Positions 1 to 64,000 of a DNA stretch of 64,000 nucleotides are shown here, one piece after another (within the stretch, counting starts at the first letter, position 1; every line of letters starts with the position of its first letter). The notes below the pieces were generated by a model, which saw only the letters and a list, made by a program, of their open reading frames with translations, did not search any database and was not told where the DNA came from. Source of the DNA: Cytophagales bacterium. Lineage in GTDB: Bacteria > Bacteroidota > Bacteroidia > Cytophagales > VRUD01. The DNA is taken from positions 9,717-73,716 of the forward strand of contig VRUD01000001.1 in assembly GCA_019456305.1 (NCBI GenBank). Reading direction: 5' to 3'. The translations under genes and the position numbers were made by a program.

Positions 1-109
1 CATAAGGCCCATTGGTTTGCAGCCATTGGGCATTGGAGTTTATAGTTCCGAGTACAAAAATTAAACTGAGAAGGGAATAGATGGGAAGTTTTTTTATGTT
101 GTGTGCCAT
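1..109 (-). CDS. N-terminus of a secreted protein (partial, continues past left edge)
   Basis: The rc ATG at 107-109 gives MAHNIKKLPIYSLLSLIFVLGTINSNAQWLQTNGPY.., which looks like a signal peptide. It is missing from the ORF track because the window edge truncates it. Confidence 0.35.
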   Translation of the reverse strand, partial: MAHNIKKLPIYSLLSLIFVLGTINSNAQWLQTNGPY

Positions 110-175
110 ACTATTGATAATTATTTGTTTTTGCCTACTCTGTTTTAAGGATTTTCGGCTTGATCCTTTTGGTTG

Positions 176-205
176 CCCTGCACCCCGAGTACTCGGGGTG
201 CGGGG
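176..205. repeat. Hairpin carrying the CCCGAGTACTCGGG core (copy 1)
   Basis: GCACCCCGAGTACTCGGGGTGC is a perfect palindrome at 180-201, and CCC/GGG extends the stem. Confidence 0.8.
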
Positions 206-357
206 TAAAGATACTAAATTTAGTTCCTAAAAATCTAGATTAAAAAGAAAGAAAAGTGATTGTAAATGTTATGATACTTCCTTAATTTAGTTGCCGTAAA
301 AGTAAAAAATTAATAATTACACTAATTTAATTTGTGTAATTCGTGTAATTCGTGGTT

Positions 358-1998
358 TCATTCCCAAATTATTGACTCTTCCTGCTCATACCATGCCTCA
401 TACTTACCTGAATGAATTTTTTCCAGGTCATTTCTTTTAACCTTCATGGTTGGGGTTAATAGTTCGTTTTCGATGGTCCATTCTTCGTTCAGAACAATTA
501 ATTTTTTAATCAATTCATGGTGGTCAAGTCCGGAATTTACCTTTTCCAATGTTTCTTCAAGGCCCTTAGTTATTTCTTCTTTAGGCTTCTTTTTTGCATC
601 TTCAGATAGCACTATCAAGGCGATTGGCTGGGGAATTCCTATACCAACTACGCAAACTTGCTCGATATTAATGTTGGCTGAAAGTTTTGACTCAATAGGG
701 GAGGGAGCAATATATTTACCTTTACTGGTTTTAAATAAATCCTTAACCCTTCCAGTGATCTTCAAAAACCCTTCATCATCTATCTCTCCTTTATCGCCTG
801 TTCTTAAATAACCGTCTGTAAAAGTTTCAGCAGTCATTTCGGGTTCTTTATAATAACCGTCCATCAATGCTTCATGTTTGATCAGTATTTCCCCTTCTTC
901 ACTCAATTTGACGTCACAATAAGGCAAGGGTGCGCCAACATACCCTATCTTTATCTTGTCATTTAAAGATACATGAGAATAACAGGTATTCTCGGTCATA
1001 GCATAAGCTTCCTGTATCCTGATGCCTATTTTTTCAAACCATTTTATTAATGAAACAGGGGTGGGTGCCGCGCCTGTAAAGACATTGGTTGCCTCATTCA
1101 ATCCCAGTCCTGTCCTTATCTTCTTTTTTATAATACCTGACAAAATGGGAATTTTAAGAAATGTATCCAGTTTTTTCTGAGGCAGCTTGTTGAGAACTCC
1201 TTGCTGGAATTTGGTCCAAATTCTTGGCACACCGAGAAACACTGTGGGCTTGGATTCAGCCAGGTTTTTTGCAAATGTGTCTATTGATTCGGCAAAAGAT
1301 ACGGAGCCGCCTGTGTATATGCTGCCCATTTCTACCAATAATCTTTCAGCAATGTGGGCCAGGGGCAGATAGGAGAAAAACCGGGATCCATTTCCCATTC
1401 CCAGATATTTAAATGCATGGCTGCAAGTAAATGCAAAATTGTGAAACTTGTGCATAACGCCCTTAGGCATACCTGTTGTTCCAGATGTATAGATAATCGT
1501 TGCCAATTCGGCTGGGTCTCTTACTACGTTCTCTTTGACCGGCTCCACCTTGGCAGTAAGATCATCCCAGTTGTCGTATTCGGTGTGTGAATAAAAGGGG
1601 TATGTGATGCAATATACATCATCGGGCACGCCCGGTTTCATAGAGGGATAATCGTCTAATTTTCCCACGAACAACACCTTTGTTTCGCTGTGTTCGAGTA
1701 TTTGTCTTACTGAATTGGCTGACAGGTTGGGATACAAGGGAACGGATATATGATCCGCCATCATAATGGCAAGGTCGGAGAGCATCCAATGCACACAGTT
1801 TTTGGATAAAATGCCGATCTTACTTTTTGGAGGCAGGTTCAAGCCCTTCAAGACAGCCGCCATTTTTCTTACTTCTTCACCTGTTTGCTTCCATGTGTAT
1901 TCATGGTAAACATCATCAATAGGCTGGCGCATATATACCTTATCCGGTGTTTCGCTTTCCCATTGGTAAAGCATTTCAAGGGGTGATTTGAGTTCCAT
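358..1998 (-). CDS. fadD: Long-chain acyl-CoA synthetase (AMP-binding family)
   Basis: Contains the AMP-binding signature IIYTSGTTGMPKGV and a C-terminal TGD..DEDGF..GRxKD-like motif (LRTGDKGEIDDEGFLKITGRVKD). I chose the MELKSPLEMLY start at 1996-1998; the longer ORF N-terminus reads through a repeat. Confidence 0.85.
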   Translation of the reverse strand: MELKSPLEMLYQWESETPDKVYMRQPIDDVYHEYTWKQTGEEVRKMAAVLKGLNLPPKSKIGILSKNCVHWMLSDLAIMMADHISVPLYPNLSANSVRQILEHSETKVLFVGKLDDYPSMKPGVPDDVYCITYPFYSHTEYDNWDDLTAKVEPVKENVVRDPAELATIIYTSGTTGMPKGVMHKFHNFAFTCSHAFKYLGMGNGSRFFSYLPLAHIAERLLVEMGSIYTGGSVSFAESIDTFAKNLAESKPTVFLGVPRIWTKFQQGVLNKLPQKKLDTFLKIPILSGIIKKKIRTGLGLNEATNVFTGAAPTPVSLIKWFEKIGIRIQEAYAMTENTCYSHVSLNDKIKIGYVGAPLPYCDVKLSEEGEILIKHEALMDGYYKEPEMTAETFTDGYLRTGDKGEIDDEGFLKITGRVKDLFKTSKGKYIAPSPIESKLSANINIEQVCVVGIGIPQPIALIVLSEDAKKKPKEEITKGLEETLEKVNSGLDHHELIKKLIVLNEEWTIENELLTPTMKVKRNDLEKIHSGKYEAWYEQEESIIWE

Positions 1999-2065
1999 TA
2001 TTATTGAGATTAATTTATTAAGAGTAATTTTGTGCAAAAATATGATTAATTTATCTAATAAAAAA

Positions 2066-2218
2066 TGAGTCCACTCCAAAAAGTCAATTTTCGCCACAAA
2101 AGCACAAAAACACAAAATCCCACAAAAGTTATTTGATTGATTTTCAATGTTTTGTGGGATTTAGTGCTTTGGTGTTTTAGTGGCATTTTTTCTTTTTTAA
2201 CTTTTTGGAGTGGACTCA
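2066..2218. repeat. 153-bp imperfect hairpin of the GTG-N5 periodic / GTGGCA-ended family
   Basis: Left arm is TGAGTCCACTCCAAAAAG..GCCACAAAAGCACAAAAACACAAAATCCCACAAAAG. Right arm is its imperfect reverse complement and ends ..GGAGTGGACTCA. The 41 nt at 2150-2190 are identical to 46719-46759. Confidence 0.8.
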
Positions 2219-2227
2219 AAAATGTAT

Positions 2228-4333
2228 TTACAAACTTCTACCCAGATACTTCACAATCAAAAAAAGCATAACGAATCCTAATAAGTAATTAAAGTACCAT
2301 GGAATGCCCATATTCACAAACACCGCACAAACCAATAAGCTTACCACAGCCACAGTGATTGCATAAGGCAATTGCGTTCTCACATGATCTACATGATTAC
2401 AATTGGTTGCTAATGAGCTCAGGATGGTTGTGTCAGAAATGGGCGAGCAGTGGTCACCAAATACCGAACCGGCCAGCACTACGGAAATAACATTATAGAA
2501 TATCGGCATTGATTGCCCGGTTTCAAAACCACTTTGCTGGCATAATAGCCAGGTAGCGGGAAGCATCAAAGGGTATAAAATTGCCATCGTGCCCCAGCTT
2601 GATCCGGTTGAAAATGAGATCAGCGCTGCCAGGATAAAAACTACAGTGGGCATCCATACGGGAGAAATAGCACCGCTGAACAAGGAAGTAAGAAAATCGG
2701 CTGTATGCAGATCCCCGGTTATTTTTGCCAGCGACCATGCCAGGATCAGGATCAGTACTGCAGGAAGCATGGTTTTGAAACCAAATACTAATGTATCCAT
2801 TATTTTTCTTAGCGGCATGATCCTTTGAATGACGGTTAACAGAATGGCTAAAACGACACCTGATAATGACGCCCAGAGCAAAGCCACATAAGCATCAGCA
2901 TTGCCGATAATGATCCCGAGTTTCCTGAAAAATGCTACATCCTGTCCGTTGTTAAGATGGTAAAGGTTTTCCCATACATTCATAAAGGAATAATCCTGTA
3001 TGACAATTCCGGCCTCCAATAAATTATCAAAAGATTTGTGAGCGCCTGTAACCAAAAGCGCTGCTATTGTTACTAAGACTACTGATATAACGGGAATAAA
3101 TGCATTGTACCACTTTTGTTTTACACCCTCGACAGGGTCCAAATCTTTAAGTGATTCATTATTTTCGAATTTCGAATTTCGAGTTTCGAGTTTCGAGTTT
3201 CGAGTTTCGAATTTCGAATTTCGAGTTTCGAATTTCGAGTTTCGAATTTTGAGTTTCGTCCCGAGTACTCGGGATCGAATTTCAGCCTTATACATTGACC
3301 CGAAATCCTTTTTAAAGTATATCAAAAAGAACATAAATACCAGTGTGAAAATGGGATAGAAAGCATATTGCAGCGAATTCAAAAACATTGAATAAGCATT
3401 TTCATTGATCCTTAAGTTAACCGAAGCATCCTGGATATAACCAAGCTCAGCTCCGATCCAGGTGGTAATAAATGCGATAGCAGCTACAGGCGCTGCAGTA
3501 CTATCCACTATATAAGCAAGCTTTTCTCTGGATATCTTGAACTTATCTGTTACCGGGCGCATGGTGTTGCCAACGATAAGTGTATTGGCGTAATCGTCAA
3601 AGAAAATAGCAATGCCCAGAAACCAGGTAATAAATTGCGCACTTCTGGCAGACTTTGCGTATTTTGATAATTTGTCAACAACTCCTGCCATCCCTCCGTT
3701 TTTGGAAATGATCGCTACCATGCCGCCAATCAATGTTGAAAATAAAATTACCGACAAATGCCCTGTGTCCATCATTGCGTTAATGATATAATTATCAAGC
3801 ACGTTGTACATGGCTGGGATCCAGTTTTTAGGATGAAAGCCAAGTAATATAAGCGCTCCTGAAAATATACCCAGGAAAAGCGACACCAACACCTCTCTGA
3901 ATATCAGCGCCATGGCAATGGCAATAAGCGGAGGCAGAATGCTGAGCCAGGCAGGGATATGTCTGATTTTGAAAAATTTAGCTATTCCGGAGTCCGTGTC
4001 CTTTACCGTTATTTTCTTTGATCCGTCAATTATGACAGGTGCAATGCCCATCCCTTCTTTAAACAGGATGATCTTGTTTTTACCATCAAACTGAAATACA
4101 AATTTTCCTTTAATAGACCTGTCTCTGTTGTCGTTCCTGTCTAAAGCGGTTATTTTTACATCTACATTTTTCCTGAACACATATTCGGGCGCTTCTATTA
4201 CAAAGTTTTTGATCCTGAGGGCTTGGACAGAAATACTGTATGTATCTTTGTTTTGCCGGGTAATTTTGATATTTTGTGCACAGGTAAAAATTGAGCATAA
4301 TAACAGCAGGCTTATCAATTGTACCTTTTTCAT
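2228..4333 (-). CDS. NhaC-family Na+/H+ antiporter with an N-terminal extracytoplasmic domain
   Basis: Many TM segments plus the NhaC-type block YANTLIVGNTMRPVTDKFKISREKLAYIVDSTAAPVAA. Start is MKKVQLISLLLLCSIFTCAQ (4331-4333), or 12 nt upstream at 4345. The central loop carries a repeat insertion. Confidence 0.75.
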   Translation of the reverse strand: MKKVQLISLLLLCSIFTCAQNIKITRQNKDTYSISVQALRIKNFVIEAPEYVFRKNVDVKITALDRNDNRDRSIKGKFVFQFDGKNKIILFKEGMGIAPVIIDGSKKITVKDTDSGIAKFFKIRHIPAWLSILPPLIAIAMALIFREVLVSLFLGIFSGALILLGFHPKNWIPAMYNVLDNYIINAMMDTGHLSVILFSTLIGGMVAIISKNGGMAGVVDKLSKYAKSARSAQFITWFLGIAIFFDDYANTLIVGNTMRPVTDKFKISREKLAYIVDSTAAPVAAIAFITTWIGAELGYIQDASVNLRINENAYSMFLNSLQYAFYPIFTLVFMFFLIYFKKDFGSMYKAEIRSRVLGTKLKIRNSKFETRNSKFETRNSKLETRNSKFENNESLKDLDPVEGVKQKWYNAFIPVISVVLVTIAALLVTGAHKSFDNLLEAGIVIQDYSFMNVWENLYHLNNGQDVAFFRKLGIIIGNADAYVALLWASLSGVVLAILLTVIQRIMPLRKIMDTLVFGFKTMLPAVLILILAWSLAKITGDLHTADFLTSLFSGAISPVWMPTVVFILAALISFSTGSSWGTMAILYPLMLPATWLLCQQSGFETGQSMPIFYNVISVVLAGSVFGDHCSPISDTTILSSLATNCNHVDHVRTQLPYAITVAVVSLLVCAVFVNMGIPWYFNYLLGFVMLFLIVKYLGRSL
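3165..3285. repeat. Heptamer array (TCGAATT/TCGAGTT)n plus CCCGAGTACTCGGG core, inside the NhaC ORF
   Basis: About 13 tandem 7-mers at 3165-3258 followed by TCCCGAGTACTCGGGA at 3259-3274. On the - strand this translates as ..EIRSRVLGTKLKIRNSKFETRNSKFETRNSKLETRNSKFE.. with no stop codon. Confidence 0.85.
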
Positions 4334-4540
4334 ATTAAAAGTCATTTAATAATTTGGTGCGGGGTAAAATTATTCTTTTTTTGAAAGATTACTATATTAA
4401 TGTTGAGACAATTTACTACCTTTGATAGCTACATAAAAATAAGAGTTGGCAGCGGCAGCAGCAGGAGGCAGGACTGCCAACTGCCGCTGCCTACTGCTGC
4501 TTGTTTGTTTTGTTGTCATTTGTGTAGCTATTTTCCTACA

Positions 4541-7195
4541 ATGAAAAAACCACTTATCATATTCTTATTAATTTTATCGGGACTGCCTGCTGCCGGCTTA
4601 TTTTCTCAAACCCCTCCCGACAAATCGGGATCTCCGCTGCGCTCCGAAAAGATTGACAGCCTCCTGCAGGTCTTAAAAAATGCCAAAGAAGACACCACTA
4701 AAATAAAAACCCTCATTAATAAAGAGATTGGTAATAAGCAGGGCATTGCAGTTTCAAACATCAATATTGGAGTGATTTATACCGAGCAAAAGCAGTATGA
4801 TAAAGCGATAGAACGAATTAGTGAAGGTTTAAAACTGGCAAAAAACATTGGCCATAAAGAATGGATGCAGCTTGCTTATAAGAGTTTTACAGATTTGTAT
4901 GTAAAACAGAAGAATCATAAAAAAGCTTTAGAGTATCACCAACTTTATGTGCAGACAAAAGACAGCCTCTTCAACGAAGAAAAATCCAAAGACATAGGCA
5001 GGGTGGAAGCAAGGCACGAGACAGAAATGCAGATGATGGAAGAGCAGGCAAAGGTGAAGGCTGAAGCGGATAAGATAGAAAAGGAAAAAAAACGCAGGAA
5101 TTACTGGCAGTATTCGGCTATTTTTATCGTATTTGTTATTTTGTTTTTGAGTTTATTCCTGCTGACAAGGTTTCATATTCCCATAACTGTTGCAGAAGGG
5201 ATCATTTTCACTGTATTTCTGCTGTTTTTTGAGTTTATCCTGGTATTGGCTGAGCCATGGATAGAAGCTATCTCACACGGAGAACCGGCTATTATCCTTG
5301 CATGCAATGCAGCGCTTGCAGGAATGATTTTTCCCTTTCACAGTTTCTTTGAAGCTAAGGTGAAAGAAAGGATAGTAAAACAGTCGGCAGTTGGCAATAG
5401 GCAGTTGGCAAAAAGAAAATCCAATATTACAAAACTTACCATGTTGTTGATGATTGCCTTTACTAATAGCTTTTACAGCTATTCTCCTACTTACACAGAG
5501 TCGAACTTTTCTAAACCTATGAAGTTTAGGAAAGTTATTGTTAAGGGAGCGCTTAGTTTTTCCAATTCAGATAATCAAGCAAAAACCCAATTCGTAAATC
5601 GTAAGTCTGAAATCGTAAATCCTACCATTGATTCTCTTGAAAATATGCTCAAAGCCCTTTCTGTTGGTGAGGGACGGGGCAAAAATGAAATTTCCAGATT
5701 AAAAATTCTAACCCGACTCATCCTGGAATACGAATTAACTGACCCTAATAAAGCCTTGCAATACGGAATGGAGGGTTTGGCTTTAGCAAAGCGTATGGCA
5801 AATTTGCCTGATGCATTTTTAGCAAAAGAAGGTAAAATAGGTGTAGCATCTTGTTTAAATAATATGGGGCTGGTTCATCAGGCACAAGGCAGCTACCAAA
5901 AAGCTACGGATCAATTCCTCTATTCATTAAAAATTAAAAAAGAATTATTTAACTCCCTCCCTACTGGTAAGGACAGTGAATGGATTAAACATGGAATTGC
6001 CAACAGCTTAATCAATCTCGGAGAAGTAAACAGACTTCAGGGAAATTACGACAAAGCCATTGATTATGATCTGCAATCTTTACAAAATTATGAGCAGTTA
6101 AAAGAATCATCTTTCAAAGCTCTGGCAAGGTCTGGCCAAATAGGGATTTCAAATTGTTGGAATAATATTGCTATAATTTATTATTACCAGCGTAACTATG
6201 AAAAAACCCTGGATTATTTCTTTCAATCTATAAAAATTAAAGAGAAACTAGGCAATAAAAGATTAATTGCAGAAAATTTAGGTAATATAGGGGTTATTTA
6301 TAAAATTCAGGGTAAAATTGAAAAAGCAATGAAGTATTATATGAAATGTTTAACACTAAGAAAGCAATTGGGATCAACTGGAGGATTTTCCAGCATTTTG
6401 ATTAATATCGCAAATATTTATACCATGCAGGGTAAATATAAAAAAGCCCTAAACTACCACTTTCAGGCATTGAAAATTACTCAACAGTTAGGTTATAAAG
6501 ATCAATCTGCTTTATGTCTGGATAATATTGGGGATATATATTCAAAGCAAAAGTATTATAAAAAGGCCATCTTATACTTTCACAAAGGTATAAATATTGC
6601 AAAGGAGATTGGATCTAAAATAGTACTCATGGATAGCTATAAACACCTTTCTAATACGTATGCCCAACTGGTAGAACACCCTCTTGCTCCTATTACCAGG
6701 GCAGTTGCTTACAAGCAAGCTTTTGAATACCACAAATTATATGCAGCTATTAAAGACAGCCTGTTTAATGAAGAAAAATCAAAAGAGATCGGCAGGTTGG
6801 AAGAGCACTACCTGATAGAAAAGAAAATAGCGAAAGAAAAAGCTAAAGCCAAAGTAGAGGCGGTGATAAAATCCGAAAAAAAAGCGCAAAGGCATAGACT
6901 TCAATTTATGGGCAGCTTTATTGTCATTGTAGCATTGTTAATAGTTGTATTCACACTTGCCGGGGTTTATATTCCGATTGGTTTTGCAAAAATACTGATT
7001 TTCATTATCTTCGTGCTGTTATTTGAATTTATCCTGGTGTTGTTAGACCCAATGGTAGATGAATTTTCCGGTGGAGCACCGGCAATAAAGCTTGCTTTCA
7101 ATGCCATGGTGGCAGGGATGATGTATCCTTTACACAGGTTTCTTGAGTCTAAACTTAAAAGTATGATATTAAAAAAGAAAACGAAGAGAACATAA
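4541..7195 (+). CDS. TPR-repeat membrane protein; apparent fusion of two tandem paralogous units
   Basis: MKKPLIIFLLILSGLPAAGLFSQ is a signal-like start at 4541. The block TPR - DSLFNEEKSK(D/E)IGR coiled coil - 3 TM with LLFFEFILVL occurs twice (about 4541-5380 and about 5640-7195). The 4400 start of the track ORF reads through an upstream hairpin. Confidence 0.6.
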   Translation: MKKPLIIFLLILSGLPAAGLFSQTPPDKSGSPLRSEKIDSLLQVLKNAKEDTTKIKTLINKEIGNKQGIAVSNINIGVIYTEQKQYDKAIERISEGLKLAKNIGHKEWMQLAYKSFTDLYVKQKNHKKALEYHQLYVQTKDSLFNEEKSKDIGRVEARHETEMQMMEEQAKVKAEADKIEKEKKRRNYWQYSAIFIVFVILFLSLFLLTRFHIPITVAEGIIFTVFLLFFEFILVLAEPWIEAISHGEPAIILACNAALAGMIFPFHSFFEAKVKERIVKQSAVGNRQLAKRKSNITKLTMLLMIAFTNSFYSYSPTYTESNFSKPMKFRKVIVKGALSFSNSDNQAKTQFVNRKSEIVNPTIDSLENMLKALSVGEGRGKNEISRLKILTRLILEYELTDPNKALQYGMEGLALAKRMANLPDAFLAKEGKIGVASCLNNMGLVHQAQGSYQKATDQFLYSLKIKKELFNSLPTGKDSEWIKHGIANSLINLGEVNRLQGNYDKAIDYDLQSLQNYEQLKESSFKALARSGQIGISNCWNNIAIIYYYQRNYEKTLDYFFQSIKIKEKLGNKRLIAENLGNIGVIYKIQGKIEKAMKYYMKCLTLRKQLGSTGGFSSILINIANIYTMQGKYKKALNYHFQALKITQQLGYKDQSALCLDNIGDIYSKQKYYKKAILYFHKGINIAKEIGSKIVLMDSYKHLSNTYAQLVEHPLAPITRAVAYKQAFEYHKLYAAIKDSLFNEEKSKEIGRLEEHYLIEKKIAKEKAKAKVEAVIKSEKKAQRHRLQFMGSFIVIVALLIVVFTLAGVYIPIGFAKILIFIIFVLLFEFILVLLDPMVDEFSGGAPAIKLAFNAMVAGMMYPLHRFLESKLKSMILKKKTKRT

Positions 7196-7201
7196 CTTTG
7201 T

Positions 7202-7221
7202 AATCCGATAGCTATCGGATT
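7202..7221 (+). terminator. Perfect 20-bp palindrome just after the TPR gene stop
   Basis: AATCCGATAGCTATCGGATT begins 7 nt after the stop at 7195. Confidence 0.45.
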
Positions 7222-7430
7222 GATTTAAAAATTATTATGGATGTTATTTTTTGGATAAAATTGATCGCTTTCTGGGCATTTGCTCTTGTTTTCTGTTTAT
7301 TATTTGCCCCGGAAGGTGATACACTTATATTTGGAAATAAGCTAAAACGTGGGACAGTAATTAAAATTATGTATTTATTCTTTTGGATTCTCTCAAGCTT
7401 GTTAATTCTTTGGGGCGTCATATAAATATA

Positions 7431-7742
7431 GTTGGCAATCGGCAATCGGCAGTCGGCAGTCCACAATCGACAGTCCACAGTCGGCAGTTGGCAGTTGGCA
7501 GTCCACAGTCCACAATCGGCAGTTGGCAGTCCATCCCGAGTACTCGGGAGCAGTCGGCAATTGTTTTTTGCCGACTGGGGACTGCCGACTGCCGATTGAT
7601 TAAGTTAAGTTTCTAAATCCAGTTGCCATATTGTTTTAATGGTTTGATTGTTATTTTCTTTTTTGTCGACTGTGGACTGCCGACTGCCGACTGATTTTTT
7701 TGCCGACTGGAGACTGTAGATTGCCGACTGCCGACTGCCAAC
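7431..7742. repeat. ~310-bp foldback built from GGCAGTC/GGCAGTT/CCACAGT heptamers around a CCCGAGTACTCGGG core
   Basis: 7431-7533 holds heptamers in GGCAGTY orientation and the core is at 7534-7549. 7570-7606 and 7664-7742 hold the complementary words (CCGACTG, GACTGCC). It lies between convergent genes. Confidence 0.8.
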
Positions 7743-7745
7743 TTT

Positions 7746-9296
7746 TTATTCACTTATTCCCTTTCCCGGGAGTGCAGCAATTATTCTATTGGCCATCTTC
7801 TGTATATTATCACCGATGATCCGTTGGATGTTATTTGAGTTTGAGTTATAGAAGATCTTTATTTTGCTGCCTGCAATTTGTTTGCCCTCCCTGTTATAAA
7901 TGGAGTAATGAACTATAAAATCCCGTTCATAATCCTGCCTCGTCCTGTCTAAACAATGCTCATAATTGGTATTTACTTCAAATTGAGTAACGAAGATATA
8001 ATATCCCAGGTCGTATTTTTTGTTGAAGTATTCAAAAAATTTAGGGTCTTTGATCTTTGCTCCAAAATATTTATTTTCAAACTTCATCTTGCCAAACCTG
8101 CCTGAAAAAGGAGATTCAGGGCTTTTTTTTAATTTTCTTTTCACTGTTTCGAGAGATACAGGCAAAGCCTTTTCTTTTGGAGGGGCATAATTATCTACAT
8201 AATCCGGTTCATTGACCAAATCCTGGTAATTATAAGTTAACGACCTGTATATTTTATTCAGATCAGTTACCGAATCTTCAATGGAGCCTCCCATAAGATG
8301 CACGGTTTCATAATCAGGGGACTGGATCATTGTATTTAAGTTTTTACGGAAAACCTGCCTTACTTTAGTTCTTGGAATACCAGATGCAGCAGCGATCTCA
8401 TCATCAGCATCGGAAAAATATAAATAAGGGTCAAAAGGTACGACTAAAACTTTTTTCTGGGTTCCGGGAACTGGGTTCTTGTCGGAGCGAAGCATAGATC
8501 CCCCCGAGTACTCGGGGGGGGTATTGGTTTCTGGGTACTGATCATCTATTCCCTCTATTTCCCCTTTTACTTCTATTTCCGTATTTACTTCTTTTTCCTC
8601 TATTTCCTCTACATCCTCTACTTCCTTTACTTCCTTTATTTCCTTTACTTTCTTCATATCTTCTTTTTTGCGTGACTTTATATATTCCTTTGCTAACACT
8701 TTTTCCACTGTTTCAACTTCACCCTTTGCCTTATATCCAACAATAAGTTTCTGGCCTGCTTTTATATGCAGGTCATTCAATCCCATTAATTGATCAAGAG
8801 ATATATTGTATTTTTTTGATAAACTCCAAAGGGTCTCTCCTGGTTTTACAATATGAATTATAGCTTCTTTGAATGTTTGTTTTTCTACCAGTATTGTAGG
8901 TTGATGTTCTCCGGTTTCCACGATATGTATGATAATACCTTTTTCAGAAATTCCGGATCTTTTGATGACATCAGGATGATATGGAATGTTGATGACCTGC
9001 CCTGTTTTCAAACCGTTTTCCAATGCAGGATTAATTTCCAGTAGCCCGGCAATGGGTACGCCATGTTTTGTAGAAATTCCATAGATGGTCTCACCGGCAG
9101 AAACCAGGTATATGAGATGGAGCTTGCCTTTGATCTTCTGGACACCGATCGAATCGCAGGAAGGATATGGGGAAATAGAGGAATAGGGAAATAAGGATTT
9201 CGAGTTTCGAGTTAAGGGTATAAGAGTATGTGTTATAGCAGAATAAACTATTGAACTAAAAAAAAACAATAGAAAAATAACAGAATTGTATTTCAT
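7746..9296 (-). CDS. LysM-domain protein (2 LysM) with an acidic KE-rich linker and an unknown C-terminal domain
   Basis: Two LysM-like blocks: YLVSAGETIYGISTKHGVPIAGLLEINPAL..GQVINIP and HIVKPGETLWSLSKKYNISLDQLMGLNDL..GQKLIV. It has an N-terminal signal sequence. Confidence 0.7.
   Translation of the reverse strand: MKYNSVIFLLFFFSSIVYSAITHTLIPLTRNSKSLFPYSSISPYPSCDSIGVQKIKGKLHLIYLVSAGETIYGISTKHGVPIAGLLEINPALENGLKTGQVINIPYHPDVIKRSGISEKGIIIHIVETGEHQPTILVEKQTFKEAIIHIVKPGETLWSLSKKYNISLDQLMGLNDLHIKAGQKLIVGYKAKGEVETVEKVLAKEYIKSRKKEDMKKVKEIKEVKEVEDVEEIEEKEVNTEIEVKGEIEGIDDQYPETNTPPEYSGGSMLRSDKNPVPGTQKKVLVVPFDPYLYFSDADDEIAAASGIPRTKVRQVFRKNLNTMIQSPDYETVHLMGGSIEDSVTDLNKIYRSLTYNYQDLVNEPDYVDNYAPPKEKALPVSLETVKRKLKKSPESPFSGRFGKMKFENKYFGAKIKDPKFFEYFNKKYDLGYYIFVTQFEVNTNYEHCLDRTRQDYERDFIVHYSIYNREGKQIAGSKIKIFYNSNSNNIQRIIGDNIQKMANRIIAALPGKGISE
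8500..8519. repeat. CCCCCCGAGTACTCGGGGGG palindrome inside the LysM ORF
   Basis: Perfect 20-bp palindrome, translated in frame as ..PPEYSGGS.. Confidence 0.8.
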
Positions 9297-9303
9297 TGTT
9301 ACT

Positions 9304-10611
9304 TTAAAATAATTTCACCACATCATTTCCAATAACAAATGCCATAAAAGAGAATAATATTACCATTCCTATGACCTGTGCATTTATCATAAATTTATCA
9401 CTGAATTTTTTCCCCGAAACTGCTTCAATACTTAAGAAGGCGGCATGCCCTCCGTCTAAGGCAGGTATGGGCAGTACATTGATAAAAGCCAGGATCATAG
9501 ATAACATACCGGTAAGTAACCAAAATTTATACCACACCCATACCCCACCAAAATGTTTAGCAATGTCAATTGGGCCAGACACAGATTTTGAAAATGATAA
9601 TTCACCTCTGATGATCTTGCCAAAAGCTATTATATTTGCAAATAAAATATCCCAGGATTTAGAGTTTCCCTTTACAATAGATTCAAGAAGTCCGTATTCA
9701 ATATGTTTAAATTTAAAATCATCAGTTATTTCGGGGATGAACCCCAATTTACCATCATCATCAACTTGTGCTGATAATTTTATCTCTTTACCCTTTCGGT
9801 CAATTATTAAATTAGCCTTCTGGGCTTTATAATGTCCCAAAATCTCAACAATTTCATCGAAGAAATTAACAGGTTTGCCATTAACGGAAATTATCTTATC
9901 ATTCGCTAATAATCCTGCTTTTTGGGCATTACTACCCGGTATTACTTCTTTCACATAAAAAGTAAAGCGGTAATCAATAAATTTAGTTCCTTTGGTTTCT
10001 TGCATTCTTTCAAGAAAATCAGCAGGCAGAGGGACATCAATCATTTTACCACTTCTCTCTACATTCAGTACAACATTATCACCCAATAGAACTTTAGTGC
10101 TTGTCAGCTCACTAAACCGGTTAACCTTTTGACCATTTATTGCAATTATTTTATCTCCTGTTTGTAAACCGATTTCCTGACCAAGCTTATGGGCAACAAT
10201 ACCATATTTTGCCTGGTCAATCGGTAAGTAATTGTCGCCATATCTAAAAGTCATTAGTGAAAAAATGACAATGCCAAGGATCACATTGACCGTAACTCCG
10301 GCCAACATAACTATCAGCCGCTTCCAGGCTGGTTTGGATCGAAATTCCCAGGGCTGCGGAGGCTTTTTCATCGCGTCAGTGTCCATAGATTCATCGATCA
10401 TTCCGGCAATTTTAACATATCCACCTAACGGTAGCCAGCCAATGCCATATTCAGTATCTCCTTTTTTAAAACTAAAAAGCTTTACTCCCCAGGCATCGAA
10501 AAACAGGTAAAATTTTTCGACTTTAATTCCAAATATCCTGGCAGCTACATAATGACCTAATTCGTGCAAAATGACCAAAATTGATAAGGCCAGAAGCAAC
10601 TGGGCTATCAT
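9304..10611 (-). CDS. rseP: RIP metalloprotease RseP (site-2 protease)
   Basis: HELGHY zinc motif near the N-terminus, PDZ-like middle region, and a C-terminal LPIPALDGG motif. The start MIAQLLLALS (10609-10611) fits family spacing; the alternative start is at 10692. Confidence 0.8.
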   Translation of the reverse strand: MIAQLLLALSILVILHELGHYVAARIFGIKVEKFYLFFDAWGVKLFSFKKGDTEYGIGWLPLGGYVKIAGMIDESMDTDAMKKPPQPWEFRSKPAWKRLIVMLAGVTVNVILGIVIFSLMTFRYGDNYLPIDQAKYGIVAHKLGQEIGLQTGDKIIAINGQKVNRFSELTSTKVLLGDNVVLNVERSGKMIDVPLPADFLERMQETKGTKFIDYRFTFYVKEVIPGSNAQKAGLLANDKIISVNGKPVNFFDEIVEILGHYKAQKANLIIDRKGKEIKLSAQVDDDGKLGFIPEITDDFKFKHIEYGLLESIVKGNSKSWDILFANIIAFGKIIRGELSFSKSVSGPIDIAKHFGGVWVWYKFWLLTGMLSMILAFINVLPIPALDGGHAAFLSIEAVSGKKFSDKFMINAQVIGMVILFSFMAFVIGNDVVKLF

Positions 10612-10717
10612 AGTGGTGACACTTATGACCTTATCAAAATTCAATATTGATATGTCAAGTAATAAGTAAGTGGTATTTATTATTAGTTCCATATTTATTT
10701 AAGTTTTTCAAAGATGC

Positions 10718-11881
10718 CTACGAATTTACTAGTTCCAAGGCTTTATTCCTGGTTTCAGTATCTGTCTCTACATAATCTTCCAAAGACGGGCTGGCAATAT
10801 AGGGTACTTTATCCATACAACTTTCAATAATTTCTGAAATTTTCAGGAAATTTAATTTTTCCTTTAAAAAGGCGCTGACCGCGATTTCGTTGGCTGCATT
10901 TAATATACAAGCCGCGTTACCCCCTTTATTGAGTGCGAAATAAGCAAGGTCAAGGTTTTTGAAAGTATCCAGGTCTGGTTTTTCAAAAGTCAAATTGGGA
11001 TATTCTGTAAAACTGAACCTCGGAAAATCTGATTTTAGTCTGTATGGAAAACTTAAGGCATATTGTATAGGGATCCTCATATCGGGTAGTCCCATTTGAG
11101 CTTTCATAGAGCCGTCTTCAAACTGGACTATGGAATGAATAATTGATTGGGGATGAATGACTACCTCTATCTGGTTCGTTTCCACGTCAAACAACCACTT
11201 TGCCTCGATCACCTCAAAGCCCTTGTTCATTAATGTTGCCGAATCTATGGTGATCTTGGCGCCCATATCCCAATTAGGATGAGCCAAAGCCTTTTCCTTT
11301 GTTACTGTCTTAAGATCGTTTAATTTTTTCCCTCTGAACGGGCCGCCTGATGCGGTTAGAATGATCTTTTGTATGGGGTTATGATCTTCGCCTACTAAAC
11401 ACTGAAAAATTGCTGAATGTTCTGAATCTACGGGTAAAATTTTGACTTGCTTTTCTTCAGCAAGTTTGGTAATGAGCTCGCCTGCCACTACCAGCGTCTC
11501 TTTATTGGCAAGGGCTATTGTTTTACCTGATTCTATTGCTTGTAAGATAGGTTTTAAGCCTATATAACCTACAAGCGCAGTCAATACAATATCAATAGAA
11601 TCAAATTCAACTATTTGTGTCAAAGACTTTTCGCCTGCAAATACTTTAATCCCTTTTGGATCAAGGGCTTCAAAAACCTGTTTGTATTTTGTTTCATTTA
11701 CTATTACAACAGCGTTAGGGTTAAATTCAATCGCCTGCCTGATGAGCAGCTCAGCATTATTATTGGCGGTTAATATTTCTATCACAAAAAAATCAGGATT
11801 ATTACGAATAACATCCAATGCCTGTGTTCCGATAGAACCTGTTGAACCAAGGATGGCGATATGGCGTTTTTTGTTTGTCAT
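10718..11881 (-). CDS. dxr: 1-deoxy-D-xylulose 5-phosphate reductoisomerase
   Basis: ILGSTGSIGTQALDV NADPH-binding start, LANKE, and the DSEHSAIFQC and HPNWxMG motifs. Confidence 0.95.
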   Translation of the reverse strand: MTNKKRHIAILGSTGSIGTQALDVIRNNPDFFVIEILTANNNAELLIRQAIEFNPNAVVIVNETKYKQVFEALDPKGIKVFAGEKSLTQIVEFDSIDIVLTALVGYIGLKPILQAIESGKTIALANKETLVVAGELITKLAEEKQVKILPVDSEHSAIFQCLVGEDHNPIQKIILTASGGPFRGKKLNDLKTVTKEKALAHPNWDMGAKITIDSATLMNKGFEVIEAKWLFDVETNQIEVVIHPQSIIHSIVQFEDGSMKAQMGLPDMRIPIQYALSFPYRLKSDFPRFSFTEYPNLTFEKPDLDTFKNLDLAYFALNKGGNAACILNAANEIAVSAFLKEKLNFLKISEIIESCMDKVPYIASPSLEDYVETDTETRNKALELVNS

Positions 11882-11889
11882 TTGTAATT

Positions 11890-11944
11890 GACGAAGTACG
11901 AAACACGAATGATCCCGAGCACTCGGGATACTTCTTAATTCGTC
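11890..11944. repeat. Hairpin with ACGAA-word arms and a CCCGAGCACTCGGG core variant
   Basis: GACGAAGTACGAAACACGAATG-ATCCCGAGCACTCGGGAT-ACTTCTTAATTCGTC, located between the dxr start and the dehydratase stop. Confidence 0.7.
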
Positions 11945-11961
11945 ATTAGTAAAATGTTGTG

Positions 11962-12285
11962 TTATAACGCATCAATTTTTGCGGCTAAAATAAAATCATT
12001 TTCAGACAAGCCACCGATAGCATGCGTCCATAATACAATTGTTACTTCATTATAATGTATATGAATATCGGGATGATGTCCTTCTTTTTCAGCTAACTCA
12101 GCGAGTGAATTTACAAATTTCATCGCTTCAATGAAATCTTTAAATACAAAGTTGCGTTGAATTTTGGTTTCATCAATCACTTCCCACAGATTTTTAAGCT
12201 GCGAAAGATATTCCCGGATCTCTGTCCCTTTAATAGGAGGAATACCTCCTTCGCATGCCACACATTTTTTTTCAATAAGTTCCAT
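11962..12285 (-). CDS. Pterin-4-alpha-carbinolamine dehydratase
   Basis: EGHHPD...HY..V...WTH signature (EKEGHHPDIHIHYNEVTIVLWTHAIGGLSENDF). Starts with MELIEKKCVACEG at 12283-12285. Confidence 0.85.
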   Translation of the reverse strand: MELIEKKCVACEGGIPPIKGTEIREYLSQLKNLWEVIDETKIQRNFVFKDFIEAMKFVNSLAELAEKEGHHPDIHIHYNEVTIVLWTHAIGGLSENDFILAAKIDAL

Positions 12286-12368
12286 GATATTTGAAGTAAA
12301 AAGTAATTTATCCAGAAAAGAAAACACAAAATTATAAAAAAAAAGTTTGGCATAGGGGTAAAAAATAT

Positions 12369-12376
12369 TATATTTG
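12369..12376 (+). promoter_or_regulatory. Bacteroidota-type -7 box TATATTTG
   Basis: Matches TAnnTTTG and ends 19 nt upstream of the ATG at 12395. Confidence 0.35.
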
Positions 12377-12394
12377 TAAAAAAAAATAAAAATA

Positions 12395-13057
12395 ATGGAA
12401 ACTCAACAAAAACCCATAACGATTTACACAGAAGCCAACCCCAATCCAAACTCGCTGAAGTTTGTCGCTGATTTTATGTTGGCGCCTGAAGGCAGCAGCT
12501 TTGATTATCCCGATGTCAGCAGCGCTGCTGACGCACCATTGGCATTGGCGTTATTTCAGTTCCCGTTCGTAAGGCGTGTGTTTTTTGCATCCAATTTTGT
12601 TACCATCACAAAGGATGAGAATACAAGCTGGGAAGATATTGCTCCTTCGCTTAAAGATTTTATTAAGAGTTATCTTGAAGCAGGAAAGCCAATACCGCGC
12701 AGCAGCCCCCCTCTAACTCCCGGCCCACCTGAATCGGAGAAACGGGGAATCGGAGAAACGGAGAGAAGGAAAACGAAGCAATTCACCGATTCGGTAAGGA
12801 ATAGTGGAGGAGGGGCTCCTGATTCTGAAATAGTAAAGAAAATAAAGAATGTTTTAGAACAGTATGTCCGTCCTGCGGTTGAAATGGATGGCGGCAATAT
12901 TAGTTTTGACTCATTTCAGGATGGTGTTGTTAAGGTAAACCTGCAGGGCGCCTGCAGCGGCTGCCCTTCTTCTGCAATAACATTAAAGCAAGGGATAGAA
13001 AACCTTTTTAAACAGATGGTTCCGGAGGTGAAGGAAGTGGTGGCTGAGGGGGTTTGA
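12395..13057 (+). CDS. Nfu/NifU-like Fe-S cluster scaffold protein
   Basis: Nfu N-terminal domain (NPNSLKF...) and a C-terminal NifU domain with the CSGCPSS pair. The inter-domain linker carries a repeat insertion. Confidence 0.8.
   Translation: METQQKPITIYTEANPNPNSLKFVADFMLAPEGSSFDYPDVSSAADAPLALALFQFPFVRRVFFASNFVTITKDENTSWEDIAPSLKDFIKSYLEAGKPIPRSSPPLTPGPPESEKRGIGETERRKTKQFTDSVRNSGGGAPDSEIVKKIKNVLEQYVRPAVEMDGGNISFDSFQDGVVKVNLQGACSGCPSSAITLKQGIENLFKQMVPEVKEVVAEGV
12728..12807. repeat. CGGAGAAA-word hairpin element in frame in Nfu; homologous to 55450-55605
   Basis: CCTGAATCGGAGAAACGGGGAATCGGAGAAACGGAGAGAAGGAAAACGAAGCAATTCACCGATTCGGTAAGGAATAGTGG. It encodes PESEKRGIGETERRKTKQFTDSVRNSGG. Confidence 0.85.
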
Positions 13058-13083
13058 CTACCCTTAGATGAAAAGTCAGAGAT

Positions 13084-13335
13084 ATGTCTGTAAATTTACA
13101 TCCTCATGCGCTGGAGCGCATGCTATTACGCGGTGCTAATAAGAAAGAGGTAACAGCCACGGTTGAAAAAGGAGAAGTATTTCCTGCGAAATTAGGAAGA
13201 AAGGGTTTCAGGCGTAATTTCTCTTTTAAACAGCAGTGGAAGGGAAGATTTTATGAAACAAAACAAGTCGAAGTTTTTGCCGTAAAAGAAAATGATGATT
13301 GGCTTGTTATAACTGTTATTACCCGTTATTTTTAA
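13084..13335 (+). CDS. DUF4258-like small protein (putative toxin)
   Basis: The N-terminal HPHALERMLLRGANKKEV pattern (HA..RM..RGI..eeV) is typical of DUF4258. 83 aa, paired with the next ORF. Confidence 0.55.
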   Translation: MSVNLHPHALERMLLRGANKKEVTATVEKGEVFPAKLGRKGFRRNFSFKQQWKGRFYETKQVEVFAVKENDDWLVITVITRYF

Positions 13336-13345
13336 AAAAAATATT

Positions 13346-13603
13346 ATGAAATTAACATATGATCCCCGATATAATATCGCTTATATTTACTTCAAAGAAA
13401 AAAAAACAGAAGTTGAGTCTATAAAAATTAGTGATGAAGTAATAATAGATATTGATACTGATGGTAGTATATATGGTATTGAACTACTCAACGCTAATAA
13501 ACAATTATTACAAAATGGGGATAGGGGTAAAGTTCTTTTCGAGAATGAAGCTACAGGTGAAAAAAAAGAATTATCTATCCTGCCTTCAAAAATTTATTCC
13601 TAA
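13346..13603 (+). CDS. DUF2283-like small protein (putative antitoxin)
   Basis: MKLTYDPRYNIAYIYF...IIIDIDTDGSIYGIELLNA pattern. It starts 10 nt after the previous ORF. Confidence 0.6.
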   Translation: MKLTYDPRYNIAYIYFKEKKTEVESIKISDEVIIDIDTDGSIYGIELLNANKQLLQNGDRGKVLFENEATGEKKELSILPSKIYS

Positions 13604-13608
13604 GGTAC

Positions 13609-13715
13609 CTTCGGAAATTTCAGATGGAATATGGGAGGGAATTTCCGAAGTTTTCTTATTCCCAACACAAACTTCGGAAATCTCCTCCCTGCAGGCCACC
13701 TGAGATTTCCGAAGG
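13609..13715. repeat. Two tandem REP-like hairpins (CTTCGGAAAT stems)
   Basis: CTTCGGAAATT at 13609-13619 pairs with AATTTCCGAAG at 13640-13650. CTTCGGAAATCTC at 13672-13684 pairs with GAGATTTCCGAAG at 13702-13714. Confidence 0.75.
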
Positions 13716-13734
13716 TTTCCTGTCGAAACGTTTT

Positions 13735-13858
13735 TTTCTTTAACTTCTACCAAAAAATGAAAATGATTAGGCATCAGACAATATGACCATACATCCAGGT
13801 AATTTGAAAAATATTTATTACAAATACTTGTTTTTAAAAGAGATTTCTTACCTTTCAC
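13735..13858 (-). pseudogene. Relic of an IS200/RAYT-type Y1 (HUH) transposase
   Basis: ..YFSNYLDVWSYCLMPNHFHFLVEVKE.. contains the (C/V)xMPNHxHxL HUH block of REP-associated tyrosine transposases. The N-terminus and the catalytic-Tyr region are missing. Downstream in-frame codons are just the REP hairpins. Confidence 0.5.
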
Positions 13859-13882
13859 CCATTATTAACCTTCACTCCATTA

Positions 13883-13972
13883 GGGCATCTCTAAAAACTA
13901 CACCATACATTCCCCTCTATCAAGAGGGGCAAGGGGTGTGTTTTAAAAAATATGTAGTTTTTAGAGATGCCC
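13883..13972. mobile_element. 90-bp MITE-like element (copy 1), 20-bp perfect TIR GGGCATCTCTAAAAACTACA
   Basis: Identical at 90/90 positions to 49125-49214. It sits between the RAYT relic and the A2M start. Confidence 0.7.
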
Positions 13973-13993
13973 ATTAGATAATTTTTTATAATC

Positions 13994-16900
13994 ATGAAAA
14001 ATTCTATTAAAAACTTAGCAATTGCAGCCACCATGATCCTTGCTGCCTGCAGTGGCGGCAGATTAAAGGTCACTGATAAGAACTTTGCCGAAGAAATCGA
14101 GCTGCGGCAAAACCTGGTCTTTATTTTTAATAAAGACCTGATGCCCGATTCATTGTGTAACCTCTGGAATAAGACCGAATACATAAAATTTACACCTCCG
14201 GTGTTAGGTAAATTTCAATGGACCAGCCCCAGCGAATTAGTATTCTCTCCTGATCTTGGATTTGCTGCCAGCACAGAATATAAGGGTGAGTTTACTGAAA
14301 AATTATTGAATTTTGCAACGAAAGTCAATTCCTTACCGTCTGAACGGATTATTCCCTTCCACACTCCTTACCTTGACTTATTGGGTACAGATATCTTTTG
14401 GGCAAAAACTTCAGGAAAAATACAGGCGCGTATCAACCTGAATTTTAACTATAAGGTAAACCACCAGGAGCTTGCCCGGTTATTACACATAAAGGTTGAT
14501 GGCAAAGAAAGGGATTTTATTATGAACAGCTCCTCCATCGCACATACGATAGAAGTTGCGGTGGATGAACCTGCGGATAAGAAGTTTGATAACCTTTCAT
14601 TGAAAATAGTCATTGACAAAGGTTTAAAATGTATTGAAAGTGATTGGATAAGCAAGGAAAAGATTGAGCTGACAACCAAAATACCCGACAAAGGCAAATT
14701 CCAGATCACACAGGTGACCACCGAACACGATGGCGAACGGGGGATCATTCATGTTTATACCAACCAAGGTGTTGAAGATAAAAATATCAGAAGCCGGGTC
14801 ACTTTTCAGCCATACATTGCCTTCAAAATAGAAAAACTTGAATATGGCTTCCTGGTAAAAGGCGATTTTAAGACAGAAACTACGTATGAATTAACAATTT
14901 CTAAAGATATAAAAGGGATCTTCGGAAGCCGGTTAGGCAAAGACCATGAACAGTTCGTTGTTTTTGGTGAAGTGGAGCCTGACATAAGATTCACTGCTAA
15001 AAAAGCGATCTACCTTACCGGCAAAGGAACAAAAAATGTGGGGATCAAGATCGTCAATATTCCCACGGTTAATGTAAAAATTTACAAGATATATAAAAAT
15101 AATATCCTGGCCTTTCTGAAAAGTTCCGGCGCCTTCAATTACCATGACGACTATTATGATGATTATTATTGGTATGGCAGCTCAAATCTTGGTACATGGG
15201 GCGATGTGGTGCTCGACAGGGACTACAAAACTAAAGACCTCAAAAAGTTAAATGCGGCCAGCTTATTAAACCTGAATTTCCGTGATATTAACCAATTTAA
15301 GGGAATATTTGTAATAGAGGTAAGCTCCAAAGAAGACCGCTGGCTCAAGGCGTCCCAAACTGTTGCCATTTCTGATGTCGGGCTCATTGTTAAAGAAACA
15401 AAGAACGCCATCCTGGTATTTGCCAATTCAATTTTAACGGCAGAACCGTTGGCAGGCATTGATGTTGGATTGGTGAGTTCAAACAACCAGTTTGTTTACA
15501 ATCTAAACACAGATAATGACGGGGTGGCTGTTTTTAAAGACATCCGCAAAAAAGCTGCCGGCTTTAATATTAAAATGGTAACAGCCAGGGATGGCGAAGA
15601 TTTTACCTACCTGCATTTCAGGCAGTCAAAAGTTGAAAATTCAAGATACGAAGTGGGTGGCAGCCGGGAAAATCCTGCCGGCTACCAGGCGTTCATCTAT
15701 GGCGACCGCAATATTTACAGGCCGGGAGAAACCATCCATGTCAACACAATTATCAGGAATGAAAAATGGGAACCTGTGGGGAAGATCCCCATCAAGCTGA
15801 AATTGCTTTTACCCAATGGGAAAGAGTATAGATTGATCAAAGGCAAATTAAACAGCCAGGGTGCATTTGAAACTTCCATTGAGCTGTCTTCATCTACCGT
15901 TACCGGAACCTATACGTTAGAAGTTTATTCTTCAAATGATGTATTGCTGAATTCCGAATATATCAGCGTAGAAGAATTTATGCCCGACAGGATCAAGGTC
16001 AATGTTACCCTCAATAATGTTGTGGACGGGCGTGTGCGTCCATTACATCCGGGTGAAGACCTTGAAGTATCAGCAACTGCCTTAAACCTGTTCGGCCCGC
16101 CTGCTGCGAACAGGAATTATGAGATGGAAATGGTATTTAACAGGAAATATTTTTCGCCTAAAGGACTGCGGGATTATAACTTTTATATCAGCGGCACGGA
16201 TAATACCTCTTTTGACCGGGAATACCGGGAAGGTAAAACAGATGAGAATGGGGTAGCTATTGAGGAATTCCATATCCCTGAAGTATATGAAAACATGGGA
16301 ATGCTTTCAGGCAAAGTATATGTAACCGTATTTGATGAAACAGGCAGGCCTGTTAACAGGATCAATAGCTTCGATGTGGTCACGCAGGATGTTTTCTATG
16401 GTATCAAATATTTTGATACTTATGTTGCCACTAATAAGGCGTTGAGAATACCGCTCATTGCAATTAATAATGATGGAACGGTGTTGCAGAATATTCCGGC
16501 AAGGGTACAGATCATCAAAAGAACGTGGCATACCGTAATTGAGAAGCGAAGATCAGGAAAGTACCGTTATGTTTCTCAAAAGAAAGAAGAAGTGATGGAA
16601 GAGAGAATGATGGATATCAGCGGTATAAAAACATATTTTGCTTATAAGCCCACTATTTCCGGTGAATATGAAGTCAGGATTAGCAAGCAGGGAACAGATT
16701 CCTATGTAAAACAATATTTCTATGCCTATGGCTGGGGACGTACCGAATCCACATCATTTGAAGTTGACAAAGAAGGGCAGGTTACCATTGAGCTGGATAA
16801 AGACAAGTATAAGGTTGGTGACGATGCAAAGATACTGTTTAAAACGCCATTTTCTGGAAAGCTGCTGGTAACTGTAGAAAGAAATAAAGTTTTTGATCAT

Positions 16901-19405
16901 TTCTACGTCAATACGGATAAAAAATCGGCCTCCATATCATTGCCGGTCAAAGAGGAATATTTACCCAATGCTTATGTGACTGCTACCTTGATCAAGCCGG
17001 TAACAGATGACGCCATACCATTGACAGTAGCCCACGGCTTTGTTCCTTTGTTTGCAGAAAAGCAGGTTCATAAATTGCCGGTAACGATCCATGCCGTTGA
17101 AAAATCGCGTTCAAAAAGAAAACAAAAGATATGCATTAAAAGCCTTCCCAAATCCAATATTGAGCTTACTGTAGCGGTTGTTGATGAAGGAATTCTCCAG
17201 ATCAAGAATTATCAGACTCCCGACCCCTATAAATTCTTTTTCCGCAAAAAGGCCCTGGAGGTTAATTCCTATGACATATACCCGAAATTATTCCCTGAGC
17301 TGAGGATCAGCAAAGAAAGCTACGGAGCCGGGGGCTATGACCTGGAAAAACGCGTCAACCCGCTGACCAGTAAAAGGGTGAAGCTGCTGGCGTTCTGGAG
17401 TGGTATTTTGAAAACGAACAGCAAAGGAGAGGCATGCTATACGATAGATATCCCCCAATTTTCCGGTGATCTGAGGATCATGGCTGCTGCCTGGAAAGAT
17501 AATGCTTTTGGGGCTGCTGACAAGCATATGAAAGTAGCAGACCCTGTAGTAGTAAGCGCTGCACTGCCAAGGTTTTTAAGTCCTGGTGACACGGTGCTGG
17601 TACCTGTAACGATCACGAATACAACAGCCAAAAATACCAGTGCAAAAGCAACAATCAGCGTGAAAGGCCCGCTAAAAATAATCGGTAAAAAAGAACAAAG
17701 CGTGAACCTGAAGGCAAACAGTGAACGCCAGGTACAATTTAAAGTTTTTTCAAAACGTGAGATCGGTGCAGGTGAAGTAAAAGTGATTGTAAATGCATTA
17801 AATGAAAAATTCACAGAAAAAATTGACATCACTGTCAGGCCGGCCGCTTCTTTATTGAAGTTGAGCGGATCGGGTCTTGTACCTGCAGGAAAAAGCCAGA
17901 CCATAGACCTGGGAAACGACTTCATTCCCTCCACCGTGGAAGCTAAGCTGATCATCAGCAAATCGCCTATGATACAATTTACGGAAGACCTGAATTACCT
18001 GCTGGGCTATCCGTATGGCTGCATAGAGCAAACGGTTTCCAAAGCATTTCCCCAGATCTATTTCCATGACCTTGTGAAGTCAATAGGAATTAAGAAAATG
18101 CAGCGTTCCAATCCGAACTATAATGTACAGGAAGCGATCCGCAAGATACAGACCATGCAGTTGTACGATGGCTCATTAGCTTATTGGCCGGGAGGCAGCA
18201 GGGCAAGCTGGTGGTCAACGGTGTACGCAGCGCATTTCCTGTATGAAGCCAAAAAGGCTGGTTTTGAATTAGACGCCAAAATATTAGACAGGATATACAG
18301 CTATCTTGAAAAAAAGGTAAAAAATAAAAAAACAGAAAAATACTATTATTATGATGAGAGTGGCGTCTATAGAAGTAAAAAGATCGCACCCAAAGAAATT
18401 TTTTATTCTTTATATGTATTAACGATGGCCGGCAAGCGTGATCTTTCTACTATGAATTATTATAAGTCGCGCACGGATCTGATGGCGCTTGATTCAAGGT
18501 ATATGCTGGCCTGCAGCTATTTGTTATCCGGAGATGCATCGGGCTATAGAATATTGTTACCAAAAAATTTTTCGGGCGAGATATCCAAGCCTGTATTCGG
18601 TGGAAGCTTTTATTCTTACATAAGAGACGAAGCGATTGCCTTGAATGCGCTGCTGGAAGCTGACCCGCAAAATGTACAGATAGGGATCATGGCAAGGCAT
18701 TTATCACAGCAAATGAAAAAGAGCAGGTATTTATCTACCCAGGAAAGGTCTTTTGCTGTTCTTGCCTTGGGTAAATTGGCTCAAATGGCAAGTAAACACA
18801 ATATCACGGCAGATGTGAAAGTTAAAGGAAAACAGGTTGCAGGTTTCAGTGGTGAAGATTTGCATTTAAGTAAAGGTATAAAAGGGCAAAAAGTTACCGT
18901 TGTTGCCAAAGGAGAAGGCAATCTTTATTATTTCTGGGAAGTTGAAGGCCTTAGTGCGAGCGGAGAATATAAACAGGAGGATAGCTTTATCAAAGTGAGA
19001 AAATCTTTTTACGACAGAAATGGCCGTATGATCACCAATAATAGTTTCAGGCAAAATGACCTGGTTGTGGTTAAATTAACCATTAACTCTTTGGATGGTT
19101 CTACCATAGACAATGTAGTGATCACAGACATGCTGCCCGCAGGGTTTGAGATCGAAAACCCGCGCATCAACACCATGCCCGACCTAAAGCTGCCAGCTAC
19201 AGCTTCGTACCCCGAACACTTTGACATAAGGGATGACAGGATCAATCTGTTTACTACCGTTAGAGGGACTGCCCGGAACTATTACTATGTGGTGAGAGCA
19301 GTTTCCAAAGGTGTTTTCCAGATGGGCCCTGTTGGAGCCGATGCGATGTATAACGGGGAGTATCATTCTTATCATGGGGCGGGAACGGTGAGAATTTACG
19401 AATGA
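13994..19405 (+). CDS. Alpha-2-macroglobulin family lipoprotein (thioester-containing)
   Basis: 1803 aa with lipobox LAAC|SGG. Thioester motif GCIEQ (CIEQ at 18020-18031) in GYPYGCIEQTVSKAFP. Large MG-domain-like beta-rich body and a C-terminal receptor-binding-like domain. Confidence 0.9.
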   Translation: MKNSIKNLAIAATMILAACSGGRLKVTDKNFAEEIELRQNLVFIFNKDLMPDSLCNLWNKTEYIKFTPPVLGKFQWTSPSELVFSPDLGFAASTEYKGEFTEKLLNFATKVNSLPSERIIPFHTPYLDLLGTDIFWAKTSGKIQARINLNFNYKVNHQELARLLHIKVDGKERDFIMNSSSIAHTIEVAVDEPADKKFDNLSLKIVIDKGLKCIESDWISKEKIELTTKIPDKGKFQITQVTTEHDGERGIIHVYTNQGVEDKNIRSRVTFQPYIAFKIEKLEYGFLVKGDFKTETTYELTISKDIKGIFGSRLGKDHEQFVVFGEVEPDIRFTAKKAIYLTGKGTKNVGIKIVNIPTVNVKIYKIYKNNILAFLKSSGAFNYHDDYYDDYYWYGSSNLGTWGDVVLDRDYKTKDLKKLNAASLLNLNFRDINQFKGIFVIEVSSKEDRWLKASQTVAISDVGLIVKETKNAILVFANSILTAEPLAGIDVGLVSSNNQFVYNLNTDNDGVAVFKDIRKKAAGFNIKMVTARDGEDFTYLHFRQSKVENSRYEVGGSRENPAGYQAFIYGDRNIYRPGETIHVNTIIRNEKWEPVGKIPIKLKLLLPNGKEYRLIKGKLNSQGAFETSIELSSSTVTGTYTLEVYSSNDVLLNSEYISVEEFMPDRIKVNVTLNNVVDGRVRPLHPGEDLEVSATALNLFGPPAANRNYEMEMVFNRKYFSPKGLRDYNFYISGTDNTSFDREYREGKTDENGVAIEEFHIPEVYENMGMLSGKVYVTVFDETGRPVNRINSFDVVTQDVFYGIKYFDTYVATNKALRIPLIAINNDGTVLQNIPARVQIIKRTWHTVIEKRRSGKYRYVSQKKEEVMEERMMDISGIKTYFAYKPTISGEYEVRISKQGTDSYVKQYFYAYGWGRTESTSFEVDKEGQVTIELDKDKYKVGDDAKILFKTPFSGKLLVTVERNKVFDHFYVNTDKKSASISLPVKEEYLPNAYVTATLIKPVTDDAIPLTVAHGFVPLFAEKQVHKLPVTIHAVEKSRSKRKQKICIKSLPKSNIELTVAVVDEGILQIKNYQTPDPYKFFFRKKALEVNSYDIYPKLFPELRISKESYGAGGYDLEKRVNPLTSKRVKLLAFWSGILKTNSKGEACYTIDIPQFSGDLRIMAAAWKDNAFGAADKHMKVADPVVVSAALPRFLSPGDTVLVPVTITNTTAKNTSAKATISVKGPLKIIGKKEQSVNLKANSERQVQFKVFSKREIGAGEVKVIVNALNEKFTEKIDITVRPAASLLKLSGSGLVPAGKSQTIDLGNDFIPSTVEAKLIISKSPMIQFTEDLNYLLGYPYGCIEQTVSKAFPQIYFHDLVKSIGIKKMQRSNPNYNVQEAIRKIQTMQLYDGSLAYWPGGSRASWWSTVYAAHFLYEAKKAGFELDAKILDRIYSYLEKKVKNKKTEKYYYYDESGVYRSKKIAPKEIFYSLYVLTMAGKRDLSTMNYYKSRTDLMALDSRYMLACSYLLSGDASGYRILLPKNFSGEISKPVFGGSFYSYIRDEAIALNALLEADPQNVQIGIMARHLSQQMKKSRYLSTQERSFAVLALGKLAQMASKHNITADVKVKGKQVAGFSGEDLHLSKGIKGQKVTVVAKGEGNLYYFWEVEGLSASGEYKQEDSFIKVRKSFYDRNGRMITNNSFRQNDLVVVKLTINSLDGSTIDNVVITDMLPAGFEIENPRINTMPDLKLPATASYPEHFDIRDDRINLFTTVRGTARNYYYVVRAVSKGVFQMGPVGADAMYNGEYHSYHGAGTVRIYE

Positions 19406-19427
19406 TGAATTACGATTACAGAAAGGT

Positions 19428-20069
19428 TTAAGGAATTTCTTCAAGCAGACTATGCTGGATCACATAATGTGTTAATTGAGAATTGTTCTTTAGGTTCATT
19501 TTTTCTAAAATGCGGGCACGAAAAGTACTGATCGTTTTTACACTTAAAAATAATTCTTCAGCAATCTGAGAATTTGTTTTACCAGCCCCGATCAAACGTA
19601 GAACCTCAAACTCTCTGTCGGATAACAGCTCATGGGGTGGTTTATCATGCTCCCTATTCAGTTCATAAACTAATTGTTCAACAATTTCATTGCTAATATA
19701 TTTCCTCCCCGTAGAAACAACCCTGATAGTTTCTATAATTTTGTCAAGCTCCATATCTTTTGAAAGATATGCTGAAGCACCCGCCTTAAGTGAACGAACG
19801 GCAAACAGATCTTCACCATGTATGCTAAACATTATAACATAAAGTTTAGGAAAGTCTTTTTTTAGTTGTTTCAGTATTTCTATACCATTTAATCCAGGCA
19901 TTAATATATCCAAAATAAGAATGTTAGGAGCCAAAGACTGCACTTTTTCTATTGCCTCCATTCCGTCTACTGCCTCTCCTATTACTTTCATATCGAATTG
20001 CTCTCCAATCATCTGCTTTAAACCTACACGTACAATAGTATGATCATCAGCTATTAATATCTTTATCAT
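19428..20069 (-). CDS. NarL/LuxR-family response regulator (REC + HTH)
   Basis: ILIADDH...DILMPGLNG receiver motifs and a C-terminal LSDREFEVLRLIGAGKTNSQIAEELFLSVKTISTFRARILEKM LuxR HTH. No kinase gene is adjacent. Confidence 0.9.
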   Translation of the reverse strand: MIKILIADDHTIVRVGLKQMIGEQFDMKVIGEAVDGMEAIEKVQSLAPNILILDILMPGLNGIEILKQLKKDFPKLYVIMFSIHGEDLFAVRSLKAGASAYLSKDMELDKIIETIRVVSTGRKYISNEIVEQLVYELNREHDKPPHELLSDREFEVLRLIGAGKTNSQIAEELFLSVKTISTFRARILEKMNLKNNSQLTHYVIQHSLLEEIP

Positions 20070-20355
20070 AAACAGACTATTTAAATATATAGTAATTTCT
20101 ATTATTTTATATTGAGTTTAAACTTTTAAATTCATTTTCAATTGCCACATTGGTTAACAATAATTTTATTAATGAGTTTTACTTATACTTATAAATATAG
20201 AAAAATGTTTCAATATTTAGATAATATTTAGAAAAAGTAGTATTTTTTATAGTAATAAAAATAGAAAAGTTGTATTTTTTATAGAAAAAAACCACTGTCA
20301 GACTTTTTTGTTGTTTTCTTTTTTTCTTTTGGGCTTTTTAATTAGATCAGAAATG

Positions 20356-20591
20356 TTATTTTCCAATATATCGTTGATCGCTGCCAACAGAATGTATAGC
20401 AGTGATTAATTCTTCTTTATCAGTATCTTTGACAAATATCCGGAAGTACCTGTATCAATAGCCTTTATAACGTATTCCCCTTTATTGTGAATTGACAAAA
20501 TCAATACTTTAGTCAAGGGATAATTTTTGCTTATAGTTTTAGTAAGCTCTATTCCTGAAATTACAGGTATAGAAATATCACTAATTAATAC
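20356..20591 (-). pseudogene. Truncated, frameshifted second NarL-type receiver domain
   Basis: The - strand reads VLISDISIPVISGIELTKTISKNYPLTKVLILSIHNKGEYVIKAIDTGTSGYLSK. After a frameshift near 20425-20430 it continues DTDKEELITAIHSVGSDQRYIG. The first ~50 aa and the HTH are absent. It parallels the intact regulator residue for residue. Confidence 0.55.
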
Positions 20592-22504
20592 TTAACTAAT
20601 TTTGATCGAATGCTATTATTAGTCTCATTTTCCAACGCAATGAAATACATACCTTTTTGATAGCTCGAAACATTTATAACAATTTCATTAATTCCTTGCG
20701 TTGTTTCAAATGGATTATTCAACATAACTTCTCCATTCAGTTTATAAATTTTTAAAATTACTATTCCGGTAGCGTTAGAATTATAGGAAATGACTGCTAT
20801 TGCCTCAGTAGGATTAGGTTTCACATTTATAAGTTCAAATGATTCATTTGTTAATGTTACTGATACTATCTGAGAGTAGGAAAAATTACCATCAAAATCT
20901 GTCTGTTTAAGACGATAATAAGATATTCCATATAGAGGGTTTTCATCTCTGTAAGTATAATGCTGTTTAGTGTTGCTATTACCTGCCCCTTTAATTTCAG
21001 CGATGGATTCAAACGCTGCACTATTGTTACTTCTTTCGATCGTAAAGTAGTCATTATTTGTTTCCGTGTTAGTTTCCCATGTTAATAATACAGCATTGGG
21101 GTTGATGGTAGAACCAGAGAAAGAGAGCAGTTCTATCGGTAAGACTACATCCTTATTTAACGAGAGCACCCATACTGCTCCTCTACTGGTATTACCTGTA
21201 CCAGTTCCATCATCATCGCCATACGCACCTACAGCAATTTCAGGGAGACTGTCTCCATTCAGATCTCCGAGTGAGCCAACAGACCATCCCCAAAAATCAT
21301 CATTATTAAGAATGTCGGTAAAATTCCCCTGTGTAGAACTAATTTTTTGAAATGATTTTACACTACCGTCTGTATTTAAAAATAATACCCATACAGCACC
21401 CCTGTTATTTCCCCCATCATCATCTCCGAGAGTTCCTGCAAGGATATCGGTAACTCCATCTCCGTCCAGATCTCCGAGTGAGCTAATAGAATAACCCAAA
21501 AAATCATAATTATCCATGATCCCGGTAAAATTTCCCTGTGTATTGCTAATTTTTTGATGAGATTTTACCGTGCCGTCAGGATTCATAAATAATACCCAGA
21601 TTGCCCCCCTGTTATAACCGCCATCATCATCCTGGTAGGCTCCTATTATAATGTCTGTAACTCCATCTCCATCCAGATCTCCGATTGAGGCAACCGAGCT
21701 GCCGTAACTATCGGTATTATCAAGTATACCGGCAAAATTCCCCTGGGTATCACTGATTTTTTGATGTGATTTTACTGTTCCGTCTTGATTTAGAAATAAT
21801 ATCCAAACAGCGCCTCGGTTAGTGCCTCCATCGTCATCATTTTGTGCACCAACAGCAATATCAGTAATACCATCTCCATCCAGGTCTCCTAATGATGTAA
21901 CTGAATTTCCGAATAGATCTGTATCATCTAATGTTCCCGTGAATCCTCCTTTAGTATCACTGATCTTTTGATGTGATTTTACTGTACCGTTACTATTTAG
22001 AAATAATATCCAAACAGCTCCTCTGTCATTATTACCGCCAGGGCCGTCATCGTCAAACCTTGCGCCTGTTGCAATATCAGTAACTCCATCACCATCAAGG
22101 TCACCCAGTGAGGTAAGAGAACTTCCAAATCTGTCCGAGTTGTCTAAATTACCGGTAAAATTTCCCTTGGTATCACTGATTTTTTGATACGAGTTTACTG
22201 TTTTATCTGCGTTTAAAAATAGTATCCAAACAGCGCCTCTGTCATTGCCACCATCTTCATCGTCTAATGCTCCTATTGCAATATCGGTAATACCATCTCC
22301 ATCAAGGTCTCCTATTGAAGTGATAGAATAGCTAAAATGATCAGCAATATTTAGGGTACCTGAAAAATTTCCCTCAACAGCACTGATTTTCTGATAAGAG
22401 TTAACCGTACCGTGCTGAGCATAAGAATTAAAGATGAGCAGGACAAACGTAATGACCTGTAAGTACATCTTTTTTAAACCGGATTTGATCTTTGTTGTTT
22501 CCAT
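20585..22504 (-). CDS. FG-GAP/VCBS-repeat (7-blade propeller-like) secreted protein with T9SS C-terminal domain
   Basis: Seven repeats of GDLDGDGVTDI..DDDGG.NRGAVW(I/V)LFLN.DGTVKS.QKIS. The C-terminus (..YQKGMYFIALENETNNSIRSKLVKY) resembles a Por/T9SS sorting domain. Confidence 0.8.
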   Translation of the reverse strand: METTKIKSGLKKMYLQVITFVLLIFNSYAQHGTVNSYQKISAVEGNFSGTLNIADHFSYSITSIGDLDGDGITDIAIGALDDEDGGNDRGAVWILFLNADKTVNSYQKISDTKGNFTGNLDNSDRFGSSLTSLGDLDGDGVTDIATGARFDDDGPGGNNDRGAVWILFLNSNGTVKSHQKISDTKGGFTGTLDDTDLFGNSVTSLGDLDGDGITDIAVGAQNDDDGGTNRGAVWILFLNQDGTVKSHQKISDTQGNFAGILDNTDSYGSSVASIGDLDGDGVTDIIIGAYQDDDGGYNRGAIWVLFMNPDGTVKSHQKISNTQGNFTGIMDNYDFLGYSISSLGDLDGDGVTDILAGTLGDDDGGNNRGAVWVLFLNTDGSVKSFQKISSTQGNFTDILNNDDFWGWSVGSLGDLNGDSLPEIAVGAYGDDDGTGTGNTSRGAVWVLSLNKDVVLPIELLSFSGSTINPNAVLLTWETNTETNNDYFTIERSNNSAAFESIAEIKGAGNSNTKQHYTYRDENPLYGISYYRLKQTDFDGNFSYSQIVSVTLTNESFELINVKPNPTEAIAVISYNSNATGIVILKIYKLNGEVMLNNPFETTQGINEIVINVSSYQKGMYFIALENETNNSIRSKLVKY

Positions 22505-23370
22505 GATTAGTAGATTTTAGTTAATGTTAAATAATTTGTTTACGGAAAATTGTTTTGGCAGAAGGACTAAAACAGTCAGAGAGATTCTCTTTTTTTTGTG
22601 TAATTTAAATTGCCGGATTGTGTGATTTAAACTCTGATATTGTAGGATTTTGTTTTAATTTTTTGTAGGTTTTTATCCTACAATGATGATAAGAAAGATA
22701 TGTATAACAAGGATGAGAAGAAGCGTTTAGAGAAGTTTAAGCTTTAATCAGAAAAGTTTTAGAAGAGTTGTTAAAAGAGATGGTTGATCATGATTCTGGT
22801 TTCAGTGCTGTCAGGTGTTACCACCTGCCACCAAATCCTCATTGAACACTAAAATATTTTTTTACCGTATTTTAATTTTTTAAATTTTAATAAAATTAAC
22901 GGATCTACAAACGGTCATAAACAATAACCTGCCAAAATAATGTCTTATGATAAAAACATCTTTTAAAGCCATTTTTTATGATCAAATGCTTCCGTTTGAC
23001 AGCAACAAGTCATAATTCGCAGGTTTATTACGTACGCATATTTACGTATTTTCAAAATTACGTAAACTTTTTGTCAAAATAATCGTAATTTAATTTGTAT
23101 TTTAAAAACATTAATTTGTACTTTTAGGAAGATTTTTACTATTTGCATTTTTATCAAAGCTATTTGCATTCTATCAAAATGGAGTATTTAAGTTTTCTTA
23201 TGTGCCTGATATCATCCCAAGCTGCAAAATGCAGCTGTTTTTTTCTGAATAAAATTACCTGTCTGCGTCCCGGGCACTCGGGACAGGCAGGCAAGATCAG
23301 GAAATCTTCTGCTGATTATTCTTTTGGCGCATACGCATGGTATGGAGCAAAGGCCAAAGCGTTGAACGCC

Positions 23371-26300
23371 ATGCTCTATGCGCTATGCGCTATGCTCTTA
23401 CTCATCTCTACCACTTCGGTTAAAGCAGCAGTTCTAACTTCTATACAAACCGGCAATTGGACTGATGCTTCCACCTGGGATCTCGGCTATGTGCCTTTAG
23501 CCACTGATGATATAGTGATTGCAGCCGGCCATACGGTATCAATTCCAAATTCGGCAGGCAACCAAACCATTACCAATTTTACTATAAATACCGGAGGAAT
23601 TTTTAATAATAGTAATAAGAGAGTTATAGTGACAGGGAATTATACCAATAACGGCACCCATGCAGGCAGCATTGCAGCCAGAACCACTTTGAATACGCCA
23701 GGAGCTAGTGTAGATGGTATAGGAACCATACACTTTGGTGATTTTGTATTTGAAAACGGAGTTAAAACGATCTTATCAACCGCTAACCTTACCAAAGCAT
23801 TTGGCGATTTTGTGATTGGAAGCGGTGTTACCGTTACCAATAATGGTACCATTACTTCTGCTGAAAGATTGGATGGTGTGGATGCCACTACTTCTATATG
23901 GGTCAATGCAGTTGGTAGTACATTGAATTTTGGGGGTGATACCTTGCTGCCTGTTGGAGTATTAACCGCATCAGCTCCAGGCAATACGATTAATTACTAT
24001 AGCTCAGGTGACCAGCCAATAAAAATACCAACTGCCAACACCTATTACAATCTTTCCTTATCAGGGACAGGTATCAAAATCTTAATGGGTAATCTTATCA
24101 TAGCCGGTAATTTAGCCATTAACAGCGTTACTTTAGATGTTGATGTCACTAATAATTACAGCTTAAATATAGGTGGAGACTGGACAAACAGCGGAGTATT
24201 TGATGAACAATTAGGTACGGTTACTTTTGATGGTACTGCAGATCAAACAATTACAAATACCCTGGGAGAAACTTTTTATATTTTAAGAATTGATAAAACG
24301 GGCGGAAATTTGATCCTCAACGATAATATCACTGTCACCACAACACTTATTATGAACCAGGGTAATATTGTTACCGGTACAAATGTTATTACAGTTGGTA
24401 CCAGCATTGCGAATATCGGAGCGCTTGCTTACACTTCCGGAACCGTTGTTGGCCAATATAAAAAATGGGTAAATGCTATAGGTGTTGGCTACAATTTGCC
24501 GTTAGGTACAAGCGCTGATTACCGGCCTTTTAATTATACACTCACCAATTTGATGGGGGGAGGCGGTACCATTACCGGTGAGTTTATTTCATCTGCCCCT
24601 GGCAACAGTGGTTTGTCTTTAAGTGATGCAGGCGTTACAATTTACAATACTTTTGTAGAAGGATACTGGAGCTTAACAGGCGGTGATGGATTAAACACCA
24701 ACAGTTTTGATATTGAAGCTACCGGTAATGGTTTTACCAGCTTTACTATTGTTGCTTCTACCCGCTTATTAACGCGTGCCGATGCCGGAAGCCTCTGGAG
24801 CGCAGAAGGTACCCACGTTGCAGCAGTTGGCAATACTGCAAAACGTACCGGCACTTCCACCCTGCCAGCTCATTATGCCTTTGGTGATACCACAAATTGT
24901 ACAGGACCAGCTACATCAACGATTACAGGGCCTGACAGCGTATGTACCGATGTTACCGGTGTCCTTTATTATGTAACAGACAATCCGCCAAACTTTTATA
25001 GCTGGACAGTTACCGGAGGAACAAAGGTTTTAGATAATGGTGACAGCATCACTGTTGACTGGGGCTCTGCCGGTATGGTTGGAGATGTTACAGTGATTGA
25101 AACCAATACCTGTTCGGAGGGCGCTCCGGTCAGCCGTGCTGTAAATATTCATTCATTACCTACTTCTGTGATCACAGGTAAAGCAAACGTTGCTGCTTTT
25201 ACCACGGGTGTACCCTACTCTGTAACTGCAAGACCTGGTTATTCACCTTATACCTGGAGTGTAACAGGTGGTGGCACAATAGTATCCGGACAAGGTACAA
25301 ATAGTATTACAGTTGATTGGGGAGCTGCGGGTGCAGGTAATGTCAGCGTGGTTGCCAGCAGCGGGTGTGGTGATGCCCCCTCCGTTGGTCTTGATGTAAA
25401 TATTTATATAGTAATAAACAGCATCGTAAATGGTGCCTGGAACCTAACCGCTACGTGGGATTGCAATTGTGTTCCTGATTTTTTTGATAATATACGAATT
25501 CAGAATACGCATACCGTAACCCTGACCACAAATGAGGTAATAAATCATTTTGAAGTAGTAGCAGGAGGGGTCTTTGATGCTGCGGCTAAAAGGTTGGAAG
25601 TTACAGGCGATTTTAACTTAAATGGAGAATATAATGGTACTAATAACCTCACCTTAAGTGGTGCAGGTACAAACATTGATGGCGCCGGTAACATTTTCAA
25701 TACAGGAACATTGATAATATCAGGAGGGGCTAAAACTATATTATCAACGGCTGTGTTAACAAAATCTTCAGGAAGTTTTCAGATAGGCAGTGGTATTGCC
25801 GTTACAAATCAAGGAAATATTACACTTGGTGGTGATATTACAGGTGCAGCAAGCACAACAACCTGGGTAAATGATACACGCTCTACATTAAACATTGGTG
25901 GCATTATGTTAAGTACAGGAACGTTTTTTGCATCTGCTGCAAACAACTTAGTAAGTTATTATGGTGCTGTTGCTCAAAGTATAAAACTTCCAAATGCATC
26001 TACTTATCATGGTCTTTCAATTACAGGTTCGGGCATAAAAACCTTAACAGGCAATACCATCATAAATGGTGATGTGAATATCACAAGTACTTTTGATGTA
26101 GATGCTGCCAGCAATTATAGTATTGACATGCTGGGAAATTGGACCAATAGCGGAACTTTTAATGCTCAGATCGGCAAGGTAACTTTCAGAGGCTCTGCTG
26201 CACAATCAATTACAAACACCACTGGCGAATCCTTTTATGACCTGGTGATTAATAATAGCAGCGGGATCAATTTGGGCGGGCCTGTAACTGTAAACGATTC

Positions 26301-27414
26301 CCTGATACTTACCAATGGAATAGTCAATACCACATCTGCCAATATTTTGATCATTGCTGATAATGCAACCTCTACGAGCGGCTCATCTACAAGCTTTGTG
26401 GATGGACCTATGCGAAAAGTTGGTAATGATGCATTTGTTTTCCCTGTGGGGGACAGCATAATCTGGGCACGCATTGGAATTTCAGCGCCTGCTACGCTAA
26501 CTGCTGCCTTTGAGGCACAATATTTCAATGCTACGTATGCCAATACTGTCTCAGTAGGCACGCTTAACAATGTGAGCAAATTAGAACACTGGATATTGAA
26601 TCGTACTGCAGGAGTAGATGCTGTTACAGTTACCTTATACTGGGAAGATGGTACGCGTAGTGATATTAATGATCTGCCGGATTTAGTCGTTGCCAGATTT
26701 GATGGTACCAATTGGATTGATGAAACACAAGCCGGTGGTGTGACCGGAACAGTAGTAGCAGGTACTGTAACGAGCCAGGTTGTTTCTTCATTCAGTCCTT
26801 TTACGTTTGGGTCAAATAGCGCTGCTGTTAATGCATTACCTGTGGATCTGGTATTCTTCACTGCAGAGCTGGAAGGCGACAAAGTAGTGATTGAGTGGGC
26901 AACAGCAAGTGAAATTAATAACGATTATTTTACAGTGCAAAGAAGCGCTGATGGGGATATTTCACTAAGTTCAGTACAAGGTTTTGAAGATCTTGTTAAT
27001 ATAGATGGTGGCGGCACCAGCAATATGACGTTGTATTATACCGTAATTGACAATAATCCGATTTTCGGAACTTCTTATTATCGGCTCCTGCAGACCGATC
27101 ATGATGGACAGAGAGAATATTTTGATGCAATAAGAGTAAGTTATCTGCCTGAAAATCAAATTTTTAGTATATACCCTAACCCAACTAAGGGTGATGATCT
27201 GCATTTGACTATAAAAACAAGCAAGGATCAGCATTTACGAATAGTAATAACCGATGTAGTCGGCAAAAAATACTTCTTACAGGTAGTTGTATTGAATGAA
27301 GGTGAAAATTCTATTGAAATTGATGCTGCTGGTAAATTATCTCCGGGAGTATATAATCTCACCGGTACAATTGATGATAATTTTTTGTTTTTTAAGAAAT
27401 TTGTGGTTGAATAA
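23371..27414 (+). CDS. Large T9SS-secreted surface protein (two ~450-aa internal modules, two Ig/PKD-like domains, T9SS CTD)
   Basis: Signal-like MLYALCAMLLLISTTSVKAAV at 23371. Repeated NWxxxxTWD..VP modules. CT..TITGPDSVC..YSWTVTGG..ITVDWG domains occur twice. The C-terminus IYPNPTKGDDLHLTI...GVYNLTG is a T9SS CTD. The track start at 23143 reads through upstream hairpins. Confidence 0.7.
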   Translation: MLYALCAMLLLISTTSVKAAVLTSIQTGNWTDASTWDLGYVPLATDDIVIAAGHTVSIPNSAGNQTITNFTINTGGIFNNSNKRVIVTGNYTNNGTHAGSIAARTTLNTPGASVDGIGTIHFGDFVFENGVKTILSTANLTKAFGDFVIGSGVTVTNNGTITSAERLDGVDATTSIWVNAVGSTLNFGGDTLLPVGVLTASAPGNTINYYSSGDQPIKIPTANTYYNLSLSGTGIKILMGNLIIAGNLAINSVTLDVDVTNNYSLNIGGDWTNSGVFDEQLGTVTFDGTADQTITNTLGETFYILRIDKTGGNLILNDNITVTTTLIMNQGNIVTGTNVITVGTSIANIGALAYTSGTVVGQYKKWVNAIGVGYNLPLGTSADYRPFNYTLTNLMGGGGTITGEFISSAPGNSGLSLSDAGVTIYNTFVEGYWSLTGGDGLNTNSFDIEATGNGFTSFTIVASTRLLTRADAGSLWSAEGTHVAAVGNTAKRTGTSTLPAHYAFGDTTNCTGPATSTITGPDSVCTDVTGVLYYVTDNPPNFYSWTVTGGTKVLDNGDSITVDWGSAGMVGDVTVIETNTCSEGAPVSRAVNIHSLPTSVITGKANVAAFTTGVPYSVTARPGYSPYTWSVTGGGTIVSGQGTNSITVDWGAAGAGNVSVVASSGCGDAPSVGLDVNIYIVINSIVNGAWNLTATWDCNCVPDFFDNIRIQNTHTVTLTTNEVINHFEVVAGGVFDAAAKRLEVTGDFNLNGEYNGTNNLTLSGAGTNIDGAGNIFNTGTLIISGGAKTILSTAVLTKSSGSFQIGSGIAVTNQGNITLGGDITGAASTTTWVNDTRSTLNIGGIMLSTGTFFASAANNLVSYYGAVAQSIKLPNASTYHGLSITGSGIKTLTGNTIINGDVNITSTFDVDAASNYSIDMLGNWTNSGTFNAQIGKVTFRGSAAQSITNTTGESFYDLVINNSSGINLGGPVTVNDSLILTNGIVNTTSANILIIADNATSTSGSSTSFVDGPMRKVGNDAFVFPVGDSIIWARIGISAPATLTAAFEAQYFNATYANTVSVGTLNNVSKLEHWILNRTAGVDAVTVTLYWEDGTRSDINDLPDLVVARFDGTNWIDETQAGGVTGTVVAGTVTSQVVSSFSPFTFGSNSAAVNALPVDLVFFTAELEGDKVVIEWATASEINNDYFTVQRSADGDISLSSVQGFEDLVNIDGGGTSNMTLYYTVIDNNPIFGTSYYRLLQTDHDGQREYFDAIRVSYLPENQIFSIYPNPTKGDDLHLTIKTSKDQHLRIVITDVVGKKYFLQVVVLNEGENSIEIDAAGKLSPGVYNLTGTIDDNFLFFKKFVVE

Positions 27415-27420
27415 GTTTTC

Positions 27421-27497
27421 TTGCCACGAAGACACGAAGACACTAAGGTGTTATAAAAAAAATAACTTTGTGATTCTTTGTGTCTTAGTACCTTTGA
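27421..27497. repeat. GTGGCA-family hairpin after the T9SS gene
   Basis: TTGCCACGAAGACACGAAGACACTAAGGTG..loop..CTTTGTGATTCTTTGTGTCTTAGTACCTTTGAG. Its right arm repeats at 28516-28541. Confidence 0.7.
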
Positions 27498-27538
27498 GTT
27501 TGTTTAATCTTTAACAAAACGATGTCATCGCTATATCT

Positions 27539-27754
27539 TTGAATATTAACTTTAAAAAAAATAAAAATGAAAGAAATGAGATTTATGAGCAAATTTCTTC
27601 TGATCCTGAAATTATGCACGGAAAACCTTGTATTAAAGGAACAAGAATTCCAGTTCAATTGATAGTTTCAATGCTCGCTGATGGAATGTCTGAACAAGAA
27701 ATTATTAAAGAATATCCTTCATTGACAATCAATACTGTTTTAATTTTGCAGTAA
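27539..27754 (+). CDS. DUF433-like protein (TTG start, C-terminally short)
   Basis: ISSDPEIMHGKPCIKGTRIPVQLIVSMLADGMSEQEIIKEYPSLT matches the DUF433 core seen twice more at 62370 and 63037. It lacks the usual C-terminal helix. Confidence 0.55.
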   Translation: MNINFKKNKNERNEIYEQISSDPEIMHGKPCIKGTRIPVQLIVSMLADGMSEQEIIKEYPSLTINTVLILQ

Positions 27755-27772
27755 TTTCTTTATCTTTGAAGC

Positions 27773-28090
27773 ATGGATAAAATTGAAATAATAAAAGAAT
27801 TAAAAGAATTACTCATCAAATATTTCCCTGGCGAAATTGCTCAGGTAATATTATTTGGTTCCCAGGTAAACGGAGATGCGCGGGAATATTCTGATTATGA
27901 TGTGCTTATTGTTGTAAATCGTAATTATGATTGGAGATATGAAAGGAAAATATTAAGGGTTGTCTATAAGAATGATCTTAAATACCATATCCTTACTGAT
28001 TTCACACTTATTTCAAATAAAGAATTAAATACCCTTAAAGGTAAACAACCGGTCGTGCTTGAAGCATTTGAAAACGGTATTGTAATATGA
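27773..28090 (+). CDS. Nucleotidyltransferase-domain protein (MNT-type antitoxin)
   Basis: The FGSQVNGDAREYSDYDVLIVV motif is the minimal NTase GS..(D/E).D signature. 105 aa. Confidence 0.8.
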   Translation: MDKIEIIKELKELLIKYFPGEIAQVILFGSQVNGDAREYSDYDVLIVVNRNYDWRYERKILRVVYKNDLKYHILTDFTLISNKELNTLKGKQPVVLEAFENGIVI

Positions 28091-28491
28091 CACTTAAACA
28101 TGAAGATAGAGAGAGTTTGATCAGATACAGAACTGAGCAGGCAGAAGATGCCATTGAAGATGCTCAAATTTTGATCGCAAAAGACAGGTTGAAAGCGGCA
28201 GTAAACAGAATATATTATGCAGTGTACTATATTGTTTTTGCTTTAGCTCTTAAGCACAAATTTAAAGGTACAAAACATTTGCCCCTGATAGCATGGTTTG
28301 ATAAAAAGTTTGTAGAAACAAATGTAGTTGATGTAAAGTATGGCGAAATGTACAGGGAAGCATTTAAAAAACGTTCTGAAGCTGATTATGGAACTTTTAC
28401 AAAATTCACCAAAAAGCAGGTTCTGGATTTGTTTGATCAAATGATGGAATTTGTTAAAAAAATTAAACATCTCCTTTATTCTGATGATTGA
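28087..28491 (+). CDS. HEPN-domain protein (toxin partner of MNT)
   Basis: Four-nt ATGA overlap with the NTase gene. The helical 134-aa protein with ..AVNRIYYAVYY.. and ..KRSEADYG.. fits the HEPN family. Confidence 0.75.
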   Translation: MTLKHEDRESLIRYRTEQAEDAIEDAQILIAKDRLKAAVNRIYYAVYYIVFALALKHKFKGTKHLPLIAWFDKKFVETNVVDVKYGEMYREAFKKRSEADYGTFTKFTKKQVLDLFDQMMEFVKKIKHLLYSDD

Positions 28492-28515
28492 TTTAAATTT
28501 TAAATCTTAGTGAAA

Positions 28516-28541
28516 CTTTGTGTCTTAGTACCTTTGTGGCA
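28516..28541. repeat. Half GTGGCA-family element; 21-bp direct repeat of 27476-27496
   Basis: CTTTGTGTCTTAGTACCTTTG is identical at 27476-27496 and 28516-28536. Here it continues ..TGGCA. Confidence 0.8.
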
Positions 28542-28572
28542 TGAAGGCAATTTTAAGTAGTAGCTTTAAAAA

Positions 28573-29400
28573 ATGTTCTATTTATTGAGAAAATTAATTA
28601 GGTGTAGTATTATCATTTTGGTGTGGTGTCAGGTGTTTCCACCTGACACTCCTGTATTTGCACAGGCTGATAAAACAGCCCGGGAAAATACAGATATGAT
28701 CCCACTTGCTAATGATATGTATAATTTCAGGCATTTTAAAGATGCTCAGGATATCTACCTTAAAGTTCTGGAATTTGGTCCTGATAATGCTGCGGTCAAC
28801 TTGTTGGCAGGTTTATGTTATCTTAAAACAGTGAATAAAGTAAAAGCCATCCCGTATTTAAAAAAAGCACACCAATTGAACCCCGAAATATTGAAGCTAA
28901 TGGTTGATTATATTGAATTTAGCGATGAAGAATTAGCGCGGATCAATTCAACTGATTATATTATATATTTGATAGCAAAAGGATATCACCTGACTCATGA
29001 TTTTAACAAGGCGATAGAATATTATGAGCGTTACCATGATAGTGTTTTGCAAAGAGATTTTTTTAAATGGGGATACAGGTCAAGTGAAAAAAATGAGCTT
29101 ATTAATAAGATAAAGAGAAATATCTTTGAATGTAATAATGGAAAAGAATTTGTGAAGTACCCCGTAGGTGCGTTAATTGACAATATAGGAGTGCTGATCA
29201 ATACGCCTCATTCGGAATATGTACCCTTGATCTCTGCTGATGATTCTGTGCTGATCTTTACATCCAGAAGAATGGGAAGCACTGGCTGGAACAGGTCCGA
29301 AGATCATGACTTTTTTGAAGATATTTATATATCCCGTAAAAGAGGGAATTACTGGGTAAAACCGAAATATAGGCAGCGATATAAATTCTGCCTTACATGA
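28573..29400 (+). CDS. TPR + first PD40 (TolB-like) repeats; 5' part of a frameshifted OmpA-family gene
   Basis: Signal peptide ..VFA|QAD, then TPR-like helices, then ..FTSRRMGSTGW..EDIYIS..YWVKPK. The reading continues in the +1 frame from about 29365. Confidence 0.7.
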   Translation: MFYLLRKLIRCSIIILVWCQVFPPDTPVFAQADKTARENTDMIPLANDMYNFRHFKDAQDIYLKVLEFGPDNAAVNLLAGLCYLKTVNKVKAIPYLKKAHQLNPEILKLMVDYIEFSDEELARINSTDYIIYLIAKGYHLTHDFNKAIEYYERYHDSVLQRDFFKWGYRSSEKNELINKIKRNIFECNNGKEFVKYPVGALIDNIGVLINTPHSEYVPLISADDSVLIFTSRRMGSTGWNRSEDHDFFEDIYISRKRGNYWVKPKYRQRYKFCLT

Positions 29401-29521
29401 TGCCTGTATTGCTTTATCCCCTGATGCTGCGCAGTTATTTGTATATAAAACCAAAAGGAGCGGAGACATTTTTCTTTCTAATTTTAAAAACGGTCAATGG
29501 TCAAATCCTAAAAGTTTAGGG

Positions 29522-31837
29522 TTGCATATAAACAGCAATTGTACCGAACCATCCGTATCTGTCACTGCTGACGGTCAAACCTTATATTTTTCAAGTACAA
29601 AACCCGACATATACGGAGACCTTGATATTTTCGTCAGTCATAAAAAAAAGAATGGAAAATGGGGAAAATCAACCAGATTAGGACCTGAAATAAATACAGA
29701 ATATGATGAAGATGCGCCTTTTATACTTCCTGATGGGAAAACATTATATTTTAGCTCCAGAGGTCATAAGGGTATGGGCGATTATGATGTTTTCAGAACC
29801 ATATTGGATGAGAACGGAAAGTGGTCAGAGCCGGAAAATATAGGCTACCCGGTGAATACTGCAGAGAATGATATTTATTTTGTTTTTTCAAATGATGGCA
29901 AGCGAGGGTATTTTTCTTCTTACAGAAAAGAAGGATATGGTGAACAGGATATTTACGTTGTTAATCTGCCCGATTTATTTGCACTTTTTCAACGATTTGA
30001 TAATGATTCTTTAGCTTTAATAGCTATGATAAGATCTTATGGCGTTGAAAGTAATCGGCTGACCAACGAAATAGTTTTAAATGACATATTGGGCGCTGAA
30101 AAAGCAAAAAAAATGGCACAATACCTGGAAATAAAAAGGCTTACCCAAAGCGAAGCGAGGGAACTCGAAAAAGAATTTCTTCAAAAGGATTCAACAGAAG
30201 TTTTAGCTTTAGTAGTATTAGAGGAAGAGGGTAAAATAATAGTGATGGAAGAAGAAGAATTTATGCCTGCCTTTGATCCGCAGGATACAACTGCAACGAT
30301 CAAAGATACTTCTGTTGTAAAAAGTATTACTATTACTACTGACAGCATTGCTGAACAATTTAATGCTGGATTTATGTTCAGTTGTTATTATCGCCTTAGA
30401 ATAGTAGATAAATCAAAGATCACAGTTGAAGGCGGATACATCGTAGATGGAATTACCATCGGATACTATGACCAGGTGGGAGCATTTAACTTTGTTAAAC
30501 TTTCTCCCGATGAGCTCAGGAGACTTTCTGCTCCTGTAGGTTCAATGCTGACTGCCGACAGGGAATTGGTGGTTAATGATATTACTATTGGATACTACAG
30601 TGAAGATGGTGAATTTCACTATTCTAATCTTTCACCTGATGAGATCAGGAGGCTGAGTTCACGTAAGGGACCAGTGCTTACAGCAGACCGCAAATTAATG
30701 TTTGAGGGCGTTACTATTGCATACTACGATGTAGATGGTAAATTTCAGTTTGTCAATCTTTCACCTGATGAGATCAAGAGGCTTAGCTCACCTGAAGGCA
30801 CGATGCTGACGGCAGACAGGAAATACGTAGTGGATAATGTTGCTATCGGTCACTACGATAAAAAAGGAACATTTAAGTTTGCCAAACTTTCTAGTGATGA
30901 GATCAGGAAACTTACACCACCCCCTAAGAGCTCCTTGTTAACGGCAGATAGAAAATTGGTTGTTTATGGAATTACTCTTGGATATTACAATGAGCAGGGA
31001 GAATTTAATGTTTCAAATCTTTCTGCTGATGAACTGGACGAACTTAGTTCAATTGTCGCTGTTTCCCGGAATCAAGTCGATGAGATCACTGTTGGCTGCT
31101 ATGATGACCAGGGAGAATTTAAATATGTAGTACTTTCGCCTGATGAGATCAGATGGCTTACTTCAGTTGCAGGTGCAATGATCACAGCAGATGGAAAATA
31201 TGTAGTTGATGGCGTTACTATTGGATATAGCGCCAGTTCCCAGCCACCTGGCGGGGATAGTATTCCACCGCCTGATTCTCTCTATGGCCCATCTCTCTCT
31301 CCCGCACCCCCTGACCCTCCCGACCAAAGGTACGGGACAGGCCTGAAGGGGGAACGGCCTTCTAATGACTTAACAGTAATAGAGCTACACGAAACAAAAG
31401 ACTCTGCTGAAACTGAAATTGTTTCTGTCTCATCAGAATCTCCCGAAGGGGACCCTGATGATTTTAGCGGTAAAAGTATTGCTTGTGCCGAAGTAGGAAA
31501 AAGTATTAAATTTAAAAATATCCTTTTCAATTTTGACAACTATGCTTTAAGGTCTGCAGCATTTAAAGGATTAAATTATTTGAAAGATGTAATTGAGCCT
31601 TGCGATGAAGTAAAAATTACCATCATCGGGCATACAGATAATGTTGGTCCTGCTTCCTACAACCAGGCCTTATCAGAAAAAAGGGCAAAATCAGTATATG
31701 ATCAATTAATAAAAAAAGGTGTCCAGTCAAGTAAATTAACTTATAAGGGATATGGTGAAGAAAAACCGGTCGTGCCCAACGATACAAAAGAAAAACGGCA
31801 GCTTAACAGGAGGGTGGAGTTTGAAATTTTAAATTAA
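29522..31837 (+). CDS. PD40 repeats + six 44-aa novel repeats + OmpA C-terminal domain; 3' part of the same gene
   Basis: PD40 patterns (TADGQTLYFSS, LPDGKTLYFSS, SNDGKRGYFSS). C-terminal OmpA-like block FDNYALR...IIGHTDNVG...YNQALSEKRA..V...NRRVEF. The frame is open back to 29360. Confidence 0.8.
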   Translation: MHINSNCTEPSVSVTADGQTLYFSSTKPDIYGDLDIFVSHKKKNGKWGKSTRLGPEINTEYDEDAPFILPDGKTLYFSSRGHKGMGDYDVFRTILDENGKWSEPENIGYPVNTAENDIYFVFSNDGKRGYFSSYRKEGYGEQDIYVVNLPDLFALFQRFDNDSLALIAMIRSYGVESNRLTNEIVLNDILGAEKAKKMAQYLEIKRLTQSEARELEKEFLQKDSTEVLALVVLEEEGKIIVMEEEEFMPAFDPQDTTATIKDTSVVKSITITTDSIAEQFNAGFMFSCYYRLRIVDKSKITVEGGYIVDGITIGYYDQVGAFNFVKLSPDELRRLSAPVGSMLTADRELVVNDITIGYYSEDGEFHYSNLSPDEIRRLSSRKGPVLTADRKLMFEGVTIAYYDVDGKFQFVNLSPDEIKRLSSPEGTMLTADRKYVVDNVAIGHYDKKGTFKFAKLSSDEIRKLTPPPKSSLLTADRKLVVYGITLGYYNEQGEFNVSNLSADELDELSSIVAVSRNQVDEITVGCYDDQGEFKYVVLSPDEIRWLTSVAGAMITADGKYVVDGVTIGYSASSQPPGGDSIPPPDSLYGPSLSPAPPDPPDQRYGTGLKGERPSNDLTVIELHETKDSAETEIVSVSSESPEGDPDDFSGKSIACAEVGKSIKFKNILFNFDNYALRSAAFKGLNYLKDVIEPCDEVKITIIGHTDNVGPASYNQALSEKRAKSVYDQLIKKGVQSSKLTYKGYGEEKPVVPNDTKEKRQLNRRVEFEILN
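30440..31231 (+). repeat. Six tandem 132-bp (44-aa) coding repeats
   Basis: Units have the form V(D/N)xITIGYYdxxGeFxxxxLSPDEIRRLSSxxGxMLTADRKxV. Confidence 0.85.
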
Positions 31838-31865
31838 AAAGGTTTTCGTGGTGTCGGGTGTTTCC
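31701..31865. repeat. 165-bp direct repeat, copy 1 (last 46 codons of the OmpA gene plus left arm of its terminator hairpin)
   Basis: Matches 32642-32806 with 3 mismatches. Confidence 0.9.
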
Positions 31866-31872
31866 ACCCGAC

Positions 31873-31938
31873 AATCTCACAGGTACGATTGATGATAATT
31901 TTTTGTTTTTTAAGAAAATAGTGGTTGAATAAGTTTTT
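31873..31938 (+). pseudogene. Relic 3' end of a T9SS-CTD gene
   Basis: About 65 nt with 4 mismatches to 27355-27419. It encodes LTGTIDDNFLFFKKIVVE* versus LTGTIDDNFLFFKKFVVE*. Confidence 0.7.
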
Positions 31939-32041
31939 TTAACACCTTAAAATTTGGATATTTGCAAAAACTTTTTTGTAAGAAATACGTAGCAAGAACA
32001 ACGAACGGAAAACTTAAATACTATATTAGATTAATACTGAT

Positions 32042-32287
32042 ATGAAACCAGAAACTTTAGAAGATATTAAAGAATACAAATTTGTTGATATTTTCAAATT
32101 GACATCTAACGGCACGTTTGAACCAAGAAGGGCAATCAAGATAGAAGGATTGACAATTTATCCAGGACAATCTTTCCGGAAACTTGGAGGCGTTGATTGG
32201 TATGATTTTGTTAGCTATGACATTGGGGCGCTTGAAAGGGCTGATGGGATTTTGGAATTAAAAGGAATTTACGACTTCATTAAGTGA
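32042..32287 (+). CDS. Hypothetical 81-aa protein
   Basis: ATG ORF with no recognisable motif. First gene of a two-gene unit lying between the 165-bp direct repeats. Confidence 0.45.
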   Translation: MKPETLEDIKEYKFVDIFKLTSNGTFEPRRAIKIEGLTIYPGQSFRKLGGVDWYDFVSYDIGALERADGILELKGIYDFIK

Positions 32288-32610
32288 AACAGAGAAAGCT
32301 TTCCTCGCTTAAAAATTTATTCAAAGATGCTCCTTCTACCAAGAACATTGTTGACTTACACAAACGTATTGTCCGGACAGATACACTTGTTTATGTTGTC
32401 CTTATTGCTTTCTTTCTGGCTTTCTTAATGTTTGCATACGATTACTTCAAATTTACCTCTGAGAGCAGACAACGGCTCTACGATAAATTAGAACAAATGG
32501 AAGACACATTACAACAACAGAAAGACGACAGGCAGGACCAAGAAATTAAGCATCTAAAGGAACAAATAGACAATCTCCAACTTTCCATCGACACTACCCA
32601 ACTCCCGTAA
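32284..32610 (+). CDS. Hypothetical 108-aa membrane/coiled-coil protein
   Basis: GTG start overlaps the previous stop by 4 nt. One TM segment (LVYVVLIAFFLAFLMFAY) followed by a QE-rich coiled coil. Confidence 0.4.
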   Translation: MKQRKLSSLKNLFKDAPSTKNIVDLHKRIVRTDTLVYVVLIAFFLAFLMFAYDYFKFTSESRQRLYDKLEQMEDTLQQQKDDRQDQEIKHLKEQIDNLQLSIDTTQLP

Positions 32611-32641
32611 AACAAAAATAAAAAAACTGGGCATAACAATT

Positions 32642-32806
32642 ATCAATTAATAAAAAAAGGTGTTCAGTCAGGTAAATTAACTTATAAGGGATATGGTGAA
32701 GAAAAACCGGTTGTGCCCAACGATACAAAAGAAAAACGGCAGCTTAACAGGAGGGTGGAGTTTGAAATTTTAAATTAAAAAGGTTTTCGTGGTGTCGGGT
32801 GTTTCC
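32642..32806. repeat. 165-bp direct repeat, copy 2
   Basis: See 31701-31865. Confidence 0.9.
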
Positions 32807-32852
32807 TTGTAGAGACGTTGCATGCAACGTCTCTACAAGGAAACACCCGACA
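32793..32852. repeat. 60-bp perfect palindrome (nested hairpin elements)
   Basis: TGTCGGGTGTTTCCTTGTAGAGACGTTGCA|TGCAACGTCTCTACAAGGAAACACCCGACA is an exact reverse complement. It is followed by TCAGGTGGAAACACCTGA at 32859-32876. Confidence 0.9.
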
Positions 32853-32893
32853 TCCCTATCAGGTGGAAACACCTGACAGCACTGTATTAAAAA

Positions 32894-34285
32894 TCACAAA
32901 TGTATCACCTCCCCATAAGCCGCTGCTGCAGCTTCCATAATTGCCTCTGACATAGTAGGATGCGGATGCACTGTCTTGATTATTTCATGGCCTGTTGTTT
33001 CCAGCTTACGGGCAGCAACCGCTTCAGCGATCATCTCTGTTACATTGGCACCGATCATGTGTGCACCGAGCCATTCGCCATATTTGGCGTCAAAAATAAC
33101 CTTTATAAAACCTTCTTTTGTGCCGGCAGCGCTTGCTTTTCCGGAGGCTGAAAATGGAAATTTGCCAACTTTTATTTCATAGCCTGCTTCCTTAGCTGCT
33201 TTTTCGGTATAACCTACGGATGCGATTTCCGGCTGGCAATACGTACAATTAGGCAGGTTATTATAGTCTAACGGTTCAGGATCTTTCCCGGCAATTTTTT
33301 CAACGCAGATAATTCCTTCAGCAGACGCTACGTGGGCTAAAGCCGGCCCGTGAACGATGTCCCCGATTGCATATATCCCGGGAATATTGGTTTGATAAAA
33401 ATCATTCACCAATACTTTACCATTATCTGTTGCAACGCCACCTTCGGCTAACCCCAGGTTTTCTAAATTAGAGGTGATACCAACAGCCGAGATCACTATT
33501 TCGGCTTCAATATTTTGTGTACCTTTTTTAGTTTTTATTGAAACCTTGCAATTATTACCTTTCGTATCAATTTTTTCTACAGATGTGCTGGTTAGTACCT
33601 TCAACCCTGATCTTGTAAATAATTTTTCCAGCTCTCTGCAAATATCTTCGTCTTCTACGGGAACTATACGGTCCATGTATTCTACCATGGTAACTTTAGT
33701 TCCGATCGCATGATAAAAATAAGCAAACTCAACACCAATAGCCCCTGCCCCTACTACAACCATGGATTTGGGCTGTTTTTCAAGTATCATTGCTTCGCGG
33801 TATCCTATGATCTTTTTTCCGTCAATTGGTATAGAAGGCAGTTCCTTTGAGCGAGCTCCCGTAGCCAGGATGATGCTTTTGGCTGTTACTTCACTTTTTT
33901 TCCCATTCTTATCGGTAACTTCAATAGTATGATCGTTTTTCAAAGCCCCAGCTCCATTAATATGGTCTATCTTATTCTTTTTAAATAAGAATTGTATTCC
34001 TTTACACATATCACCAGCCGACTGCCGGCTTCTTTTGACCATTGCCTTAATATCAGGCCTAACATCCTTCACCGATATGCCATAATCACTTGCATGTTTC
34101 ATATATTCAAATACCTGGGCGCTTTTTAAAAGCGCTTTGGTAGGGATACAGCCCCAGTTCAGGCAAATACCTCCCAGCTCGGCTCTCTCCACTACGCCTA
34201 CTTTCATTCCTAATTGTGAAGCTCTGATGGCAGCTACGTAACCGCCTGGACCGCTGCCGATTACTAATAAATCGTATTGTGACAT
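32894..34285 (-). CDS. lpdA: Dihydrolipoyl dehydrogenase
   Basis: GSGPGGY FAD motif, redox-active GGICLNWGCIPTK disulfide, and C-terminal HPHPT..E interface motif. Confidence 0.95.
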   Translation of the reverse strand: MSQYDLLVIGSGPGGYVAAIRASQLGMKVGVVERAELGGICLNWGCIPTKALLKSAQVFEYMKHASDYGISVKDVRPDIKAMVKRSRQSAGDMCKGIQFLFKKNKIDHINGAGALKNDHTIEVTDKNGKKSEVTAKSIILATGARSKELPSIPIDGKKIIGYREAMILEKQPKSMVVVGAGAIGVEFAYFYHAIGTKVTMVEYMDRIVPVEDEDICRELEKLFTRSGLKVLTSTSVEKIDTKGNNCKVSIKTKKGTQNIEAEIVISAVGITSNLENLGLAEGGVATDNGKVLVNDFYQTNIPGIYAIGDIVHGPALAHVASAEGIICVEKIAGKDPEPLDYNNLPNCTYCQPEIASVGYTEKAAKEAGYEIKVGKFPFSASGKASAAGTKEGFIKVIFDAKYGEWLGAHMIGANVTEMIAEAVAARKLETTGHEIIKTVHPHPTMSEAIMEAAAAAYGEVIHL

Positions 34286-34339
34286 ATTATTTGTTTTTTT
34301 TTCTAAAATAATCGATTATAATAGAAGTGTCTAACAATA

Positions 34340-34573
34340 TCATTCTGTTCTCCATTTATTAAAATGGTCCCTTGAGTCATTAAAAGCTTTTAATTCTTCC
34401 TCACTCCAGGTTGGCCCTTTCAATAAAAGTTCCGTTAACTCTTGTTTAGAACTTTTTTTTTCTTCTTCTGTGGGTAATATAATTATTTGTACTTTCTTTG
34501 AAGTAAAATTTTTTGGTATTTTAATAACAACTTGTCCATTTTTTACTTCACTGTATTTTGATATTGCTTGCAT
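34340..34573 (-). CDS. Hypothetical 77-aa protein, possibly an orphan AbrB/MazE-like antitoxin
   Basis: The N-terminal GQVVIKIPKNFTSKKVQIIILP resembles a swapped-hairpin beta fold. No partner ORF is present. A CAAATTTA box (rc TAAATTTG) lies at 34603-34610. Confidence 0.35.
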   Translation of the reverse strand: MQAISKYSEVKNGQVVIKIPKNFTSKKVQIIILPTEEEKKSSKQELTELLLKGPTWSEEELKAFNDSRDHFNKWRTE

Positions 34574-34696
34574 TTCAAATAAATTTAGATTGTTTCATGC
34601 TGCAAATTTAATGATTTTCTTTACAGAAAAAATCTTATTTTAAAAAAAATCTGTGTAATCTGTGTAATCTGTGGTTAAACTTACTACTTTTGAATC

Positions 34697-35443
34697 ATGA
34701 ATTTATTAGAAGGTAAAACCACGCTCATCACGGGCGCTTTCAGAGGTATTGGAAGCGCCATAGCCCTTAAATTTGCGGGAGAAGGAGCCAATGTTGCTAT
34801 CTCGGATATTGCACGCGTAGATAATGCAAAACCTTTGGAAAAGGAACTTCTGAAAGCCGGTATCAAGGTAAAATGTTACTCCTCTGACGCATCAGATCTT
34901 AGCGCATCTGAAAAATTAATTGAAAATGTAGTATCGGATTTTGGCTCTCTGGATGTATTGGTCAACAATGCCGGCATCACCAAAGATGGCTTACTGATGA
35001 GAATGACAGAAGAACAATGGGATGCTGTGATCAGTGTAAATTTAAAATCTGTTTTTAATTTGACCAAGGCCGTATTACCCACCCTCATGCGGCAAAGATC
35101 CGGATCAATCATCAATATCTCGTCTGTGGTAGGAATAAGAGGTAATGCAGGGCAGGCGAATTATGCTGCTTCAAAAGCTGGTATTATCGGGTTCACTAAA
35201 TCGGTAGCTTTAGAGCTTGGTTCAAGGAATATCCGCTCAAATGCCATAGCGCCCGGCTTTATAGAAACAGAAATGACAGCGAAACTTGACCAAAAAGTGG
35301 TTGAAGAATGGAGAAAAGCCATCCCTTTAAAGAGAGGAGGCACCCCCGAAGATGTAGCCGATTGTGCTGCTTTTTTGGCTTCTGATTTGAGTAAATACAT
35401 TACCGGGCAGGTTATACAGGTTGATGGTGGAATGTTGACCTAG
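34697..35443 (+). CDS. fabG: 3-oxoacyl-ACP reductase
   Basis: TGAFRGIG cofactor motif, NNAG, and catalytic S...YAASK. 248 aa. Confidence 0.9.
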   Translation: MNLLEGKTTLITGAFRGIGSAIALKFAGEGANVAISDIARVDNAKPLEKELLKAGIKVKCYSSDASDLSASEKLIENVVSDFGSLDVLVNNAGITKDGLLMRMTEEQWDAVISVNLKSVFNLTKAVLPTLMRQRSGSIINISSVVGIRGNAGQANYAASKAGIIGFTKSVALELGSRNIRSNAIAPGFIETEMTAKLDQKVVEEWRKAIPLKRGGTPEDVADCAAFLASDLSKYITGQVIQVDGGMLT

Positions 35444-35460
35444 CGTTATGATTTCCTAAA

Positions 35461-35523
35461 GCGATATAAATATCGCGCTACAAGTAAAACGAAATTTTTT
35501 TGTAGCACGAAATTTATTTCGTG
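35461..35523 (+). terminator. Cluster of three small hairpins after fabG
   Basis: GCGATAT-AAA-TATCGC (35461-35476), CTACAA..TTGTAG (35478-35505) and CACGAAAT-TTAT-TTCGTG (35506-35523). Confidence 0.4.
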
Positions 35524-35571
35524 GAACAGTTATATAATAGTTACAATTTGCCTCAATAAATAATAAATAGA

Positions 35572-36630
35572 ATGAACTCACTGAAAGCATTAGGACTGAT
35601 TTACGCTGTTGTCATCTGGACAATTGTGGTGATATTAATAGGATTTTTGATTTATAGAATTTATAAAGTTTTCCTTAAAAAATCAGACAGAAAACCTATC
35701 GGACAGATTACCGGAAATTGGTATCCCAAAGTCCTAAAAATTCTATTCGGACTTTCAATGTTGCTAACAATTGTATACGCTCCGTTTTATGCTTATGTTG
35801 GCTCAGCATTTAAATTTATTATACCGAACTACCTAAACAACCTGCTTGTAATCATTACTTTCTTGGTTGCCGGTTTGGAATGTTTTCTCACTTTGACCAT
35901 TTCAGAAAAACTTATCCAGAAAATCTACAAAAAAGTCATCCTGACAATTATTGTAATTATTATGCTTCCTCTTTCTGTCTATCTGACAATCTACATACCT
36001 CACATGTTTGCGTATCTTTCAGAAAAGGAGTGCTATCTCGTTGACTTACCAGTAAAAGGCATATGGACAGCAGGACATGCAGGTGGTTCAGAAATTGTAA
36101 ACTATCACTGTGCTGTAAAAGCTCAAATGTATGCAATGGATATTGTTAAAGTAAATAATAATGGACAATTCTTTGAGGGAGAAGGAAAAGATATAACGGA
36201 TTTTTATACGATGGGAGAAAACATATACTCACCGGTATCAGGAATAGTAGTAAGTGTTGTTGATAGTTTACCAAATGCTGGTATTACTTTTATGCCAATG
36301 GACACTTTGAATCCAGCCGGAAACCATGTTGTAATAGAATTTAAAAAAGACAGATATGTTTTCCTTGCACACCTTGACAAAAAATCTGTTAAAGTTAAAG
36401 AAGGTGATCGAGTCAAAGCAGGTAACCTAATCGCACAAGCAGGTAACTCAGGAAATACTTCATGGCCTCATTTACACATGCACATCCAGGACAAATCAAT
36501 AATTGATAACGAAAACGCAATAGGATTTCCATACAGATTTAAAAAAATGGAAAGAAAGCGTTGGTTGACTTGGACGACAGTAACGAATGATTTTTTAGTG
36601 AGAAATGACTTTTTTAAAAATGCTGAATGA
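35572..36630 (+). CDS. Membrane-anchored M23 (LytM-type) peptidase
   Basis: About 5 N-terminal TM segments. The C-terminus has GNHVVIE..FLAHL and GNSGNTSWPHLHMHIQ, which are the M23 HxxxD / HxH-type motifs. Confidence 0.75.
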   Translation: MNSLKALGLIYAVVIWTIVVILIGFLIYRIYKVFLKKSDRKPIGQITGNWYPKVLKILFGLSMLLTIVYAPFYAYVGSAFKFIIPNYLNNLLVIITFLVAGLECFLTLTISEKLIQKIYKKVILTIIVIIMLPLSVYLTIYIPHMFAYLSEKECYLVDLPVKGIWTAGHAGGSEIVNYHCAVKAQMYAMDIVKVNNNGQFFEGEGKDITDFYTMGENIYSPVSGIVVSVVDSLPNAGITFMPMDTLNPAGNHVVIEFKKDRYVFLAHLDKKSVKVKEGDRVKAGNLIAQAGNSGNTSWPHLHMHIQDKSIIDNENAIGFPYRFKKMERKRWLTWTTVTNDFLVRNDFFKNAE

Positions 36631-36676
36631 CAATGAATTACTACTAATCCAAAACACTCACAAACTTTAATAAACC

Positions 36677-38044
36677 ATGATTGACTTAACAACAAACCTC
36701 GCAGGAATAAAATCCCCAAACCCCTTTTGGCTGGCATCTGCGCCACCGACCAATTCCGGATACCAGGTGATGAAAGCATTTGACAAGGGCTGGGGTGGAG
36801 CCGTATGGAAAACGGTAGGCGTACCCATTGTAAATGTCTCCAGCCGTTATGGTGGCGTGAATTACAACGGACAGCGCCTGATCGGGCTAAACAATATTGA
36901 ATTAATAACAGACCGCCCGCTCAAAGATAATTTGAAAGATATGGAAGAAGTAAAAAAGCACTTCCCCGATAATGCCGTTGTTGCTTCCTTAATGGTTGAA
37001 TCAAAAGAAGAATGGCATCAAATAGTAAAAGATGTTGAGAATGCAGGGGCAGATGGAATAGAGCTGAATTTCGGCTGCCCTCATGGCATGTGCGAACGCG
37101 GGATGGGCTCGGCTGTGGGCCAGGAACCTGAAGTGTTGACAACCATCGTATCCTGGGTGAAAGAAGCAGCTACTGTACCTGTAATTGTTAAATTAAGCCC
37201 CAATATTAGTTTCATCACAGACCCTGCTGTTGCTGCCAACAAAGGCGGAGGCGATGCGATCTCATTAGTAAATACTTTTCAGAGTCTTGTTGGCGTTGAC
37301 CTGGATAAATTTGTTCCTTACCCGGTAGTGAATGGGCAAAGTACAAATGGTGGTTATTGCGGTCCCGCAATTAAGCCCATTGCTTTAAATATGGTTAAAA
37401 ATTGCGCCCTGCATCCGGATGTGAGGCTGCCCATCTCCGGGATCGGTGGCATTTCAACCTGGCGGGATGCGGTAGAATTTATGCTTTTAGGCGCTTCTAA
37501 TGTACAGGTTTGCACTGCTGTGATGCATTTTGGTTTTGGAATAATAGATGAACTGATCAGCGGTTTGAAGATATACATGCAGGATAAAGGATTTACCAAA
37601 GTAACCGATCTTGTGGGCAAAGCTTTACCTAATGTATCGGAATGGGGTGACCTGGATCTAAGCTACAAGGTTATTGCTGAAATTAATAAAGATAAATGTA
37701 TTGGCTGCCAGCTTTGTTATATCGCTTGTGAAGACGGGGCACACCAGGCGATTGGATTAGTAGAACAGAATGATGTTCCGTTTAAAAAGGAGGATGGCAG
37801 CGAAGGCATTGGCAGCGACAGGGTTCCTTATATTATTGAAGAGAATTGTGTGGGATGTAATCTGTGCTCATTAGTTTGTCCTGTAGAGGATTGTATCACC
37901 ATGGTTGAAAGAGACACAGGCAAACCATCTGAAACCTGGAACCAACGGATTGAAAAAGGAACCATACCTACTGAATTTAATGATAAGCTTGCAGGGGGGA
38001 TTGGGCATTTTACTCCCAAACCTGCGGATGCGTTGAAAAAGTAA
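36677..38044 (+). CDS. preA: NAD-dependent dihydropyrimidine dehydrogenase subunit PreA-like (DHOD-like TIM barrel + 2x[4Fe-4S])
   Basis: N-terminal L.NPF.LASAP pattern plus two ferredoxin motifs, CIGCQLCYIACEDG and CVGCNLCSLVCPVEDC. No preT lies next to it. Confidence 0.8.
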   Translation: MIDLTTNLAGIKSPNPFWLASAPPTNSGYQVMKAFDKGWGGAVWKTVGVPIVNVSSRYGGVNYNGQRLIGLNNIELITDRPLKDNLKDMEEVKKHFPDNAVVASLMVESKEEWHQIVKDVENAGADGIELNFGCPHGMCERGMGSAVGQEPEVLTTIVSWVKEAATVPVIVKLSPNISFITDPAVAANKGGGDAISLVNTFQSLVGVDLDKFVPYPVVNGQSTNGGYCGPAIKPIALNMVKNCALHPDVRLPISGIGGISTWRDAVEFMLLGASNVQVCTAVMHFGFGIIDELISGLKIYMQDKGFTKVTDLVGKALPNVSEWGDLDLSYKVIAEINKDKCIGCQLCYIACEDGAHQAIGLVEQNDVPFKKEDGSEGIGSDRVPYIIEENCVGCNLCSLVCPVEDCITMVERDTGKPSETWNQRIEKGTIPTEFNDKLAGGIGHFTPKPADALKK

Positions 38045-38052
38045 GAAAAAAA

Positions 38053-38116
38053 TGCCACAAAGACGTACTAGATACACAAAGGTAATTTTACATATTTTGT
38101 GCCTTAGTTAGTGGCA
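38053..38116. repeat. GTGGCA-family hairpin between preA and the ABC operon
   Basis: TGCCACAAAGACGTACTAGATACACAAAGG..loop..TTTTGTGCCTTAGTTAGTGGCA. Confidence 0.7.
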
Positions 38117-38123
38117 AGAAAAA

Positions 38124-39002
38124 ATGGAATTAAAAATCAATAATCTATCAAAAACTTATCCGAATGGTGTAGAGGCGTTAAAAAATGTCTCCTTAACGAT
38201 TCCTACTGGCATGTTTGGTTTACTTGGGCCGAATGGCGCAGGTAAATCAACCTTAATGCGCATCATTGCTACTTTACAGCAAGCAGATACGGGTTCTGTT
38301 TATCTTGATGATCTAAACGTATTGGACCAAAAGGATGAAGTTAGAAAATTATTGGGATATCTACCGCAGGAATTTGGCTTGTACCCAAAAGTAACTGCTG
38401 AAGGTTTGTTGAATCATTTTGCAGTATTAAAAGGTGTTTCTAATCCTAAAGAAAGAAAAGAAGTGATCCATGGTTTACTTCAATTAACCAATTTATATGA
38501 GGTGAGAAAGAAAAATCTGGGAACTTTTTCCGGAGGTATGAAACAACGGTTTGGTATTGCACAAGCACTTTTAGGCGACCCAAAGTTGATCATTGTAGAT
38601 GAACCTACGGCAGGGTTAGACCCTGCTGAGCGCATACGGTTTCATAACCTGCTGAGTGAAATCGGGGAAAATGTCATTGTTATACTTTCTACGCATATTG
38701 TGGATGATGTAAGTGATCTATGCAGCAGCATGGCAATCATTCATCTTGGAGAGGTGCTCTTAACCGGAAGCCCTTTGCAGCTTATGAATGATCTGAAAGG
38801 CAAAGTGTGGGAAAAAGTAATTGAGAAAGATCAGCTAAAAGCGTATAAGGATAAATTTAATGTTATCTCTGCCAGGTTGTTTGCCGGCAAGTCCCTGATC
38901 CATGTGTATAGTGAACAAAAACCGGATAAATCTTTTGAGACGGTACCACCTGAATTGGAAGATGTATATTTTTCTACTATTACAAAAGATATTCATGTTT
39001 AA
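38124..39002 (+). CDS. ABC transporter ATP-binding protein
   Basis: Walker A GPNGAGKST, signature FSGGMKQR, Walker B LIIVDEPTAGLD. Confidence 0.9.
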   Translation: MELKINNLSKTYPNGVEALKNVSLTIPTGMFGLLGPNGAGKSTLMRIIATLQQADTGSVYLDDLNVLDQKDEVRKLLGYLPQEFGLYPKVTAEGLLNHFAVLKGVSNPKERKEVIHGLLQLTNLYEVRKKNLGTFSGGMKQRFGIAQALLGDPKLIIVDEPTAGLDPAERIRFHNLLSEIGENVIVILSTHIVDDVSDLCSSMAIIHLGEVLLTGSPLQLMNDLKGKVWEKVIEKDQLKAYKDKFNVISARLFAGKSLIHVYSEQKPDKSFETVPPELEDVYFSTITKDIHV

Positions 39003-42000
39003 AGAAATTTTCTTTTTTGAACTTAAATACCGCTTCAAGCGCCCTGCCAATTACATATATTTTGGCATTTTCTTTTTGCTGACTTTCCTGGCAGTGAATG
39101 GAATGGCCGGGGGTTTCAAAGGAGTGGTCATCAGTGTTGGCAGCGGAGGCGGAGGGAAAGTACTGGCAAACTCACCATATCAAATTTATCTCCTGATAAC
39201 TCTTCTAAGTTATTTTGGCATTTTGGTGACTTCAGCCATTATGGGCAATCCTGTTTACAGGGATTTTGAACACCAAACGCATTCTTTATTCTATTCAAAA
39301 CCTATTTCTAAATTCGGATATTTAGCGGGCAGGTTTTTGGGTTCATTGGTAATTGCTTTTTTGGTTTTTTTAGGTCTTGGAATAGGGATTTTAACTGCTT
39401 CATGGATGCCGTGGTTAGACCAGGATTATATTGGTCCATTTTATGCAATGGCTTATGTGCAGCCCTATTTAGTTACAGTACTTCCCAACCTGATATTTAC
39501 AGGCGCTATCTTTTTTGCATTAGCCACGCTCACCAGGAATATTCTTTCTACTTATGTTGGAAGTGTTGTTTTCTTAGTCTTGTATTTTATGGGGCTCAGC
39601 CTTCTTTCTGACCTGGAAAATGAAACTATTGCAGCATTATTAGATCCATTTGGAGAAAGCGCTACCGGATTAGCAACAAAATATTGGACAGTAGCTGAAA
39701 AGAATACATTGATCATTCCATTTACCGGGCACTTATTTTTCAACAGAATTATCTGGTTAAGTGCCGGTGTATTGATCTTTGCTTTTGCATATAAAAAATT
39801 CAGCTTCTCTTATTTTATTTCAGAAAAGAGATCTAGGAAAAAATTGAAGCAGCAAACTTTAGAAACTGAAACAATAGATTGGGCAGGGAAATTTTTAATA
39901 CCACGAGCAACCAGGATATTTTCCTTTTCTACAAATTTAGTACAATATATTAAACTTACAGGGCAGGAATTAAAAGGAATTGTAAAGAACGTTTACTTTA
40001 TAGCCATACTATTTGCCGGTGTAGTGCTGATGTTTGTTAATGGAAGCCAGGTTGGAAAGTTTTATGGAACAACTACCTATCCCGTTACCTACCAGGTTAT
40101 TTCAATAATAAGCGGCTCTTTCGGCTTGTTTTTTCTTATTATTATTATCTTTTATGCCGGTGAATTGGTTTGGAGAGAACGTACAACCAAGATCAATCAG
40201 ATTTTTGATGCCCTACCCATCCCTAACTGGGTGCCGTTTAGTTCTAAATTAACTGCTTTGATCCTGCTTCAGGTCGTATTACTCTTAGTAGTAATGCTGT
40301 GTGGTTTAATCATCCAGGTATTTAAGGGGTATTATCATTTTGAGACCGGTCTATATGTAAAATCATTATTCGGATTACAATTTATAGAACTTGCCTTGCT
40401 TTGTGTATTAGCCATGCTGGTCCAGGTAATCGTAAATCATAAATATCTTGGACATTTTATCATGGTTGTATATTTTTTGGTGAGCATTTTTATGGCGCAA
40501 TTTGGTTGGGAACATAAACTATATGATTACGCTGATGATCCGGGATATACCTATTCTGATATGAATGGCTTTGGACATTTTATCTTGCCGATTGGGTGGT
40601 TTAAAATTTACTGGACGGCTTTTGCAGTATCATTAGCGATATTGTCTAACCTTTTCTGGGTACGGGGGTTGGAAACAAGCCTTAAATGGCGGACTCAACT
40701 TGCAAGAAGACAATTTGTTAAGCCCACAAAAATAGCTTTTATCTTAGCTTTATTGGTATTCTTTATTTCCGGTGGTTTTATTTTTTACAATACCAATATC
40801 TTAAATGAATATATGACCAGCAACGAAAGAGAAGAACTAAGTGTAGAATATGAAAAGCGATATAAAAAGTTTGAAAATTCACCACAACCGCGTATAACAG
40901 ATGTAAATGTCAACGTAGATATCTACCCACTTAGCAGAGATGTTGCATTTAAAGGACATTATATTTTAAAAAATAAAACCAACGAGGCTATTGATTCTAT
41001 CCATATTGATATAAATCGCAACATAACTATTAATGATATGTCTTTTGACAGGAATCATAAAATGGTTTTGGAAGATGAGAAGATAGGGTACTACATAGTT
41101 GAATTATCAAAACCATTATTGCCGGGTGAAAATGTAGTGCTTCAATTTGATTTAGCTTTCACTACGAAAGGGTTCAAAAATAGCGGCTCCAATACAAGTA
41201 TCGTTGAAAACGGGACATTTTTACATAGTAACAGCTATTTACCCGCTATTGGCTACAACGAAGGCGGAGAATTAAGTGATGATGATACCCGTAAAAAACA
41301 TGGCCTGAAACCTAAAGAACGTATGGCTTTAGTAAATGACAGCAATGCAAGGTTGAATAATTATATCTCACATGATGCTGATTGGATTACTTTTGAAGCT
41401 ACTATAAGTACCAGCCCGGATCAGATTGCTATAGCGCCTGGTTATTTACAACGTGAATGGACAGAGGGTAACAGAAGATACTTTCATTATAAAATGGACT
41501 GTAAAATTTTGAATTTTTATTCTTTCCTATCTGCAAGGTATGAAGTTATAAGAGATAGCTACGGCCCTACCAGCCCCCCTAACAGCCCCCCTAAATCCCC
41601 CCAAAGGGGGGCTGTTAGGGGGGCTATTGAAATTTATTACCATAAAGGACATGAATACAACCTGGATGCTATGGTAAAAGCTATTAAAAGATCTTTGGAT
41701 TATTATACAGAAAATTTCTCACCCTACCAGCATAAGCAAGTCAGGATACTGGAATTTCCCCGCTATGCTTCATTTGCACAATCATTTCCTAATACCATTC
41801 CTTATTCAGAAGCAATAGGTTTTATTGCACAGGTAGATGAGGATGATGAAGATGATATTGATTATCCCTTTTATGTTACAGCCCATGAAGTAGCGCACCA
41901 ATGGTGGGCTCACCAGGTGATAGGAGGGAATGTACAAGGCGCTACGGTGATGTCTGAAACCATGTCTCAATATTCAGCCTTGATGGTGATGGAAAAAGAG

Positions 42001-42732
42001 TTTGGAAAGGAAAAAATGAAGAAATTTCTTAAATATGAATTGGACAGATATTTAAGAGGTAGAAGTTTTGAACGAAAAAAGGAACTGCCGTTGATATTGG
42101 TAGAAGGACAGGGATATATTCATTATCAGAAAGGTGGGTTGGTAATGTACGCATTGCGTGATTACATAGGAGAGGATTCATTAAATGAAGCGTTAAGAAA
42201 ATATATCAAAGCAGTAGCTTATCAACAACCCCCATATACCAATTCACTGGAATTTTTAAGCTATATCAAATCAGCTACCCCCGATTCTCTGCAATATATA
42301 ATAAAGGATATGTTTGAAACGATTACCTTGTATGAAAACAAAACCAATGAAGCTGTACTTAAAAAACGCCCGGATGGTAAGTATGCTGTTAAGATTAAGG
42401 TAGCGTCTAAAAAGTTACGGGCTGACAGTTTGGGAAATGAAAAAGAGATCCCTGTTAACGACTGGATAGATATTGGGATATTTGGTAAATCCGAATTGAA
42501 AGCAGAGACGCCCAATTTGGACGTCTCTGCTTTCAATTCGGAAAAAAACTCTAATTCGGATAAATCCTCTATTGGTAAGCCTTTGTACCTGAAAAAACAT
42601 AAAATTAACCAGCCGGAAATGGAATTTGAAATTATTGTAGACGAGCTTCCCTGGAAAGCCGGCATAGATCCCTATAATAAATTAATTGACCGTGATTCGG
42701 GAGATAATGTAAAGAAGGTAGGGGCTGGTTGA
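38995..42732 (+). CDS. ABC-2-type permease fused to an M1-family zinc aminopeptidase domain
   Basis: The ATG at 38995 overlaps the ATPase stop (ATGTTTAA). About 12 TM segments run to roughly 40800. Then comes a peptidase domain with HEVAHQWW...E zinc site. Two hairpin insertions are carried in frame. Confidence 0.8.
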   Translation: MFKEIFFFELKYRFKRPANYIYFGIFFLLTFLAVNGMAGGFKGVVISVGSGGGGKVLANSPYQIYLLITLLSYFGILVTSAIMGNPVYRDFEHQTHSLFYSKPISKFGYLAGRFLGSLVIAFLVFLGLGIGILTASWMPWLDQDYIGPFYAMAYVQPYLVTVLPNLIFTGAIFFALATLTRNILSTYVGSVVFLVLYFMGLSLLSDLENETIAALLDPFGESATGLATKYWTVAEKNTLIIPFTGHLFFNRIIWLSAGVLIFAFAYKKFSFSYFISEKRSRKKLKQQTLETETIDWAGKFLIPRATRIFSFSTNLVQYIKLTGQELKGIVKNVYFIAILFAGVVLMFVNGSQVGKFYGTTTYPVTYQVISIISGSFGLFFLIIIIFYAGELVWRERTTKINQIFDALPIPNWVPFSSKLTALILLQVVLLLVVMLCGLIIQVFKGYYHFETGLYVKSLFGLQFIELALLCVLAMLVQVIVNHKYLGHFIMVVYFLVSIFMAQFGWEHKLYDYADDPGYTYSDMNGFGHFILPIGWFKIYWTAFAVSLAILSNLFWVRGLETSLKWRTQLARRQFVKPTKIAFILALLVFFISGGFIFYNTNILNEYMTSNEREELSVEYEKRYKKFENSPQPRITDVNVNVDIYPLSRDVAFKGHYILKNKTNEAIDSIHIDINRNITINDMSFDRNHKMVLEDEKIGYYIVELSKPLLPGENVVLQFDLAFTTKGFKNSGSNTSIVENGTFLHSNSYLPAIGYNEGGELSDDDTRKKHGLKPKERMALVNDSNARLNNYISHDADWITFEATISTSPDQIAIAPGYLQREWTEGNRRYFHYKMDCKILNFYSFLSARYEVIRDSYGPTSPPNSPPKSPQRGAVRGAIEIYYHKGHEYNLDAMVKAIKRSLDYYTENFSPYQHKQVRILEFPRYASFAQSFPNTIPYSEAIGFIAQVDEDDEDDIDYPFYVTAHEVAHQWWAHQVIGGNVQGATVMSETMSQYSALMVMEKEFGKEKMKKFLKYELDRYLRGRSFERKKELPLILVEGQGYIHYQKGGLVMYALRDYIGEDSLNEALRKYIKAVAYQQPPYTNSLEFLSYIKSATPDSLQYIIKDMFETITLYENKTNEAVLKKRPDGKYAVKIKVASKKLRADSLGNEKEIPVNDWIDIGIFGKSELKAETPNLDVSAFNSEKNSNSDKSSIGKPLYLKKHKINQPEMEFEIIVDELPWKAGIDPYNKLIDRDSGDNVKKVGAG
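41572..41625. repeat. 54-bp hairpin in frame in the M1 domain
   Basis: AGCCCCCCTAACAGCCCCCC (41572-41591) is the perfect reverse complement of GGGGGGCTGTTAGGGGGGCT (41606-41625). It encodes ..SPPNSPPKSPQRGAVRGA.. Confidence 0.9.
42491..42541. repeat. 51-bp hairpin (AGACG-CCCAATTTGG-CGTCT core family) in frame in the M1 domain
   Basis: CCGAATTGAAAGCAGAGACG (42491-42510) is the perfect reverse complement of 42522-42541, with loop CCCAATTTGGA. It encodes SELKAETPNLDVSAFNS. Confidence 0.9.
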
Positions 42733-42759
42733 TCTGTTTAGAAATTAATAATGATAATT

Positions 42760-43239
42760 TTAGTAATTTCTATCAACCAACTCAAGCAGCTCAATAAATT
42801 TTTTGCTTCTCAGAGACACGATCTTTCTCTCTGCCCCGATCATTGCTTTCATATAACCGCCTTTATAGTAGCGCCTGAAGAAAGGGCCGGTAAAAAGTAT
42901 TGCATCTAAAACGGTGTATTCAAACGCGAAGTACACACCGGCAGCTACAAGCAGTCCATTTAAAACAAACGAGTTGATCCCATTTTTAATATCACCATAG
43001 TAAATCTGTCCGGCACCGGGCAATAGCATACTTAAATTCTTTGCTGCTCGGGGCCTGATCTTATTGACCTTATTTATTTCACTAAATATTTTGACGATTT
43101 TGGCGCTGTCTGATCTTTCTGTGAGCTGTTTGAAATAACGTTCAGATGAGTTAAGCGCTCCGATTTTAAAATTAATGACAGCCAGATAAAAAAGTTTTTT
43201 CCTGTAAAAATATCCGGAGAGTGAATCATTGATGTCCAA
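42760..43239 (-). CDS. Hypothetical membrane protein (LPGAGQIYYG motif); probably the 3' part of a frameshifted gene
   Basis: TTG start only. A 55-aa ATG ORF (43284-43451, MEFYPLKYAKHL..) lies directly upstream in another frame and reads on sensibly into this frame (..SLIFPLQNDYHYALLRLLDINDSL..). Confidence 0.45.
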   Translation of the reverse strand: MDINDSLSGYFYRKKLFYLAVINFKIGALNSSERYFKQLTERSDSAKIVKIFSEINKVNKIRPRAAKNLSMLLPGAGQIYYGDIKNGINSFVLNGLLVAAGVYFAFEYTVLDAILFTGPFFRRYYKGGYMKAMIGAERKIVSLRSKKFIELLELVDRNY

Positions 43240-43589
43240 TAAACGGAGGAGTGCATAGTGATAGTCATTTTGTAAGGGAAATATTAATGATCGTCAACAA
43301 TAATAGCTTCAATTTCATTGTTTAGATTTTTTTTAAATATGGAATCAACATGTGGATAGAAAAAGGCAAGTCGTTCGTATTCCCTGGAAGCTAACAGGTG
43401 CTTTTGTGAAGCAGACAAATGTTTTGCATATTTTAATGGATAAAATTCCATATTCACTGCAGGAAGGATGAAAATTACATATACCTGTCAGATCTTGTGA
43501 TGAAATAAAATATTTATAGTAATATTGTTTTGACCAAATTGTTTGTAAAAAAATACTTTTTTATTTTGAAACCAAGTAATGAATATTTC

Positions 43590-44003
43590 ATGAAAGAAGC
43601 ATACAAGCAGGCAAAGTATGCTTTTGATGAGGGAGAAATACCTATCGGAGCTGTGATTGTGTGTAATAATAAAGTGATCGCACGGGCACATAACCAGTCT
43701 GAAATATTGAGGGATTTTACTGCGCATGCTGAAATGATCGCTTTTACGGCTGCTTCGGATTACCTTGGTGGAAAAAATCTCAGCGATTGTACTTTATACG
43801 TAACCCTTGAGCCTTGCCTGATGTGTGCAGGCGCCTGCTATTGGGCCCAGATAAAAAAACTTGTAGTTGGCGCTCCCGATCCAAAAAGAGGTTTTAAAAA
43901 GGTCAAAGCAAATATTTTACATCCTAAAACAGAAATTGTTTCCGGAATAATGGATAGAGAATGTGGGAAACTGATCACTGATTTTTTTGATAAAATAAGG
44001 TAG
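43590..44003 (+). CDS. tadA: tRNA-specific adenosine deaminase
   Basis: HAEM(I) and PCLMCAGA zinc-binding motifs of CDA-fold deaminases. Starts with MKEAYKQAKYAFDEGEIPIGAV at 43590. Confidence 0.9.
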   Translation: MKEAYKQAKYAFDEGEIPIGAVIVCNNKVIARAHNQSEILRDFTAHAEMIAFTAASDYLGGKNLSDCTLYVTLEPCLMCAGACYWAQIKKLVVGAPDPKRGFKKVKANILHPKTEIVSGIMDRECGKLITDFFDKIR

Positions 44004-44368
44004 TTTATCACTATTGTCCGGGAAAATTTAGAACATAACTTTCCCTGTCTGTCTCAGGCAGATAAGTTGTTTAAAAATAATAGTTGGTCCCGCCTCAGGC
44101 GGGAGCAGCAAGCAGTTGGCAAAATGGTAGTTCGCAACAAGAAAACAAAGAACTTCGCAACAAGTCAGAAGAAGTAGGACGAATGTTGAATCACATGATA
44201 GAAAATCCTGAAAAGTATCGATCAAGATAGTAGGCAATTTTGCCAATTGCCCATTGCCAACTGCCAACTTCTCTATAAAGCCGACTGCTCCCGAGTACTC
44301 GGGATGTATAATTTTTTTTAATCTATTTTCAAAGTATATGTTCTTTTGTGGTTTTGCTATATAGTTCT

Positions 44369-44376
44369 TATATTTG
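44369..44376 (+). promoter_or_regulatory. -7 box TATATTTG upstream of SOD
   Basis: TAnnTTTG match about 39 nt before the ATG at 44415. Confidence 0.35.
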
Positions 44377-44414
44377 CAAAATTAAATATGTACCACCTCT
44401 AAAAACAGAAAATT

Positions 44415-45044
44415 ATGGAAAATGTAGCTGCAAAAACAGCATTCGAACTGCCGGCTTTGCCTTATGCACCTGACGCATTGGAGCCGCATATCGATAAAAT
44501 GACCATGGAAATACATCGTGGCAAGCACCACAATGCTTATACCACTAAATTAAATGACGCTATTGATGGCACTGAATTGGCTGATAAGTCTATTGAGGAG
44601 ATATTGAAAAATATCAGCAAACATTCCGGAGCGGTCAGGAATAACGGTGGCGGTTATTATAATCATAGTCTTTTTTGGACCATCATGTCTCCTAACGGTG
44701 GCGGACAACCTTCAGGCGACCTGTTAAACGCAATTAATGGTAGCTTTGGTTCTTTTGATAAGTTCAGGGAAGAATTTTCAAACGCTGCTGCCACCAGGTT
44801 CGGTTCCGGCTGGGCATGGCTGGGTGTGAAAAATGATGGCAATCTTTGCGTTTGCTCCACTCCCAACCAGGATAATCCACTGATGGATATTGCTGAATGT
44901 GCCTGCACACCCATTTTAGGTTTGGATGTATGGGAACATGCTTACTATTTAAACTATCAGAACAGACGACCTGATTACATTGCAGCCTGGTGGAATGTGG
45001 TGAGTTGGGAGGAAGTATCCCGAAGGTTTGCAGAGGTTAAATAA
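44415..45044 (+). CDS. Fe/Mn superoxide dismutase
   Basis: FELPALPY start, HHxKHH-like block ([10 protein letters not shown]), and the DVWEHAYYL metal-binding motif. Confidence 0.95.
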
Positions 45045-45045
45045 A

Positions 45046-45342
45046 ATGAACTACTCTAAAACCATAGACGGATTAAGTGACCAGGCATTCTGGGATGTGC
45101 ATTTTGATAAGCTGGACCCGAAGCGACATAATAACTTTATCGTGATGAAGGTTTTTGATTATGGTAATTGGGATGACGTATTATCGGTTTTGGGTTATTA
45201 TGGAAAAGATAGAGTGCGAAAGTGCTTGATTAATGCAGATTACTTGCAGGAGCATTCAATTGATTTGGCCAGATGGCTTTTAGATGTAAAACCTTCCGAT
45301 TTTAAATGCTTTACGAAAAAACAGTTACATCAGACATCCTAA
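45046..45342 (+). CDS. Small protein upstream of AbiEii (putative cognate antitoxin; family not recognised)
   Basis: ATG at 45046. 98 aa. Overlaps the following NTase-toxin gene by 37 nt. Confidence 0.5.
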   Translation: MNYSKTIDGLSDQAFWDVHFDKLDPKRHNNFIVMKVFDYGNWDDVLSVLGYYGKDRVRKCLINADYLQEHSIDLARWLLDVKPSDFKCFTKKQLHQTS

Positions 45343-46001
45343 GAGTGCTGGAAAAAATAAGTGGGATAGATGAATTAGAAAAATTCCAGCTTGTAGGGGG
45401 AACGGCTCTTGCCTTGCAACTAGGTCATCGTCAGTCGTTTGACCTTGATTTTTTTGCTGAAAGGGGCTTCAATAAAGAATACCTGGAATTACGGCTTAGA
45501 GCGCTGTTCCCTGAAAAAAAAGATTTAAGTCAGTCAATTAATGGCTTCTCCTGTAAGTTAGACGGAGTGAGATGTGATTTTTACGATTGGAAAACGGGTT
45601 ATATAAGGGAGCCGGTAGATTTTAAGGGAATAAAAATCGCGTCAACAGAAGATATTGCTGCTTTTAAATTGGATGCTATAACCAGGCGTACAACAATCAA
45701 AGATTTTTGGGATATTGCTGAGTTATTGGATAGGTATTCTATCAAGGAAATGATAATGTTTTACAAAGAAAAGTACCCATACCAGGATATAAGAATTGTT
45801 ATGGATTCGTTGCCCAAAGTTGAAAAAATAACAGAAAAGCCAGAGTATAAGATATTTAAGAATTGCACTTTAAAAGACGTAAATAAAAAGATAGAAACAG
45901 CAACGAAAGAATATATTGCAAATCAAATAAAGCAGAAAAAGGAAAAACAAGAGGAGCGGGTAAAAAAAGCAGAAAAACTTATAGAGCGAAAACAGTTGTG
46001 A
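45306..46001 (+). CDS. AbiEii/AbiGii-family nucleotidyltransferase toxin-like protein
   Basis: FQLVGGTALALQLGHRQSFDLDFF is the characteristic N-terminal NTase block of DUF1814/AbiEii. It has a lysine-rich tail. Confidence 0.7.
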   Translation: MLYEKTVTSDILRVLEKISGIDELEKFQLVGGTALALQLGHRQSFDLDFFAERGFNKEYLELRLRALFPEKKDLSQSINGFSCKLDGVRCDFYDWKTGYIREPVDFKGIKIASTEDIAAFKLDAITRRTTIKDFWDIAELLDRYSIKEMIMFYKEKYPYQDIRIVMDSLPKVEKITEKPEYKIFKNCTLKDVNKKIETATKEYIANQIKQKKEKQEERVKKAEKLIERKQL

Positions 46002-46040
46002 TTTGCTTTCAAAATGTATCTTTGACGTATTGATAAACTT

Positions 46041-46631
46041 TTAAGACACTTTTTTCTTTTTAATCTGCTCCGCTATTCTTACAATAAAATTCTCTATCGT
46101 TTCCCCAGCTTGTATTTTATTGTTTTCCAGTGCTCCGGAGAAACTGTCTAAAAGGCCCTTATATTCCGCGAATGTCTTTTCCAGCAGTTTTTCATCTCCG
46201 GTTTCCCAATAGTGGCCTTCATCGGTTAAAGAAAAATCCTGCAGGTATTTTTTGCTGACATGACGTAAAAAATTAATGATTGTTTTATGAACATCCACCC
46301 CTGCATACTGTGTTTTAGTGAAGATTGAATAAATAAGTTCTTTATCCTTTTCATTTCCCGTTTTCAGGTAATACTCCAGCATGAAAGGGTTTGCCATAAT
46401 CCCGTTGGAAAGGAAACAAAGCATCACCGGTTCGCTTTGAGGAGGAGAAAAGAGGCAGCCGTAGATGTCTTCATTAAAAGACTTCTTTCCAAAACATTTC
46501 ACAGGGAATGTCCTTTTAAAAATGTGATACTTCCATTTGTGTATTTCCGCGGTATCTTTTACTTCGTCTATCATTTTTGAAAGCGAAGCGTTGCTGCGAA
46601 ACTTGCCTTTGTAATAAATGCTTAGTCCCAT
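46041..46631 (-). CDS. Hypothetical 196-aa protein
   Basis: Clean ATG ORF with no motif I recognise. Confidence 0.5.
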   Translation of the reverse strand: MGLSIYYKGKFRSNASLSKMIDEVKDTAEIHKWKYHIFKRTFPVKCFGKKSFNEDIYGCLFSPPQSEPVMLCFLSNGIMANPFMLEYYLKTGNEKDKELIYSIFTKTQYAGVDVHKTIINFLRHVSKKYLQDFSLTDEGHYWETGDEKLLEKTFAEYKGLLDSFSGALENNKIQAGETIENFIVRIAEQIKKKKVS

Positions 46632-46660
46632 TGATTTTGGTTAGTTGGAAAGTGTTTTTT

Positions 46661-46787
46661 GCCACAAAAGCACAAAAGCACTAAATCCCACTAAAAATTA
46701 ACTAATTGATTTTCAGGGTTTTGTGGGATTTAGTGCTTTGGTGTTTTAGTGGCATTTTTATTTTTTGGACTTTTTAGAGTGGACTCA
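46661..46787. repeat. Second copy of the 2066-2218 hairpin (outer left arm missing)
   Basis: GCCACAAAAGCACAAAAGCACTAAATCCCAC..loop..TTTTGTGGGATTTAGTGCTTTGGTGTTTTAGTGGCATTTTT..GAGTGGACTCA. Confidence 0.8.
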
Positions 46788-47047
46788 AATAGTAAAATTA
46801 AATTCATGGCAAAAGTACTTCATCTCTCACAGAATATCAACCAAATTTATTTTATAAAAAAAACATCACTAAAAATTTGTATATTAAAAAACCATCCAAT
46901 ACCTTCGCCCGCAATTTTTGATCCACGCCTGTAGGCGCGGGATCAATATTTAATTTATTATTTAAACAAACACGGAACACGGAACGTACAGACGCCCAAA
47001 TTGGGCGTCTCAACATTCCTCAAATTCCTCAAAACAAATTAATTATC

Positions 47048-47587
47048 ATGAACAAGACAATAAAAAAAATTTTAGCAATTACAGCAATAGCTTTGATTGC
47101 TATGCCTTTGTTTTACAGTTGTAAGAAAGGCGAAAATGACCCGTTTATTTCTTTACGTTCCAGGGATAAACGAATTACCGGGGAATGGAAATTGGTTTCA
47201 GCTGAAGAAACTTCTACTTGGAGTCGTGACTTTGGATTTGGCGCTACTAGTGGTTCAACTACTACTATTTATGATGGTAAGACATCAGTTACAACCGGGG
47301 GTGGTTCTTCCTTATACACATTAACCATAACTTTTGAAAAAGATGGAACTGCCACTTATAAGGAAGATGATGATGGTGATATTGAAGACGTCACAGACGA
47401 ATGGTTTTGGTTAGATTCGAAGAAAAACAAAACGACCATTTCTCATCCATTTGGATTTTTTGTAGTTGATCAACTTAAGAACAAAGAATTAATTTTAAAA
47501 GATTCCGGAACAAATAATCAAAGTGGGTCTGGATGGTATGACAATAATTCATGGGAAGAAACCTGGACTTTTGAAAAACAAAAGTAA
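47048..47587 (+). CDS. Lipocalin-like lipoprotein (paralog family A)
   Basis: Lipobox ..PLFYSC|KKGEND and ITGEWKLVS motif. 179 aa. Confidence 0.6.
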   Translation: MNKTIKKILAITAIALIAMPLFYSCKKGENDPFISLRSRDKRITGEWKLVSAEETSTWSRDFGFGATSGSTTTIYDGKTSVTTGGGSSLYTLTITFEKDGTATYKEDDDGDIEDVTDEWFWLDSKKNKTTISHPFGFFVVDQLKNKELILKDSGTNNQSGSGWYDNNSWEETWTFEKQK

Positions 47588-47610
47588 ATTTCTTCATAAA
47601 GGAATATAAT

Positions 47611-47652
47611 AAAAAAGCCCTGCTCCCGAGTACTCGGGACGGGGCTTTTTTT
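47611..47652 (+). terminator. Intrinsic-terminator-like hairpin with the CCCGAGTACTCGGG core in its loop
   Basis: AAAAAAGCCCTGC-TCCCGAGTACTCGGGA-CGGGGCTTTTTTT, 24 nt after the stop. Confidence 0.7.
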
Positions 47653-48104
47653 CAACTACATGAATGTTTTTTTAAAAGAATAAAAATCGTTAAATTTGAT
47701 TAGTACAATCAGAGTCTCCCGGAAATCCTAAATTCAAACATATTACTATCTTAAAAAGGGGACTCTGATGGGACTCCTTAAAAATATTAGAATATATTTT
47801 TCGCACACATCAGAGTCCCCTGTTCAGGTTTTTGGTATGACTGCCTGCAACGTGTAGGCTTTTCGAAAGGCAAGCAGGTACGAAGTTTGTATTGGCGGGA
47901 GACTCTGATGGGACTGAAATTTATTTTATAAAAAAACATCACTAAAAATTTGTATATTAAAAAACCATCCAATACCTTTGCCCGCAGTTTTTGATCCACG
48001 CCTGTAGGCGCGGGATAAATATTTAACTTATTATTTAAACAAACACGGAACGTACAGACGCCCAAATTGGGCGTCTCAACATTCCTCAAAACAAATTAAT
48101 TATC

Positions 48105-48950
48105 ATGAAAACAATTAAAAGATCTTTAGTGGTAATAGCCACTTGTTTATTGGTTTTAGCAGTTATGGAAAGTTGTAAAAAAACCGCAACACCAAAAAAG
48201 TTAGACGGTAAATGGAAAGCTACAAAAGGTACGAGTACTCGTACAAGTACACAAAAATTGACGTGGTTGGGGTGTACACCAAATGATTGCAGCAGTACCT
48301 CAACTACTACCGAAACTTTTGATGGTGCTACCTGGACGGGTACAATGACATCTTCGAGTACTGATGGGAATGGAATTGTCACACCTAATCCGGACGTACC
48401 CATTGATGATAAGGAAACCATGTCTTTATCTTTTGATAAAAAGAACGGTACCTTTGAGCAATCATTTGTAGGGACTAATACTTATAAAAATCCTTATTGG
48501 AGCAATGTATATGATGATACTACCGCAGCTCCTCTATATAATGGTGGCGCTCTGGATCGAAAAGATGTTACTTCATCAACCGGAACGATGAAAGGAGATT
48601 TTCAGGTTACGGGAGGACTTGGTGATACTGATAAGAAATCTCAGTTTATTCTTTTTGGGACATCATGGACTGATAATTGGACTTCAACTTATTCCTACTT
48701 CCTGACTGGTACTGATAGTTCTGTTAATGTTACGAATTTGTATGTCCAAGATTGGCCTAATTATATTAAAGTGCCAACATCTGAATCAGGTACAGATGGT
48801 TCAATCGGAGAATCAAGTGATGGAGATGTATGGACTGTAACAGAGAACAAAAAAGGTACAATGACAATGAACCAAACTGAAAGTTCTACTAATTCAGATG
48901 GAAGCAACACCTCTTCTTATACCGAGGAATTAACTCTGGAAAAGGAATAA
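48105..48950 (+). CDS. Thr/Ser-rich lipoprotein (paralog family A)
   Basis: Lipobox ..AVMESC|KKTATPKK and LDGKWKAT motif. 281 aa. It shares 5' and 3' flanks with 47048-47587. Confidence 0.6.
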   Translation: MKTIKRSLVVIATCLLVLAVMESCKKTATPKKLDGKWKATKGTSTRTSTQKLTWLGCTPNDCSSTSTTTETFDGATWTGTMTSSSTDGNGIVTPNPDVPIDDKETMSLSFDKKNGTFEQSFVGTNTYKNPYWSNVYDDTTAAPLYNGGALDRKDVTSSTGTMKGDFQVTGGLGDTDKKSQFILFGTSWTDNWTSTYSYFLTGTDSSVNVTNLYVQDWPNYIKVPTSESGTDGSIGESSDGDVWTVTENKKGTMTMNQTESSTNSDGSNTSSYTEELTLEKE

Positions 48951-49026
48951 TATCAGTTTTAGTTGATAAAATAGTGTAGTAGAGGCTATTTTTGAGAGTT
49001 TAAAAAATTGTTGTACTTATTTATAT

Positions 49027-49066
49027 AAAAAGCCCTGATCCCGGGTATTCGGGAGGGGCTTTTTTT
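49027..49066 (+). terminator. Terminator-like hairpin with core variant CCCGGGTATTCGGG
   Basis: AAAAAGCCCTGA-TCCCGGGTATTCGGGA-GGGGCTTTTTTT. Confidence 0.65.
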
Positions 49067-49124
49067 CAACTACATGAATGTTTTTTTAAAAGAATAAAAA
49101 TCGTTAAATTAGTAATTACCTTTT

Positions 49125-49214
49125 GGGCATCTCTAAAAACTACACCATACATTCCCCTCTATCAAGAGGGGCAAGGGGTGTGTTTTAAAAAATATGTAGT
49201 TTTTAGAGATGCCC
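49125..49214. mobile_element. 90-bp MITE-like element (copy 2) with a 12-bp target-site duplication
   Basis: Identical to 13883-13972. It is flanked by TAATTACCTTTT at 49113-49124 and 49215-49226. Confidence 0.8.
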
Positions 49215-49693
49215 TAATTACCTTTTTTAAAAAACACCCCCATCCCCAGCCTGAACACAAACGCATTTGATAGAACATAATAGTCTGCATTTGCCTCAAC
49301 AGCCCAGTGATCGTTAAGCATAAAATCATTTCCCAGACCGAATGAAACATCAAAACTACTTCCCTTTAGTGGGGCTTTTACCAAATAATAACCTTTACTT
49401 CTTAAAAAAAAGGTTTCAGAAAAATATAACCTTAGACCGAGCGCTGCAGCGCTTCTGCTTAAAGAATTAAAATACTCAAAACCCCCGGATAAGGCGAATT
49501 TATCAGCAGCAAAGTAGTTAAGGTCAAATCCAAAGCCAACGCTTTTACCAAAATTCTTGAATGGCTTTTTGTTGTTTGTATTGTATAGATTAACCCCACC
49601 GTTTAGCAGAAAATCTCCCTGGTAAGGTTGGGCATTTGCTGTTAAAACACAACTCATTGCCGCTACAAAGACAGAAAATTTGAATGCTTTCAT
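49214..49693 (-). CDS. Small outer-membrane beta-barrel protein
   Basis: Signal peptide MKAFKFSVFVAAMSCVLTANA|Q followed by alternating beta-strand pattern. 159 aa. Its stop codon TAG is formed at the MITE junction. Confidence 0.65.
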   Translation of the reverse strand: MKAFKFSVFVAAMSCVLTANAQPYQGDFLLNGGVNLYNTNNKKPFKNFGKSVGFGFDLNYFAADKFALSGGFEYFNSLSRSAAALGLRLYFSETFFLRSKGYYLVKAPLKGSSFDVSFGLGNDFMLNDHWAVEANADYYVLSNAFVFRLGMGVFFKKGN

Positions 49694-49732
49694 AGACACA
49701 AAGGTATGAAAAAAATCTGAATAAGAATTAAA

Positions 49733-51769
49733 TCACAACATCTTCTTAAGCTCAAAAAAATCATCCCTCAACCTTGCTGCTTCCAAAAAATCAAGCTCTT
49801 TAGCAGCTTTTGCCATCTGCTTTTGTGTTTTATCAACTAGTTTTTTGATCTCTATTTTAGACATATAAGCCACTACAGGGTCTGCTGCAATGGTTGGCTC
49901 TATATCAGTATAATATTTTTGGGGTCTCTCATTTCGTTTCAAGAAGGGCTTTTTGACATCTGCTATCATTGTTTGCTCCAGTATCTCTTCTTTGGTTTTG
50001 AAGATTGTCTCAGGGGTGATATTGTTAAGACTGTTATACTCCTGCTGGATCATTCTTCTTCTGTTTGTTTCGTCTATTGCTTTTTGCATGGACCCGGTTA
50101 CGGTATCTGCATAAAGGAGTACCTTGCCATTCTTGTTGCGTGCAGCTCTGCCAATGGTCTGTATCAACGACCTTTGATTCCTTAAAAAGCCTTCTTTGTC
50201 TGCATCTAAAATTGCTACCAGCGACACCTCAGGCAGATCCAGACCTTCACGCAATAAGTTTACCCCCACCAATACATCAAAAATACCTAGTCTCAGCTCC
50301 CTTAATATTTCAACCCTGTCCAGCGTATGGACTTCGGAATGGATATAGCGGCATTTGATATTGATCTTATCCAGGAATGTTGCAAGTTCTTCAGCCATTC
50401 TTTTGGTAAGCGTGGTTATCAATACTTTTTCATTCACCTTTATCCTCTCATCTATTTCCTCAAGCAGGTCATCAATCTGGTTGGTGCTTGGCCTTACATC
50501 AATTTCAGGATCAAGCAGGCCGGTAGGCCTGATGATTTGCTCCACGATCACGCCTTCCGATCTTTGTAATTCATGATCAGCAGGAGTGGCGCTTACATAG
50601 ATTACCTGATCTAACAATGATTCAAATTCGTTGAAAGTAAGCGGCCTGTTGTCAAGCGCTGCGGGTAACCGGAATCCGTAATCAACAAGATTGATCTTTC
50701 TTGAGCGGTCACCTCCCCACATTCCCTTCACCTGGGGGATGGTAGCGTGGCTTTCATCTATGATCATCAGGAAATCCTGCGGGAAATAGTTCAAAAGACA
50801 GAATGGCCTTTCACCGGGTTTGCGCCTGTCAAAATACCTTGAATAGTTCTCTATACCGGAGCAATAACCAAGCTCCTTCATCATTTCCACATCAAATTCA
50901 GTGCGTTGTTTTATCCTTTTTGCTTCTTCAGCCCTTTTCTCATCTTCAAAAAAATCGGTCTGTAACGACAGGTCATTTTGTATTTCTGTTAATGCAAGTT
51001 CCATTACATCCTTGCCGGTTACAAAAAGGTTTGCAGGAAAGAGGGCCACAGCGCTTTCTTCAATGATCCGTTTCCCGCTTTCAGGATCGATCCTGTGAAT
51101 AGCTTCTATTTCATCACCGAAAAAAAATATCCTGTAAGCAAAATCAGCGTATGCAGGATAAACATCTACCGTATCCCCTTTTACCCTGAAGGTTCCTCTT
51201 TTAAACTCATCGGCAGTACGACTGTATAGAATATCAACAAATTTGAATAAGAGTTGATTGCGATTGATCTTCTGGCTAACAGACAACCTGATCACATTTT
51301 TACCAAATTCTTCAGGATTGCCGATGCCGTAAATGCAGGATACCGAAGCGACAACAATCACATCCCGTCTTCCTGATAACAAGGCAGAGGTAGCGCTTAA
51401 TCGTAATTTATCAATTTGCTCATTAATAGAAAGGTCTTTTTCTATATACAAGTTGCTTACAGGGAGGTAAGCTTCCGGTTGATAGTAGTCATAATAAGAA
51501 ACGAAATATTCAACGGCATTTTCAGGAAAAAACTGTTTGAATTCGCCATAAAGCTGCGCTGCAAGAGTCTTATTATGACTTAATACCAGCGCAGGTTTGT
51601 TGACATTGGCAATAACATTAGCAATCGTAAATGTTTTACCCGAGCCGGTAACTCCCAGTAGGGTCTGATGCTTATCACCACGATGGATTCCTTCCACCAA
51701 TTGGGCAATTGCATAGGGCTGGTCGCCAGTGGGTTGGTAGTCGGAAGATAGGTTGAAGGTGGATTGCAC
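49733..51769 (-). CDS. uvrB: Excinuclease ABC subunit B
   Basis: YQPTGDQPYAI start, GVTGSGKT Walker A, DESH box, and a C-terminal UVR domain (LDFLEAARLRD). GTG start. Confidence 0.95.
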   Translation of the reverse strand: MQSTFNLSSDYQPTGDQPYAIAQLVEGIHRGDKHQTLLGVTGSGKTFTIANVIANVNKPALVLSHNKTLAAQLYGEFKQFFPENAVEYFVSYYDYYQPEAYLPVSNLYIEKDLSINEQIDKLRLSATSALLSGRRDVIVVASVSCIYGIGNPEEFGKNVIRLSVSQKINRNQLLFKFVDILYSRTADEFKRGTFRVKGDTVDVYPAYADFAYRIFFFGDEIEAIHRIDPESGKRIIEESAVALFPANLFVTGKDVMELALTEIQNDLSLQTDFFEDEKRAEEAKRIKQRTEFDVEMMKELGYCSGIENYSRYFDRRKPGERPFCLLNYFPQDFLMIIDESHATIPQVKGMWGGDRSRKINLVDYGFRLPAALDNRPLTFNEFESLLDQVIYVSATPADHELQRSEGVIVEQIIRPTGLLDPEIDVRPSTNQIDDLLEEIDERIKVNEKVLITTLTKRMAEELATFLDKINIKCRYIHSEVHTLDRVEILRELRLGIFDVLVGVNLLREGLDLPEVSLVAILDADKEGFLRNQRSLIQTIGRAARNKNGKVLLYADTVTGSMQKAIDETNRRRMIQQEYNSLNNITPETIFKTKEEILEQTMIADVKKPFLKRNERPQKYYTDIEPTIAADPVVAYMSKIEIKKLVDKTQKQMAKAAKELDFLEAARLRDDFFELKKML

Positions 51770-51977
51770 GTTATATTGAAAAAAGTAATATTATAAACGG
51801 TGTGGTATTCACCAAAGAATTTTTTGAATATGTCGAATTTTAAACAATTGAAACTGCGGTTATTAGCAAAAATCTTTAACAATTTTTTATCGCTAATACA
51901 ATTAATTCTTTAGAGCTGTTTATTAAACGTATACGTAAAATTATAGAAAATGGTATTAATCCAAAAAGATATTACCC

Positions 51978-52763
51978 TTAAATGCAGTATCTATTCCATA
52001 TCTCCCATGCCTTCTCCGCCTGCAAATACAACATTTCAAGCCCGTTTTTAATTTTAGCTCCTTTTTCTTTTCCTTTCCTTAGAAACAAAGTTTCTTCGGG
52101 ATTATACACAAGGTCAAAAAGGAAATGCGAATGATCAATTGCCTTGTATGGTATGTCAGGGCATTTATTCACATCCGGGAACATGCCTAAAGGTGTTGCG
52201 TTGATTATTAATTTATGTTGTTTTACTATTTCTTCAGTTAGTTCATTATATTGGGTACTGAGTTCTGGGTTCTCGGTGCTGGGTTTTTGGCGGGAAACAA
52301 GTTGATAATCTATACCAAGGTTTTTAAATACTATGCTGACAGCTTTTGCCCCTCCCCCGGTTCCCAGGATCATTGCTACTAAATTTTTGGACGAATCTCC
52401 TGGCAAAAATTTCAACAAAGATTCTTTGAAACTAACTACATCTGTGTTGTAACCAATAAGCTTTGAACTTTGAACTTTGAACTCTGAACTCTGAACTTTT
52501 ATCGTATTAACAGCACCAGCTTCTTCAGCTATTTCATCCAGTTCATCTAAATAAGGAATGATTGATTCTTTATAGGGAATGGTAACATTTAAACCGGTTA
52601 TATCCGGATTATTTTTTATAAAATCAGGAAAATCACTTATTTGTTTTAATTCAAATAGTTCATAACAAGCATTTTTTATGCTTCCTTTATTAAACTTTTC
52701 TGTAAAATACTGTGATGAAAAAGAATGGGTGAGGGGAAAACCTATTAATCCAAAAGTTCTCAA
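51978..52763 (-). CDS. aroE: Shikimate dehydrogenase
   Basis: GLIG.PL.HS.S, NVTIPYK, GAVNTI...GYNTD and GTGGGAKA motifs. It carries two heptamer-repeat tracts in frame. Confidence 0.9.
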   Translation of the reverse strand: MRTFGLIGFPLTHSFSSQYFTEKFNKGSIKNACYELFELKQISDFPDFIKNNPDITGLNVTIPYKESIIPYLDELDEIAEEAGAVNTIKVQSSEFKVQSSKLIGYNTDVVSFKESLLKFLPGDSSKNLVAMILGTGGGAKAVSIVFKNLGIDYQLVSRQKPSTENPELSTQYNELTEEIVKQHKLIINATPLGMFPDVNKCPDIPYKAIDHSHFLFDLVYNPEETLFLRKGKEKGAKIKNGLEMLYLQAEKAWEIWNRYCI

Positions 52764-52871
52764 AATAGTTTTTGGTTTATTATACTCTAAATGAGATAAA
52801 TTCGTGTATTCTAACTAAAAACTGACCAACCATAACCGGAAACCATCAAACTAAAACTATTAACCAATAAA

Positions 52872-53807
52872 CTAATAACCATTTTTTTGTTCTGCAAATT
52901 TTTCAATGCCCCAAATAGTCAAAACACCAATAATCATTAAGGCGACAGCCACCAGGGTCGCTCCGGATAAATCTGGAATGAACCACTGATAACTCTGTAC
53001 AAGAGGTTCTCCATGACGCAAAATGCTATTTCCGTATTCATCTTTCAGATATATTTCGTTTTTCCACGGCCATAAAATACTCAATGAACCCAATATAAAA
53101 CCGGTTAAAATAGCTATGGTTCCCTCCTTGTAATGTTTGAAAACATAAGATAATAGATGTGAAAATGCCAGTAAGCCGAACACACATCCTAAAGCAAATG
53201 GAATCAATACAACCATGTTAAGCTCGGTTATTGACGTCAATACGAGCATATAATTGCCCATGAGGAGCAAAACGAACGAACCCGACAAACCGGGCACTAT
53301 CATACTGCTTATCGCAGCAATACCACAAATAAAGAGATAGACAGTATTGTGATTTTCACCTGCCGGGTTGAATAAAGAGATACCCGCAGCAATAGCGGTT
53401 CCCGTCACCAACATAAGAAAAACACCAACAGACCATTTGCCTATTGTCTTGCCCACAAAGAATACTGATGCCAGGATAAGCCCGAAGAAGAACGACCATA
53501 AAAGCACAGGGTGATTTTCGAACAGCCATTCAAGCAATTTGGCTAAACTAATTATGCTGATGGCTATTCCAATAAAGACGGCTAGAAGAAATTCTAAATT
53601 TATATGTTTGGAAAGCCGGGCGATTTTACCCCCTGCCAGCAGCTTAACTGCCTGCATATCAAAGGACTTTAAAGAGTCAATCAATGTCTCATATATCCCT
53701 GTTATAAAGGCAATTGTGCCACCGGAAACACCTGGGATAACATTTGCAGCGCCCATTGCCATTCCCTTGAAAGCGAGTATTAAATAATGTCGAAAGGGTT
53801 TGCTCAT
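52872..53807 (-). CDS. DUF368-family membrane protein (polyprenyl-phosphate transporter family)
   Basis: PGVSGGTIAFITGIYE near the N-terminus and a second PGLSGSF half-repeat. About 8 TM segments. Confidence 0.75.
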   Translation of the reverse strand: MSKPFRHYLILAFKGMAMGAANVIPGVSGGTIAFITGIYETLIDSLKSFDMQAVKLLAGGKIARLSKHINLEFLLAVFIGIAISIISLAKLLEWLFENHPVLLWSFFFGLILASVFFVGKTIGKWSVGVFLMLVTGTAIAAGISLFNPAGENHNTVYLFICGIAAISSMIVPGLSGSFVLLLMGNYMLVLTSITELNMVVLIPFALGCVFGLLAFSHLLSYVFKHYKEGTIAILTGFILGSLSILWPWKNEIYLKDEYGNSILRHGEPLVQSYQWFIPDLSGATLVAVALMIIGVLTIWGIEKFAEQKNGY

Positions 53808-53925
53808 AAAAAAGTAGGTAGCAGCAATTGACAGTGGTAGTCCCTACGCCTACGAATTACGAATTTCCCGAATTACGAATTCGTAATTCTTAGGAAAGGC
53901 GCTCTATGAAAAAAATAAACATAGA

Positions 53926-54693
53926 TTATTTATCAGAATCTAAAAAAAAGGTCAAAGTGTCGCTTCTCAAACCTAACCGTAAAGTTTCAAGGGGGATAAC
54001 TTCCCTGGGTGCGATATTTCCGAGATTTACGTTTGTGCCGAGCAGCTTAATAAACCAAACCTGTTGCGCTTTTTGGGGCGCTTCCCAGATTATTTTTTCA
54101 AAAGGTATTTTTGTGAGTATCTCTTCAACCAATCCACTCCTGACTTCTCCGGTAGATCTGAAAAGCCCCACATTTCCACTTTCGCGGGCTTCTCCAATCA
54201 CTTTCCATGCTCCTGCTTCTAATTCTTTCTCCATCAGCTCAATCCACTTATAGGGAGGGATGATCTTTTCAGCATCTTTTGAACCAACTTCTGACAGCAC
54301 CGTAACCTGCCCGCAAAGCTTCCGGATATATTCACATTTTTGATCATGGTCTATTTCTATTGAACCATCAGATACTTCGGCAAAGGTCATGTTATATTTG
54401 TCCAGCACCTTTCTATAATCATCAAACTGGTCTCTGAGGATAAAGGTTTCAAAAAGGGTGCCTCCAAAATAAACAGGAATACCGGCTTTACGATAAACTT
54501 CAAGTTTTTCTTTAAGGTTTGGTGTTACAAAAGAGGTACCCCAACCCAGCTTTATAATATCAATATAATCGCTTGAAACTTCAAGTAAATCCTCAGCTTC
54601 TCTAACACTGAGTCCTTTATCCATTACCATTGTGTAGCCGTATTCACGTTTTTTTTTCGTTCTTTCAGGTATGTTAGTCAGGATGTAGTTCAT
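53926..54693 (-). CDS. comA: Phosphosulfolactate synthase (ComA) family protein
   Basis: The pattern GYTMVMDKGLS....DLLEVSSDYIDIIKLGWGTS......L..K...Y...GI.VYFGGTLFE is typical of PF02679. Confidence 0.75.
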   Translation of the reverse strand: MNYILTNIPERTKKKREYGYTMVMDKGLSVREAEDLLEVSSDYIDIIKLGWGTSFVTPNLKEKLEVYRKAGIPVYFGGTLFETFILRDQFDDYRKVLDKYNMTFAEVSDGSIEIDHDQKCEYIRKLCGQVTVLSEVGSKDAEKIIPPYKWIELMEKELEAGAWKVIGEARESGNVGLFRSTGEVRSGLVEEILTKIPFEKIIWEAPQKAQQVWFIKLLGTNVNLGNIAPREVIPLETLRLGLRSDTLTFFLDSDK

Positions 54694-54752
54694 TTTATTA
54701 TGATAAGCTAAGGTTTAAAATTAAGTTTGGCAAATATCTGAAAAAAAATTTA

Positions 54753-54804
54753 AAATGCCTAAAAGAAGAAATGCCTAAAATGAAAAATGCCTAAAATTTT
54801 AGGC
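54753..54804. repeat. Three AATGCCTAAAA words ending in the palindrome TGCCTAAAATTTTAGGCA
   Basis: Words at 54754, 54770 and 54786. Perfect 18-bp palindrome at 54787-54804, just downstream of the epimerase stop. Confidence 0.75.
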
Positions 54805-54817
54805 AATATAAGCATTT

Positions 54818-55975
54818 TTACAAGCCATACCTTCTTTTTAATTCATCACACGTCCATCTTATGGTGTCATTGATGTCTCTGAAATTCAAGCCTTCTTTTC
54901 CGTTAGACAGGCTTAATAAATTCCTTATCTTTCCATTATTGTAATGCAATGAATTTAAAGATGATTTTACAATATCTTTAGTGACCAAGGGCGGCTTTCC
55001 TGTGAAAAGAGATCTTATTATTTCAAATCTCCATGCAATACCACCCCAAAATGGTGATACCATGATATTGGGTTTTCTTTTATCAAAATTCAGCGCAATA
55101 ATATCAAATAATTCCTTATAAGATATTTTACCGGCAAAAATTAAGTACCTTTCATTATTTATCCCGGTATTGATCAACTGCAGCGTGATTTCAGCCAGAT
55201 CCCTCACATCAATATAATGCACCTCCCGGGTAGTATAAAAAGGATATTGTTTCCATACATATTGAAATATTTTTGAACTGCCTTTTTTCCAATTACCAGG
55301 ACCTAATACCACTGCCGGGTTTAATATAACGGCATTGAGTCCTTCTTCTATGCCTCGCCATACTTCCATTTCCGCAAGATATTTTGTTTGGGCGTATAAT
55401 GACACTTCTTCATAGACTGAAAATTGGATTTTTTCATTAATACCAGCCTTCCCCCCACTATTCCTTACCGAATCGGTGAATGGGTGAATCGGTGAATCGG
55501 TGAATTGCTTCGTTTTTCTTCTCTCCGTTTCTCCGATTCCCCGTTTCTCCGTTTCAGGAGGGCTGGTGTGGCTGCCGCTTATTCCCCGTTTCTCCGATTC
55601 AGGGAGGCTGGTAGGTTTGCCTATTGCCGCAACCGAACTTAAATGACAAAGTTTTTTTACACCTTTTTTGATACATACATTTACAATATTTGAGGTACCC
55701 TCTACATTTGTTTTGAATATTAATTTCTTGTCATGGTAAGATAATGAAACCATGGCAGCCGTATGGATAACCGTATCAACGCCTTCAATACTTTTTTCTA
55801 AACCCGTAATATCAAGTATATCTCCTTCTATCCACTCGATTTTATCAGCAATATCAGCAACGAGAGACAGATCGCTCGTTTTTCTTTTTAAAGCGCGCAG
55901 GCGATTGCCTTGCTGTAGTAATTTTCTGGCTATAAAACTCCCTACCAAACCAGTGCAGCCGGTGATGAAAAACAT
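54818..55975 (-). CDS. NAD-dependent epimerase/dehydratase (SDR) family protein
   Basis: GCTGLVG Rossmann motif at the N-terminus and a YAQTK catalytic Y..K. An insertion of about 50 aa lies between SSVAAIG and the YxxxK region. Confidence 0.8.
   Translation of the reverse strand: MFFITGCTGLVGSFIARKLLQQGNRLRALKRKTSDLSLVADIADKIEWIEGDILDITGLEKSIEGVDTVIHTAAMVSLSYHDKKLIFKTNVEGTSNIVNVCIKKGVKKLCHLSSVAAIGKPTSLPESEKRGISGSHTSPPETEKRGIGETERRKTKQFTDSPIHPFTDSVRNSGGKAGINEKIQFSVYEEVSLYAQTKYLAEMEVWRGIEEGLNAVILNPAVVLGPGNWKKGSSKIFQYVWKQYPFYTTREVHYIDVRDLAEITLQLINTGINNERYLIFAGKISYKELFDIIALNFDKRKPNIMVSPFWGGIAWRFEIIRSLFTGKPPLVTKDIVKSSLNSLHYNNGKIRNLLSLSNGKEGLNFRDINDTIRWTCDELKRRYGL
55450..55605. repeat. Expanded copy of the CGGAGAAA-word element, in frame in the epimerase
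   Basis: Its rc contains CCTGAATCGGAGAAACGGGGAAT...CGGAGAAACGGAGAGAAGAAAAACGAAGCAATTCACCGATTC..GGTAAGGAATAGTGG. It encodes ..PESEKRGISGSHTSPPETEKRGIGETERRKTKQFTDSPIHPFTDSVRNSGG.. Confidence 0.85.
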
Positions 55976-56009
55976 ATTTCTGATTATTAGTTGTTATACC
56001 CGATGCCAA

Positions 56010-56046
56010 CCCTGTTAAATAATCCCGAGTACTCAGGATAACAGGG
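56010..56046. repeat. Hairpin CCCTGTTA..ATCCCGAGTACTCAGGAT..TAACAGGG
   Basis: Core at 56022-56039, located between the epimerase start and the kmo stop. Confidence 0.75.
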
Positions 56047-56089
56047 TAAATATACGAATGAATGTGAATTATACGAATTTAATCCAAAA

Positions 56090-57571
56090 CTAAATATCTG
56101 ATGGTATAAACGACTGGGCATATTTGTTCCGAATCAATTCATCAATGAGACTTTCAACTTCCTCACTATCCCATTTTTGTTCTATATCCTCAATAGTAGT
56201 GATTTCTTTGAGCATTTTATCCTGTTCTTTGCCGATCCGCATAGCTTCAGCATAGGGGATATGGCTAAACATGACCATAGAATATAAGGGAGTAAATTTA
56301 TCAGGGTATGATTTATGGATCTTTCTTTCAAGATTTTTTCGTACTAAAAATTTAGGGTCTCCTACCAGGTCGCGCATTTCAATAAAATTCTGAAGTGCCA
56401 GTTCTGAAATGGCATCCGTATTGGGTTTACGGTTTTTTTCATATTCCTTAAAAATAGTTTCCCACCGTTCTCCCCCGATTGGGTCGTTCCTGCCATCTGG
56501 GCAGGCATACTTTCCCATCAGTTCATTTAGCACTGTTATGTCTTCAAAGCCAGCGATCATTCCCTGGCCGTAAAAGGGAACGATAGCGTGGGCAGCATCA
56601 CCGATCATAGCTACCTTATCTTTGTATGTCCATGGAAAGCAGCGAATATAGCAGAGTGATGAGGTAGGGTTGGCAAAATAAGTTTCAGTCAAAGCAGGCA
56701 TCAAGTCCGCGGCATCAGGGAAGGTTTGAAAAAACTTCAGCAGATCCGATCCTGTTTTTATGGAGTCAAAAGAGGTTGTATCAGTGCCTGTTCCGGAAGA
56801 ATCAGTAGTGTCAGGTGTTTGGTAGAGACGCCCAATTTGGTCGTCTCTACCAAACACCTGACGCCAAGGTAAAAATAAGGTACAGGTAAAGCTCCCATCT
56901 GCATTGGGCAGGGCGATCAGCATATAGTGTTTTCTAGGCCAGATATGTAAGGCATTTTTTTCCATAGCCCAACTGCCGTCAGCGGCAGGCGGAATGGTCA
57001 ATTCTTTATAACCATGTTCAATATAAGTTTGTGCATAATTAAAACGATCGGTCATTTGCATTACACTCCGTATTTGTGAAAAGGTGCCATCAGCGCCAAA
57101 TACCAGGTCACTTTTTACATCTGAGACAGCTCCTGTCTTTTGATTTTCTACTTTGATCACAGCTTCTTCCAAATCAACATCCACGCATTTTTCGTTGAAA
57201 TGAATGGTAGTGTTAGAATTTTTTTCAGCATGGTTCATCAGCGTTTTATTGAGCCCGCTGCGAGAAACAGCGTATATGGCGTCATCTTCTTTTCCGTAGG
57301 GTTGAAAAGAAAGTTCGCCATTGACTGCATGTATCATCCTGCCGCGCATGGGTATGGCTGCCTTGCGGACTTCTTCACCAATGCCCGCATCATCCAGCGC
57401 TTTCCAGCCCCTGGTAGAGCAGGCAAGGTTAATAGACCTGCCGGCAGGTATTTTTGCTTTTCGCATATCGGACCTGCTTTCATAAACATCTACCTGATAG
57501 CCCTTTCTTCCCAGGTATATGGAGAGCAGTGAGCCGATAAGCCCTGCGCCTGTTATGGTGATGTGCTTCAT
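56090..57571 (-). CDS. kmo: Kynurenine 3-monooxygenase (FAD-dependent)
   Basis: ITITGAGLIGSLLSIYLGRKGY FAD fold, GDAAHAIVPFYGQGM motif, and a C-terminal helical region. It carries a hairpin insertion in frame. Confidence 0.85.
   Translation of the reverse strand: MKHITITGAGLIGSLLSIYLGRKGYQVDVYESRSDMRKAKIPAGRSINLACSTRGWKALDDAGIGEEVRKAAIPMRGRMIHAVNGELSFQPYGKEDDAIYAVSRSGLNKTLMNHAEKNSNTTIHFNEKCVDVDLEEAVIKVENQKTGAVSDVKSDLVFGADGTFSQIRSVMQMTDRFNYAQTYIEHGYKELTIPPAADGSWAMEKNALHIWPRKHYMLIALPNADGSFTCTLFLPWRQVFGRDDQIGRLYQTPDTTDSSGTGTDTTSFDSIKTGSDLLKFFQTFPDAADLMPALTETYFANPTSSLCYIRCFPWTYKDKVAMIGDAAHAIVPFYGQGMIAGFEDITVLNELMGKYACPDGRNDPIGGERWETIFKEYEKNRKPNTDAISELALQNFIEMRDLVGDPKFLVRKNLERKIHKSYPDKFTPLYSMVMFSHIPYAEAMRIGKEQDKMLKEITTIEDIEQKWDSEEVESLIDELIRNKYAQSFIPSDI
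56810..56862. repeat. 53-bp nested hairpin in frame in kmo
   Basis: GTCAGGTGTTTGGTAGAGACG (56810-56830) is the perfect reverse complement of 56842-56862, with loop CCCAATTTGGT. It encodes ..RQVFGRDDQIGRLYQTPD.. Confidence 0.9.
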
Positions 57572-57622
57572 TTGAATAATACAAATTTACGAAAATATCA
57601 TTTTTAAAATAAATTTTTTAAC

Positions 57623-57630
57623 TAAATTTG
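57623..57630 (+). promoter_or_regulatory. -7 box TAAATTTG within a ~30-bp motif duplicated at 58342-58372
   Basis: TTTTTTAACTAAATTTGCGTTACTTTGTATGTA versus CTTTTTAATTAGATTTGCGTTACATAGTATGTA. Confidence 0.4.
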
Positions 57631-57668
57631 CGTTACTTTGTATGTAAAAAATATTTACTGATATTACT

Positions 57669-57893
57669 ATGAAAATTAAGGAAAAAAAACTAACAAATTT
57701 ACAGTTAGAGTTATTAGAACTATTTAATTATGGCCTAACCGAGCAACAACTAAAGGATATAAAGTATCTATTGACTAAATACTTCGCTAAAAATGCCACT
57801 GATGAGATGGATAAGATTTGGAAGGAGAAAAGGCTAACCAATAAGACTATGGATGAGTGGTTAGATGAGCATTTAAGAACTCCATATAAATAG
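57669..57893 (+). CDS. Putative antitoxin of the PIN toxin
   Basis: 74-aa helical protein ending 9 nt before the PIN gene. Confidence 0.5.
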   Translation: MKIKEKKLTNLQLELLELFNYGLTEQQLKDIKYLLTKYFAKNATDEMDKIWKEKRLTNKTMDEWLDEHLRTPYK

Positions 57894-57902
57894 TGTCAAC
57901 TA

Positions 57903-58316
57903 ATGAAGGTAGTTTTAGACACTAATATTTTACTTGTTTCAATCCCTAAGAAGTCAAAATATAGATTGATTTTTGATGGTGTGATTGATATGAGATATGA
58001 TTTGGTTGTGAGTCATGAAATTTTATTGGAGTATGAAGAAATAATTATACAGAAAACAAGTCAAATTGTCGCAAGTAATATTGTTGAATTGCTTGTAAAG
58101 GCTGATAATGTTGAAAAAAGAGAAATATTTTATAAATGGAATTTAATTGAGGCAGACAAAGAAGATAATAAGTTTGTAGATTGTGCGATTGCTGGCGGAG
58201 TTGATTACCTGGTATCCAATGATAGCCATTTTGACGTGTTGAAAAATATTCATTTTCCTCCTGTTACCCTCCTTAAAATAGATGAATTTATGAAAATTTT
58301 GAAAAACCTTGAATAA
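57903..58316 (+). CDS. PIN-domain toxin (TIGR00305-like)
   Basis: The VVLDTNILLVSIP start and ..EDNKFVDCAIAGGVDYLVSNDSHF supply the acidic PIN residues. Confidence 0.75.
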   Translation: MKVVLDTNILLVSIPKKSKYRLIFDGVIDMRYDLVVSHEILLEYEEIIIQKTSQIVASNIVELLVKADNVEKREIFYKWNLIEADKEDNKFVDCAIAGGVDYLVSNDSHFDVLKNIHFPPVTLLKIDEFMKILKNLE

Positions 58317-58672
58317 AAAAAGGAGAAATCTGGGAAATAAACTTTTTAATTAGATTTGCGTTACATAGTATGTATGGATAAACAGATAAAATAGAAGATA
58401 AATATGATTACTATATTAAAATCAGAATTAAACAAAATAATGAAGATTTTGAAACATGGGATGACTATATAGAATGGAAAGCATACAATGAATTGTTAAA
58501 GGATATCAACAGTGGAAATATTAAAATTGCTGGAGAATGGTGAAAATATAGATTCGTATACTATATTGGATTTTAGGAAATGGAAAGATGGTTTTTATTA
58601 CAATGAAAGTTACGAAATATCATTGGAAGATGTTTTAACAATTATTGAAAGAACTTTTGACTCTGACCAATA

Positions 58673-58707
58673 AAAAAAGGGGCGCTCTGTGATTGCCCCT
58701 TTTTTTT
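58673..58707. terminator. Bidirectional intrinsic terminator
   Basis: AAAAAAAGGGGC-GCTCTGTGATT-GCCCCTTTTTTTT between convergent transcription units. Confidence 0.6.
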
Positions 58708-58725
58708 GAAAATTTTTCATCAAGA

Positions 58726-59199
58726 TTATTTTTGGACGTAAATTTGATAATCTTGAGGATCCTGGTCTTTAGTTGTTACACCACCAAGCCACATTTCTTT
58801 ACTCTTAAGTTTAAGGATCTTGGTACCCCAAAAATCATTACTACCTTCCAATTTTAGCATAAGTTCCGTCTTATCATCACTAAATTCCCAAACTCCATTT
58901 GCGGTAGTGGTAACAACATTGCCAGTAATAGGATCGATAGAGCCATTAATCCATACAGCTTTTCCATCTTTTGTATATTCAGTGGAACCAGCGTCCCTGA
59001 TTTTTTGACAATCTGCGTCACATGTAACTTCTACGCCATCGCTAAAAACTTTGTCAAGTTTCCAGACGTTAACTACTCTGCCTTTTTTACCGGCAAGGCT
59101 TAATGCCGGCCCTTCTTCATATTTTTTACAAGAAGAGAATGAAAACGCCATTGCAAAACCCATCGCAACAGCAATTAATTTTAAATTTACTTTTTTCAT
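58726..59199 (-). CDS. Lipocalin-like lipoprotein (paralog family A)
   Basis: Lipobox ..FSFSSC|KKYEEGP and VVNVWKLDKV motif. 157 aa. Confidence 0.6.
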   Translation of the reverse strand: MKKVNLKLIAVAMGFAMAFSFSSCKKYEEGPALSLAGKKGRVVNVWKLDKVFSDGVEVTCDADCQKIRDAGSTEYTKDGKAVWINGSIDPITGNVVTTTANGVWEFSDDKTELMLKLEGSNDFWGTKILKLKSKEMWLGGVTTKDQDPQDYQIYVQK

Positions 59200-59406
59200 G
59201 ATTTAGTATGTTTAAGTTAAAATGTTAAAAATTTTTGCAAAAGTAGGTATAAATATTTACAATGCAAATATTTTGGAAAGTTTTTTAAAAAAAAAATGTC
59301 TGAACTATGATTCTCAAGATTAAAGGTAAATTGTTATTACAAGTGACATGTTATCCATTGTTTCTAAAATTGTTAAACCTGTGAAATCATTACGCTCTAC
59401 CCTATG

Positions 59407-59424
59407 CCCCGCCAGCTGGCGGGG
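59407..59424. terminator. Perfect palindrome CCCCGCCAGCTGGCGGGG downstream of the SPOR-like gene
   Basis: 18-bp perfect palindrome flanked by CTATGC(G/C) words. Confidence 0.45.
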
Positions 59425-59441
59425 CCATGCTCTATGCGCAA

Positions 59442-60077
59442 TCACATCGCACCTTCCAGCACTTCTTTAATAGGCACTCTCTTGCCATCTTTGTAGGAGA
59501 CGATCCAGGCATCCTTTACGCCCATCTCGCGGAGATATTTTTTAAACCTGTCAGCTTCCCAGTAATCTCTGAAGACCATGAGCGTATATTTTTTAACGCC
59601 ATCCTCGTCAACATCACCGGTGAAATTTGGGTGGTCTTCGAAATATTTAGTCAGGTCTTTATTTCGGAATGCACCGATCTGCACTTTGAAGACTACGCCT
59701 TTAAAGGATTGGTCCAGGTCAGGTGGAGCATCTGCTACTTCAGGCGCTTTCTCGGATTCAGTCTTTTCTAATTTTTCTTTTATTAACACATATCTCTGCT
59801 CTGAGTCTTCAAGTTTTTTCTTCATCTTTTTGATCGTATTATCTTTTGTTTTCGTTTCTTGTTCCAGGTCCGATATCCGGCCGTTCAAATTACTTACCTT
59901 GCCCTTCAGAGAACCAAGCTCTTCCACCATCCTTTTATAATCAAGCGGGTCAAGCTTTTTCTTCTTTTTCTTCCAGGTTTTATATTCCCTCTTTCTTTCT
60001 TTTTTACTCTGCGCTGCAGTATCTGTAAAAAGTGATAGTGCAAAGAGTACGGACATTAAGATTATTATCTTTTTCAT
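59442..60077 (-). CDS. Coiled-coil protein with a C-terminal SPOR-like domain
   Basis: Signal MKKIIILMSVLFALSLFTDTAAQ, then a KE-rich coiled coil. The C-terminal FKVQIGAFRNK...Y.....F......A......L...G..DAWIV fits SPOR. Confidence 0.6.
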   Translation of the reverse strand: MKKIIILMSVLFALSLFTDTAAQSKKERKREYKTWKKKKKKLDPLDYKRMVEELGSLKGKVSNLNGRISDLEQETKTKDNTIKKMKKKLEDSEQRYVLIKEKLEKTESEKAPEVADAPPDLDQSFKGVVFKVQIGAFRNKDLTKYFEDHPNFTGDVDEDGVKKYTLMVFRDYWEADRFKKYLREMGVKDAWIVSYKDGKRVPIKEVLEGAM

Positions 60078-60470
60078 ATTGTTTGAATTTATTTCCACGA
60101 TAATACGCAAAAATACATTAATTGTTTGATTAATTTGCAAATAATTAGATAGCTTTTCAGGGCTCTTTATCCTTCAGGTTAATTATACATCTATGATACC
60201 TGCCATTACCAGAATAGCTAAAATCATAAATAATACTCATACAATTGTCGTTTTCTAACCCTATTTTTTATTCTTCAGGTTTTTGGCAAAGAACTCTATG
60301 TAGATGATTCCCGCTAATGCGAAAATACCTGCTACAATGAAAAAAATTGTTAAATATATTATTTTACACCTCCTTTAAATCTAATCTGCTTGCAAATATA
60401 AACAACATAATACTAACAAGCAAGCCAGCAGAGAATAAATAGATAATGAAACAATAGAACAATGCAACAG

Positions 60471-61862
60471 TTATTTACTACCAACCATTTTCTCAGGTTT
60501 TACCCATTCATCAAACTGTTTATCAGTCACCAATCCAAGCCCGATAGCTGTTTCACGAAGCGTTTTACCCTCTTTGTGTGCTTTTTTAGCAATTTTAGCC
60601 GCGTTTTCATATCCTATATGGGTGTTCAATGCGGTTACAAGCATCAGGGAATTTTCAAGATTTTCCTTTATCACTGCTTCATTTGGCTTAATACTCACTG
60701 CACAGTTCTTATTGAATGAATCACAGGCATCTCCCAAAAGACGTGCAGAGGAAAGCAGGTTAAATATCATCATGGGTTTGAATACGTTTAGCTCAAAATG
60801 CCCGTTCATACCGCCCACATTGATGGCAGCATCATTACCGATCACCTGTGCACAGACCATTGTCAATGCCTCTGCCTGAGTAGGGTTTACCTTCCCGGGC
60901 ATAATGGATGACCCGGGTTCATTTTCAGGAATTAAAATTTCACCGATGCCGCACCTTGGTCCTGAAGCAAGCATACGGATATCATTGGCAATTTTCATCA
61001 GGCTCACAGCCAATTGTTTTAATGCTCCGGAAGTCTCTACAATAGCATCGTGTGCTGCTAAAGCTTCAAATTTGTTCTCAGCAGTTCGGAAGGGTAAACC
61101 GGTAAGTCCTGCGATCTTTTTAGCTACCAGTTCAGCAAAACCTTTCGGAGCATTTAAGCCTGTGCCCACAGCAGTGCCACCCAATGCCAACTCGCCCAGG
61201 TGGTCTAATGTATTATTTAATGCTTTTAATCCATGATCAATCTGTGATACATAACCTGAGAACTCCTGCCCCAACGTTAGAGGCGTAGCATCCATAAAGT
61301 GCGTTCTGCCGATCTTTACTACGTCCATAAATTTCTTTGTCTTCTCATCCAAAGTATTACGCAATTTCTTTACAAAAACGATCGTATTGTCTGTGATCAT
61401 TTTATATGCAGCAATGTGCATAGCGGTAGGAAATGTATCATTGGAGGATTGAGATTTATTTACATCATCATTGGGGTGGATCTTTTTTTTCTCATCATCT
61501 AATTTTCCGCCCAGCAAAACATGGGCTCTGTTGGCAATTACCTCATTCACATTCATATTTGTTTGTGTTCCTGATCCGGTCTGCCATACAACAAGGGGAA
61601 ATTGGTCATCATGTTTGCCTTCTGATATTTCATCACATACTTTCATGATAATATCTGCCTTATCTTTTGGGAGCGTTCCCAACTCACAATTCGTTTGAGC
61701 GGCAGCTTTTTTAAGAATTGCAAATGCGTAAATAATTTCAATGGGCATCTTTTGCCCTCCGATGGTGAAATTTTGTTTAGACCGTTGAGTTTGAGCGCCC
61801 CAATATTTATCAGACGGTACCTCCACTGTGCCCATGGTGTCTTTTTCCATTCTGGTATTCAT
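60471..61862 (-). CDS. fumC: Class II fumarate hydratase
   Basis: [13 protein letters not shown] signature loop and the EKDTMG..VP....YGAQTQRS start. 463 aa. Confidence 0.95.
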
Positions 61863-61867
61863 TGTTA

Positions 61868-62287
61868 TTAAGCTATTTGAAATTGCTCTGTTTGTATTTC
61901 TTTAAGTTTATATTCCACGGATAGTAATTGTATTGGTATTTTAAGTAACTTGCTCAAACCCCTGATATTATCCAGACTTAATCTCCTCTTAAGATTTAGT
62001 ATTTTGGAAATATTACCTTTATTACCAAATATCTCTATCAAATCCTTCGGTTCTTTTGATATTTGCTCCATTCTCATTTTAATCAGTGAAACAGGATGTG
62101 CTTTCGGCAATGGTTCTAATTTCTCATCCTCATTATCATACTTTGTAATCAAAAGTTTAAGTATCTGATACTCATTATATGCTACACTCCCTTTTGGCTT
62201 AGGTAAATCCATAAGCTCATCAATGCTTTTCAATGCGGCTATATATTCTTTTTTATTCTCTATTATTTTGAGTGAATTTGTCATCAT
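61868..62287 (-). CDS. HigA-2/COG5499-like HTH antitoxin (no toxin partner visible)
   Basis: N-terminal I.N..EY..AL..I..LMD pattern. C-terminal HTH ..[37 protein letters not shown]. It ends 5 nt upstream of fumC. Confidence 0.55.
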
Positions 62288-62369
62288 ATTTGTTTATTTT
62301 TCGTAAAATTAGAAAAAATTATTCGTTTATTATCAATAAATTCATAACTTTACCCAAAATGTAATAGAT

Positions 62370-62609
62370 ATGGAATGGCAAGAACATATTCACTCTGACC
62401 CCAAGATTCGTTTAGGCAAGCCAGTCATTAAAGGAACCCGGCTTTCAGTAGATTTTCTATTGGGCTTATTTGCTTCCGGATGGACTGAAAAACAAGTATT
62501 GGATAATTATCCTGGTTTGAGTAAGGAAAATATTCAAGCGATTTTTGCATATGCCAAAGAATGTTTGGAAGATGGATTGTTATATGAATCACCTAAAGAG
62601 CATGATTAA
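62370..62609 (+). CDS. DUF433-domain protein (antitoxin-like)
   Basis: IHSDPKIRLGKPVIKGTRLSVDFLLGLFASGWTEKQVLDNYPGLSKENIQAIFAYA. Confidence 0.75.
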   Translation: MEWQEHIHSDPKIRLGKPVIKGTRLSVDFLLGLFASGWTEKQVLDNYPGLSKENIQAIFAYAKECLEDGLLYESPKEHD

Positions 62610-62962
62610 TGAAATTTTTAGCTGATGAAGATTTCCCTATCTTTGGTGTTAAGTTAATTGACAATACTGGGCATGATATAAGAAGTATACGAATTGATTC
62701 ACCTGGAATTGAAGATGAGGAAGTACTGGAATTAGCCTTGAAAGAAAAGAGAATAATTCTTACCTTTGACAAAGATTATGGGGAATTAATTTACCATAAA
62801 GGATATACACCTTCTCCTGGCTTGATTTTTTTCCGATTAATCACATATTATCCTCAAGAACCTGCTGAAATTTTACTAAAGTTAATTGAGCAAAAAACTA
62901 TCAAGTTAGAAAATATGTTTACAGTGGTTAAACGTAATAAGATCAGACAGCGCCCTTTGTGA
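62609..62962 (+). CDS. DUF5615-like PIN-fold protein (toxin-like partner of DUF433)
   Basis: MKFLADEDFP start and ..RIILTFDKDYGELIY. One-nt TAATG overlap with the DUF433 gene. Confidence 0.65.
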   Translation: MKFLADEDFPIFGVKLIDNTGHDIRSIRIDSPGIEDEEVLELALKEKRIILTFDKDYGELIYHKGYTPSPGLIFFRLITYYPQEPAEILLKLIEQKTIKLENMFTVVKRNKIRQRPL

Positions 62963-63036
62963 AATTTACGATAGTATTACTCTATCAACTACTTCCATAT
63001 AAGTTAGTAAGTTTACAGTTAAATCGATACAAGATA

Positions 63037-63261
63037 ATGCCCACAATGTGGAAAGACCATATCGTAAGCGATATAAAAATTTTAAAAGGTAAACCCTGTA
63101 TCAAAGGAACCAGGATACCTGTAGCTCTTATTTTAGGATATTTGGCTAATGGTAACACTTTTGAGGAAATATTAATTGAATTTCCTGGTCTTAAAAGAGA
63201 GCATATTGCAGCTTGCTTAGATTATGCACGTGAATTATCTGAATTTGAGATTGTAACTTGA
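63037..63261 (+). CDS. DUF433-domain protein (third copy)
   Basis: IVSDIKILKGKPCIKGTRIPVALILGYLANGNTFEEILIEFPGLKREHIAACLDYA. ATG at 63037. Confidence 0.7.
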   Translation: MPTMWKDHIVSDIKILKGKPCIKGTRIPVALILGYLANGNTFEEILIEFPGLKREHIAACLDYARELSEFEIVT

Positions 63262-63302
63262 TGAAATTAAGATTCTTTGCAGATCATTTTGTGAATTCGT
63301 AA
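63261..63302 (+). pseudogene. 13-codon stump of a DUF5615 gene cut off by a GTGAATTCGTAAATTCAC repeat
   Basis: TGATG overlap as in the intact pair. It reads MKLRFFADHFVNS* (compare MKFLADEDFP), and the stop lies inside the repeat words. Confidence 0.45.
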
Positions 63303-63350
63303 ATTCACAACTCGTAAAAAATAGGATTTTTTATTTATTAATTTTAAGTT

Positions 63351-63509
63351 ATGGAAACATTAAACATTTTATGCTTCAGCTTGCCGGGTGGTATGGAATG
63401 GATCATTATTATTGCAATTTTTTTAATTCCTATTGCAGTTTATTTGCCGTTTCTTCCTGTGTATCTAATTATATTGTTGATACGCTTCATAAAGAGAATC
63501 ATGAAGTAA
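63351..63509 (+). CDS. Possible 52-aa small membrane protein
   Basis: METLNILCFSLPGGMEWIIIIAIFLIPIAVYLPFLPVYLIILLIRFIKRIMK. It is below the ORF-track cutoff and the only support is hydrophobicity plus the ATG. Confidence 0.25.
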   Translation: METLNILCFSLPGGMEWIIIIAIFLIPIAVYLPFLPVYLIILLIRFIKRIMK

Positions 63510-63543
63510 TTTTTTATAAAGATATTTTTGTACCTTTCGAATA

Positions 63544-64000
63544 ATGCCCAAAACAAAAACCACCTTTTTCTGCCAAAACTGCGGAGCCCAATCGGCTAAA
63601 TGGATTGGTAAATGTCCTTCTTGCGAACAGTGGAATACCTATGTAGAAGAGATCATTCAGAAAGAAGACGGGAACGGGAAATCATCCTGGAGATCAGCTG
63701 CAAAATTCAAGGTATCCAGCAACAAGCCAAAAGTGATCAGCGAAATAAGTTATGATGGGGAAATAAGAATACAGGTTCCTGATAAGGAATTGAACAGGGT
63801 ATTAGGAGGCGGTATCGTGCCAGGATCTTTGGTGATGATCGGGGGTGAGCCGGGCATAGGGAAGTCAACACTGTTGTTGCAACTCGCATTAAAGCTCCAT
63901 GATCTGAAGATCTTGTATGTGACAGGTGAAGAAAGTGAGCAGCAGATCAAGATGCGGGCTGAGAGATTGAATAGCAGTGGCAGCAGCAGTCAAAATAATT
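63544..64000 (+). CDS. radA: DNA repair protein RadA/Sms (5' part, runs off right edge)
   Basis: N-terminal zinc ribbon CQNCG...KCPSCEQWN and Walker A GGEPGIGKSTLLLQ. It is absent from the ORF track because there is no stop in the window. Confidence 0.9.
   Translation, partial: MPKTKTTFFCQNCGAQSAKWIGKCPSCEQWNTYVEEIIQKEDGNGKSSWRSAAKFKVSSNKPKVISEISYDGEIRIQVPDKELNRVLGGGIVPGSLVMIGGEPGIGKSTLLLQLALKLHDLKILYVTGEESEQQIKMRAERLNSSGSSSQNN

Follow-up and report, generated by a model that had tools for sequence, protein, structure and literature searches.

The 60-bp perfect palindrome at 32793-32852 probably arose through the recent insertion of a short mobile double-foot REP into the loop of a repeated hairpin that lies just downstream of a gene. 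The evidence includes a natural pair of filled and empty sites, the plain hairpin GTCGGGTG-TTTC-CACCCGAC being borne by a paralogue that lies 941 bp upstream and shares 98% identity over 168 bp. The window, by which we mean the whole 64-kb stretch of DNA that was analyzed, is part of a metagenome-assembled Cytophagales contig with a G+C content of about 38%, and it holds ordinary housekeeping genes together with toxin-antitoxin-like cassettes and many short hairpin-repeat families.

Structure of the 60-bp palindrome

The palindrome consists of two arms of 30 nt each that are 100% complementary and have no spacer between them, which confirms the 60-bp perfect palindrome of the first-pass annotation. 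Folded as single-stranded DNA, it reaches -42.5 kcal/mol (z = -12 against shuffles). Its left outer arm, TGTCGGGTGTTTCC (32793-32806), is composed of the arm of a host hairpin of the GGTGTCR type and the former loop TTTC(C), and it is followed by 38 nt that have no counterpart in the paralogous copy, TTGTAGAGACGTTGCATGCAACGTCTCTACAA plus GGAAAC (32807-32844), and by the right arm of the host hairpin, ACCCGACA (32845-32852). Within the 38 nt lies the double-foot REP core GTAGAGACG-TTGCATGCAA-CGTCTCTAC (32809-32836; family as defined in PMC6006769). The sequence GTAGAGACG has 4 occurrences in the window where 0.09 would be expected by chance, and GTCRGGTGTTT, with at most one mismatch, has 10 where 1.5 would be; shuffled sequences never attained either count.

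A second hairpin of the GGTGTCR type, with the loop GAAA, occupies 32855-32882 in inverted orientation. It had been listed as a related copy at 32859-32876; this is the same hairpin inverted, and the full unit extends over about 32855-32882. It lies 2 nt from the 60-bp palindrome, with its perfect stem (32859-32876) beginning 6 nt away, and the arms at 32789-32806 and 32865-32882 are 89% complementary. The outer-family hairpins at 32789-32882 form an inverted pair, so the host resembles a doublet, and the palindrome and the second hairpin together may be viewed as a REP-dimer-like pair. A REPIN, in which two REPs of the same family stand side by side in inverted orientation with a short spacer, is a different arrangement, as here a single double-foot core lies within a hairpin whose arms belong to another family.

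Empty and filled sites in a duplicated region

The plain hairpin is located 15 nt past the stop codon of a PD40/OmpA gene, where it reads TGTCGGGTG-TTTC-CACCCGACA over 31852-31873; the simple form that had been placed at 31853-31874 is present, with its limits at 31853-31872. The 168-bp direct repeat, which spans the 3'-terminal part of the OmpA-family gene together with the hairpin's left half, runs on the plus strand from 31698 to 31865 in copy 1 and from 32639 to 32806 in copy 2, with 4 mismatches between the copies, and its final 14 nt in copy 2 are the left outer arm of the palindrome. When the segments 31698-31873 and 32639-32852 are compared, the sole difference beyond the 4 mismatches in 168 nt is one clean 38-nt insertion. 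It is placed after GTTTC(C) and is followed by the shared right arm (C)ACCCGACA, which occupies 31866-31873 in the upstream copy and beyond which the copies diverge; the junction is ambiguous by 1 nt and may be shifted 1 nt leftward. The last six bases of the insert, GGAAAC, are the reverse complement of the GTTTCC to the left of the junction. The insert thus ends in an inverted copy of its left flank, and the former loop is now paired. No direct target duplication was found at the 38-nt insertion, where the only duplicated bases are inverted (GTTTCC/GGAAAC). On sequence grounds, this pair shows what appears to be a recent insertion of 38 nt into a pre-existing hairpin. A 168-bp duplication that broke inside the loop was considered and rejected, as homology resumes for 8-9 nt past the 38-nt insert and the repeat therefore ends at the hairpin foot.

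The window also contains small two-gene cassettes (27355-28573 and 31698-32852), each enclosed between direct repeats of neighboring sequence that measure about 100-176 bp. The first is an MNT/HEPN cassette (27773-28491), and the second comprises two unnamed ORFs (32042-32610) and opens with the 3' fragment of a T9SS C-terminal-domain gene (31873-31935) that is a 90% copy of 27355-27414.

The inserted unit and its association with RAYT genes

The inserted unit matches the published double-foot type of REP: the feet GTAG and CTAC enclose a stem made of AGACG and CGTCT, and between the two stem halves lies a tip of variable sequence that pairs with itself. Five copies of the core occur in the 64-kb window, of which four are independent. 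The double-foot architecture GTAG-AGACG...CGTCT-CTAC was found at 32809-32836 and 56822-56850, and the feet are degenerate at 42503-42529, 46986-47014 and 48052-48080. The copy GTAcAGACG-CCCAAATTGGG-CGTCTCaAC (46986-47014) lies in a duplicated 5' region and has its paralogous duplicate at 48052-48080. The first-pass annotation had located AGACGCCCAAATTGGGCGTCT at 46990-47010 and 48056-48076, and both positions are exact; the supposed separate stand-alone family dissolves into degenerate copies of the REP core, and the two copies reduce to one event, the upstream region of two neighboring genes having been duplicated.

The core was scanned for in one genome per species with the pattern GTAGAGACG-N6-14-CGTCTCTAC. 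As GTAGAGACG-N10/11-CGTCTCTAC, it is not lineage-specific and occurs at no fewer than (at least) 120 loci in many phyla; the taxa among the matches listed include Bacteroidota, Cyanobacteria, Chloroflexota, Geobacter, Ignavibacteria, Rhodothermales and others. Among these listed matches, the gap measures 10 or 11 nt in 123 of 130 copies, and its first four positions pair with its last four, with Watson-Crick pairs in 89-94% of copies. The apical pairs use all four pair types and covary; after shuffling of the partner column, pairing falls to 28-46% (first three pairs only, matches listed). A fixed target motif was sought beside the insertions and none was found there; only T at -1 and A at +1 are favored in the core flanks, and these are best read as part of the element. 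A full-text literature search for GTAGAGACG returned unrelated primers only. An Rfam gathering scan of the window gave no match at the REP hairpins and only a DUF805b RNA motif (132-168, minus strand, 41.6 bits), which adjoins a palindrome at 173-208, and a tRNA scan of the window found none.

RAYT or TnpA_REP proteins belong to the Y1 HUH enzymes, which cleave single-stranded DNA and join it again. Among the 120 REP loci listed, five (L020, L022, L082, L105 and L113) carry RAYT-like genes, whose proteins match Pfam Y1_Tnp and contain the motifs NH[LF]H, WQ and YIxNNP; the two that were tested against NCBIfam, L022 and L105, match REP_Tyr_transpos, the REP-associated tyrosine transposase, at E = 1e-15 to 1e-18. 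The phmmer seeds (E. coli RAYT and IS200) were approximate sequences, and the matches were re-tested against Pfam and NCBIfam. The RAYT gene has a REP on both sides in L022 and L105, and a REP lies in frame within the gene in L020, L082 and L113. A reciprocal test started from four homologues of the L105 protein, retrieved together with the DNA around their genes (five loci), and hairpins of the GTAGAGACGCACGGCCGTGCGTCTCTAC type were found beside or inside the RAYT gene in 5/5 loci; several homologues of the L105 protein bear the JGI label "REP element-mobilizing transposase RayT". With these loci included, a tnpA_REP gene flanked by the same REP is seen in other genomes at L022, L105, L247, L250 and L251, and an in-frame REP inside tnpA_REP at L020, L082, L113, L247, L249/L250 and L253. 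Directly downstream of the RAYT gene in L105 (L105:5218-5580), seven tandem copies of a degenerate REP, TGAGACGCCCGGCCGTGCGTCTTTAC, are arranged with a 57-nt period.

The 2018 study by Quentin and colleagues describes subclass 2.4 (Bertels group 4) as having double-foot REPs, whose long stem is framed by the feet GT[AG]G (5') and C[TC]AC (3'), in-frame REP insertions in tnpA_REP, the protein motifs NH[IFV]H, WQ and YIxNNP, and an occurrence in Bacteroidetes, Cyanobacteria and scattered other phyla (PMC6006769). The inner unit fits this subclass by its motifs (those of the L020, L022, L082, L105 and L113 proteins), its taxa, its double foot and its in-frame copies, which identifies it, by sequence, as a member of a known family of RAYT-associated double-foot REPs. 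The link to HUH/Y1 enzymes, offered as an inference in the first-pass annotation, has thereby gained support by association, the core flanking or sitting inside RAYT genes in other genomes and matching the subclass 2.4 REP. The window differs from the published subclass in that the cognate gene is unseen; Pfam scans of 40 ORFs of the 64-kb window found no Y1, RAYT or TnpB gene.

The host hairpin family

Plain hairpins of the host type also occur as GTGTCAGGTG-TTTC-CACCTGACAC, at exactly the 28626-28649 given earlier, and in the degenerate form GTCAGGTG-TTAC-CACCTGCC, which was found as reported and lies at 22810-22829 rather than 22811-22830. As elsewhere in the earlier list of copies, all of which exist, the coordinates were here and there 1-2 bases off. 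The loop is TTTC at three window loci (31853, 28626 and, inverted, 32859) and TTAC at the fourth (22810), and the recurrence of the same TTTC loop at three plain loci identifies the plain form as the base state.

Metagenomes were scanned for the outer arms with GTGTCRGGTG-N8-38-CACCYGACAC. In most of the matches listed, copies of the heptamer GGTGTCR form inverted arrays about unique, non-palindromic spacers, and no REP core was found inside the arms (enclosing 8-38 nt) among the matches listed, so the composite appears to be lineage-specific. A microbial-mat contig (L176) encodes a 239-aa Y1_Tnp protein (39 bits) with the palindrome GTGTCGGGTG-CCTTTTTAAAAGG-CACCCGACAC on both sides (L176:773-805 and 1509-1541). 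According to PMC6006769, inverted repeats with the consensus GGGG[AT][CG]A[CG] flank the Y1 gene of TIRYT/TnpA subclass 2.1, and the heptamer GGTGTCAG is one mismatch from this consensus. On this single case, the outer hairpin family may be served by a dedicated Y1 enzyme, one of the TIRYT/subclass 2.1 type; we present this as a lead and not as a finding.

Intragenic copies in kmo and an M1 peptidase

The composite in kmo, GTCAGGTG-TTTG-GTAGAGACG-CCCAATTTGGT-CGTCTCTAC-CAAA-CACCTGAC (56810-56862; ORF 56090-57571, minus strand), is present where the first-pass annotation had placed it, with arms of 26 nt at 96% complementarity and its REP core at 56822-56850, and it is part of a 54-nt in-frame insert. 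In one relative (L123; protein 89% identical) kmo is without the composite, its outer and inner parts being both absent, and in another (L122; protein 90% identical) a 51-nt insert occupies the same site, sharing the boxes GTCAGGTG and GTAGAGACG with the window and differing in the linker GAT/ATC and the tip AAGCATGCCT. All length differences in kmo are multiples of three. The composite adjoins the foot of another hairpin seen in L123, CATCAGAGT-N12-ACTCTGATG, and does not lie in its loop. The kmo alleles are consistent with presence or absence of the whole composite; the earlier reading of this site as sequential nesting finds no support, since the empty orthologue has neither the outer nor the inner part. 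A second in-frame extra segment of 33 nt in kmo (56456-56524) encodes the peptide ACPDGRNDPIG and holds the hairpin CCTGCC-CAGAT-GGCAGG, and the L122 orthologue is without it.

The copy that had been noted as "42491-41" is present at 42490-42542, inside an ABC-permease/M1-aminopeptidase ORF (38902-42732), where the core lies in the loop of a local TCCGAAT/ATTCGGA hairpin. Two orthologues that are about 90% identical (L124 and L125) have the empty hairpin TCCGAAT-TAC-ATTCGGA; the window has the same arms with 36 additional nt in frame, gcAGAGACG-CCCAATTTGG-aCGTCTCTgc, with degenerate feet (42503-42529), and the loop bases are paired (TG/CA). By parsimony alone, the direction at this site would be insertion rather than precise loss. 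No direct target duplication was found at the 36-nt insertion, and a MITE was discarded as a candidate, as neither the 38-nt nor the 36-nt insertion has a direct target-site duplication. In-frame copies of the REP inside genes are evidently tolerated.

A different G/C-rich palindrome, AGCCCCCC...GGGGGGCT, adds 51 nt in frame to the M1 peptidase at 41572-41625; at this site L124 has a larger, different variant of +99 nt (L124:5552-5840), and in L125 it is absent (L125:4225-4414). A second assembly from the same sample (L126) represents the same population as the window (99.96% identical) and hence supplies no independent allele. Over 15.4 kb it shows only six differences from the window, all within a 1-kb stretch of the M1 peptidase (41549-42526), and the difference at 42526 falls in the right arm of the nested M1 palindrome.

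Recurrence of nesting and position of the inserts

The nesting claimed in the first-pass annotation is real and recurrent, and within the window 3/4 independent cores form the apex of a longer palindrome. In other phyla, 8/128 copies (about 6%, among the matches listed) are prolonged by palindromic flanks of 4 bp or more, an enrichment over the 4/512 offset controls; some 94% of the copies listed there are not nested. One nested example is the terminator-like stem AAAACGGCCG...CGGCCGTTTT at L097, and the nested copies elsewhere run into their flanks without unpaired leftovers. The proposal that insertion occurs in hairpin loops held in part: the 32793 and M1 pairs place the insert in a pre-existing loop, whereas the kmo composite lies at a hairpin foot. 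Insertion at the loop center was not borne out at 32793, where the insert adjoins the loop's 3' edge (TTTC^C or TTTCC^A). In every nested case, the bases that used to form the loop are paired in the product, so more than a simple drop-in is needed.

Proposed pathway and alternative explanations

In the proposed pathway, both the REP and the host repeat would fold as hairpins in single-stranded DNA, for example in the lagging-strand template, on which Y1 transposases work according to PMC6006769. The loop, being the only unpaired bases of the host hairpin, would be the place to which a RAYT-bound REP strand is joined; the E. coli TnpA_REP acts on single-stranded DNA and requires GTAG and a hairpin, binding the single-stranded REP hairpin with its 5' GTAG, cleaving it and being able to transfer strands (PMC3479197). 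The leftover loop bases, at that stage a bulge in a long stem, would then become paired to give a perfect palindrome, either by fill-in during the event or by later template-switch correction of quasi-palindromes. Such a second step is called for because paired former loop bases are not predicted by plain insertion. We infer that, in this organism, a RAYT is the joining enzyme, that the loop is targeted for being single-stranded, and that one of these routes pairs the loop bases. Against the insertion of a mobile REP, homology-driven copying from another composite through the 13-14-nt arms would give the same 38-nt difference without a transposase; moreover, the window is without a RAYT gene, most copies elsewhere are unnested, and kmo varies as a whole composite.

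The empty kmo orthologue, without outer and inner part, and the two filled alleles, with both boxes, would also suit a composite that is one mobile unit as a whole, the plain hairpins being its deletion derivatives, or a composite that spread into plain copies by short-patch gene conversion, using the arms that both have in common. Long perfect palindromes are deletion-prone, the loss of 38 nt in one step, with a 1-nt repeat at its borders, could convert the form at 32793 into that at 31853, and the gene-conversion variant is compatible with 32793 as well. We nevertheless consider this unlikely. The M1 composite has locus-specific outer arms, which its orthologues carry without the core, independent deletions would not give the same TTTC loop at three plain loci, and a single deletion could not convert a kmo-type composite into the plain form. 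In addition, the core is found alone in about 94% of the copies elsewhere (matches listed) and flanks RAYT genes by itself, and the metagenome scan revealed no core inside the outer arms among the matches listed.

Perfect symmetry, the lack of a spacer and the paired former loop bases agree with palindromes that grew in place through fold-back or template-switch copying of one flank at replication, with no loop targeted and with outer arms younger than the core, as do the nested copies elsewhere that enter their flanks without unpaired leftovers. Template-switch perfection of quasi-palindromes is an established mutational route. This origin is improbable, however, given that both arms already occur without a core in the paralogue and in the two M1 orthologues, that the outer arms at 32793 and kmo constitute a repeat family of their own, and that local copying cannot bring the same GTAGAGACG to different loci and phyla. 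Copying in place probably contributes only the final perfecting step to the insertion of the REP into a loop.

It is equally improbable that the hairpins are selected structural signals (RNA stabilizers, terminators or protein-binding sites) that are kept by function and are not mobile DNA. The positions at 32793 and 31853, just past stop codons or between convergent genes, and the covarying apex would be in keeping with such signals, and REPs are reported to affect mRNA stability and termination (PMC3733652). Yet copies lie in frame within ORFs (kmo, the M1 peptidase and RAYT genes), their presence varies among relatives that are about 90% identical, with different variants at one site, the association with a transposase family is tight, and the hairpins show no terminator T-run and no Rfam match. 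A secondary function of the REP hairpins is possible. An intrinsic terminator in particular was rejected, as TCCCTAT follows the palindrome, ATCTCAC follows the plain hairpin and a consensus scan found none. An assembly or amplification artefact, such as a chimeric fold-back, is scarcely credible even for a metagenome assembly whose second version containing the window comes from the same sample, as an independent assembly of another sample (L122, GCA_022567835.1) has a variant of the same architecture at the kmo site, reading frames are kept (54, 51 and 36 nt), and the core recurs in unrelated public genomes (at least 120 loci).

Beyond the insertion at 32793, we advance more tentatively, and with less than even confidence, a general rule in which REPs of RAYT subclass 2.4 would choose their targets by structure, landing in the unpaired loops of other REPs, terminator-like stems and chance intragenic hairpins, so that loop becomes stem and palindromes grow layer by layer. 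If true, an existing hairpin would become a hot spot, which would explain the different variants at one site in close relatives, and the pairs described here would be the first natural before-and-after pairs defining REP integration.

Comparison with known systems

The movement and the landing sites of REPs and REPINs are known mostly by inference. In vitro, REP DNA is cleaved and joined by RAYTs, and the natural integration target is undefined in PMC3479197 and in the available sections of PMC6006769. The lineage studied here gives clean empty/filled pairs of the REP core, one paralogous (32793) and two orthologous (M1 and kmo), with an additional orthologous pair for the other palindrome family at 41572-41625. 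In two of these pairs (32793 and M1) the REP occupies the loop of a pre-existing hairpin and the loop ends up paired, which yields a concrete, testable model of target choice for a single-strand DNA transposase family. Such a model would explain the origin of long perfect palindromes, normally unstable, in bacterial genomes, and would account for the extra in-frame peptides and the rapid turnover of alleles in housekeeping genes such as kmo and the M1 peptidase. The components were already known, and the modestly new element lies in the natural empty/filled pairs, which point to loops as landing sites and to stepwise palindrome growth; the accessible text on subclass 2.4 gives no account of REPs in hairpin loops, composite perfect palindromes or empty/filled pairs (PMC6006769).

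With the GTAG-tagged REPs, the REPINs and the E. coli TnpA_REP system, the window shares short GTAG-tagged palindromic repeats that lie mostly after genes and sometimes inside them, with different REPs at about one site in orthologues (PMC3733652; PMC3116915; PMC3479197). Classical REPs have one unpaired GTAG, whereas the element of the window pairs GTAG with CTAC, so that both strands read as tagged. A palindrome also serves as a precise landing site where SDR5 enters HIP1 in Nostocaceae (as reported in PMC4390886 and PMC5861425), and as a landing site where IS1397 enters REP palindromic units (cited in the references of PMC3116915), although the inserted element, the host and the enzyme differ in both cases. 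Rickettsia palindromic elements (RPE) and other intragenic REPs are likewise in-frame palindromic repeats in housekeeping genes, tolerated as extra peptide (PMC3733652); RPE differ in sequence family and host phylum, and the intragenic copies of the window are nested composites whose alleles turn over between close relatives. An IS200/IS605 insertion sequence was excluded as a candidate, the elements being 28-60 nt long and without coding capacity of their own.

Other hairpin repeats in the window

A second small palindromic core, CCCGAGTACTCGGG, recurs at 180-201, about 7534-7547, 8500-8519 and 47625-47638, and at L122:2152-2173. It occurs at the apex of a terminator-like stem (47611-47652), within an array of inverted heptamers (7500-7600), inside the ORF of a LysM protein and in the contig of a relative; the copies at 47625 and about 7540 lie at hairpin tips. 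Several other families of hairpins, long and imperfect, consist of short tandem units, namely GCCACAAAAGCAC..., GGGCATCTCTAAAAACTACA..., ACGAATT heptamers and GGCAGTY heptamers, with loci at 2093-2184 and 46660-46754, 13883-13972 and 49122-49217, 53849-53894, and 7440-7600. The genome is unusually rich in such short-unit hairpin repeats.

Follow-up and report, generated by a model that had tools for sequence, protein, structure and literature searches.

The window, that is, the whole 64-kb stretch of DNA analyzed here, comes from a Cytophagales MAG and contains a gene for an ABC-2 permease/M1-family aminopeptidase fusion in which two hairpins are translated (Table 1). Read from MFKEIF, the protein has 1245 aa (the mechanical ORF start at 38902 gives 1276 aa). 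It has Pfam matches to ABC2_membrane and Peptidase_M1 and an intact HEVAH...E zinc site, and its more than 1600 homologs have a typical length of 1210 aa. The inverted-repeat scan and folding confirmed two stable hairpins where the initial annotation had reported them, with a stem of 21 bp at hairpin 1. The arms of hairpin 1, AGCCCCCCTAACAGCCCCCCT and AGGGGGGCTGTTAGGGGGGCT, are 100% complementary around a 12-nt loop; hairpin 2 has 26-nt arms with one mismatch and a central T, and includes a perfect 20-bp stem at 42491–42541. Folded as single-stranded DNA, they reached −28.1 kcal/mol (z = −7.1) and −26.7 kcal/mol (z = −10.7), respectively, and in both cases 0 of 200 shuffled sequences were as stable. 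Both fall within the aminopeptidase half of the fusion, but not inside the M1 domain, as had been annotated: hairpin 1 (residues 891–908) and hairpin 2 (residues 1197–1214) flank the Peptidase_M1 match (residues 927–1120 of the 1276-aa ORF) on opposite sides. A search of Rfam 15 at both hairpins returned no gathering-level match, and the microRNA-like hairpin matches were all sub-threshold.

Table 1. Coordinates of the hairpins, repeat units, and genes in the window.
Feature	Position	Strand	Evidence or remark
ABC-2 permease/M1-family aminopeptidase fusion gene	38995..42732	+	ORF, translation, Pfam, homologs
Hairpin 1, 54-nt perfect hairpin, translated SPPNSPPKSPQRGAVRGA	41572..41625		Inverted-repeat scan, folding
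Extra 5' half-unit of hairpin 1, AGCCCCCCTAAC	41572..41583	+	Exact inverted copy at 41614-41625
Canonical 28-nt unit AGCCCCCCTAAATCCCCCCAAAGGGGGG, C-run/G-run family	41584..41611	+	Dispersed matches
Hairpin 2, 53-nt palindrome, translated (K)SELKAETPNLDVSAFNS(E)	42490..42542		Inverted-repeat scan, folding
Host-derived outer arm of hairpin 2, TCCGAATT	42490..42497	+	Partner AATTCGGA at 42535-42542
37-nt palindromic segment missing from L001 and L002	42498..42534		DNA alignment of four orthologous genes
"Double-foot" REP core of hairpin 2, 29 nt, GCAGAGACGCCCAATTTGGACGTCTCTGC	42502..42530		Family consensus GTAGAGACGCCCAAWTTGGGCGTCTCTAC
Intragenic REP core copy in small hairpin GTCAGGTG...CACCTGAC, encodes RQVFGRDDQIGRLYQTPD	56810..56862		Scan, folding
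Intergenic 60-nt perfect palindrome, GTCGGGTG...CACCCGAC filled with REP variant	32793..32852		Scan, folding (z = −13)
Empty small hairpin GTCGGGTG-TTTC-CACCCGAC after GTGG	31853..31872	+	Paralogous "empty" state of 32793
Empty small hairpin GTCAGGTG-TTTC-CACCTGAC after GTGG	28628..28647	+	Arms as in filled 56810
Intergenic REP copy GGAACGTACAGACGCCCAAATTGGGCGTCTCAACATTCC	46981..47019		Identical copy at 48047-48085
Hairpin of another family, CCCCCCGAGTACTCGGGGGGGG	8500..8521		In frame, low-complexity linker of LysM protein
Possible Y1/HUH transposase gene remnant, contains YCLMPNHFHFLV	13586..13858	-	Weak tblastn, ORF translation, weak Pfam

We aligned four orthologous genes as DNA, including those of L001 and L002 (~93% identical) and L003 (99.8% identical). 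Because the same inserts are present in L003, an independent assembly from another sample, they are not assembly artifacts. At hairpin 2, 37 nt stand in place of 1 nt in L001 and L002, both of which thus lack a net 36 nt (12 codons), and L002 also lacks hairpin 1, where the insert relative to the relatives is ~51 nt; these, rather than the 54 and 51 nt previously noted as multiples of three, are the lengths relevant to the frame. Distant orthologs are ~35 aa shorter and contain neither hairpin peptide, and both sites are indel-rich in the ortholog alignment. The comparison that the initial annotation had set as its own test came out in favor of its reading, in that orthologs do not encode the hairpin residues. 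The recent origin that it had suggested is supported by the absence of the hairpins from the ~93% identical relatives and their presence in the 99.8% identical strain; its other suggestion, active maintenance, is not supported, as L003 has lost one base pair of the stem through a T>C substitution on the 3' side that has no compensating change. The M1 gene is a recombination mosaic, and the rooted triplet of L001, L002, and the window lineage is split between groupings, with 9, 8, and 1 shared derived residues; near hairpin 2, L001 and L002 are the closest pair (0.049 vs. 0.060 and 0.071). Hairpin 2 was most likely gained in the window lineage after its split from the ~93% identical relatives. 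In an AlphaFold model, the hairpin peptides occupy segments with pLDDT < 50 between beta strands (model residues 224–238 and 533–556), which places both in predicted disordered loops, and we consider the encoded peptides most likely to be functionless passengers.

The 29-nt center of hairpin 2 is a variant of the family consensus that differs by one base in each foot (GCAG...CTGC instead of GTAG...CTAC) and has one apical mismatch, and because of these changes this copy has possibly ceased to be a substrate. The insert-free site in L001 reads ATCCGAAT-TAC-ATTCGGAT, an inverted repeat even without the insert, and it is the sole host-derived palindrome of at least 7 bp in the 3.75-kb L001 gene. 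The outermost 7–8 bp of hairpin 2 (TCCGAAT(T)/(A)ATTCGGA) would therefore not have been copied at insertion, and between these outer arms and the REP, only 4–6 bp (GAAAGC/GCTTTC) would need another origin. It had been correctly observed that the arms of hairpin 2 differ from those of the other copies and are nevertheless self-complementary; they would be unique to the site and yet complementary because the landing site was a pre-existing host palindrome. The direct repeat AATTCGGA adjoining hairpin 2 is not a target-site duplication because it is part of an 18-nt tandem duplication that also occurs in the insert-free relatives, and the combination of terminal inverted repeats and a target-site duplication that defines a MITE was not found at hairpin 2.

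Among the matches listed, the 29-nt core occurred in more than 120 genome stretches from several phyla, with hosts that included Bacteroidales, Cytophagales, Ignavibacteria, Kapaibacterium, Desulforhopalus, Synergistales, Cloacimonadota, and others. In 23 of the ~120 listed loci, a Y1/HUH transposase gene (170–245 aa) lay around or beside the core, within 8 kb. The associated proteins have a Pfam Y1_Tnp match and the motifs NHVH, WQ, and YIxNNP, and between their HUH and Tyr motifs the core contributes the in-frame peptide VETPNLGVST. By sequence, these motifs match those of TnpA_REP subclass 2.4 (RAYT group 4). According to Quentin et al. (2018, PMC6006769), this subclass has "double-foot" REPs, is found in Bacteroidetes and scattered other phyla, carries the Y1 motifs NH[IFV]H, WQ, and YIxNNP, and likewise has REPs in frame inside tnpA_REP, between the HUH and Tyr motifs; the 5' GTAG, 3' CTAC, and long perfect hairpin of our consensus are also shared with these REPs (Bertels et al., 2017; PMC6006769). 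The 29-nt core falls within the 20–50 nt of the stable palindromic hairpins known as GTAG REPs and, like them, is dispersed and mostly extragenic: 14 of the 120 listed copies are intragenic, and stop-free stretches of at least 300 codons hold 12% of the copies vs. 62% of random positions. The copy in the M1 gene departs from subclass 2.4 in its GCAG/CTGC feet, where such REPs carry a 5' GT[AG]G tetranucleotide and its reverse complement, and in its surroundings, since the transposase association seen in other genomes is missing here: no intact RAYT gene was found within the window. A separate region at 13586..13858 gave repeated weak tblastn matches from RAYT-like queries; it matches Pfam Y1_Tnp at E = 0.0085, short of the curated cut-off, and is possibly the remnant of a different Y1 gene. 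It is followed by TTCGGAAAT hairpins in frame.

Hairpin 1 is built from the unit of a second dispersed family, characterized by C-runs and G-runs. Its stem of 21 bp is perfect because the half-unit AGCCCCCCTAAC pairs with its exact inverted copy, GTTAGGGGGGCT, at 41614–41625, and GGGGGGCT lies opposite AGCCCCCC. The unit's 23–24 nt also occur inside a TPR gene of the relative L001 (L001:2508), and the unit was found in eight unrelated metagenome contigs, where it stands singly, in inverted doublets, or in arrays. At the hairpin-1 site, L002 and the distant orthologs are empty; the inverted doublet that L001 has there is longer than hairpin 1 and shares its outer arms. The insert at this site is probably older and since remodeled, with L001 retaining the spaced inverted doublet and the window having a compact, perfectly paired derivative. 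Inverted doublets with a spacer, at the orthologous site of L001 and in the metagenome contigs L126, L128, and L130, resemble REPINs, which also consist of two inverted units and a spacer (Bertels and Rainey, 2011, PMC3116915); in contrast, hairpin 1 of the window consists of inverted half-units without a spacer in a compact perfect hairpin, and its units have no GTAG tag. No RAYT gene was found beside the copies of the hairpin-1 family, and no target-site duplication was found flanking hairpin 1.

The core pattern occurs four times in the window, compared with 0.02 expected, and three of these occurrences are independent. The initial annotation had assigned a common core to 46990, 48056, and 56810; the pattern is indeed present at all three, but the first two are a single element (copies at 46981 and 48047) within a duplicated upstream segment. 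The copy at 56810 is in frame in a kynurenine-3-monooxygenase (KMO)-like gene (ORF 56090–57571, minus strand). The feet GTAG...CTAC are present in the copies at 56822 and 32809. Three copies of a small hairpin, GTCRGGTG-TTTC-CACCYGAC, are empty (28628, 31853, and 32867), and two are filled (56810 and 32793). The filling at 32793 is the REP variant GTAGAGACG-TTGCATGCAA-CGTCTCTAC, and the 5' flank of this element is a 168-nt duplicate, with 98% identity, of the sequence flanking the empty copy at 31853. At the KMO-like site, the relative L133 lacks all 54 nt, and L132 shares the outer arms and the GTAGAGACG stem but differs in the linkers and apex. Elsewhere, 9 of the 83 listed REP core copies lie within longer perfect palindromes (0.3 expected), and in L026 one REP is nested in another. 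REP cores thus occupy the apexes of hairpins that also exist empty, and the repeated nesting raised in the initial annotation is well supported by the apical cores, the empty hairpins in the window, and the differing apexes at the KMO-like site. Its other idea, copying of the flank in inverted orientation, is plausible and has suggestive support. In the filled copies, loop bases are present on both arms in inverted form (TTTCC...GGAAA at 32793 and TTT...AAA at 56810), with carried-over donor bases or central deletion as alternative origins; the outermost 7–8 bp of hairpin 2, however, are already present in the insert-free relatives. A hairpin of another family, at 8500, lies in a LysM protein (ORF 7746–9296, minus strand).

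We also considered that the long palindromes might be ancestral, the short forms of the relatives and the "empty" hairpins being leftovers of central deletions and not targets. Being unstable, long palindromes are prone to loss of the center, and a central deletion leaves a shorter palindrome, which would explain the sole palindrome of L001 at the hairpin-2 site equally well; both sites, however, are empty in the distant orthologs. Given that L001 and L002 are closest near hairpin 2, a single deletion before these two diverged would be enough there, but three separate copies of the small hairpin have the same 4-nt loop, TTTC, which is unlikely to have arisen by independent deletions. The indels of the KMO-like gene are phylogenetically incongruent and conflict with the gene distances, which indicates independent gain or precise loss; some loss or re-gain is therefore needed, although differing apexes and linkers in identical outer arms imply insertion or replacement at the apex, beyond deletion. 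Double-foot REPs themselves might derive from inverted dimers by central deletion (Quentin et al., PMC6006769), but 56 of the 83 listed REP copies have no complementary flank at all, which points to the 29-nt core as the mobile unit. Overall, we regard an ancestral origin of the long palindromes as unlikely.

Selection for a functional structure (mRNA pausing or an RNase block, a DNA binding site, or protein surface loops), with the stems maintained, seems very improbable. Despite their perfect, highly stable stems, the hairpins are absent from the ~93% identical relatives and all distant orthologs, and the stem mismatch in L003 is uncompensated. At the feet, GT>GC on one side and AC>GC on the other do compensate each other, but template switching likewise yields compensating changes on both arms. 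E. coli REPs have been assigned functions in the stability of mRNA and in its translation (as cited in PMC8266576 and PMC3733652); here, the loops that contain the peptides are predicted to be disordered, and the same units are scattered through unrelated genes and intergenic DNA. A purely local origin, by fold-back or template-switch synthesis from host flanks without any mobile element, draws on a real mutational mechanism, on the inverted loop bases in the filled copies, and on the right arm of hairpin 1, which repeats its left flank exactly in inverted orientation, but as a complete explanation it is ruled out by the dispersed identical cores: sequences in many unrelated genomes match both the 29-nt center of hairpin 2 and the 28-nt unit of hairpin 1, which therefore cannot stem from the flanks of this gene, and the outermost arms are already on both sides in the insert-free relatives. 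What is left of it is a possible secondary role in making the junctions perfect.

Based on these results, we consider it probable that both hairpins are REP-type miniature mobile palindromes that were inserted into the coding sequence and are tolerated in loops. The inserts would persist because they add whole codons and no stops, and the loops tolerate extra residues. The element class behind them, REP/RAYT, is already known and was absent from the initial annotation. Hairpin 2 would be a "double-foot" REP of the family associated with the HUH tyrosine transposases of subclass 2.4 TnpA_REP (RAYT group 4), and would have landed at the center of a short palindrome already in the host gene. It may have moved in single-stranded form, with a TnpA_REP enzyme from another part of the genome cutting and rejoining the DNA at the feet of the hairpin, and the preferred targets may be the single-stranded loops of existing hairpins. 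Enzymes of groups 2 and 3 are the only ones for which cleavage and joining of single-stranded REPs have been demonstrated, and the mechanism of REP dissemination has been called unknown (PMC8266576); transposition of subclass 2.4 REPs has had no experimental demonstration. The junctions may later have been perfected by intramolecular template switching, with loop or flank bases copied in inverted orientation. Such quasipalindrome correction, in which imperfect inverted repeats become perfect when one arm is copied from the other, belongs to the established routes of mutation in E. coli, and DNA–protein crosslinks stimulate it (Lovett laboratory; PMC7202029, PMC6357072). This mutational process fits the inverted loop bases and the paired foot changes, and is deduced here from the end products. 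Neither REP cores nested at apexes nor inverted loop bases are described in the passages of PMC6006769 considered here.

The behavior of these inserts has parallels in other repeats. Rickettsia palindromic elements (RPEs), reportedly described by Ogata et al. in 2000, are in-frame palindromes in unrelated protein-coding genes, where they are translated into loops. Classical RPE-1 is longer than the repeats described here. Our inserts resemble RPEs in behavior alone, in that they are inserted in frame, are missing from orthologs, and fall in low-confidence loops. IS1397 and ISPpu10 are insertion sequences that target REP hairpins. ISPpu9 is also mobile DNA that lands in a palindromic repeat (PMC8450116), but REP-targeting insertion sequences are full elements with their own transposase, whereas the DNA inserted here is a palindrome of 29–37 nt. 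Intragenic REPs of the GTAG and CGTC types are on record in other bacteria (Di Nocera et al., 2013, PMC3733652); these are likewise short palindromes in frame in unrelated genes, they are translated, loops or linkers are presumed to tolerate them, and some genes have two insertion sites. The host phylum and the repeat sequences of both those REPs and the RPEs differ from those reported here. The in-frame insertion of palindromes is an already known kind of selfish-DNA insertion, and the insert-free close relatives reveal where and how such palindromes land.

Both hairpins lie within a single ORF at window positions 38902–42732, the true start of which is probably at 38995 (MFKEIF) and the product of which is an ABC-2 permease fused to an M1-family aminopeptidase. 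A reading of the sequence, an inverted-repeat scan, and folding against shuffled sequences all indicated that the two hairpins are real and non-random. When folded as single-stranded DNA, hairpin 1 reached −28.1 kcal/mol (z = −7.1) and hairpin 2 reached −26.7 kcal/mol (z = −10.7), and in each case 0 of 200 shuffles was as good. The initial annotation had given the encoded peptides of both hairpins and the 20-bp perfect stem of hairpin 2 correctly, but hairpin 2, taken as a whole palindrome, measures 53 nt, not 51 nt. It had also placed the hairpins inside the M1 peptidase domain, but the Pfam Peptidase_M1 match covers residues 927–1120, and the hairpins, at residues 891–908 and 1197–1214, flank this stretch on either side and do not interrupt it. 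AlphaFold modeling of the aminopeptidase half (mean pLDDT 78; model residue 1 is window position 40900) placed both hairpin peptides within segments of pLDDT < 50 between beta strands (model residues 224–238 and 533–556). Rfam yielded no family for hairpin 1 or hairpin 2, and a full-text literature search with the core sequence returned unrelated primers only.

Positions and structures of the two hairpins in the permease–aminopeptidase gene
Feature	Position	Sequence (arm-loop-arm)	Structure
Hairpin 1	41572–41625	AGCCCCCCTAACAGCCCCCCT-AAATCCCCCCAA-AGGGGGGCTGTTAGGGGGGCT	21-bp perfect stem and 12-nt loop
Hairpin 2	42490–42542	TCCGAATTGAAAGCAGAGACGCCCAA-T-TTGGACGTCTCTGCTTTCAATTCGGA	Two 26-nt arms with one mismatch; 20-bp perfect stem within

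The window protein has 1,245 aa, whereas the usual length among more than 1,600 homologs is ~1,210 aa; the excess of 35 aa is the sum of 18 and 17. The alignment with orthologs that had been proposed from the sequence placed both peptides opposite gaps, at positions that are indel-rich in all orthologs. We also aligned the gene DNA of three close relatives with the window gene: L001 and L002, which are ~93% identical, and L003, an independent assembly from another sample that is 99.8% identical. At the hairpin 2 site, L001 reads TCCGAATTA-CATTCGGA and L002 reads CCCGAATTA-CATTCAGA, and the window is 36 nt longer there. The hairpin 1 site is empty in L002, and in L001 it is occupied by a longer element that shares its outer arms with the window (AGCCCCCC...GGGGGGCT) and in which a 41-nt spacer separates two inverted units. 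Because the same inserts are present in L003, they are not assembly artifacts. In hairpin 2 of L003, one base pair is broken by a T>C substitution in the 3′ arm, and we found no sign of the active maintenance of the stems that the initial annotation had considered. Its other suggestion, a recent origin, held up: judged by sequence divergence, the inserts appear to be younger than the ~7% divergence from L001 and L002 and older than the ~0.2% divergence from L003. Beside hairpin 2 there are two direct copies and one inverted copy of the 8-mer AATTCGGA, and a target-site duplication was excluded because this repeat is present also in relatives without the insert. Directly downstream of hairpin 2, an 18-nt tandem duplication at 42535–42570 (CATTCGGATAAACCCTCT / AATTCGGATAAATACTCT in L001) is common to the window, L001, and L002 and is missing from distant orthologs. 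The AATTCGGA copies and this duplication indicate that small duplications have occurred before in this loop.

Very likely, in our view, the two hairpins are mobile palindromes of the REP type that became trapped in the gene and are tolerated there because each contributes whole codons to a loop. The center of hairpin 2 occurs again in the window at 46988, 48054, and 56824, giving four matches against 0.02 expected. In a scan of one genome per species, AGACGCCCAANTTGGNCGTCT was found in at least 120 stretches; the matches listed included Bacteroidales, Cytophagales, Ignavibacteria, Kapaibacterium, Desulforhopalus, Synergistales, Cloacimonadota, Patescibacteria, and others, and their aligned copies yielded the 29-nt consensus GTAGAGACGCCCAAWTTGGGCGTCTCTAC. 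When the ORFs of these loci were clustered, one protein family appeared in 23 of the at least 120 stretches. This family of 170–245 aa, which resembles the REP-associated transposase (RAYT, or TnpA_REP), has the form ...YFITICT...VVMPNHVHGIIII..., a variable linker, and ...GVIINQYKR...WQSRFHDHIIRN...YIxNNP..., and the REP is translated in frame within the linker, where it reads VETPNLGVST and in some cases is repeated. Two members matched the Pfam family Y1_Tnp (IS200-like transposases). These features agree with TnpA_REP subclass 2.4, or RAYT group 4, for which Quentin et al. (2018; PMC6006769) give the motifs NH[IFV]H, WQ, and YIxNNP, “double foot” REPs with 5′ GT[AG]G and its complement at the 3′ end, a range covering Cyanobacteria, Bacteroidetes, and various other phyla, and in-frame REPs inside the tnpA_REP gene itself.

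The REP is mostly extragenic: in the fetched loci, 12% of copies lay in stop-free stretches of at least 300 codons, compared with 62% of random positions, and 14 of 120 copies among the matches listed were intragenic. For other bacteria, Di Nocera et al. (PMC3733652) documented GTAG and CGTC REPs within genes. On either strand, two of the three frames run through the palindrome of the REP without a stop (VETPNLGVS and RDAQFGRLY), so that in-frame survival is easy; the M1 copy is read in the first of these frames and the copy in a monooxygenase gene in the second. No shared target motif was apparent 5′ of the REP foot when the aligned copies were read. A tblastn search of the 64-kb window found no intact RAYT gene, only a weak possible HUH remnant at 13586–13858 (minus strand). 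This short ORF has the HUH-like motif YCLMPNHFHFLV, matches Pfam Y1_Tnp below the cut-off (E = 0.0085), and runs in frame through three TTCGGAAAT/ATTTCCGAA hairpins (13601–13689); it may be the relic of a RAYT-like gene into which a different REP had inserted. RAYT-like genes in other genomes (L080:2076–2795, L056:2–495, L122:2979–3955, and L106:3808–5461) hold up to four to six in-frame REP or half-REP copies, with the peptide ETPNFGI repeated six times as an example, and are adjoined by regular REP arrays with periods of ~54, 97, and 137–177 nt. Within the window, ~46850–47045 and ~47915–48105 are near-identical segments of ~190 nt upstream of the lipoprotein-like genes 47048–47587 and 48105–48950, and each holds a REP copy and a second hairpin, GATCCACGCCTGTAGGCGCGGGATC. 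What had been counted as two elements, at 46990 and 48056, is one element within this duplicated upstream segment.

Hairpin 1 contains, at 41584–41611, a 28-nt unit (AGCCCCCCTAAATCCCCCCAAAGGGGGG) of a second dispersed family. The same 24 nt occur within a TPR gene of L001, and a glycosyltransferase gene of L002 holds another C-run/G-run hairpin. A metagenome scan located the unit in eight unrelated contigs with G+C from 0.34 to 0.46, as singles, as inverted doublets (L126, L128, and L130), and as a tandem array (L126); no transposase (RAYT) lay next to it in these eight loci. The inverted doublets are REPIN-like. The fuller consensus of the family is ...CCCCCCTAAATCCCCCCAAAGGGGGGACTTT. In the window copy, CTGTTAGGGGGGCT stands in place of the canonical 3′ end ACTTT and repeats, exactly and in inverted orientation, the 14 nt on the left, AGCCCCCCTAACAG, while an extra half-unit, AGCCCCCCTAAC, precedes the unit. 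Based on this inverted copy and the half-unit, the 21-bp stem is either an inverted doublet that has collapsed, of the kind that L001 still has, or arose by fold-back copying with the register shifted. Local fold-back by itself was rejected as the full explanation, since copies of the two cores are scattered through unrelated genomes.

Hairpin 2 can be separated into three layers. The outer layer of 7–8 bp is host sequence: the insert-free site of L001 is ATCCGAAT-TAC-ATTCGGAT, which, the C/G-run element aside, is the sole palindrome of ≥ 7 bp in the 3.75-kb gene. The middle layer of 4–6 bp, GAAAGC/GCTTTC, matches neither the host nor the consensus, and no donor copy with this linker was found in the window or the fetched loci. 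The inner layer is the REP, with its feet changed complementarily (GTAG to GCAG and CTAC to CTGC). A small hairpin, GTCRGGTG-TTTC-CACCYGAC, usually with GTGG before it, is empty at 28628, 31853, and 32867 and filled at 56810 and 32793. The filled 32793 copy has the loop on both arms, GTCGGGTG-TTTCC-TT-[GTAG...CTAC]-AA-GGAAA-CACCCGAC, and in the filled 56810 copy AAA mirrors the loop TTT. The left flanks of the empty 31853 and filled 32793 hairpins are a common 168-nt direct repeat (31698–31865 and 32639–32806; 98% identical) that covers the 3′ end of an OmpA/PD40-like gene and the left half of the small hairpin. The two repeat copies bracket ~770 bp with two small ORFs, and both stop inside the hairpin loop, as if a segment had been inserted or duplicated there. 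Among the matches listed, 56 of 83 REP copies elsewhere were without complementary flanks, matching chance, and 9 of 83 lay in much longer perfect palindromes, some terminator-like, against 0.3 expected. In L026, another such genome, one REP copy is nested within another. The reasoning of the initial annotation on nesting and inverted copying was good; it had not recognized the elements as REPs.

The 56810 copy lies in frame in a kynurenine-3-monooxygenase-like gene (ORF 56090–57571, minus strand), and three states were seen at this site among the window and two relatives. L133 lacks the whole 54 nt of the element, and L132 has the same outer arms and GTAGAGACG stem as the window, with the linkers GAT/ATC instead of TTTG/CAAA and the apex AAGCATGCCT instead of ACCAAATTGGG. 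The differing arms had been called hard to explain by point mutation, and the perfect palindromes of the window and L132 are indeed not plausibly interconverted in this way; the apex at this site has been inserted or replaced at least once. The same ORF contains a 33-nt in-frame insert at 56474–56506, GCCTGCCCAGATGGCAGGAACGACCCAATCGGG, with a CCTGCC/GGCAGG hairpin, which is present in the window and L133 and absent from L132 and distant orthologs. This indel groups the window with L133, whereas the REP composite groups it with L132, and therefore one or both of them were gained twice or lost precisely. For the M1 gene (38995–42732), rooting with distant orthologs gave nine shared derived residues for the window and L001, eight for L001 and L002, and one for the window and L002, with no clear split. 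Pairwise distances in 400-nt windows showed that the closest partner changes along the gene (e.g., 0.055 for window–L002 vs. 0.102 for window–L001 in one segment, and the reverse elsewhere), which points to recombination among the three lineages.

By analogy with the E. coli and group 3 enzymes (PMC8266576), the elements would move as single-stranded DNA, which a TnpA_REP from another locus would cut and rejoin at their feet. Single-stranded loops of pre-existing hairpins would be the preferred target, and the junction would then be perfected through intramolecular template switching. Template switching at quasipalindromes is well documented in E. coli and is stimulated by DNA–protein crosslinks (PMC7202029, PMC6357072). 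Since the covalent HUH–DNA intermediate is a DNA–protein crosslink, a link between it and template-switch correction is conceivable, which we offer as speculation. We tentatively propose, as a possibility we hold to be rather doubtful, that subclass 2.4-type REP cores home to single-stranded hairpin apexes (host palindromes, terminators, and other REPs), that fold-back synthesis, possibly stimulated by the covalent transposase–DNA intermediate, perfects the junction, and that palindromes thus grow from the center outward, like an onion. The direction of change is the chief caveat, as central deletion of a long palindrome likewise leaves a shorter palindrome. Deletion alone, with the host palindrome of L001 and L002 as a remnant and not a target, seems to us improbable: distant orthologs have nothing at any site, the TTTC loop is constant in three small-hairpin copies, and the two different apexes at one site cannot both be ancestral.

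Other palindromes were also observed in the window. The sole gathering-level Rfam match, a DUF805b RNA motif at 132–168 (minus strand; 41.6 bits, E = 2e-8), directly adjoins a palindrome at 173–208 with the core CCCCGAGTACTCGGGG. The core CCCGAGTACTCGGG occupies palindrome apexes at 173–208, ~7539, and 47611–47652, and a diverged version of it does so near 49040; the arms of the last two are terminator-like (A-run...T-run). A LysM protein (ORF 7746–9296, minus strand) has a linker that includes, in frame, the hairpin CCCCCCGAGTACTCGGGGGGGG at 8500–8521, also with this core. Two further families of long hairpins have two copies each (2093–2184 and 46660–46754; 13883–13972 and 49122–49217). One has ~35-nt arms (GCCACAAAAGCACAAAA...); the other has the arms GGGCATCTCTAAAAACTACA / TGTAGTTTTTAGAGATGCCC and a 50-nt spacer, and its second arm starts with GTAG when read from its G.

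The two hairpins, from an uncultured lineage of Cytophagales, are probably intragenic REPs of the RAYT group 4/subclass 2.4 system and of a second family that is REPIN-like. In-frame REP insertion is already documented, and the value of this case lies in its comparative material. Three or four lineages that are 93–99.8% identical differ by the presence, absence, or variant of an element at several sites: two in the M1 gene, two in the kynurenine-monooxygenase-like gene, and one paralogous empty/filled pair in the window. These comparisons reveal both the pre-insertion target, a hairpin loop, and the post-insertion junction, with loop bases repeated in inverted form. The case shows selfish palindromes lengthening protein loops, and it serves as a warning for annotation, in that peptides like VETPNLGVS or RDAQIGRLY within “hypothetical proteins” come from the translation of REPs. 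Counted genome-wide, the empty and filled sites of this clade could serve to test a concrete model of how REPs spread, which PMC8266576 treats as an unsettled matter. If apex homing is true, the natural empty/filled pairs of the clade expose the footprint of REP dissemination.

Follow-up and report, generated by a model that had tools for sequence, protein, structure and literature searches.

When a short mobile element comes to rest in the last codons of a gene, it raises the questions of what kind of element it is and what its arrival has done to the protein. Such a case lies in the window (the whole 64-kb stretch of DNA analysed here), where positions 13883-13972 and 49125-49214 hold the same 90-bp element (repeat family D11), identical at 90 of 90 bases, and where copy 2 is wedged between an outer-membrane beta-barrel (OMP) gene on the minus strand and a convergent lipoprotein gene on the plus strand. 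A preliminary description of this DNA read the element as a recently mobile MITE with a 12-bp target duplication at copy 2, and proposed that the insertion had cost the OMP the C-terminal aromatic residue of its beta-signal. From the analysis below it can be said with good confidence that the element is an IS5-group MITE, that its 12-bp duplication is an outlier and that the insertion at the OMP tail is probably negligible in effect.

The basic architecture of the element is simple. Both ends of each 90-bp copy carry perfect 20-bp terminal inverted repeats (TIRs); in the case of copy 2, the left TIR is GGGCATCTCTAAAAACTACA (49125..49144, plus strand) and the right TIR (49195..49214, minus strand) is its perfect inverted copy. 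Searching the window for this 20-mer returns four occurrences, two ends in each of two copies, against zero expected. Folded as a single strand, the element forms a long hairpin of -26.9 kcal/mol (z = -9.3), and it has no coding capacity, being crossed by spurious read-through ORFs alone. Copy 1 (13883..13972) lies 21 bp upstream of the ATG of a gene for 1803 aa that starts at 13994, and is enclosed by 4-bp target duplications at 13879..13882 and 13973..13976. Copy 2 is enclosed by 12-bp direct repeats, TAATTACCTTTT, at 49113..49124 and 49215..49226. The element thus combines the traits by which prokaryotic MITEs are recognized: a length below about 300 bp, a lack of coding sequence, TIRs, target duplications, multiple identical copies at unrelated sites, and TIRs in common with an autonomous insertion sequence (IS). 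A gathering-threshold Rfam scan of the window assigned the element to no family, blastn against plasmids or phages gave nothing meaningful, and a TIR scan of viral contigs gave no matches. Promoter and terminator scans around both copies detected no promoter-like or terminator-like signal inside the element; the sole terminator in the scanned surroundings, at 49039-49054, belongs to the convergent lipoprotein gene.

Peptides encoded by the read-through ORFs can be used as protein queries, and through P0005 this search led to one further copy only, again identical at 90 of 90 bases, at positions 1103-1192 of scaffold_408 from the same metagenome as the window (L180). Together with the window pair, this makes three identical copies, each in a different sequence context. 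The exact 20-mer TIR reaches further: in a scan of species-representative genomes it was found in 52 stretches of MAG DNA, mainly from Sulfurovum, Arcobacter, a Bacteroidetes bin and a Cytophagales bin. They are mostly situated 20-140 bp away from a contig end and face outwards, as is typical of a multicopy element at which assemblies break. Copy 2 can be viewed in the same light, as the same OMP is present in two other assemblies of the window's sample (SRR8799001 / SAMN11268109; MAG locus-tag prefix FVQ77). The Logan contig of SRR8799001 (L179) stops exactly at ...GGTAATTA, and ENA ERZ23499938 scaffold_328 (L178) crosses the 90-bp element and ends 3 nt later (AAA); breaks at or in the element indicate that it is multicopy in the sample. 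The earlier identification as a MITE is therefore borne out by the TIRs, the target duplications, the lack of coding capacity and the presence of at least three identical copies in one metagenome, while the recent mobility claimed with it is argued for by the identity of the copies and by the contig breaks of the other assemblies.

Searching for elements that share the TIR can also reveal the transposase group to which a MITE belongs. The interiors of the TIR-sharing elements vary by taxon and include MITEs of 111 bp in Sulfurovum, 99 bp in a Cytophagales bin (L001) and 170 bp in a Bacteroidota MAG (L014); the elements of Arcobacter sp. BB30 and Bacteroidetes bin-6658 are longer. In the MAG of Arcobacter sp. 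BB30, the 20-mer forms the left end of a multicopy IS5-group IS (20/20), and the sequence that follows shares 77% identity over 97 nt (E = 6e-9) with the Aliarcobacter faecis plasmid pAFAEC (NZ_CP053838). This similarity covers the left end of an IS, including the start of its transposase gene, in a region annotated as IS5 family transposase. The plasmid IS is 1279 bp long (L057, 2501-3779); its ends, IRL GGGTACCTCTAAAAAC and IRR GGGAACCTCTAAAAAC, each match the MITE TIR at 14 of 16 positions, and its 346-aa transposase is recognized by NCBIfam NF033581 (IS5 family; 2.7e-79) and carries the Pfam domains DUF772 (PF05598) and DDE_Tnp_1 (PF01609). Ends that match an IS5-family IS, and the domains of the transposase of that IS, place the window element as an IS5-group MITE. 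An IS5-group DDE transposase of this DUF772 plus DDE_Tnp_1 type would recognize the two 20-bp TIRs in trans, and the gene for a cognate enzyme would be expected to be flanked by GGGCATCTCTAAAAAC. No IS5-group transposase was found within the 64-kb window, and no full-length IS with the exact TIR on a single contig, the contigs of BB30 and bin-6658 all ending inside the element. Three loci with a solitary TIR 20-mer (L007, L023, L034) have no transposase nearby. Exact-protein look-ups of two window-edge genes (60471-61862 and 2228-4345) returned no record, the called starts probably differing. The exact 20-bp end common to Bacteroidota and Campylobacterota MAGs suggests a horizontally spread IS group.

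The 50-bp interior of the MITE carries one hairpin-plus-mirror-tail unit. An internal pyrimidine/purine hairpin, CCCCTCT-ATCA-AGAGGGG (49154..49171, plus strand), is followed by a G/T tail, GGGGTGTGT (49175..49183, plus strand), which mirrors the purine arm with A replaced by T and is a candidate third strand for an intrastrand purine-motif triplex. The folding tools cover Watson-Crick and wobble pairs only; the unit was compared with the class II triplex-motif rules (G facing G, A or T facing A, and a stem of 6 or more). It has that layout, with CCCCTCT, AGAGGGG and GGGGTGT as its three strands and loops of 4 and 3 nt. The hairpin with its preceding TT is a 20-mer, TTCCCCTCTATCAAGAGGGG, that has at least 120 exact matches in metagenome contigs with unrelated flanks, often as inverted pairs or arrays; within the window it is confined to the two MITE copies. 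In the recurring unit, either a short linker or a variable GC hairpin separates CCCCTCT-ATCA-AGAGGGG from the GGGGTGTGT that follows it. The mirror tail, with A replaced by T or A, covaries with the purine arm in at least 8 arm types, with essentially no cross-matches: CCCCCTT is paired with GGGGGTT, CCCCTCTTT with GGGGAGATT, and CCCCTCCC with GGGGAGGG. Judged by its sequence, the interior unit has the geometry of a candidate intrastrand purine-motif triplex of BoxC/TM-like type. An Rfam E-value scan of eight loci with the unit identified no family. Two further metagenome MITEs (L091 and L170) have the same layout, in which the hairpin and G-tail are invariant and the TIRs have diverged to GGAGTTCTAAAAAT.

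The length of the target duplication sets copy 2 apart. For the IS5 group, ISfinder-type knowledge leads one to expect a 4-bp duplication at A/T-rich tetranucleotides, and transposition of this element would usually duplicate such a target (TTAA, ATAA, ATTA). The flanks of copy 1 are ATTA and ATTA; the longer reading of this repeat in the preliminary description, CCATTA, falls away, two of its bases belonging to the element, whereas ATTA itself stands. The copy in L180 sits between ...TATATAA and ATAAACT..., giving a 4-bp duplication ATAA. Exact 4-bp duplications also flank the related MITEs in L014 (TTAA), L017 (TTTT), L018 (ATAA), L035 (TTAA), L045 (TTAA) and L052 (ATCT), as well as the A. 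faecis IS (ATAT), and TTAA dominates among one-ended flanks at contig ends. In five older copies (L001, L026, one in L031 and two in L052) the duplication is decayed or absent. A 4-bp A/T-rich duplication (TTAA / YTAR-like) is thus carried by two of the three copies of the MITE itself, by the A. faecis IS and by six related MITE copies. The rule is broken by copy 2, with 12 bp, and by a related element in Sulfurovum (L031, 958-1068), with an 8-bp duplication, TAAATACA. At copy 2, TAATTACCTTTT abuts both termini and has no other occurrence in the window, even with one mismatch. The normal duplication of the element family is 4 bp, and the 12 bp at copy 2 are a genuine but atypical outlier. The 12-bp duplication first described at this copy is accordingly present, other copies do carry flanking duplications, and the mismatch in length between the window copies is real; the census makes copy 1 the norm and copy 2 the exception.

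Several other origins for the 12-mer can be set aside. It could have been a piece of a longer, pre-existing paralogous repeat, and an exact 56-nt repeat (47641-47696 = 49055-49110), which belongs to a duplicated lipoprotein-gene module, ends 2 bp short of it; similarity to 47590-47703 stops at 49110-49118, and the search for such a longer repeat came out negative. A 4-bp duplication extended by 8 bp of element would need an exact 8-bp coincidence, and two nearby insertions do not reproduce the observed order. Every scenario of 4 bp plus something else requires that an 8-bp copy came to lie precisely at one of the junctions, for which reason the 12 bp are taken as a true duplication. The most likely cause would be an off-register event, in which the two strand transfers occurred at different A/T tetranucleotides (TAAT ... 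TTTT). The 8-bp case in L031 hints that long duplications may recur in the group, chance alone accounting for it at roughly the 10-20% level. With these two cases, occasional long duplications of 8 and 12 bp are documented for IS5-group MITEs.

With the element defined, its effect on the gene can be considered. The OMP gene (49214..49699, minus strand) is small, encoding 159-161 aa, and matches Pfam OMP_b-brl (E = 2.1e-6); the product has a signal peptide and is identical to P0001, annotated in a Cytophagales bacterium MAG. Its end reads ...FRLGMGVFFKKGN, that is ...FRLGMGVFF-KKGN. The TAG stop (49216-49214, minus strand) spans the junction, its G being the terminal base of the element, and the right 12-mer supplies the tail's Gly and Asn codons as well as the first two bases of this stop. 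Removing the element and one 12-mer in silico restores GGT AAT TAC TAA within a reconstructed empty site, ...GGTAATTACTAATTT..., so both the junction-formed TAG and the restoration of KKGNY before a stop on excision, as earlier proposed, are confirmed from the sequence. Copy 2 would then have landed in the last codons of the gene and changed an ending of KKGNY into KKGN by means of the junction TAG. No empty-site allele from a close relative was found in the collections, in which the OMP forms a 90% cluster of a single member.

Whether this change touches OMP assembly depends on what the lost Tyr was. A terminal aromatic residue is a classical feature of the OMP beta-signal, and the junction stop does delete the terminal Tyr of the reconstructed pre-insertion ORF; on these grounds the MITE could be said to have taken away the aromatic residue recognized by BAM and to have impaired or modulated assembly. 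Comparison with relatives makes this very improbable. Three orthologues with 66-71% identity end at or just after the two phenylalanines, P0002 and P0003 as ...GVFF and P0004 as ...GVFFLN, and the DNA of L053, L054 and L056 at this point reads GTG TTT TTT TAA. An exhaustive search of 1.84 billion cluster representatives found 47 relatives of the OMP, whose alignments typically end at query residues 155-157, at or near the last residue of the relative. The proteins normally stop at the conserved last strand, fRxGxxxF(F/L/I), which aligns to F156-F157 in the window OMP. Of the 50 family sequences listed, 30 have F, L or I as the last residue, mostly directly after fRxGxxxF, and short polar tails (RK, KN, LN, TKF) occur naturally in about a quarter of the family. 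These alignments indicate that the beta-signal strand of the window OMP is FRLGMGVFF, with F157 as the conserved terminal aromatic residue. The Tyr lost to the insertion stood 5 residues beyond the F156-F157 terminus, in a lineage-specific tail, and is not homologous to a beta-signal residue, which leaves the proposed effect on BAM recognition unsupported; this part of the preliminary description does not survive the comparison. Relative to L053, about 140 bp are added in the window between the FF codons and TAAAAAAACATTC, namely the two 12-mers, the MITE itself and some 26 bp more, and the DNA encoding KKGN(Y) is absent from L053 and L056. The tail is encoded by lineage-specific DNA that was inserted where the ancestral stop codon lay, and since relatives lack that DNA, the ancestral stop was moved either earlier than the MITE insertion or independently of it; any shift of the terminal Phe away from the end is older than the MITE. 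Care must be taken with the T6A6 count behind the KKGN tail, which comes from three assemblies of one read set only: T7 instead of T6 would end the OMP at FF and a stop, leaving the MITE purely intergenic. Given that the FRLGMGVFF strand is untouched, the effect of the MITE on the OMP protein is probably negligible, and for this gene the insertion would matter little, as the conserved last strand is kept and a non-conserved tail is altered.

Two further alternatives concern the element rather than the gene. The 12-bp repeat might have arisen in assembly, as an artefact of a multicopy repeat, or through a later local duplication or repair that was added to an ordinary 4-bp insertion. L178 and L179 do not lead across the element into the far flank, the 3 nt past its right end being what is independently confirmed; all other copies of the exact MITE have 4 bp; and triplex motifs have been tied to local genomic instability (PMC4666352), which could favour a secondary duplication. 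However, L178 and L179 both match the window at the T6A6 tract and the left junction. At the right junction, where the window reads GATGCCC followed by AAAAGGTAATTA, the bases GATGCCCAAA of L178 are the same as in the window. In the relative L053, the OMP gene is followed by AAAAACATTCATGTAGTTGAAAAAAAAGCCCC..., a terminator region that also lies just beyond the element in the window, and this synteny confirms that the two flanks of copy 2 are adjacent. The 12-mers abut both termini exactly, which would require an 8-bp copy to fall precisely at one junction, and the 8-bp duplication in L031 suggests that long duplications are an occasional product of the transposase group. An artefact or later duplication is therefore unlikely, and a true 12-bp target duplication is preferred. 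The other alternative, that the element is of the REP/REPIN type and was moved as single-stranded DNA by a Y1 (RAYT) transposase rather than being a DDE-type MITE, draws on the REP-like hairpin unit in the interior, which elsewhere occurs in inverted pairs, and on a truncated RAYT-like ORF (13586..13858, minus strand; motif YCLMPNHFHFLV) only 25 bp from copy 1. That ORF matches Pfam Y1_Tnp (E = 0.0085) and NCBIfam REP_Tyr_transpos (E = 0.0013), neither match reaching the curated cutoff, and is surrounded by its own, different repeats, CTTCGGAAAT / ATTTCCGAAG. A six-frame search for the HUH motif in 673 kb around hairpin units recovered the window's own fragment and no HUH-motif ORF at the hairpin-unit loci. 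To our knowledge, REPINs generate neither TIRs nor target duplications, and the element has both, with perfect 20-bp TIRs in common with IS5-group ISs and ends that match an IS with a DDE transposase. Membership of the REPIN/RAYT group was rejected and is extremely improbable, leaving the IS5-group MITE as the reading that is carried forward.

As an IS5-group MITE, the element is fairly ordinary; its two small oddities are the long duplication and the triplex motif that it carries as a passenger. It is conceivable, if rather doubtful, that the triplex-type hairpin is a selected portable module for which IS5-type MITEs are one spreading vehicle; this idea draws on the invariant hairpin in the window, L091 and L170 MITEs and on the 120 or more metagenome matches. 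If true, this MITE would for the first time tie intrastrand-triplex repeats physically to a mechanism of transposition, and the occasional duplications of 8 and 12 bp might then stem from an unusual two-site strand transfer by this transposase group.

The element can be compared with several known systems. REP/REPIN sequences resemble it in their short hairpin units, often in inverted pairs and at high copy number, and a RAYT-like fragment does lie beside copy 1; they differ in lacking the TIR-plus-duplication signature of the window element. Correia elements of Neisseria are likewise small, TIR-bounded palindromes with many near-identical copies at A/T targets near genes. They duplicate TA and carry promoter and IHF sites, whereas the window element contains no promoter-like or terminator-like signal. 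Correia elements and other bacterial MITEs sometimes alter gene ends or transcripts. A further comparison is with IS5-family insertion sequences and their MITE derivatives, such as the A. faecis IS: the terminal GGGxxxCTCTAAAAAC of the MITE matches both IS ends at 14 of 16 positions, and a 4-bp A/T-rich target duplication like that of the IS is found at two of the three MITE copies. In line with such derivatives, the MITE lacks an ORF and exists in multiple identical copies. Unlike the Aliarcobacter IS, it is 90 bp long and has identical TIRs placed symmetrically at its two ends. Its interior, with the triplex-type hairpin, has no relation to the IS, one copy has a 12-bp duplication, and its cognate transposase was not found in the 64-kb Cytophagales window.

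For the interior, the comparison is with the motif class known as BoxC, PIT or TM_ECO (Holder et al. 2015, PMC4666352). TM_ECO has the form CCCTCNCCC-N3-6-GGGNGAGGG-N3-GGGNGAGGG and forms a triplex in vitro (PMC4666352). Its order of pyrimidine arm, loop of 3-6 nt, purine arm, short linker and G-rich mirror third strand is that of the window counterpart, CCCCTCT-ATCA-AGAGGGG-CAA-GGGGTGTGT, and, as with BoxC / PIT / TM_ECO, the motif is highly conserved and widespread. The stem has 7 triplets in the window element and 9 in TM_ECO, the sequences differ, and the triplex in the window is a candidate only. Holder et al. reported that TM_ECO was never found associated with transposons, transposases or integrases (PMC4666352). 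The window unit, in contrast, lies inside a TIR-bounded, duplicated mobile element, which places a BoxC/TM-like motif within DNA that is demonstrably mobile, a link that the main study of the motif did not find (PMC4666352).

The end of the small outer-membrane beta-barrel gene in which MITE copy 2 lies (49214..49699, minus strand) appears to have changed before the element arrived. At the orthologous genes of two relatives (L053 and L056), the sequence reads GTG TTT TTT TAA within a T7A7 tract, with the stop codon directly after FF, whereas the window at 49215-49260 has T6A6 followed by lineage-specific DNA. This difference points to an insertion of approximately 38 bp which would have displaced the stop before the MITE came in. 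Outside the window, a 111-bp Sulfurovum MITE with the same type of TIR (L031, 958-1068) is bordered by an 8-bp duplication, TAAATACA; its sister copies have 4-bp duplications. Taken together, the 8 bp seen here and the 12 bp at copy 2 suggest that this IS5 subgroup may occasionally make long duplications.

Adjacent to copy 2 is a lipoprotein-gene module present as a tandem duplicate (46844-47696 and 47917-49110), with genes encoding 179 and 281 aa. The upstream regions of the two modules are 93% identical and their terminator hairpins have diverged. In contrast to these diverged surroundings, the 56-nt stretch that closes each module is perfectly conserved (47641-47696 and 49055-49110, 100% identical), and it ends 2 bp short of the 12-bp repeat bordering the MITE. 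An element of ~214 bp with imperfect inverted repeats at its ends (AGTACAATCAGAGTCTCCCGG ... CGGGAGACTCTGATGGGACT) is found at 47702-47915, occupying in the first module the place equivalent to that of the MITE in the second.

Copy 1 of the MITE is separated by 25 bp from a truncated RAYT/IS200-like Y1 transposase ORF (13586-13858, minus strand), which carries the motif YCLMPNHFHFLV and gives weak matches to Pfam Y1_Tnp and NCBIfam REP_Tyr_transpos. Inverted CTTCGGAAAT / ATTTCCGAAG repeats (~13600-13720) overrun the 3' part of this ORF. Directly upstream of the RAYT fragment and copy 1 is a DUF4258/DUF2283 gene pair (13084-13603), a probable toxin-antitoxin-like module.

Several other repeats are dispersed through the window. 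Two intergenic sites, 2093-2220 and 46660-46789, carry members of a palindromic family (GCCACAAAAGCACAAAAGCACTAAATCCCAC... and its inverse) that are 86-89% identical. Heptanucleotides, (TTTCGAG)n or (GGCAGTC/GGCAATC)n, are arrayed in tandem at 3149-3272, 5380-5419, 7416-7754, and 44238-44269 in both orientations, and some form large palindromes. Two hairpin families, the CCCGAGTACTCGGG type and the AGAGACGCCCAATTTGGxCGTCTCT type, recur at gene ends (8498, 11909, 44285, 47620, and 49035; and 42504, 46988, 48054, and 56824) and look like terminators or REP-like elements. The minus strand at 132-168 matches the Rfam DUF805b RNA motif at 41.6 bits, which exceeds the gathering score.

Both MITE copies contain a hairpin-plus-mirror-tail unit, TTCCCCTCTATCAAGAGGGG-linker-GGGGTGTGT (49154-49183 and 13912-13941). 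Among the matches listed, its 20-mer has >120 exact matches in unrelated contexts on metagenome contigs (L058-L177), where the unit is frequently arranged in inverted pairs or arrays. Arm and tail covary in the way that an intrastrand triplex of the purine-motif type would predict. Motifs of this class are already known (BoxC/TM_ECO, PMC4666352), but in the window the unit sits within a mobile MITE.

A further repeat of ~110-135 bp lies in-frame within two unrelated genes: at 12717-12830 in a NifU-like gene (12395-13057, plus strand) and at 55432-55614 in an NAD-dependent epimerase gene (54818-55975, minus strand). Its orientation relative to the gene is identical in both, and it adds the peptide ...PESEKRGIGETERRKTKQFTDS...VRNSGG to both proteins. 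In this respect it resembles Rickettsia palindromic elements where they are inserted in coding sequence.
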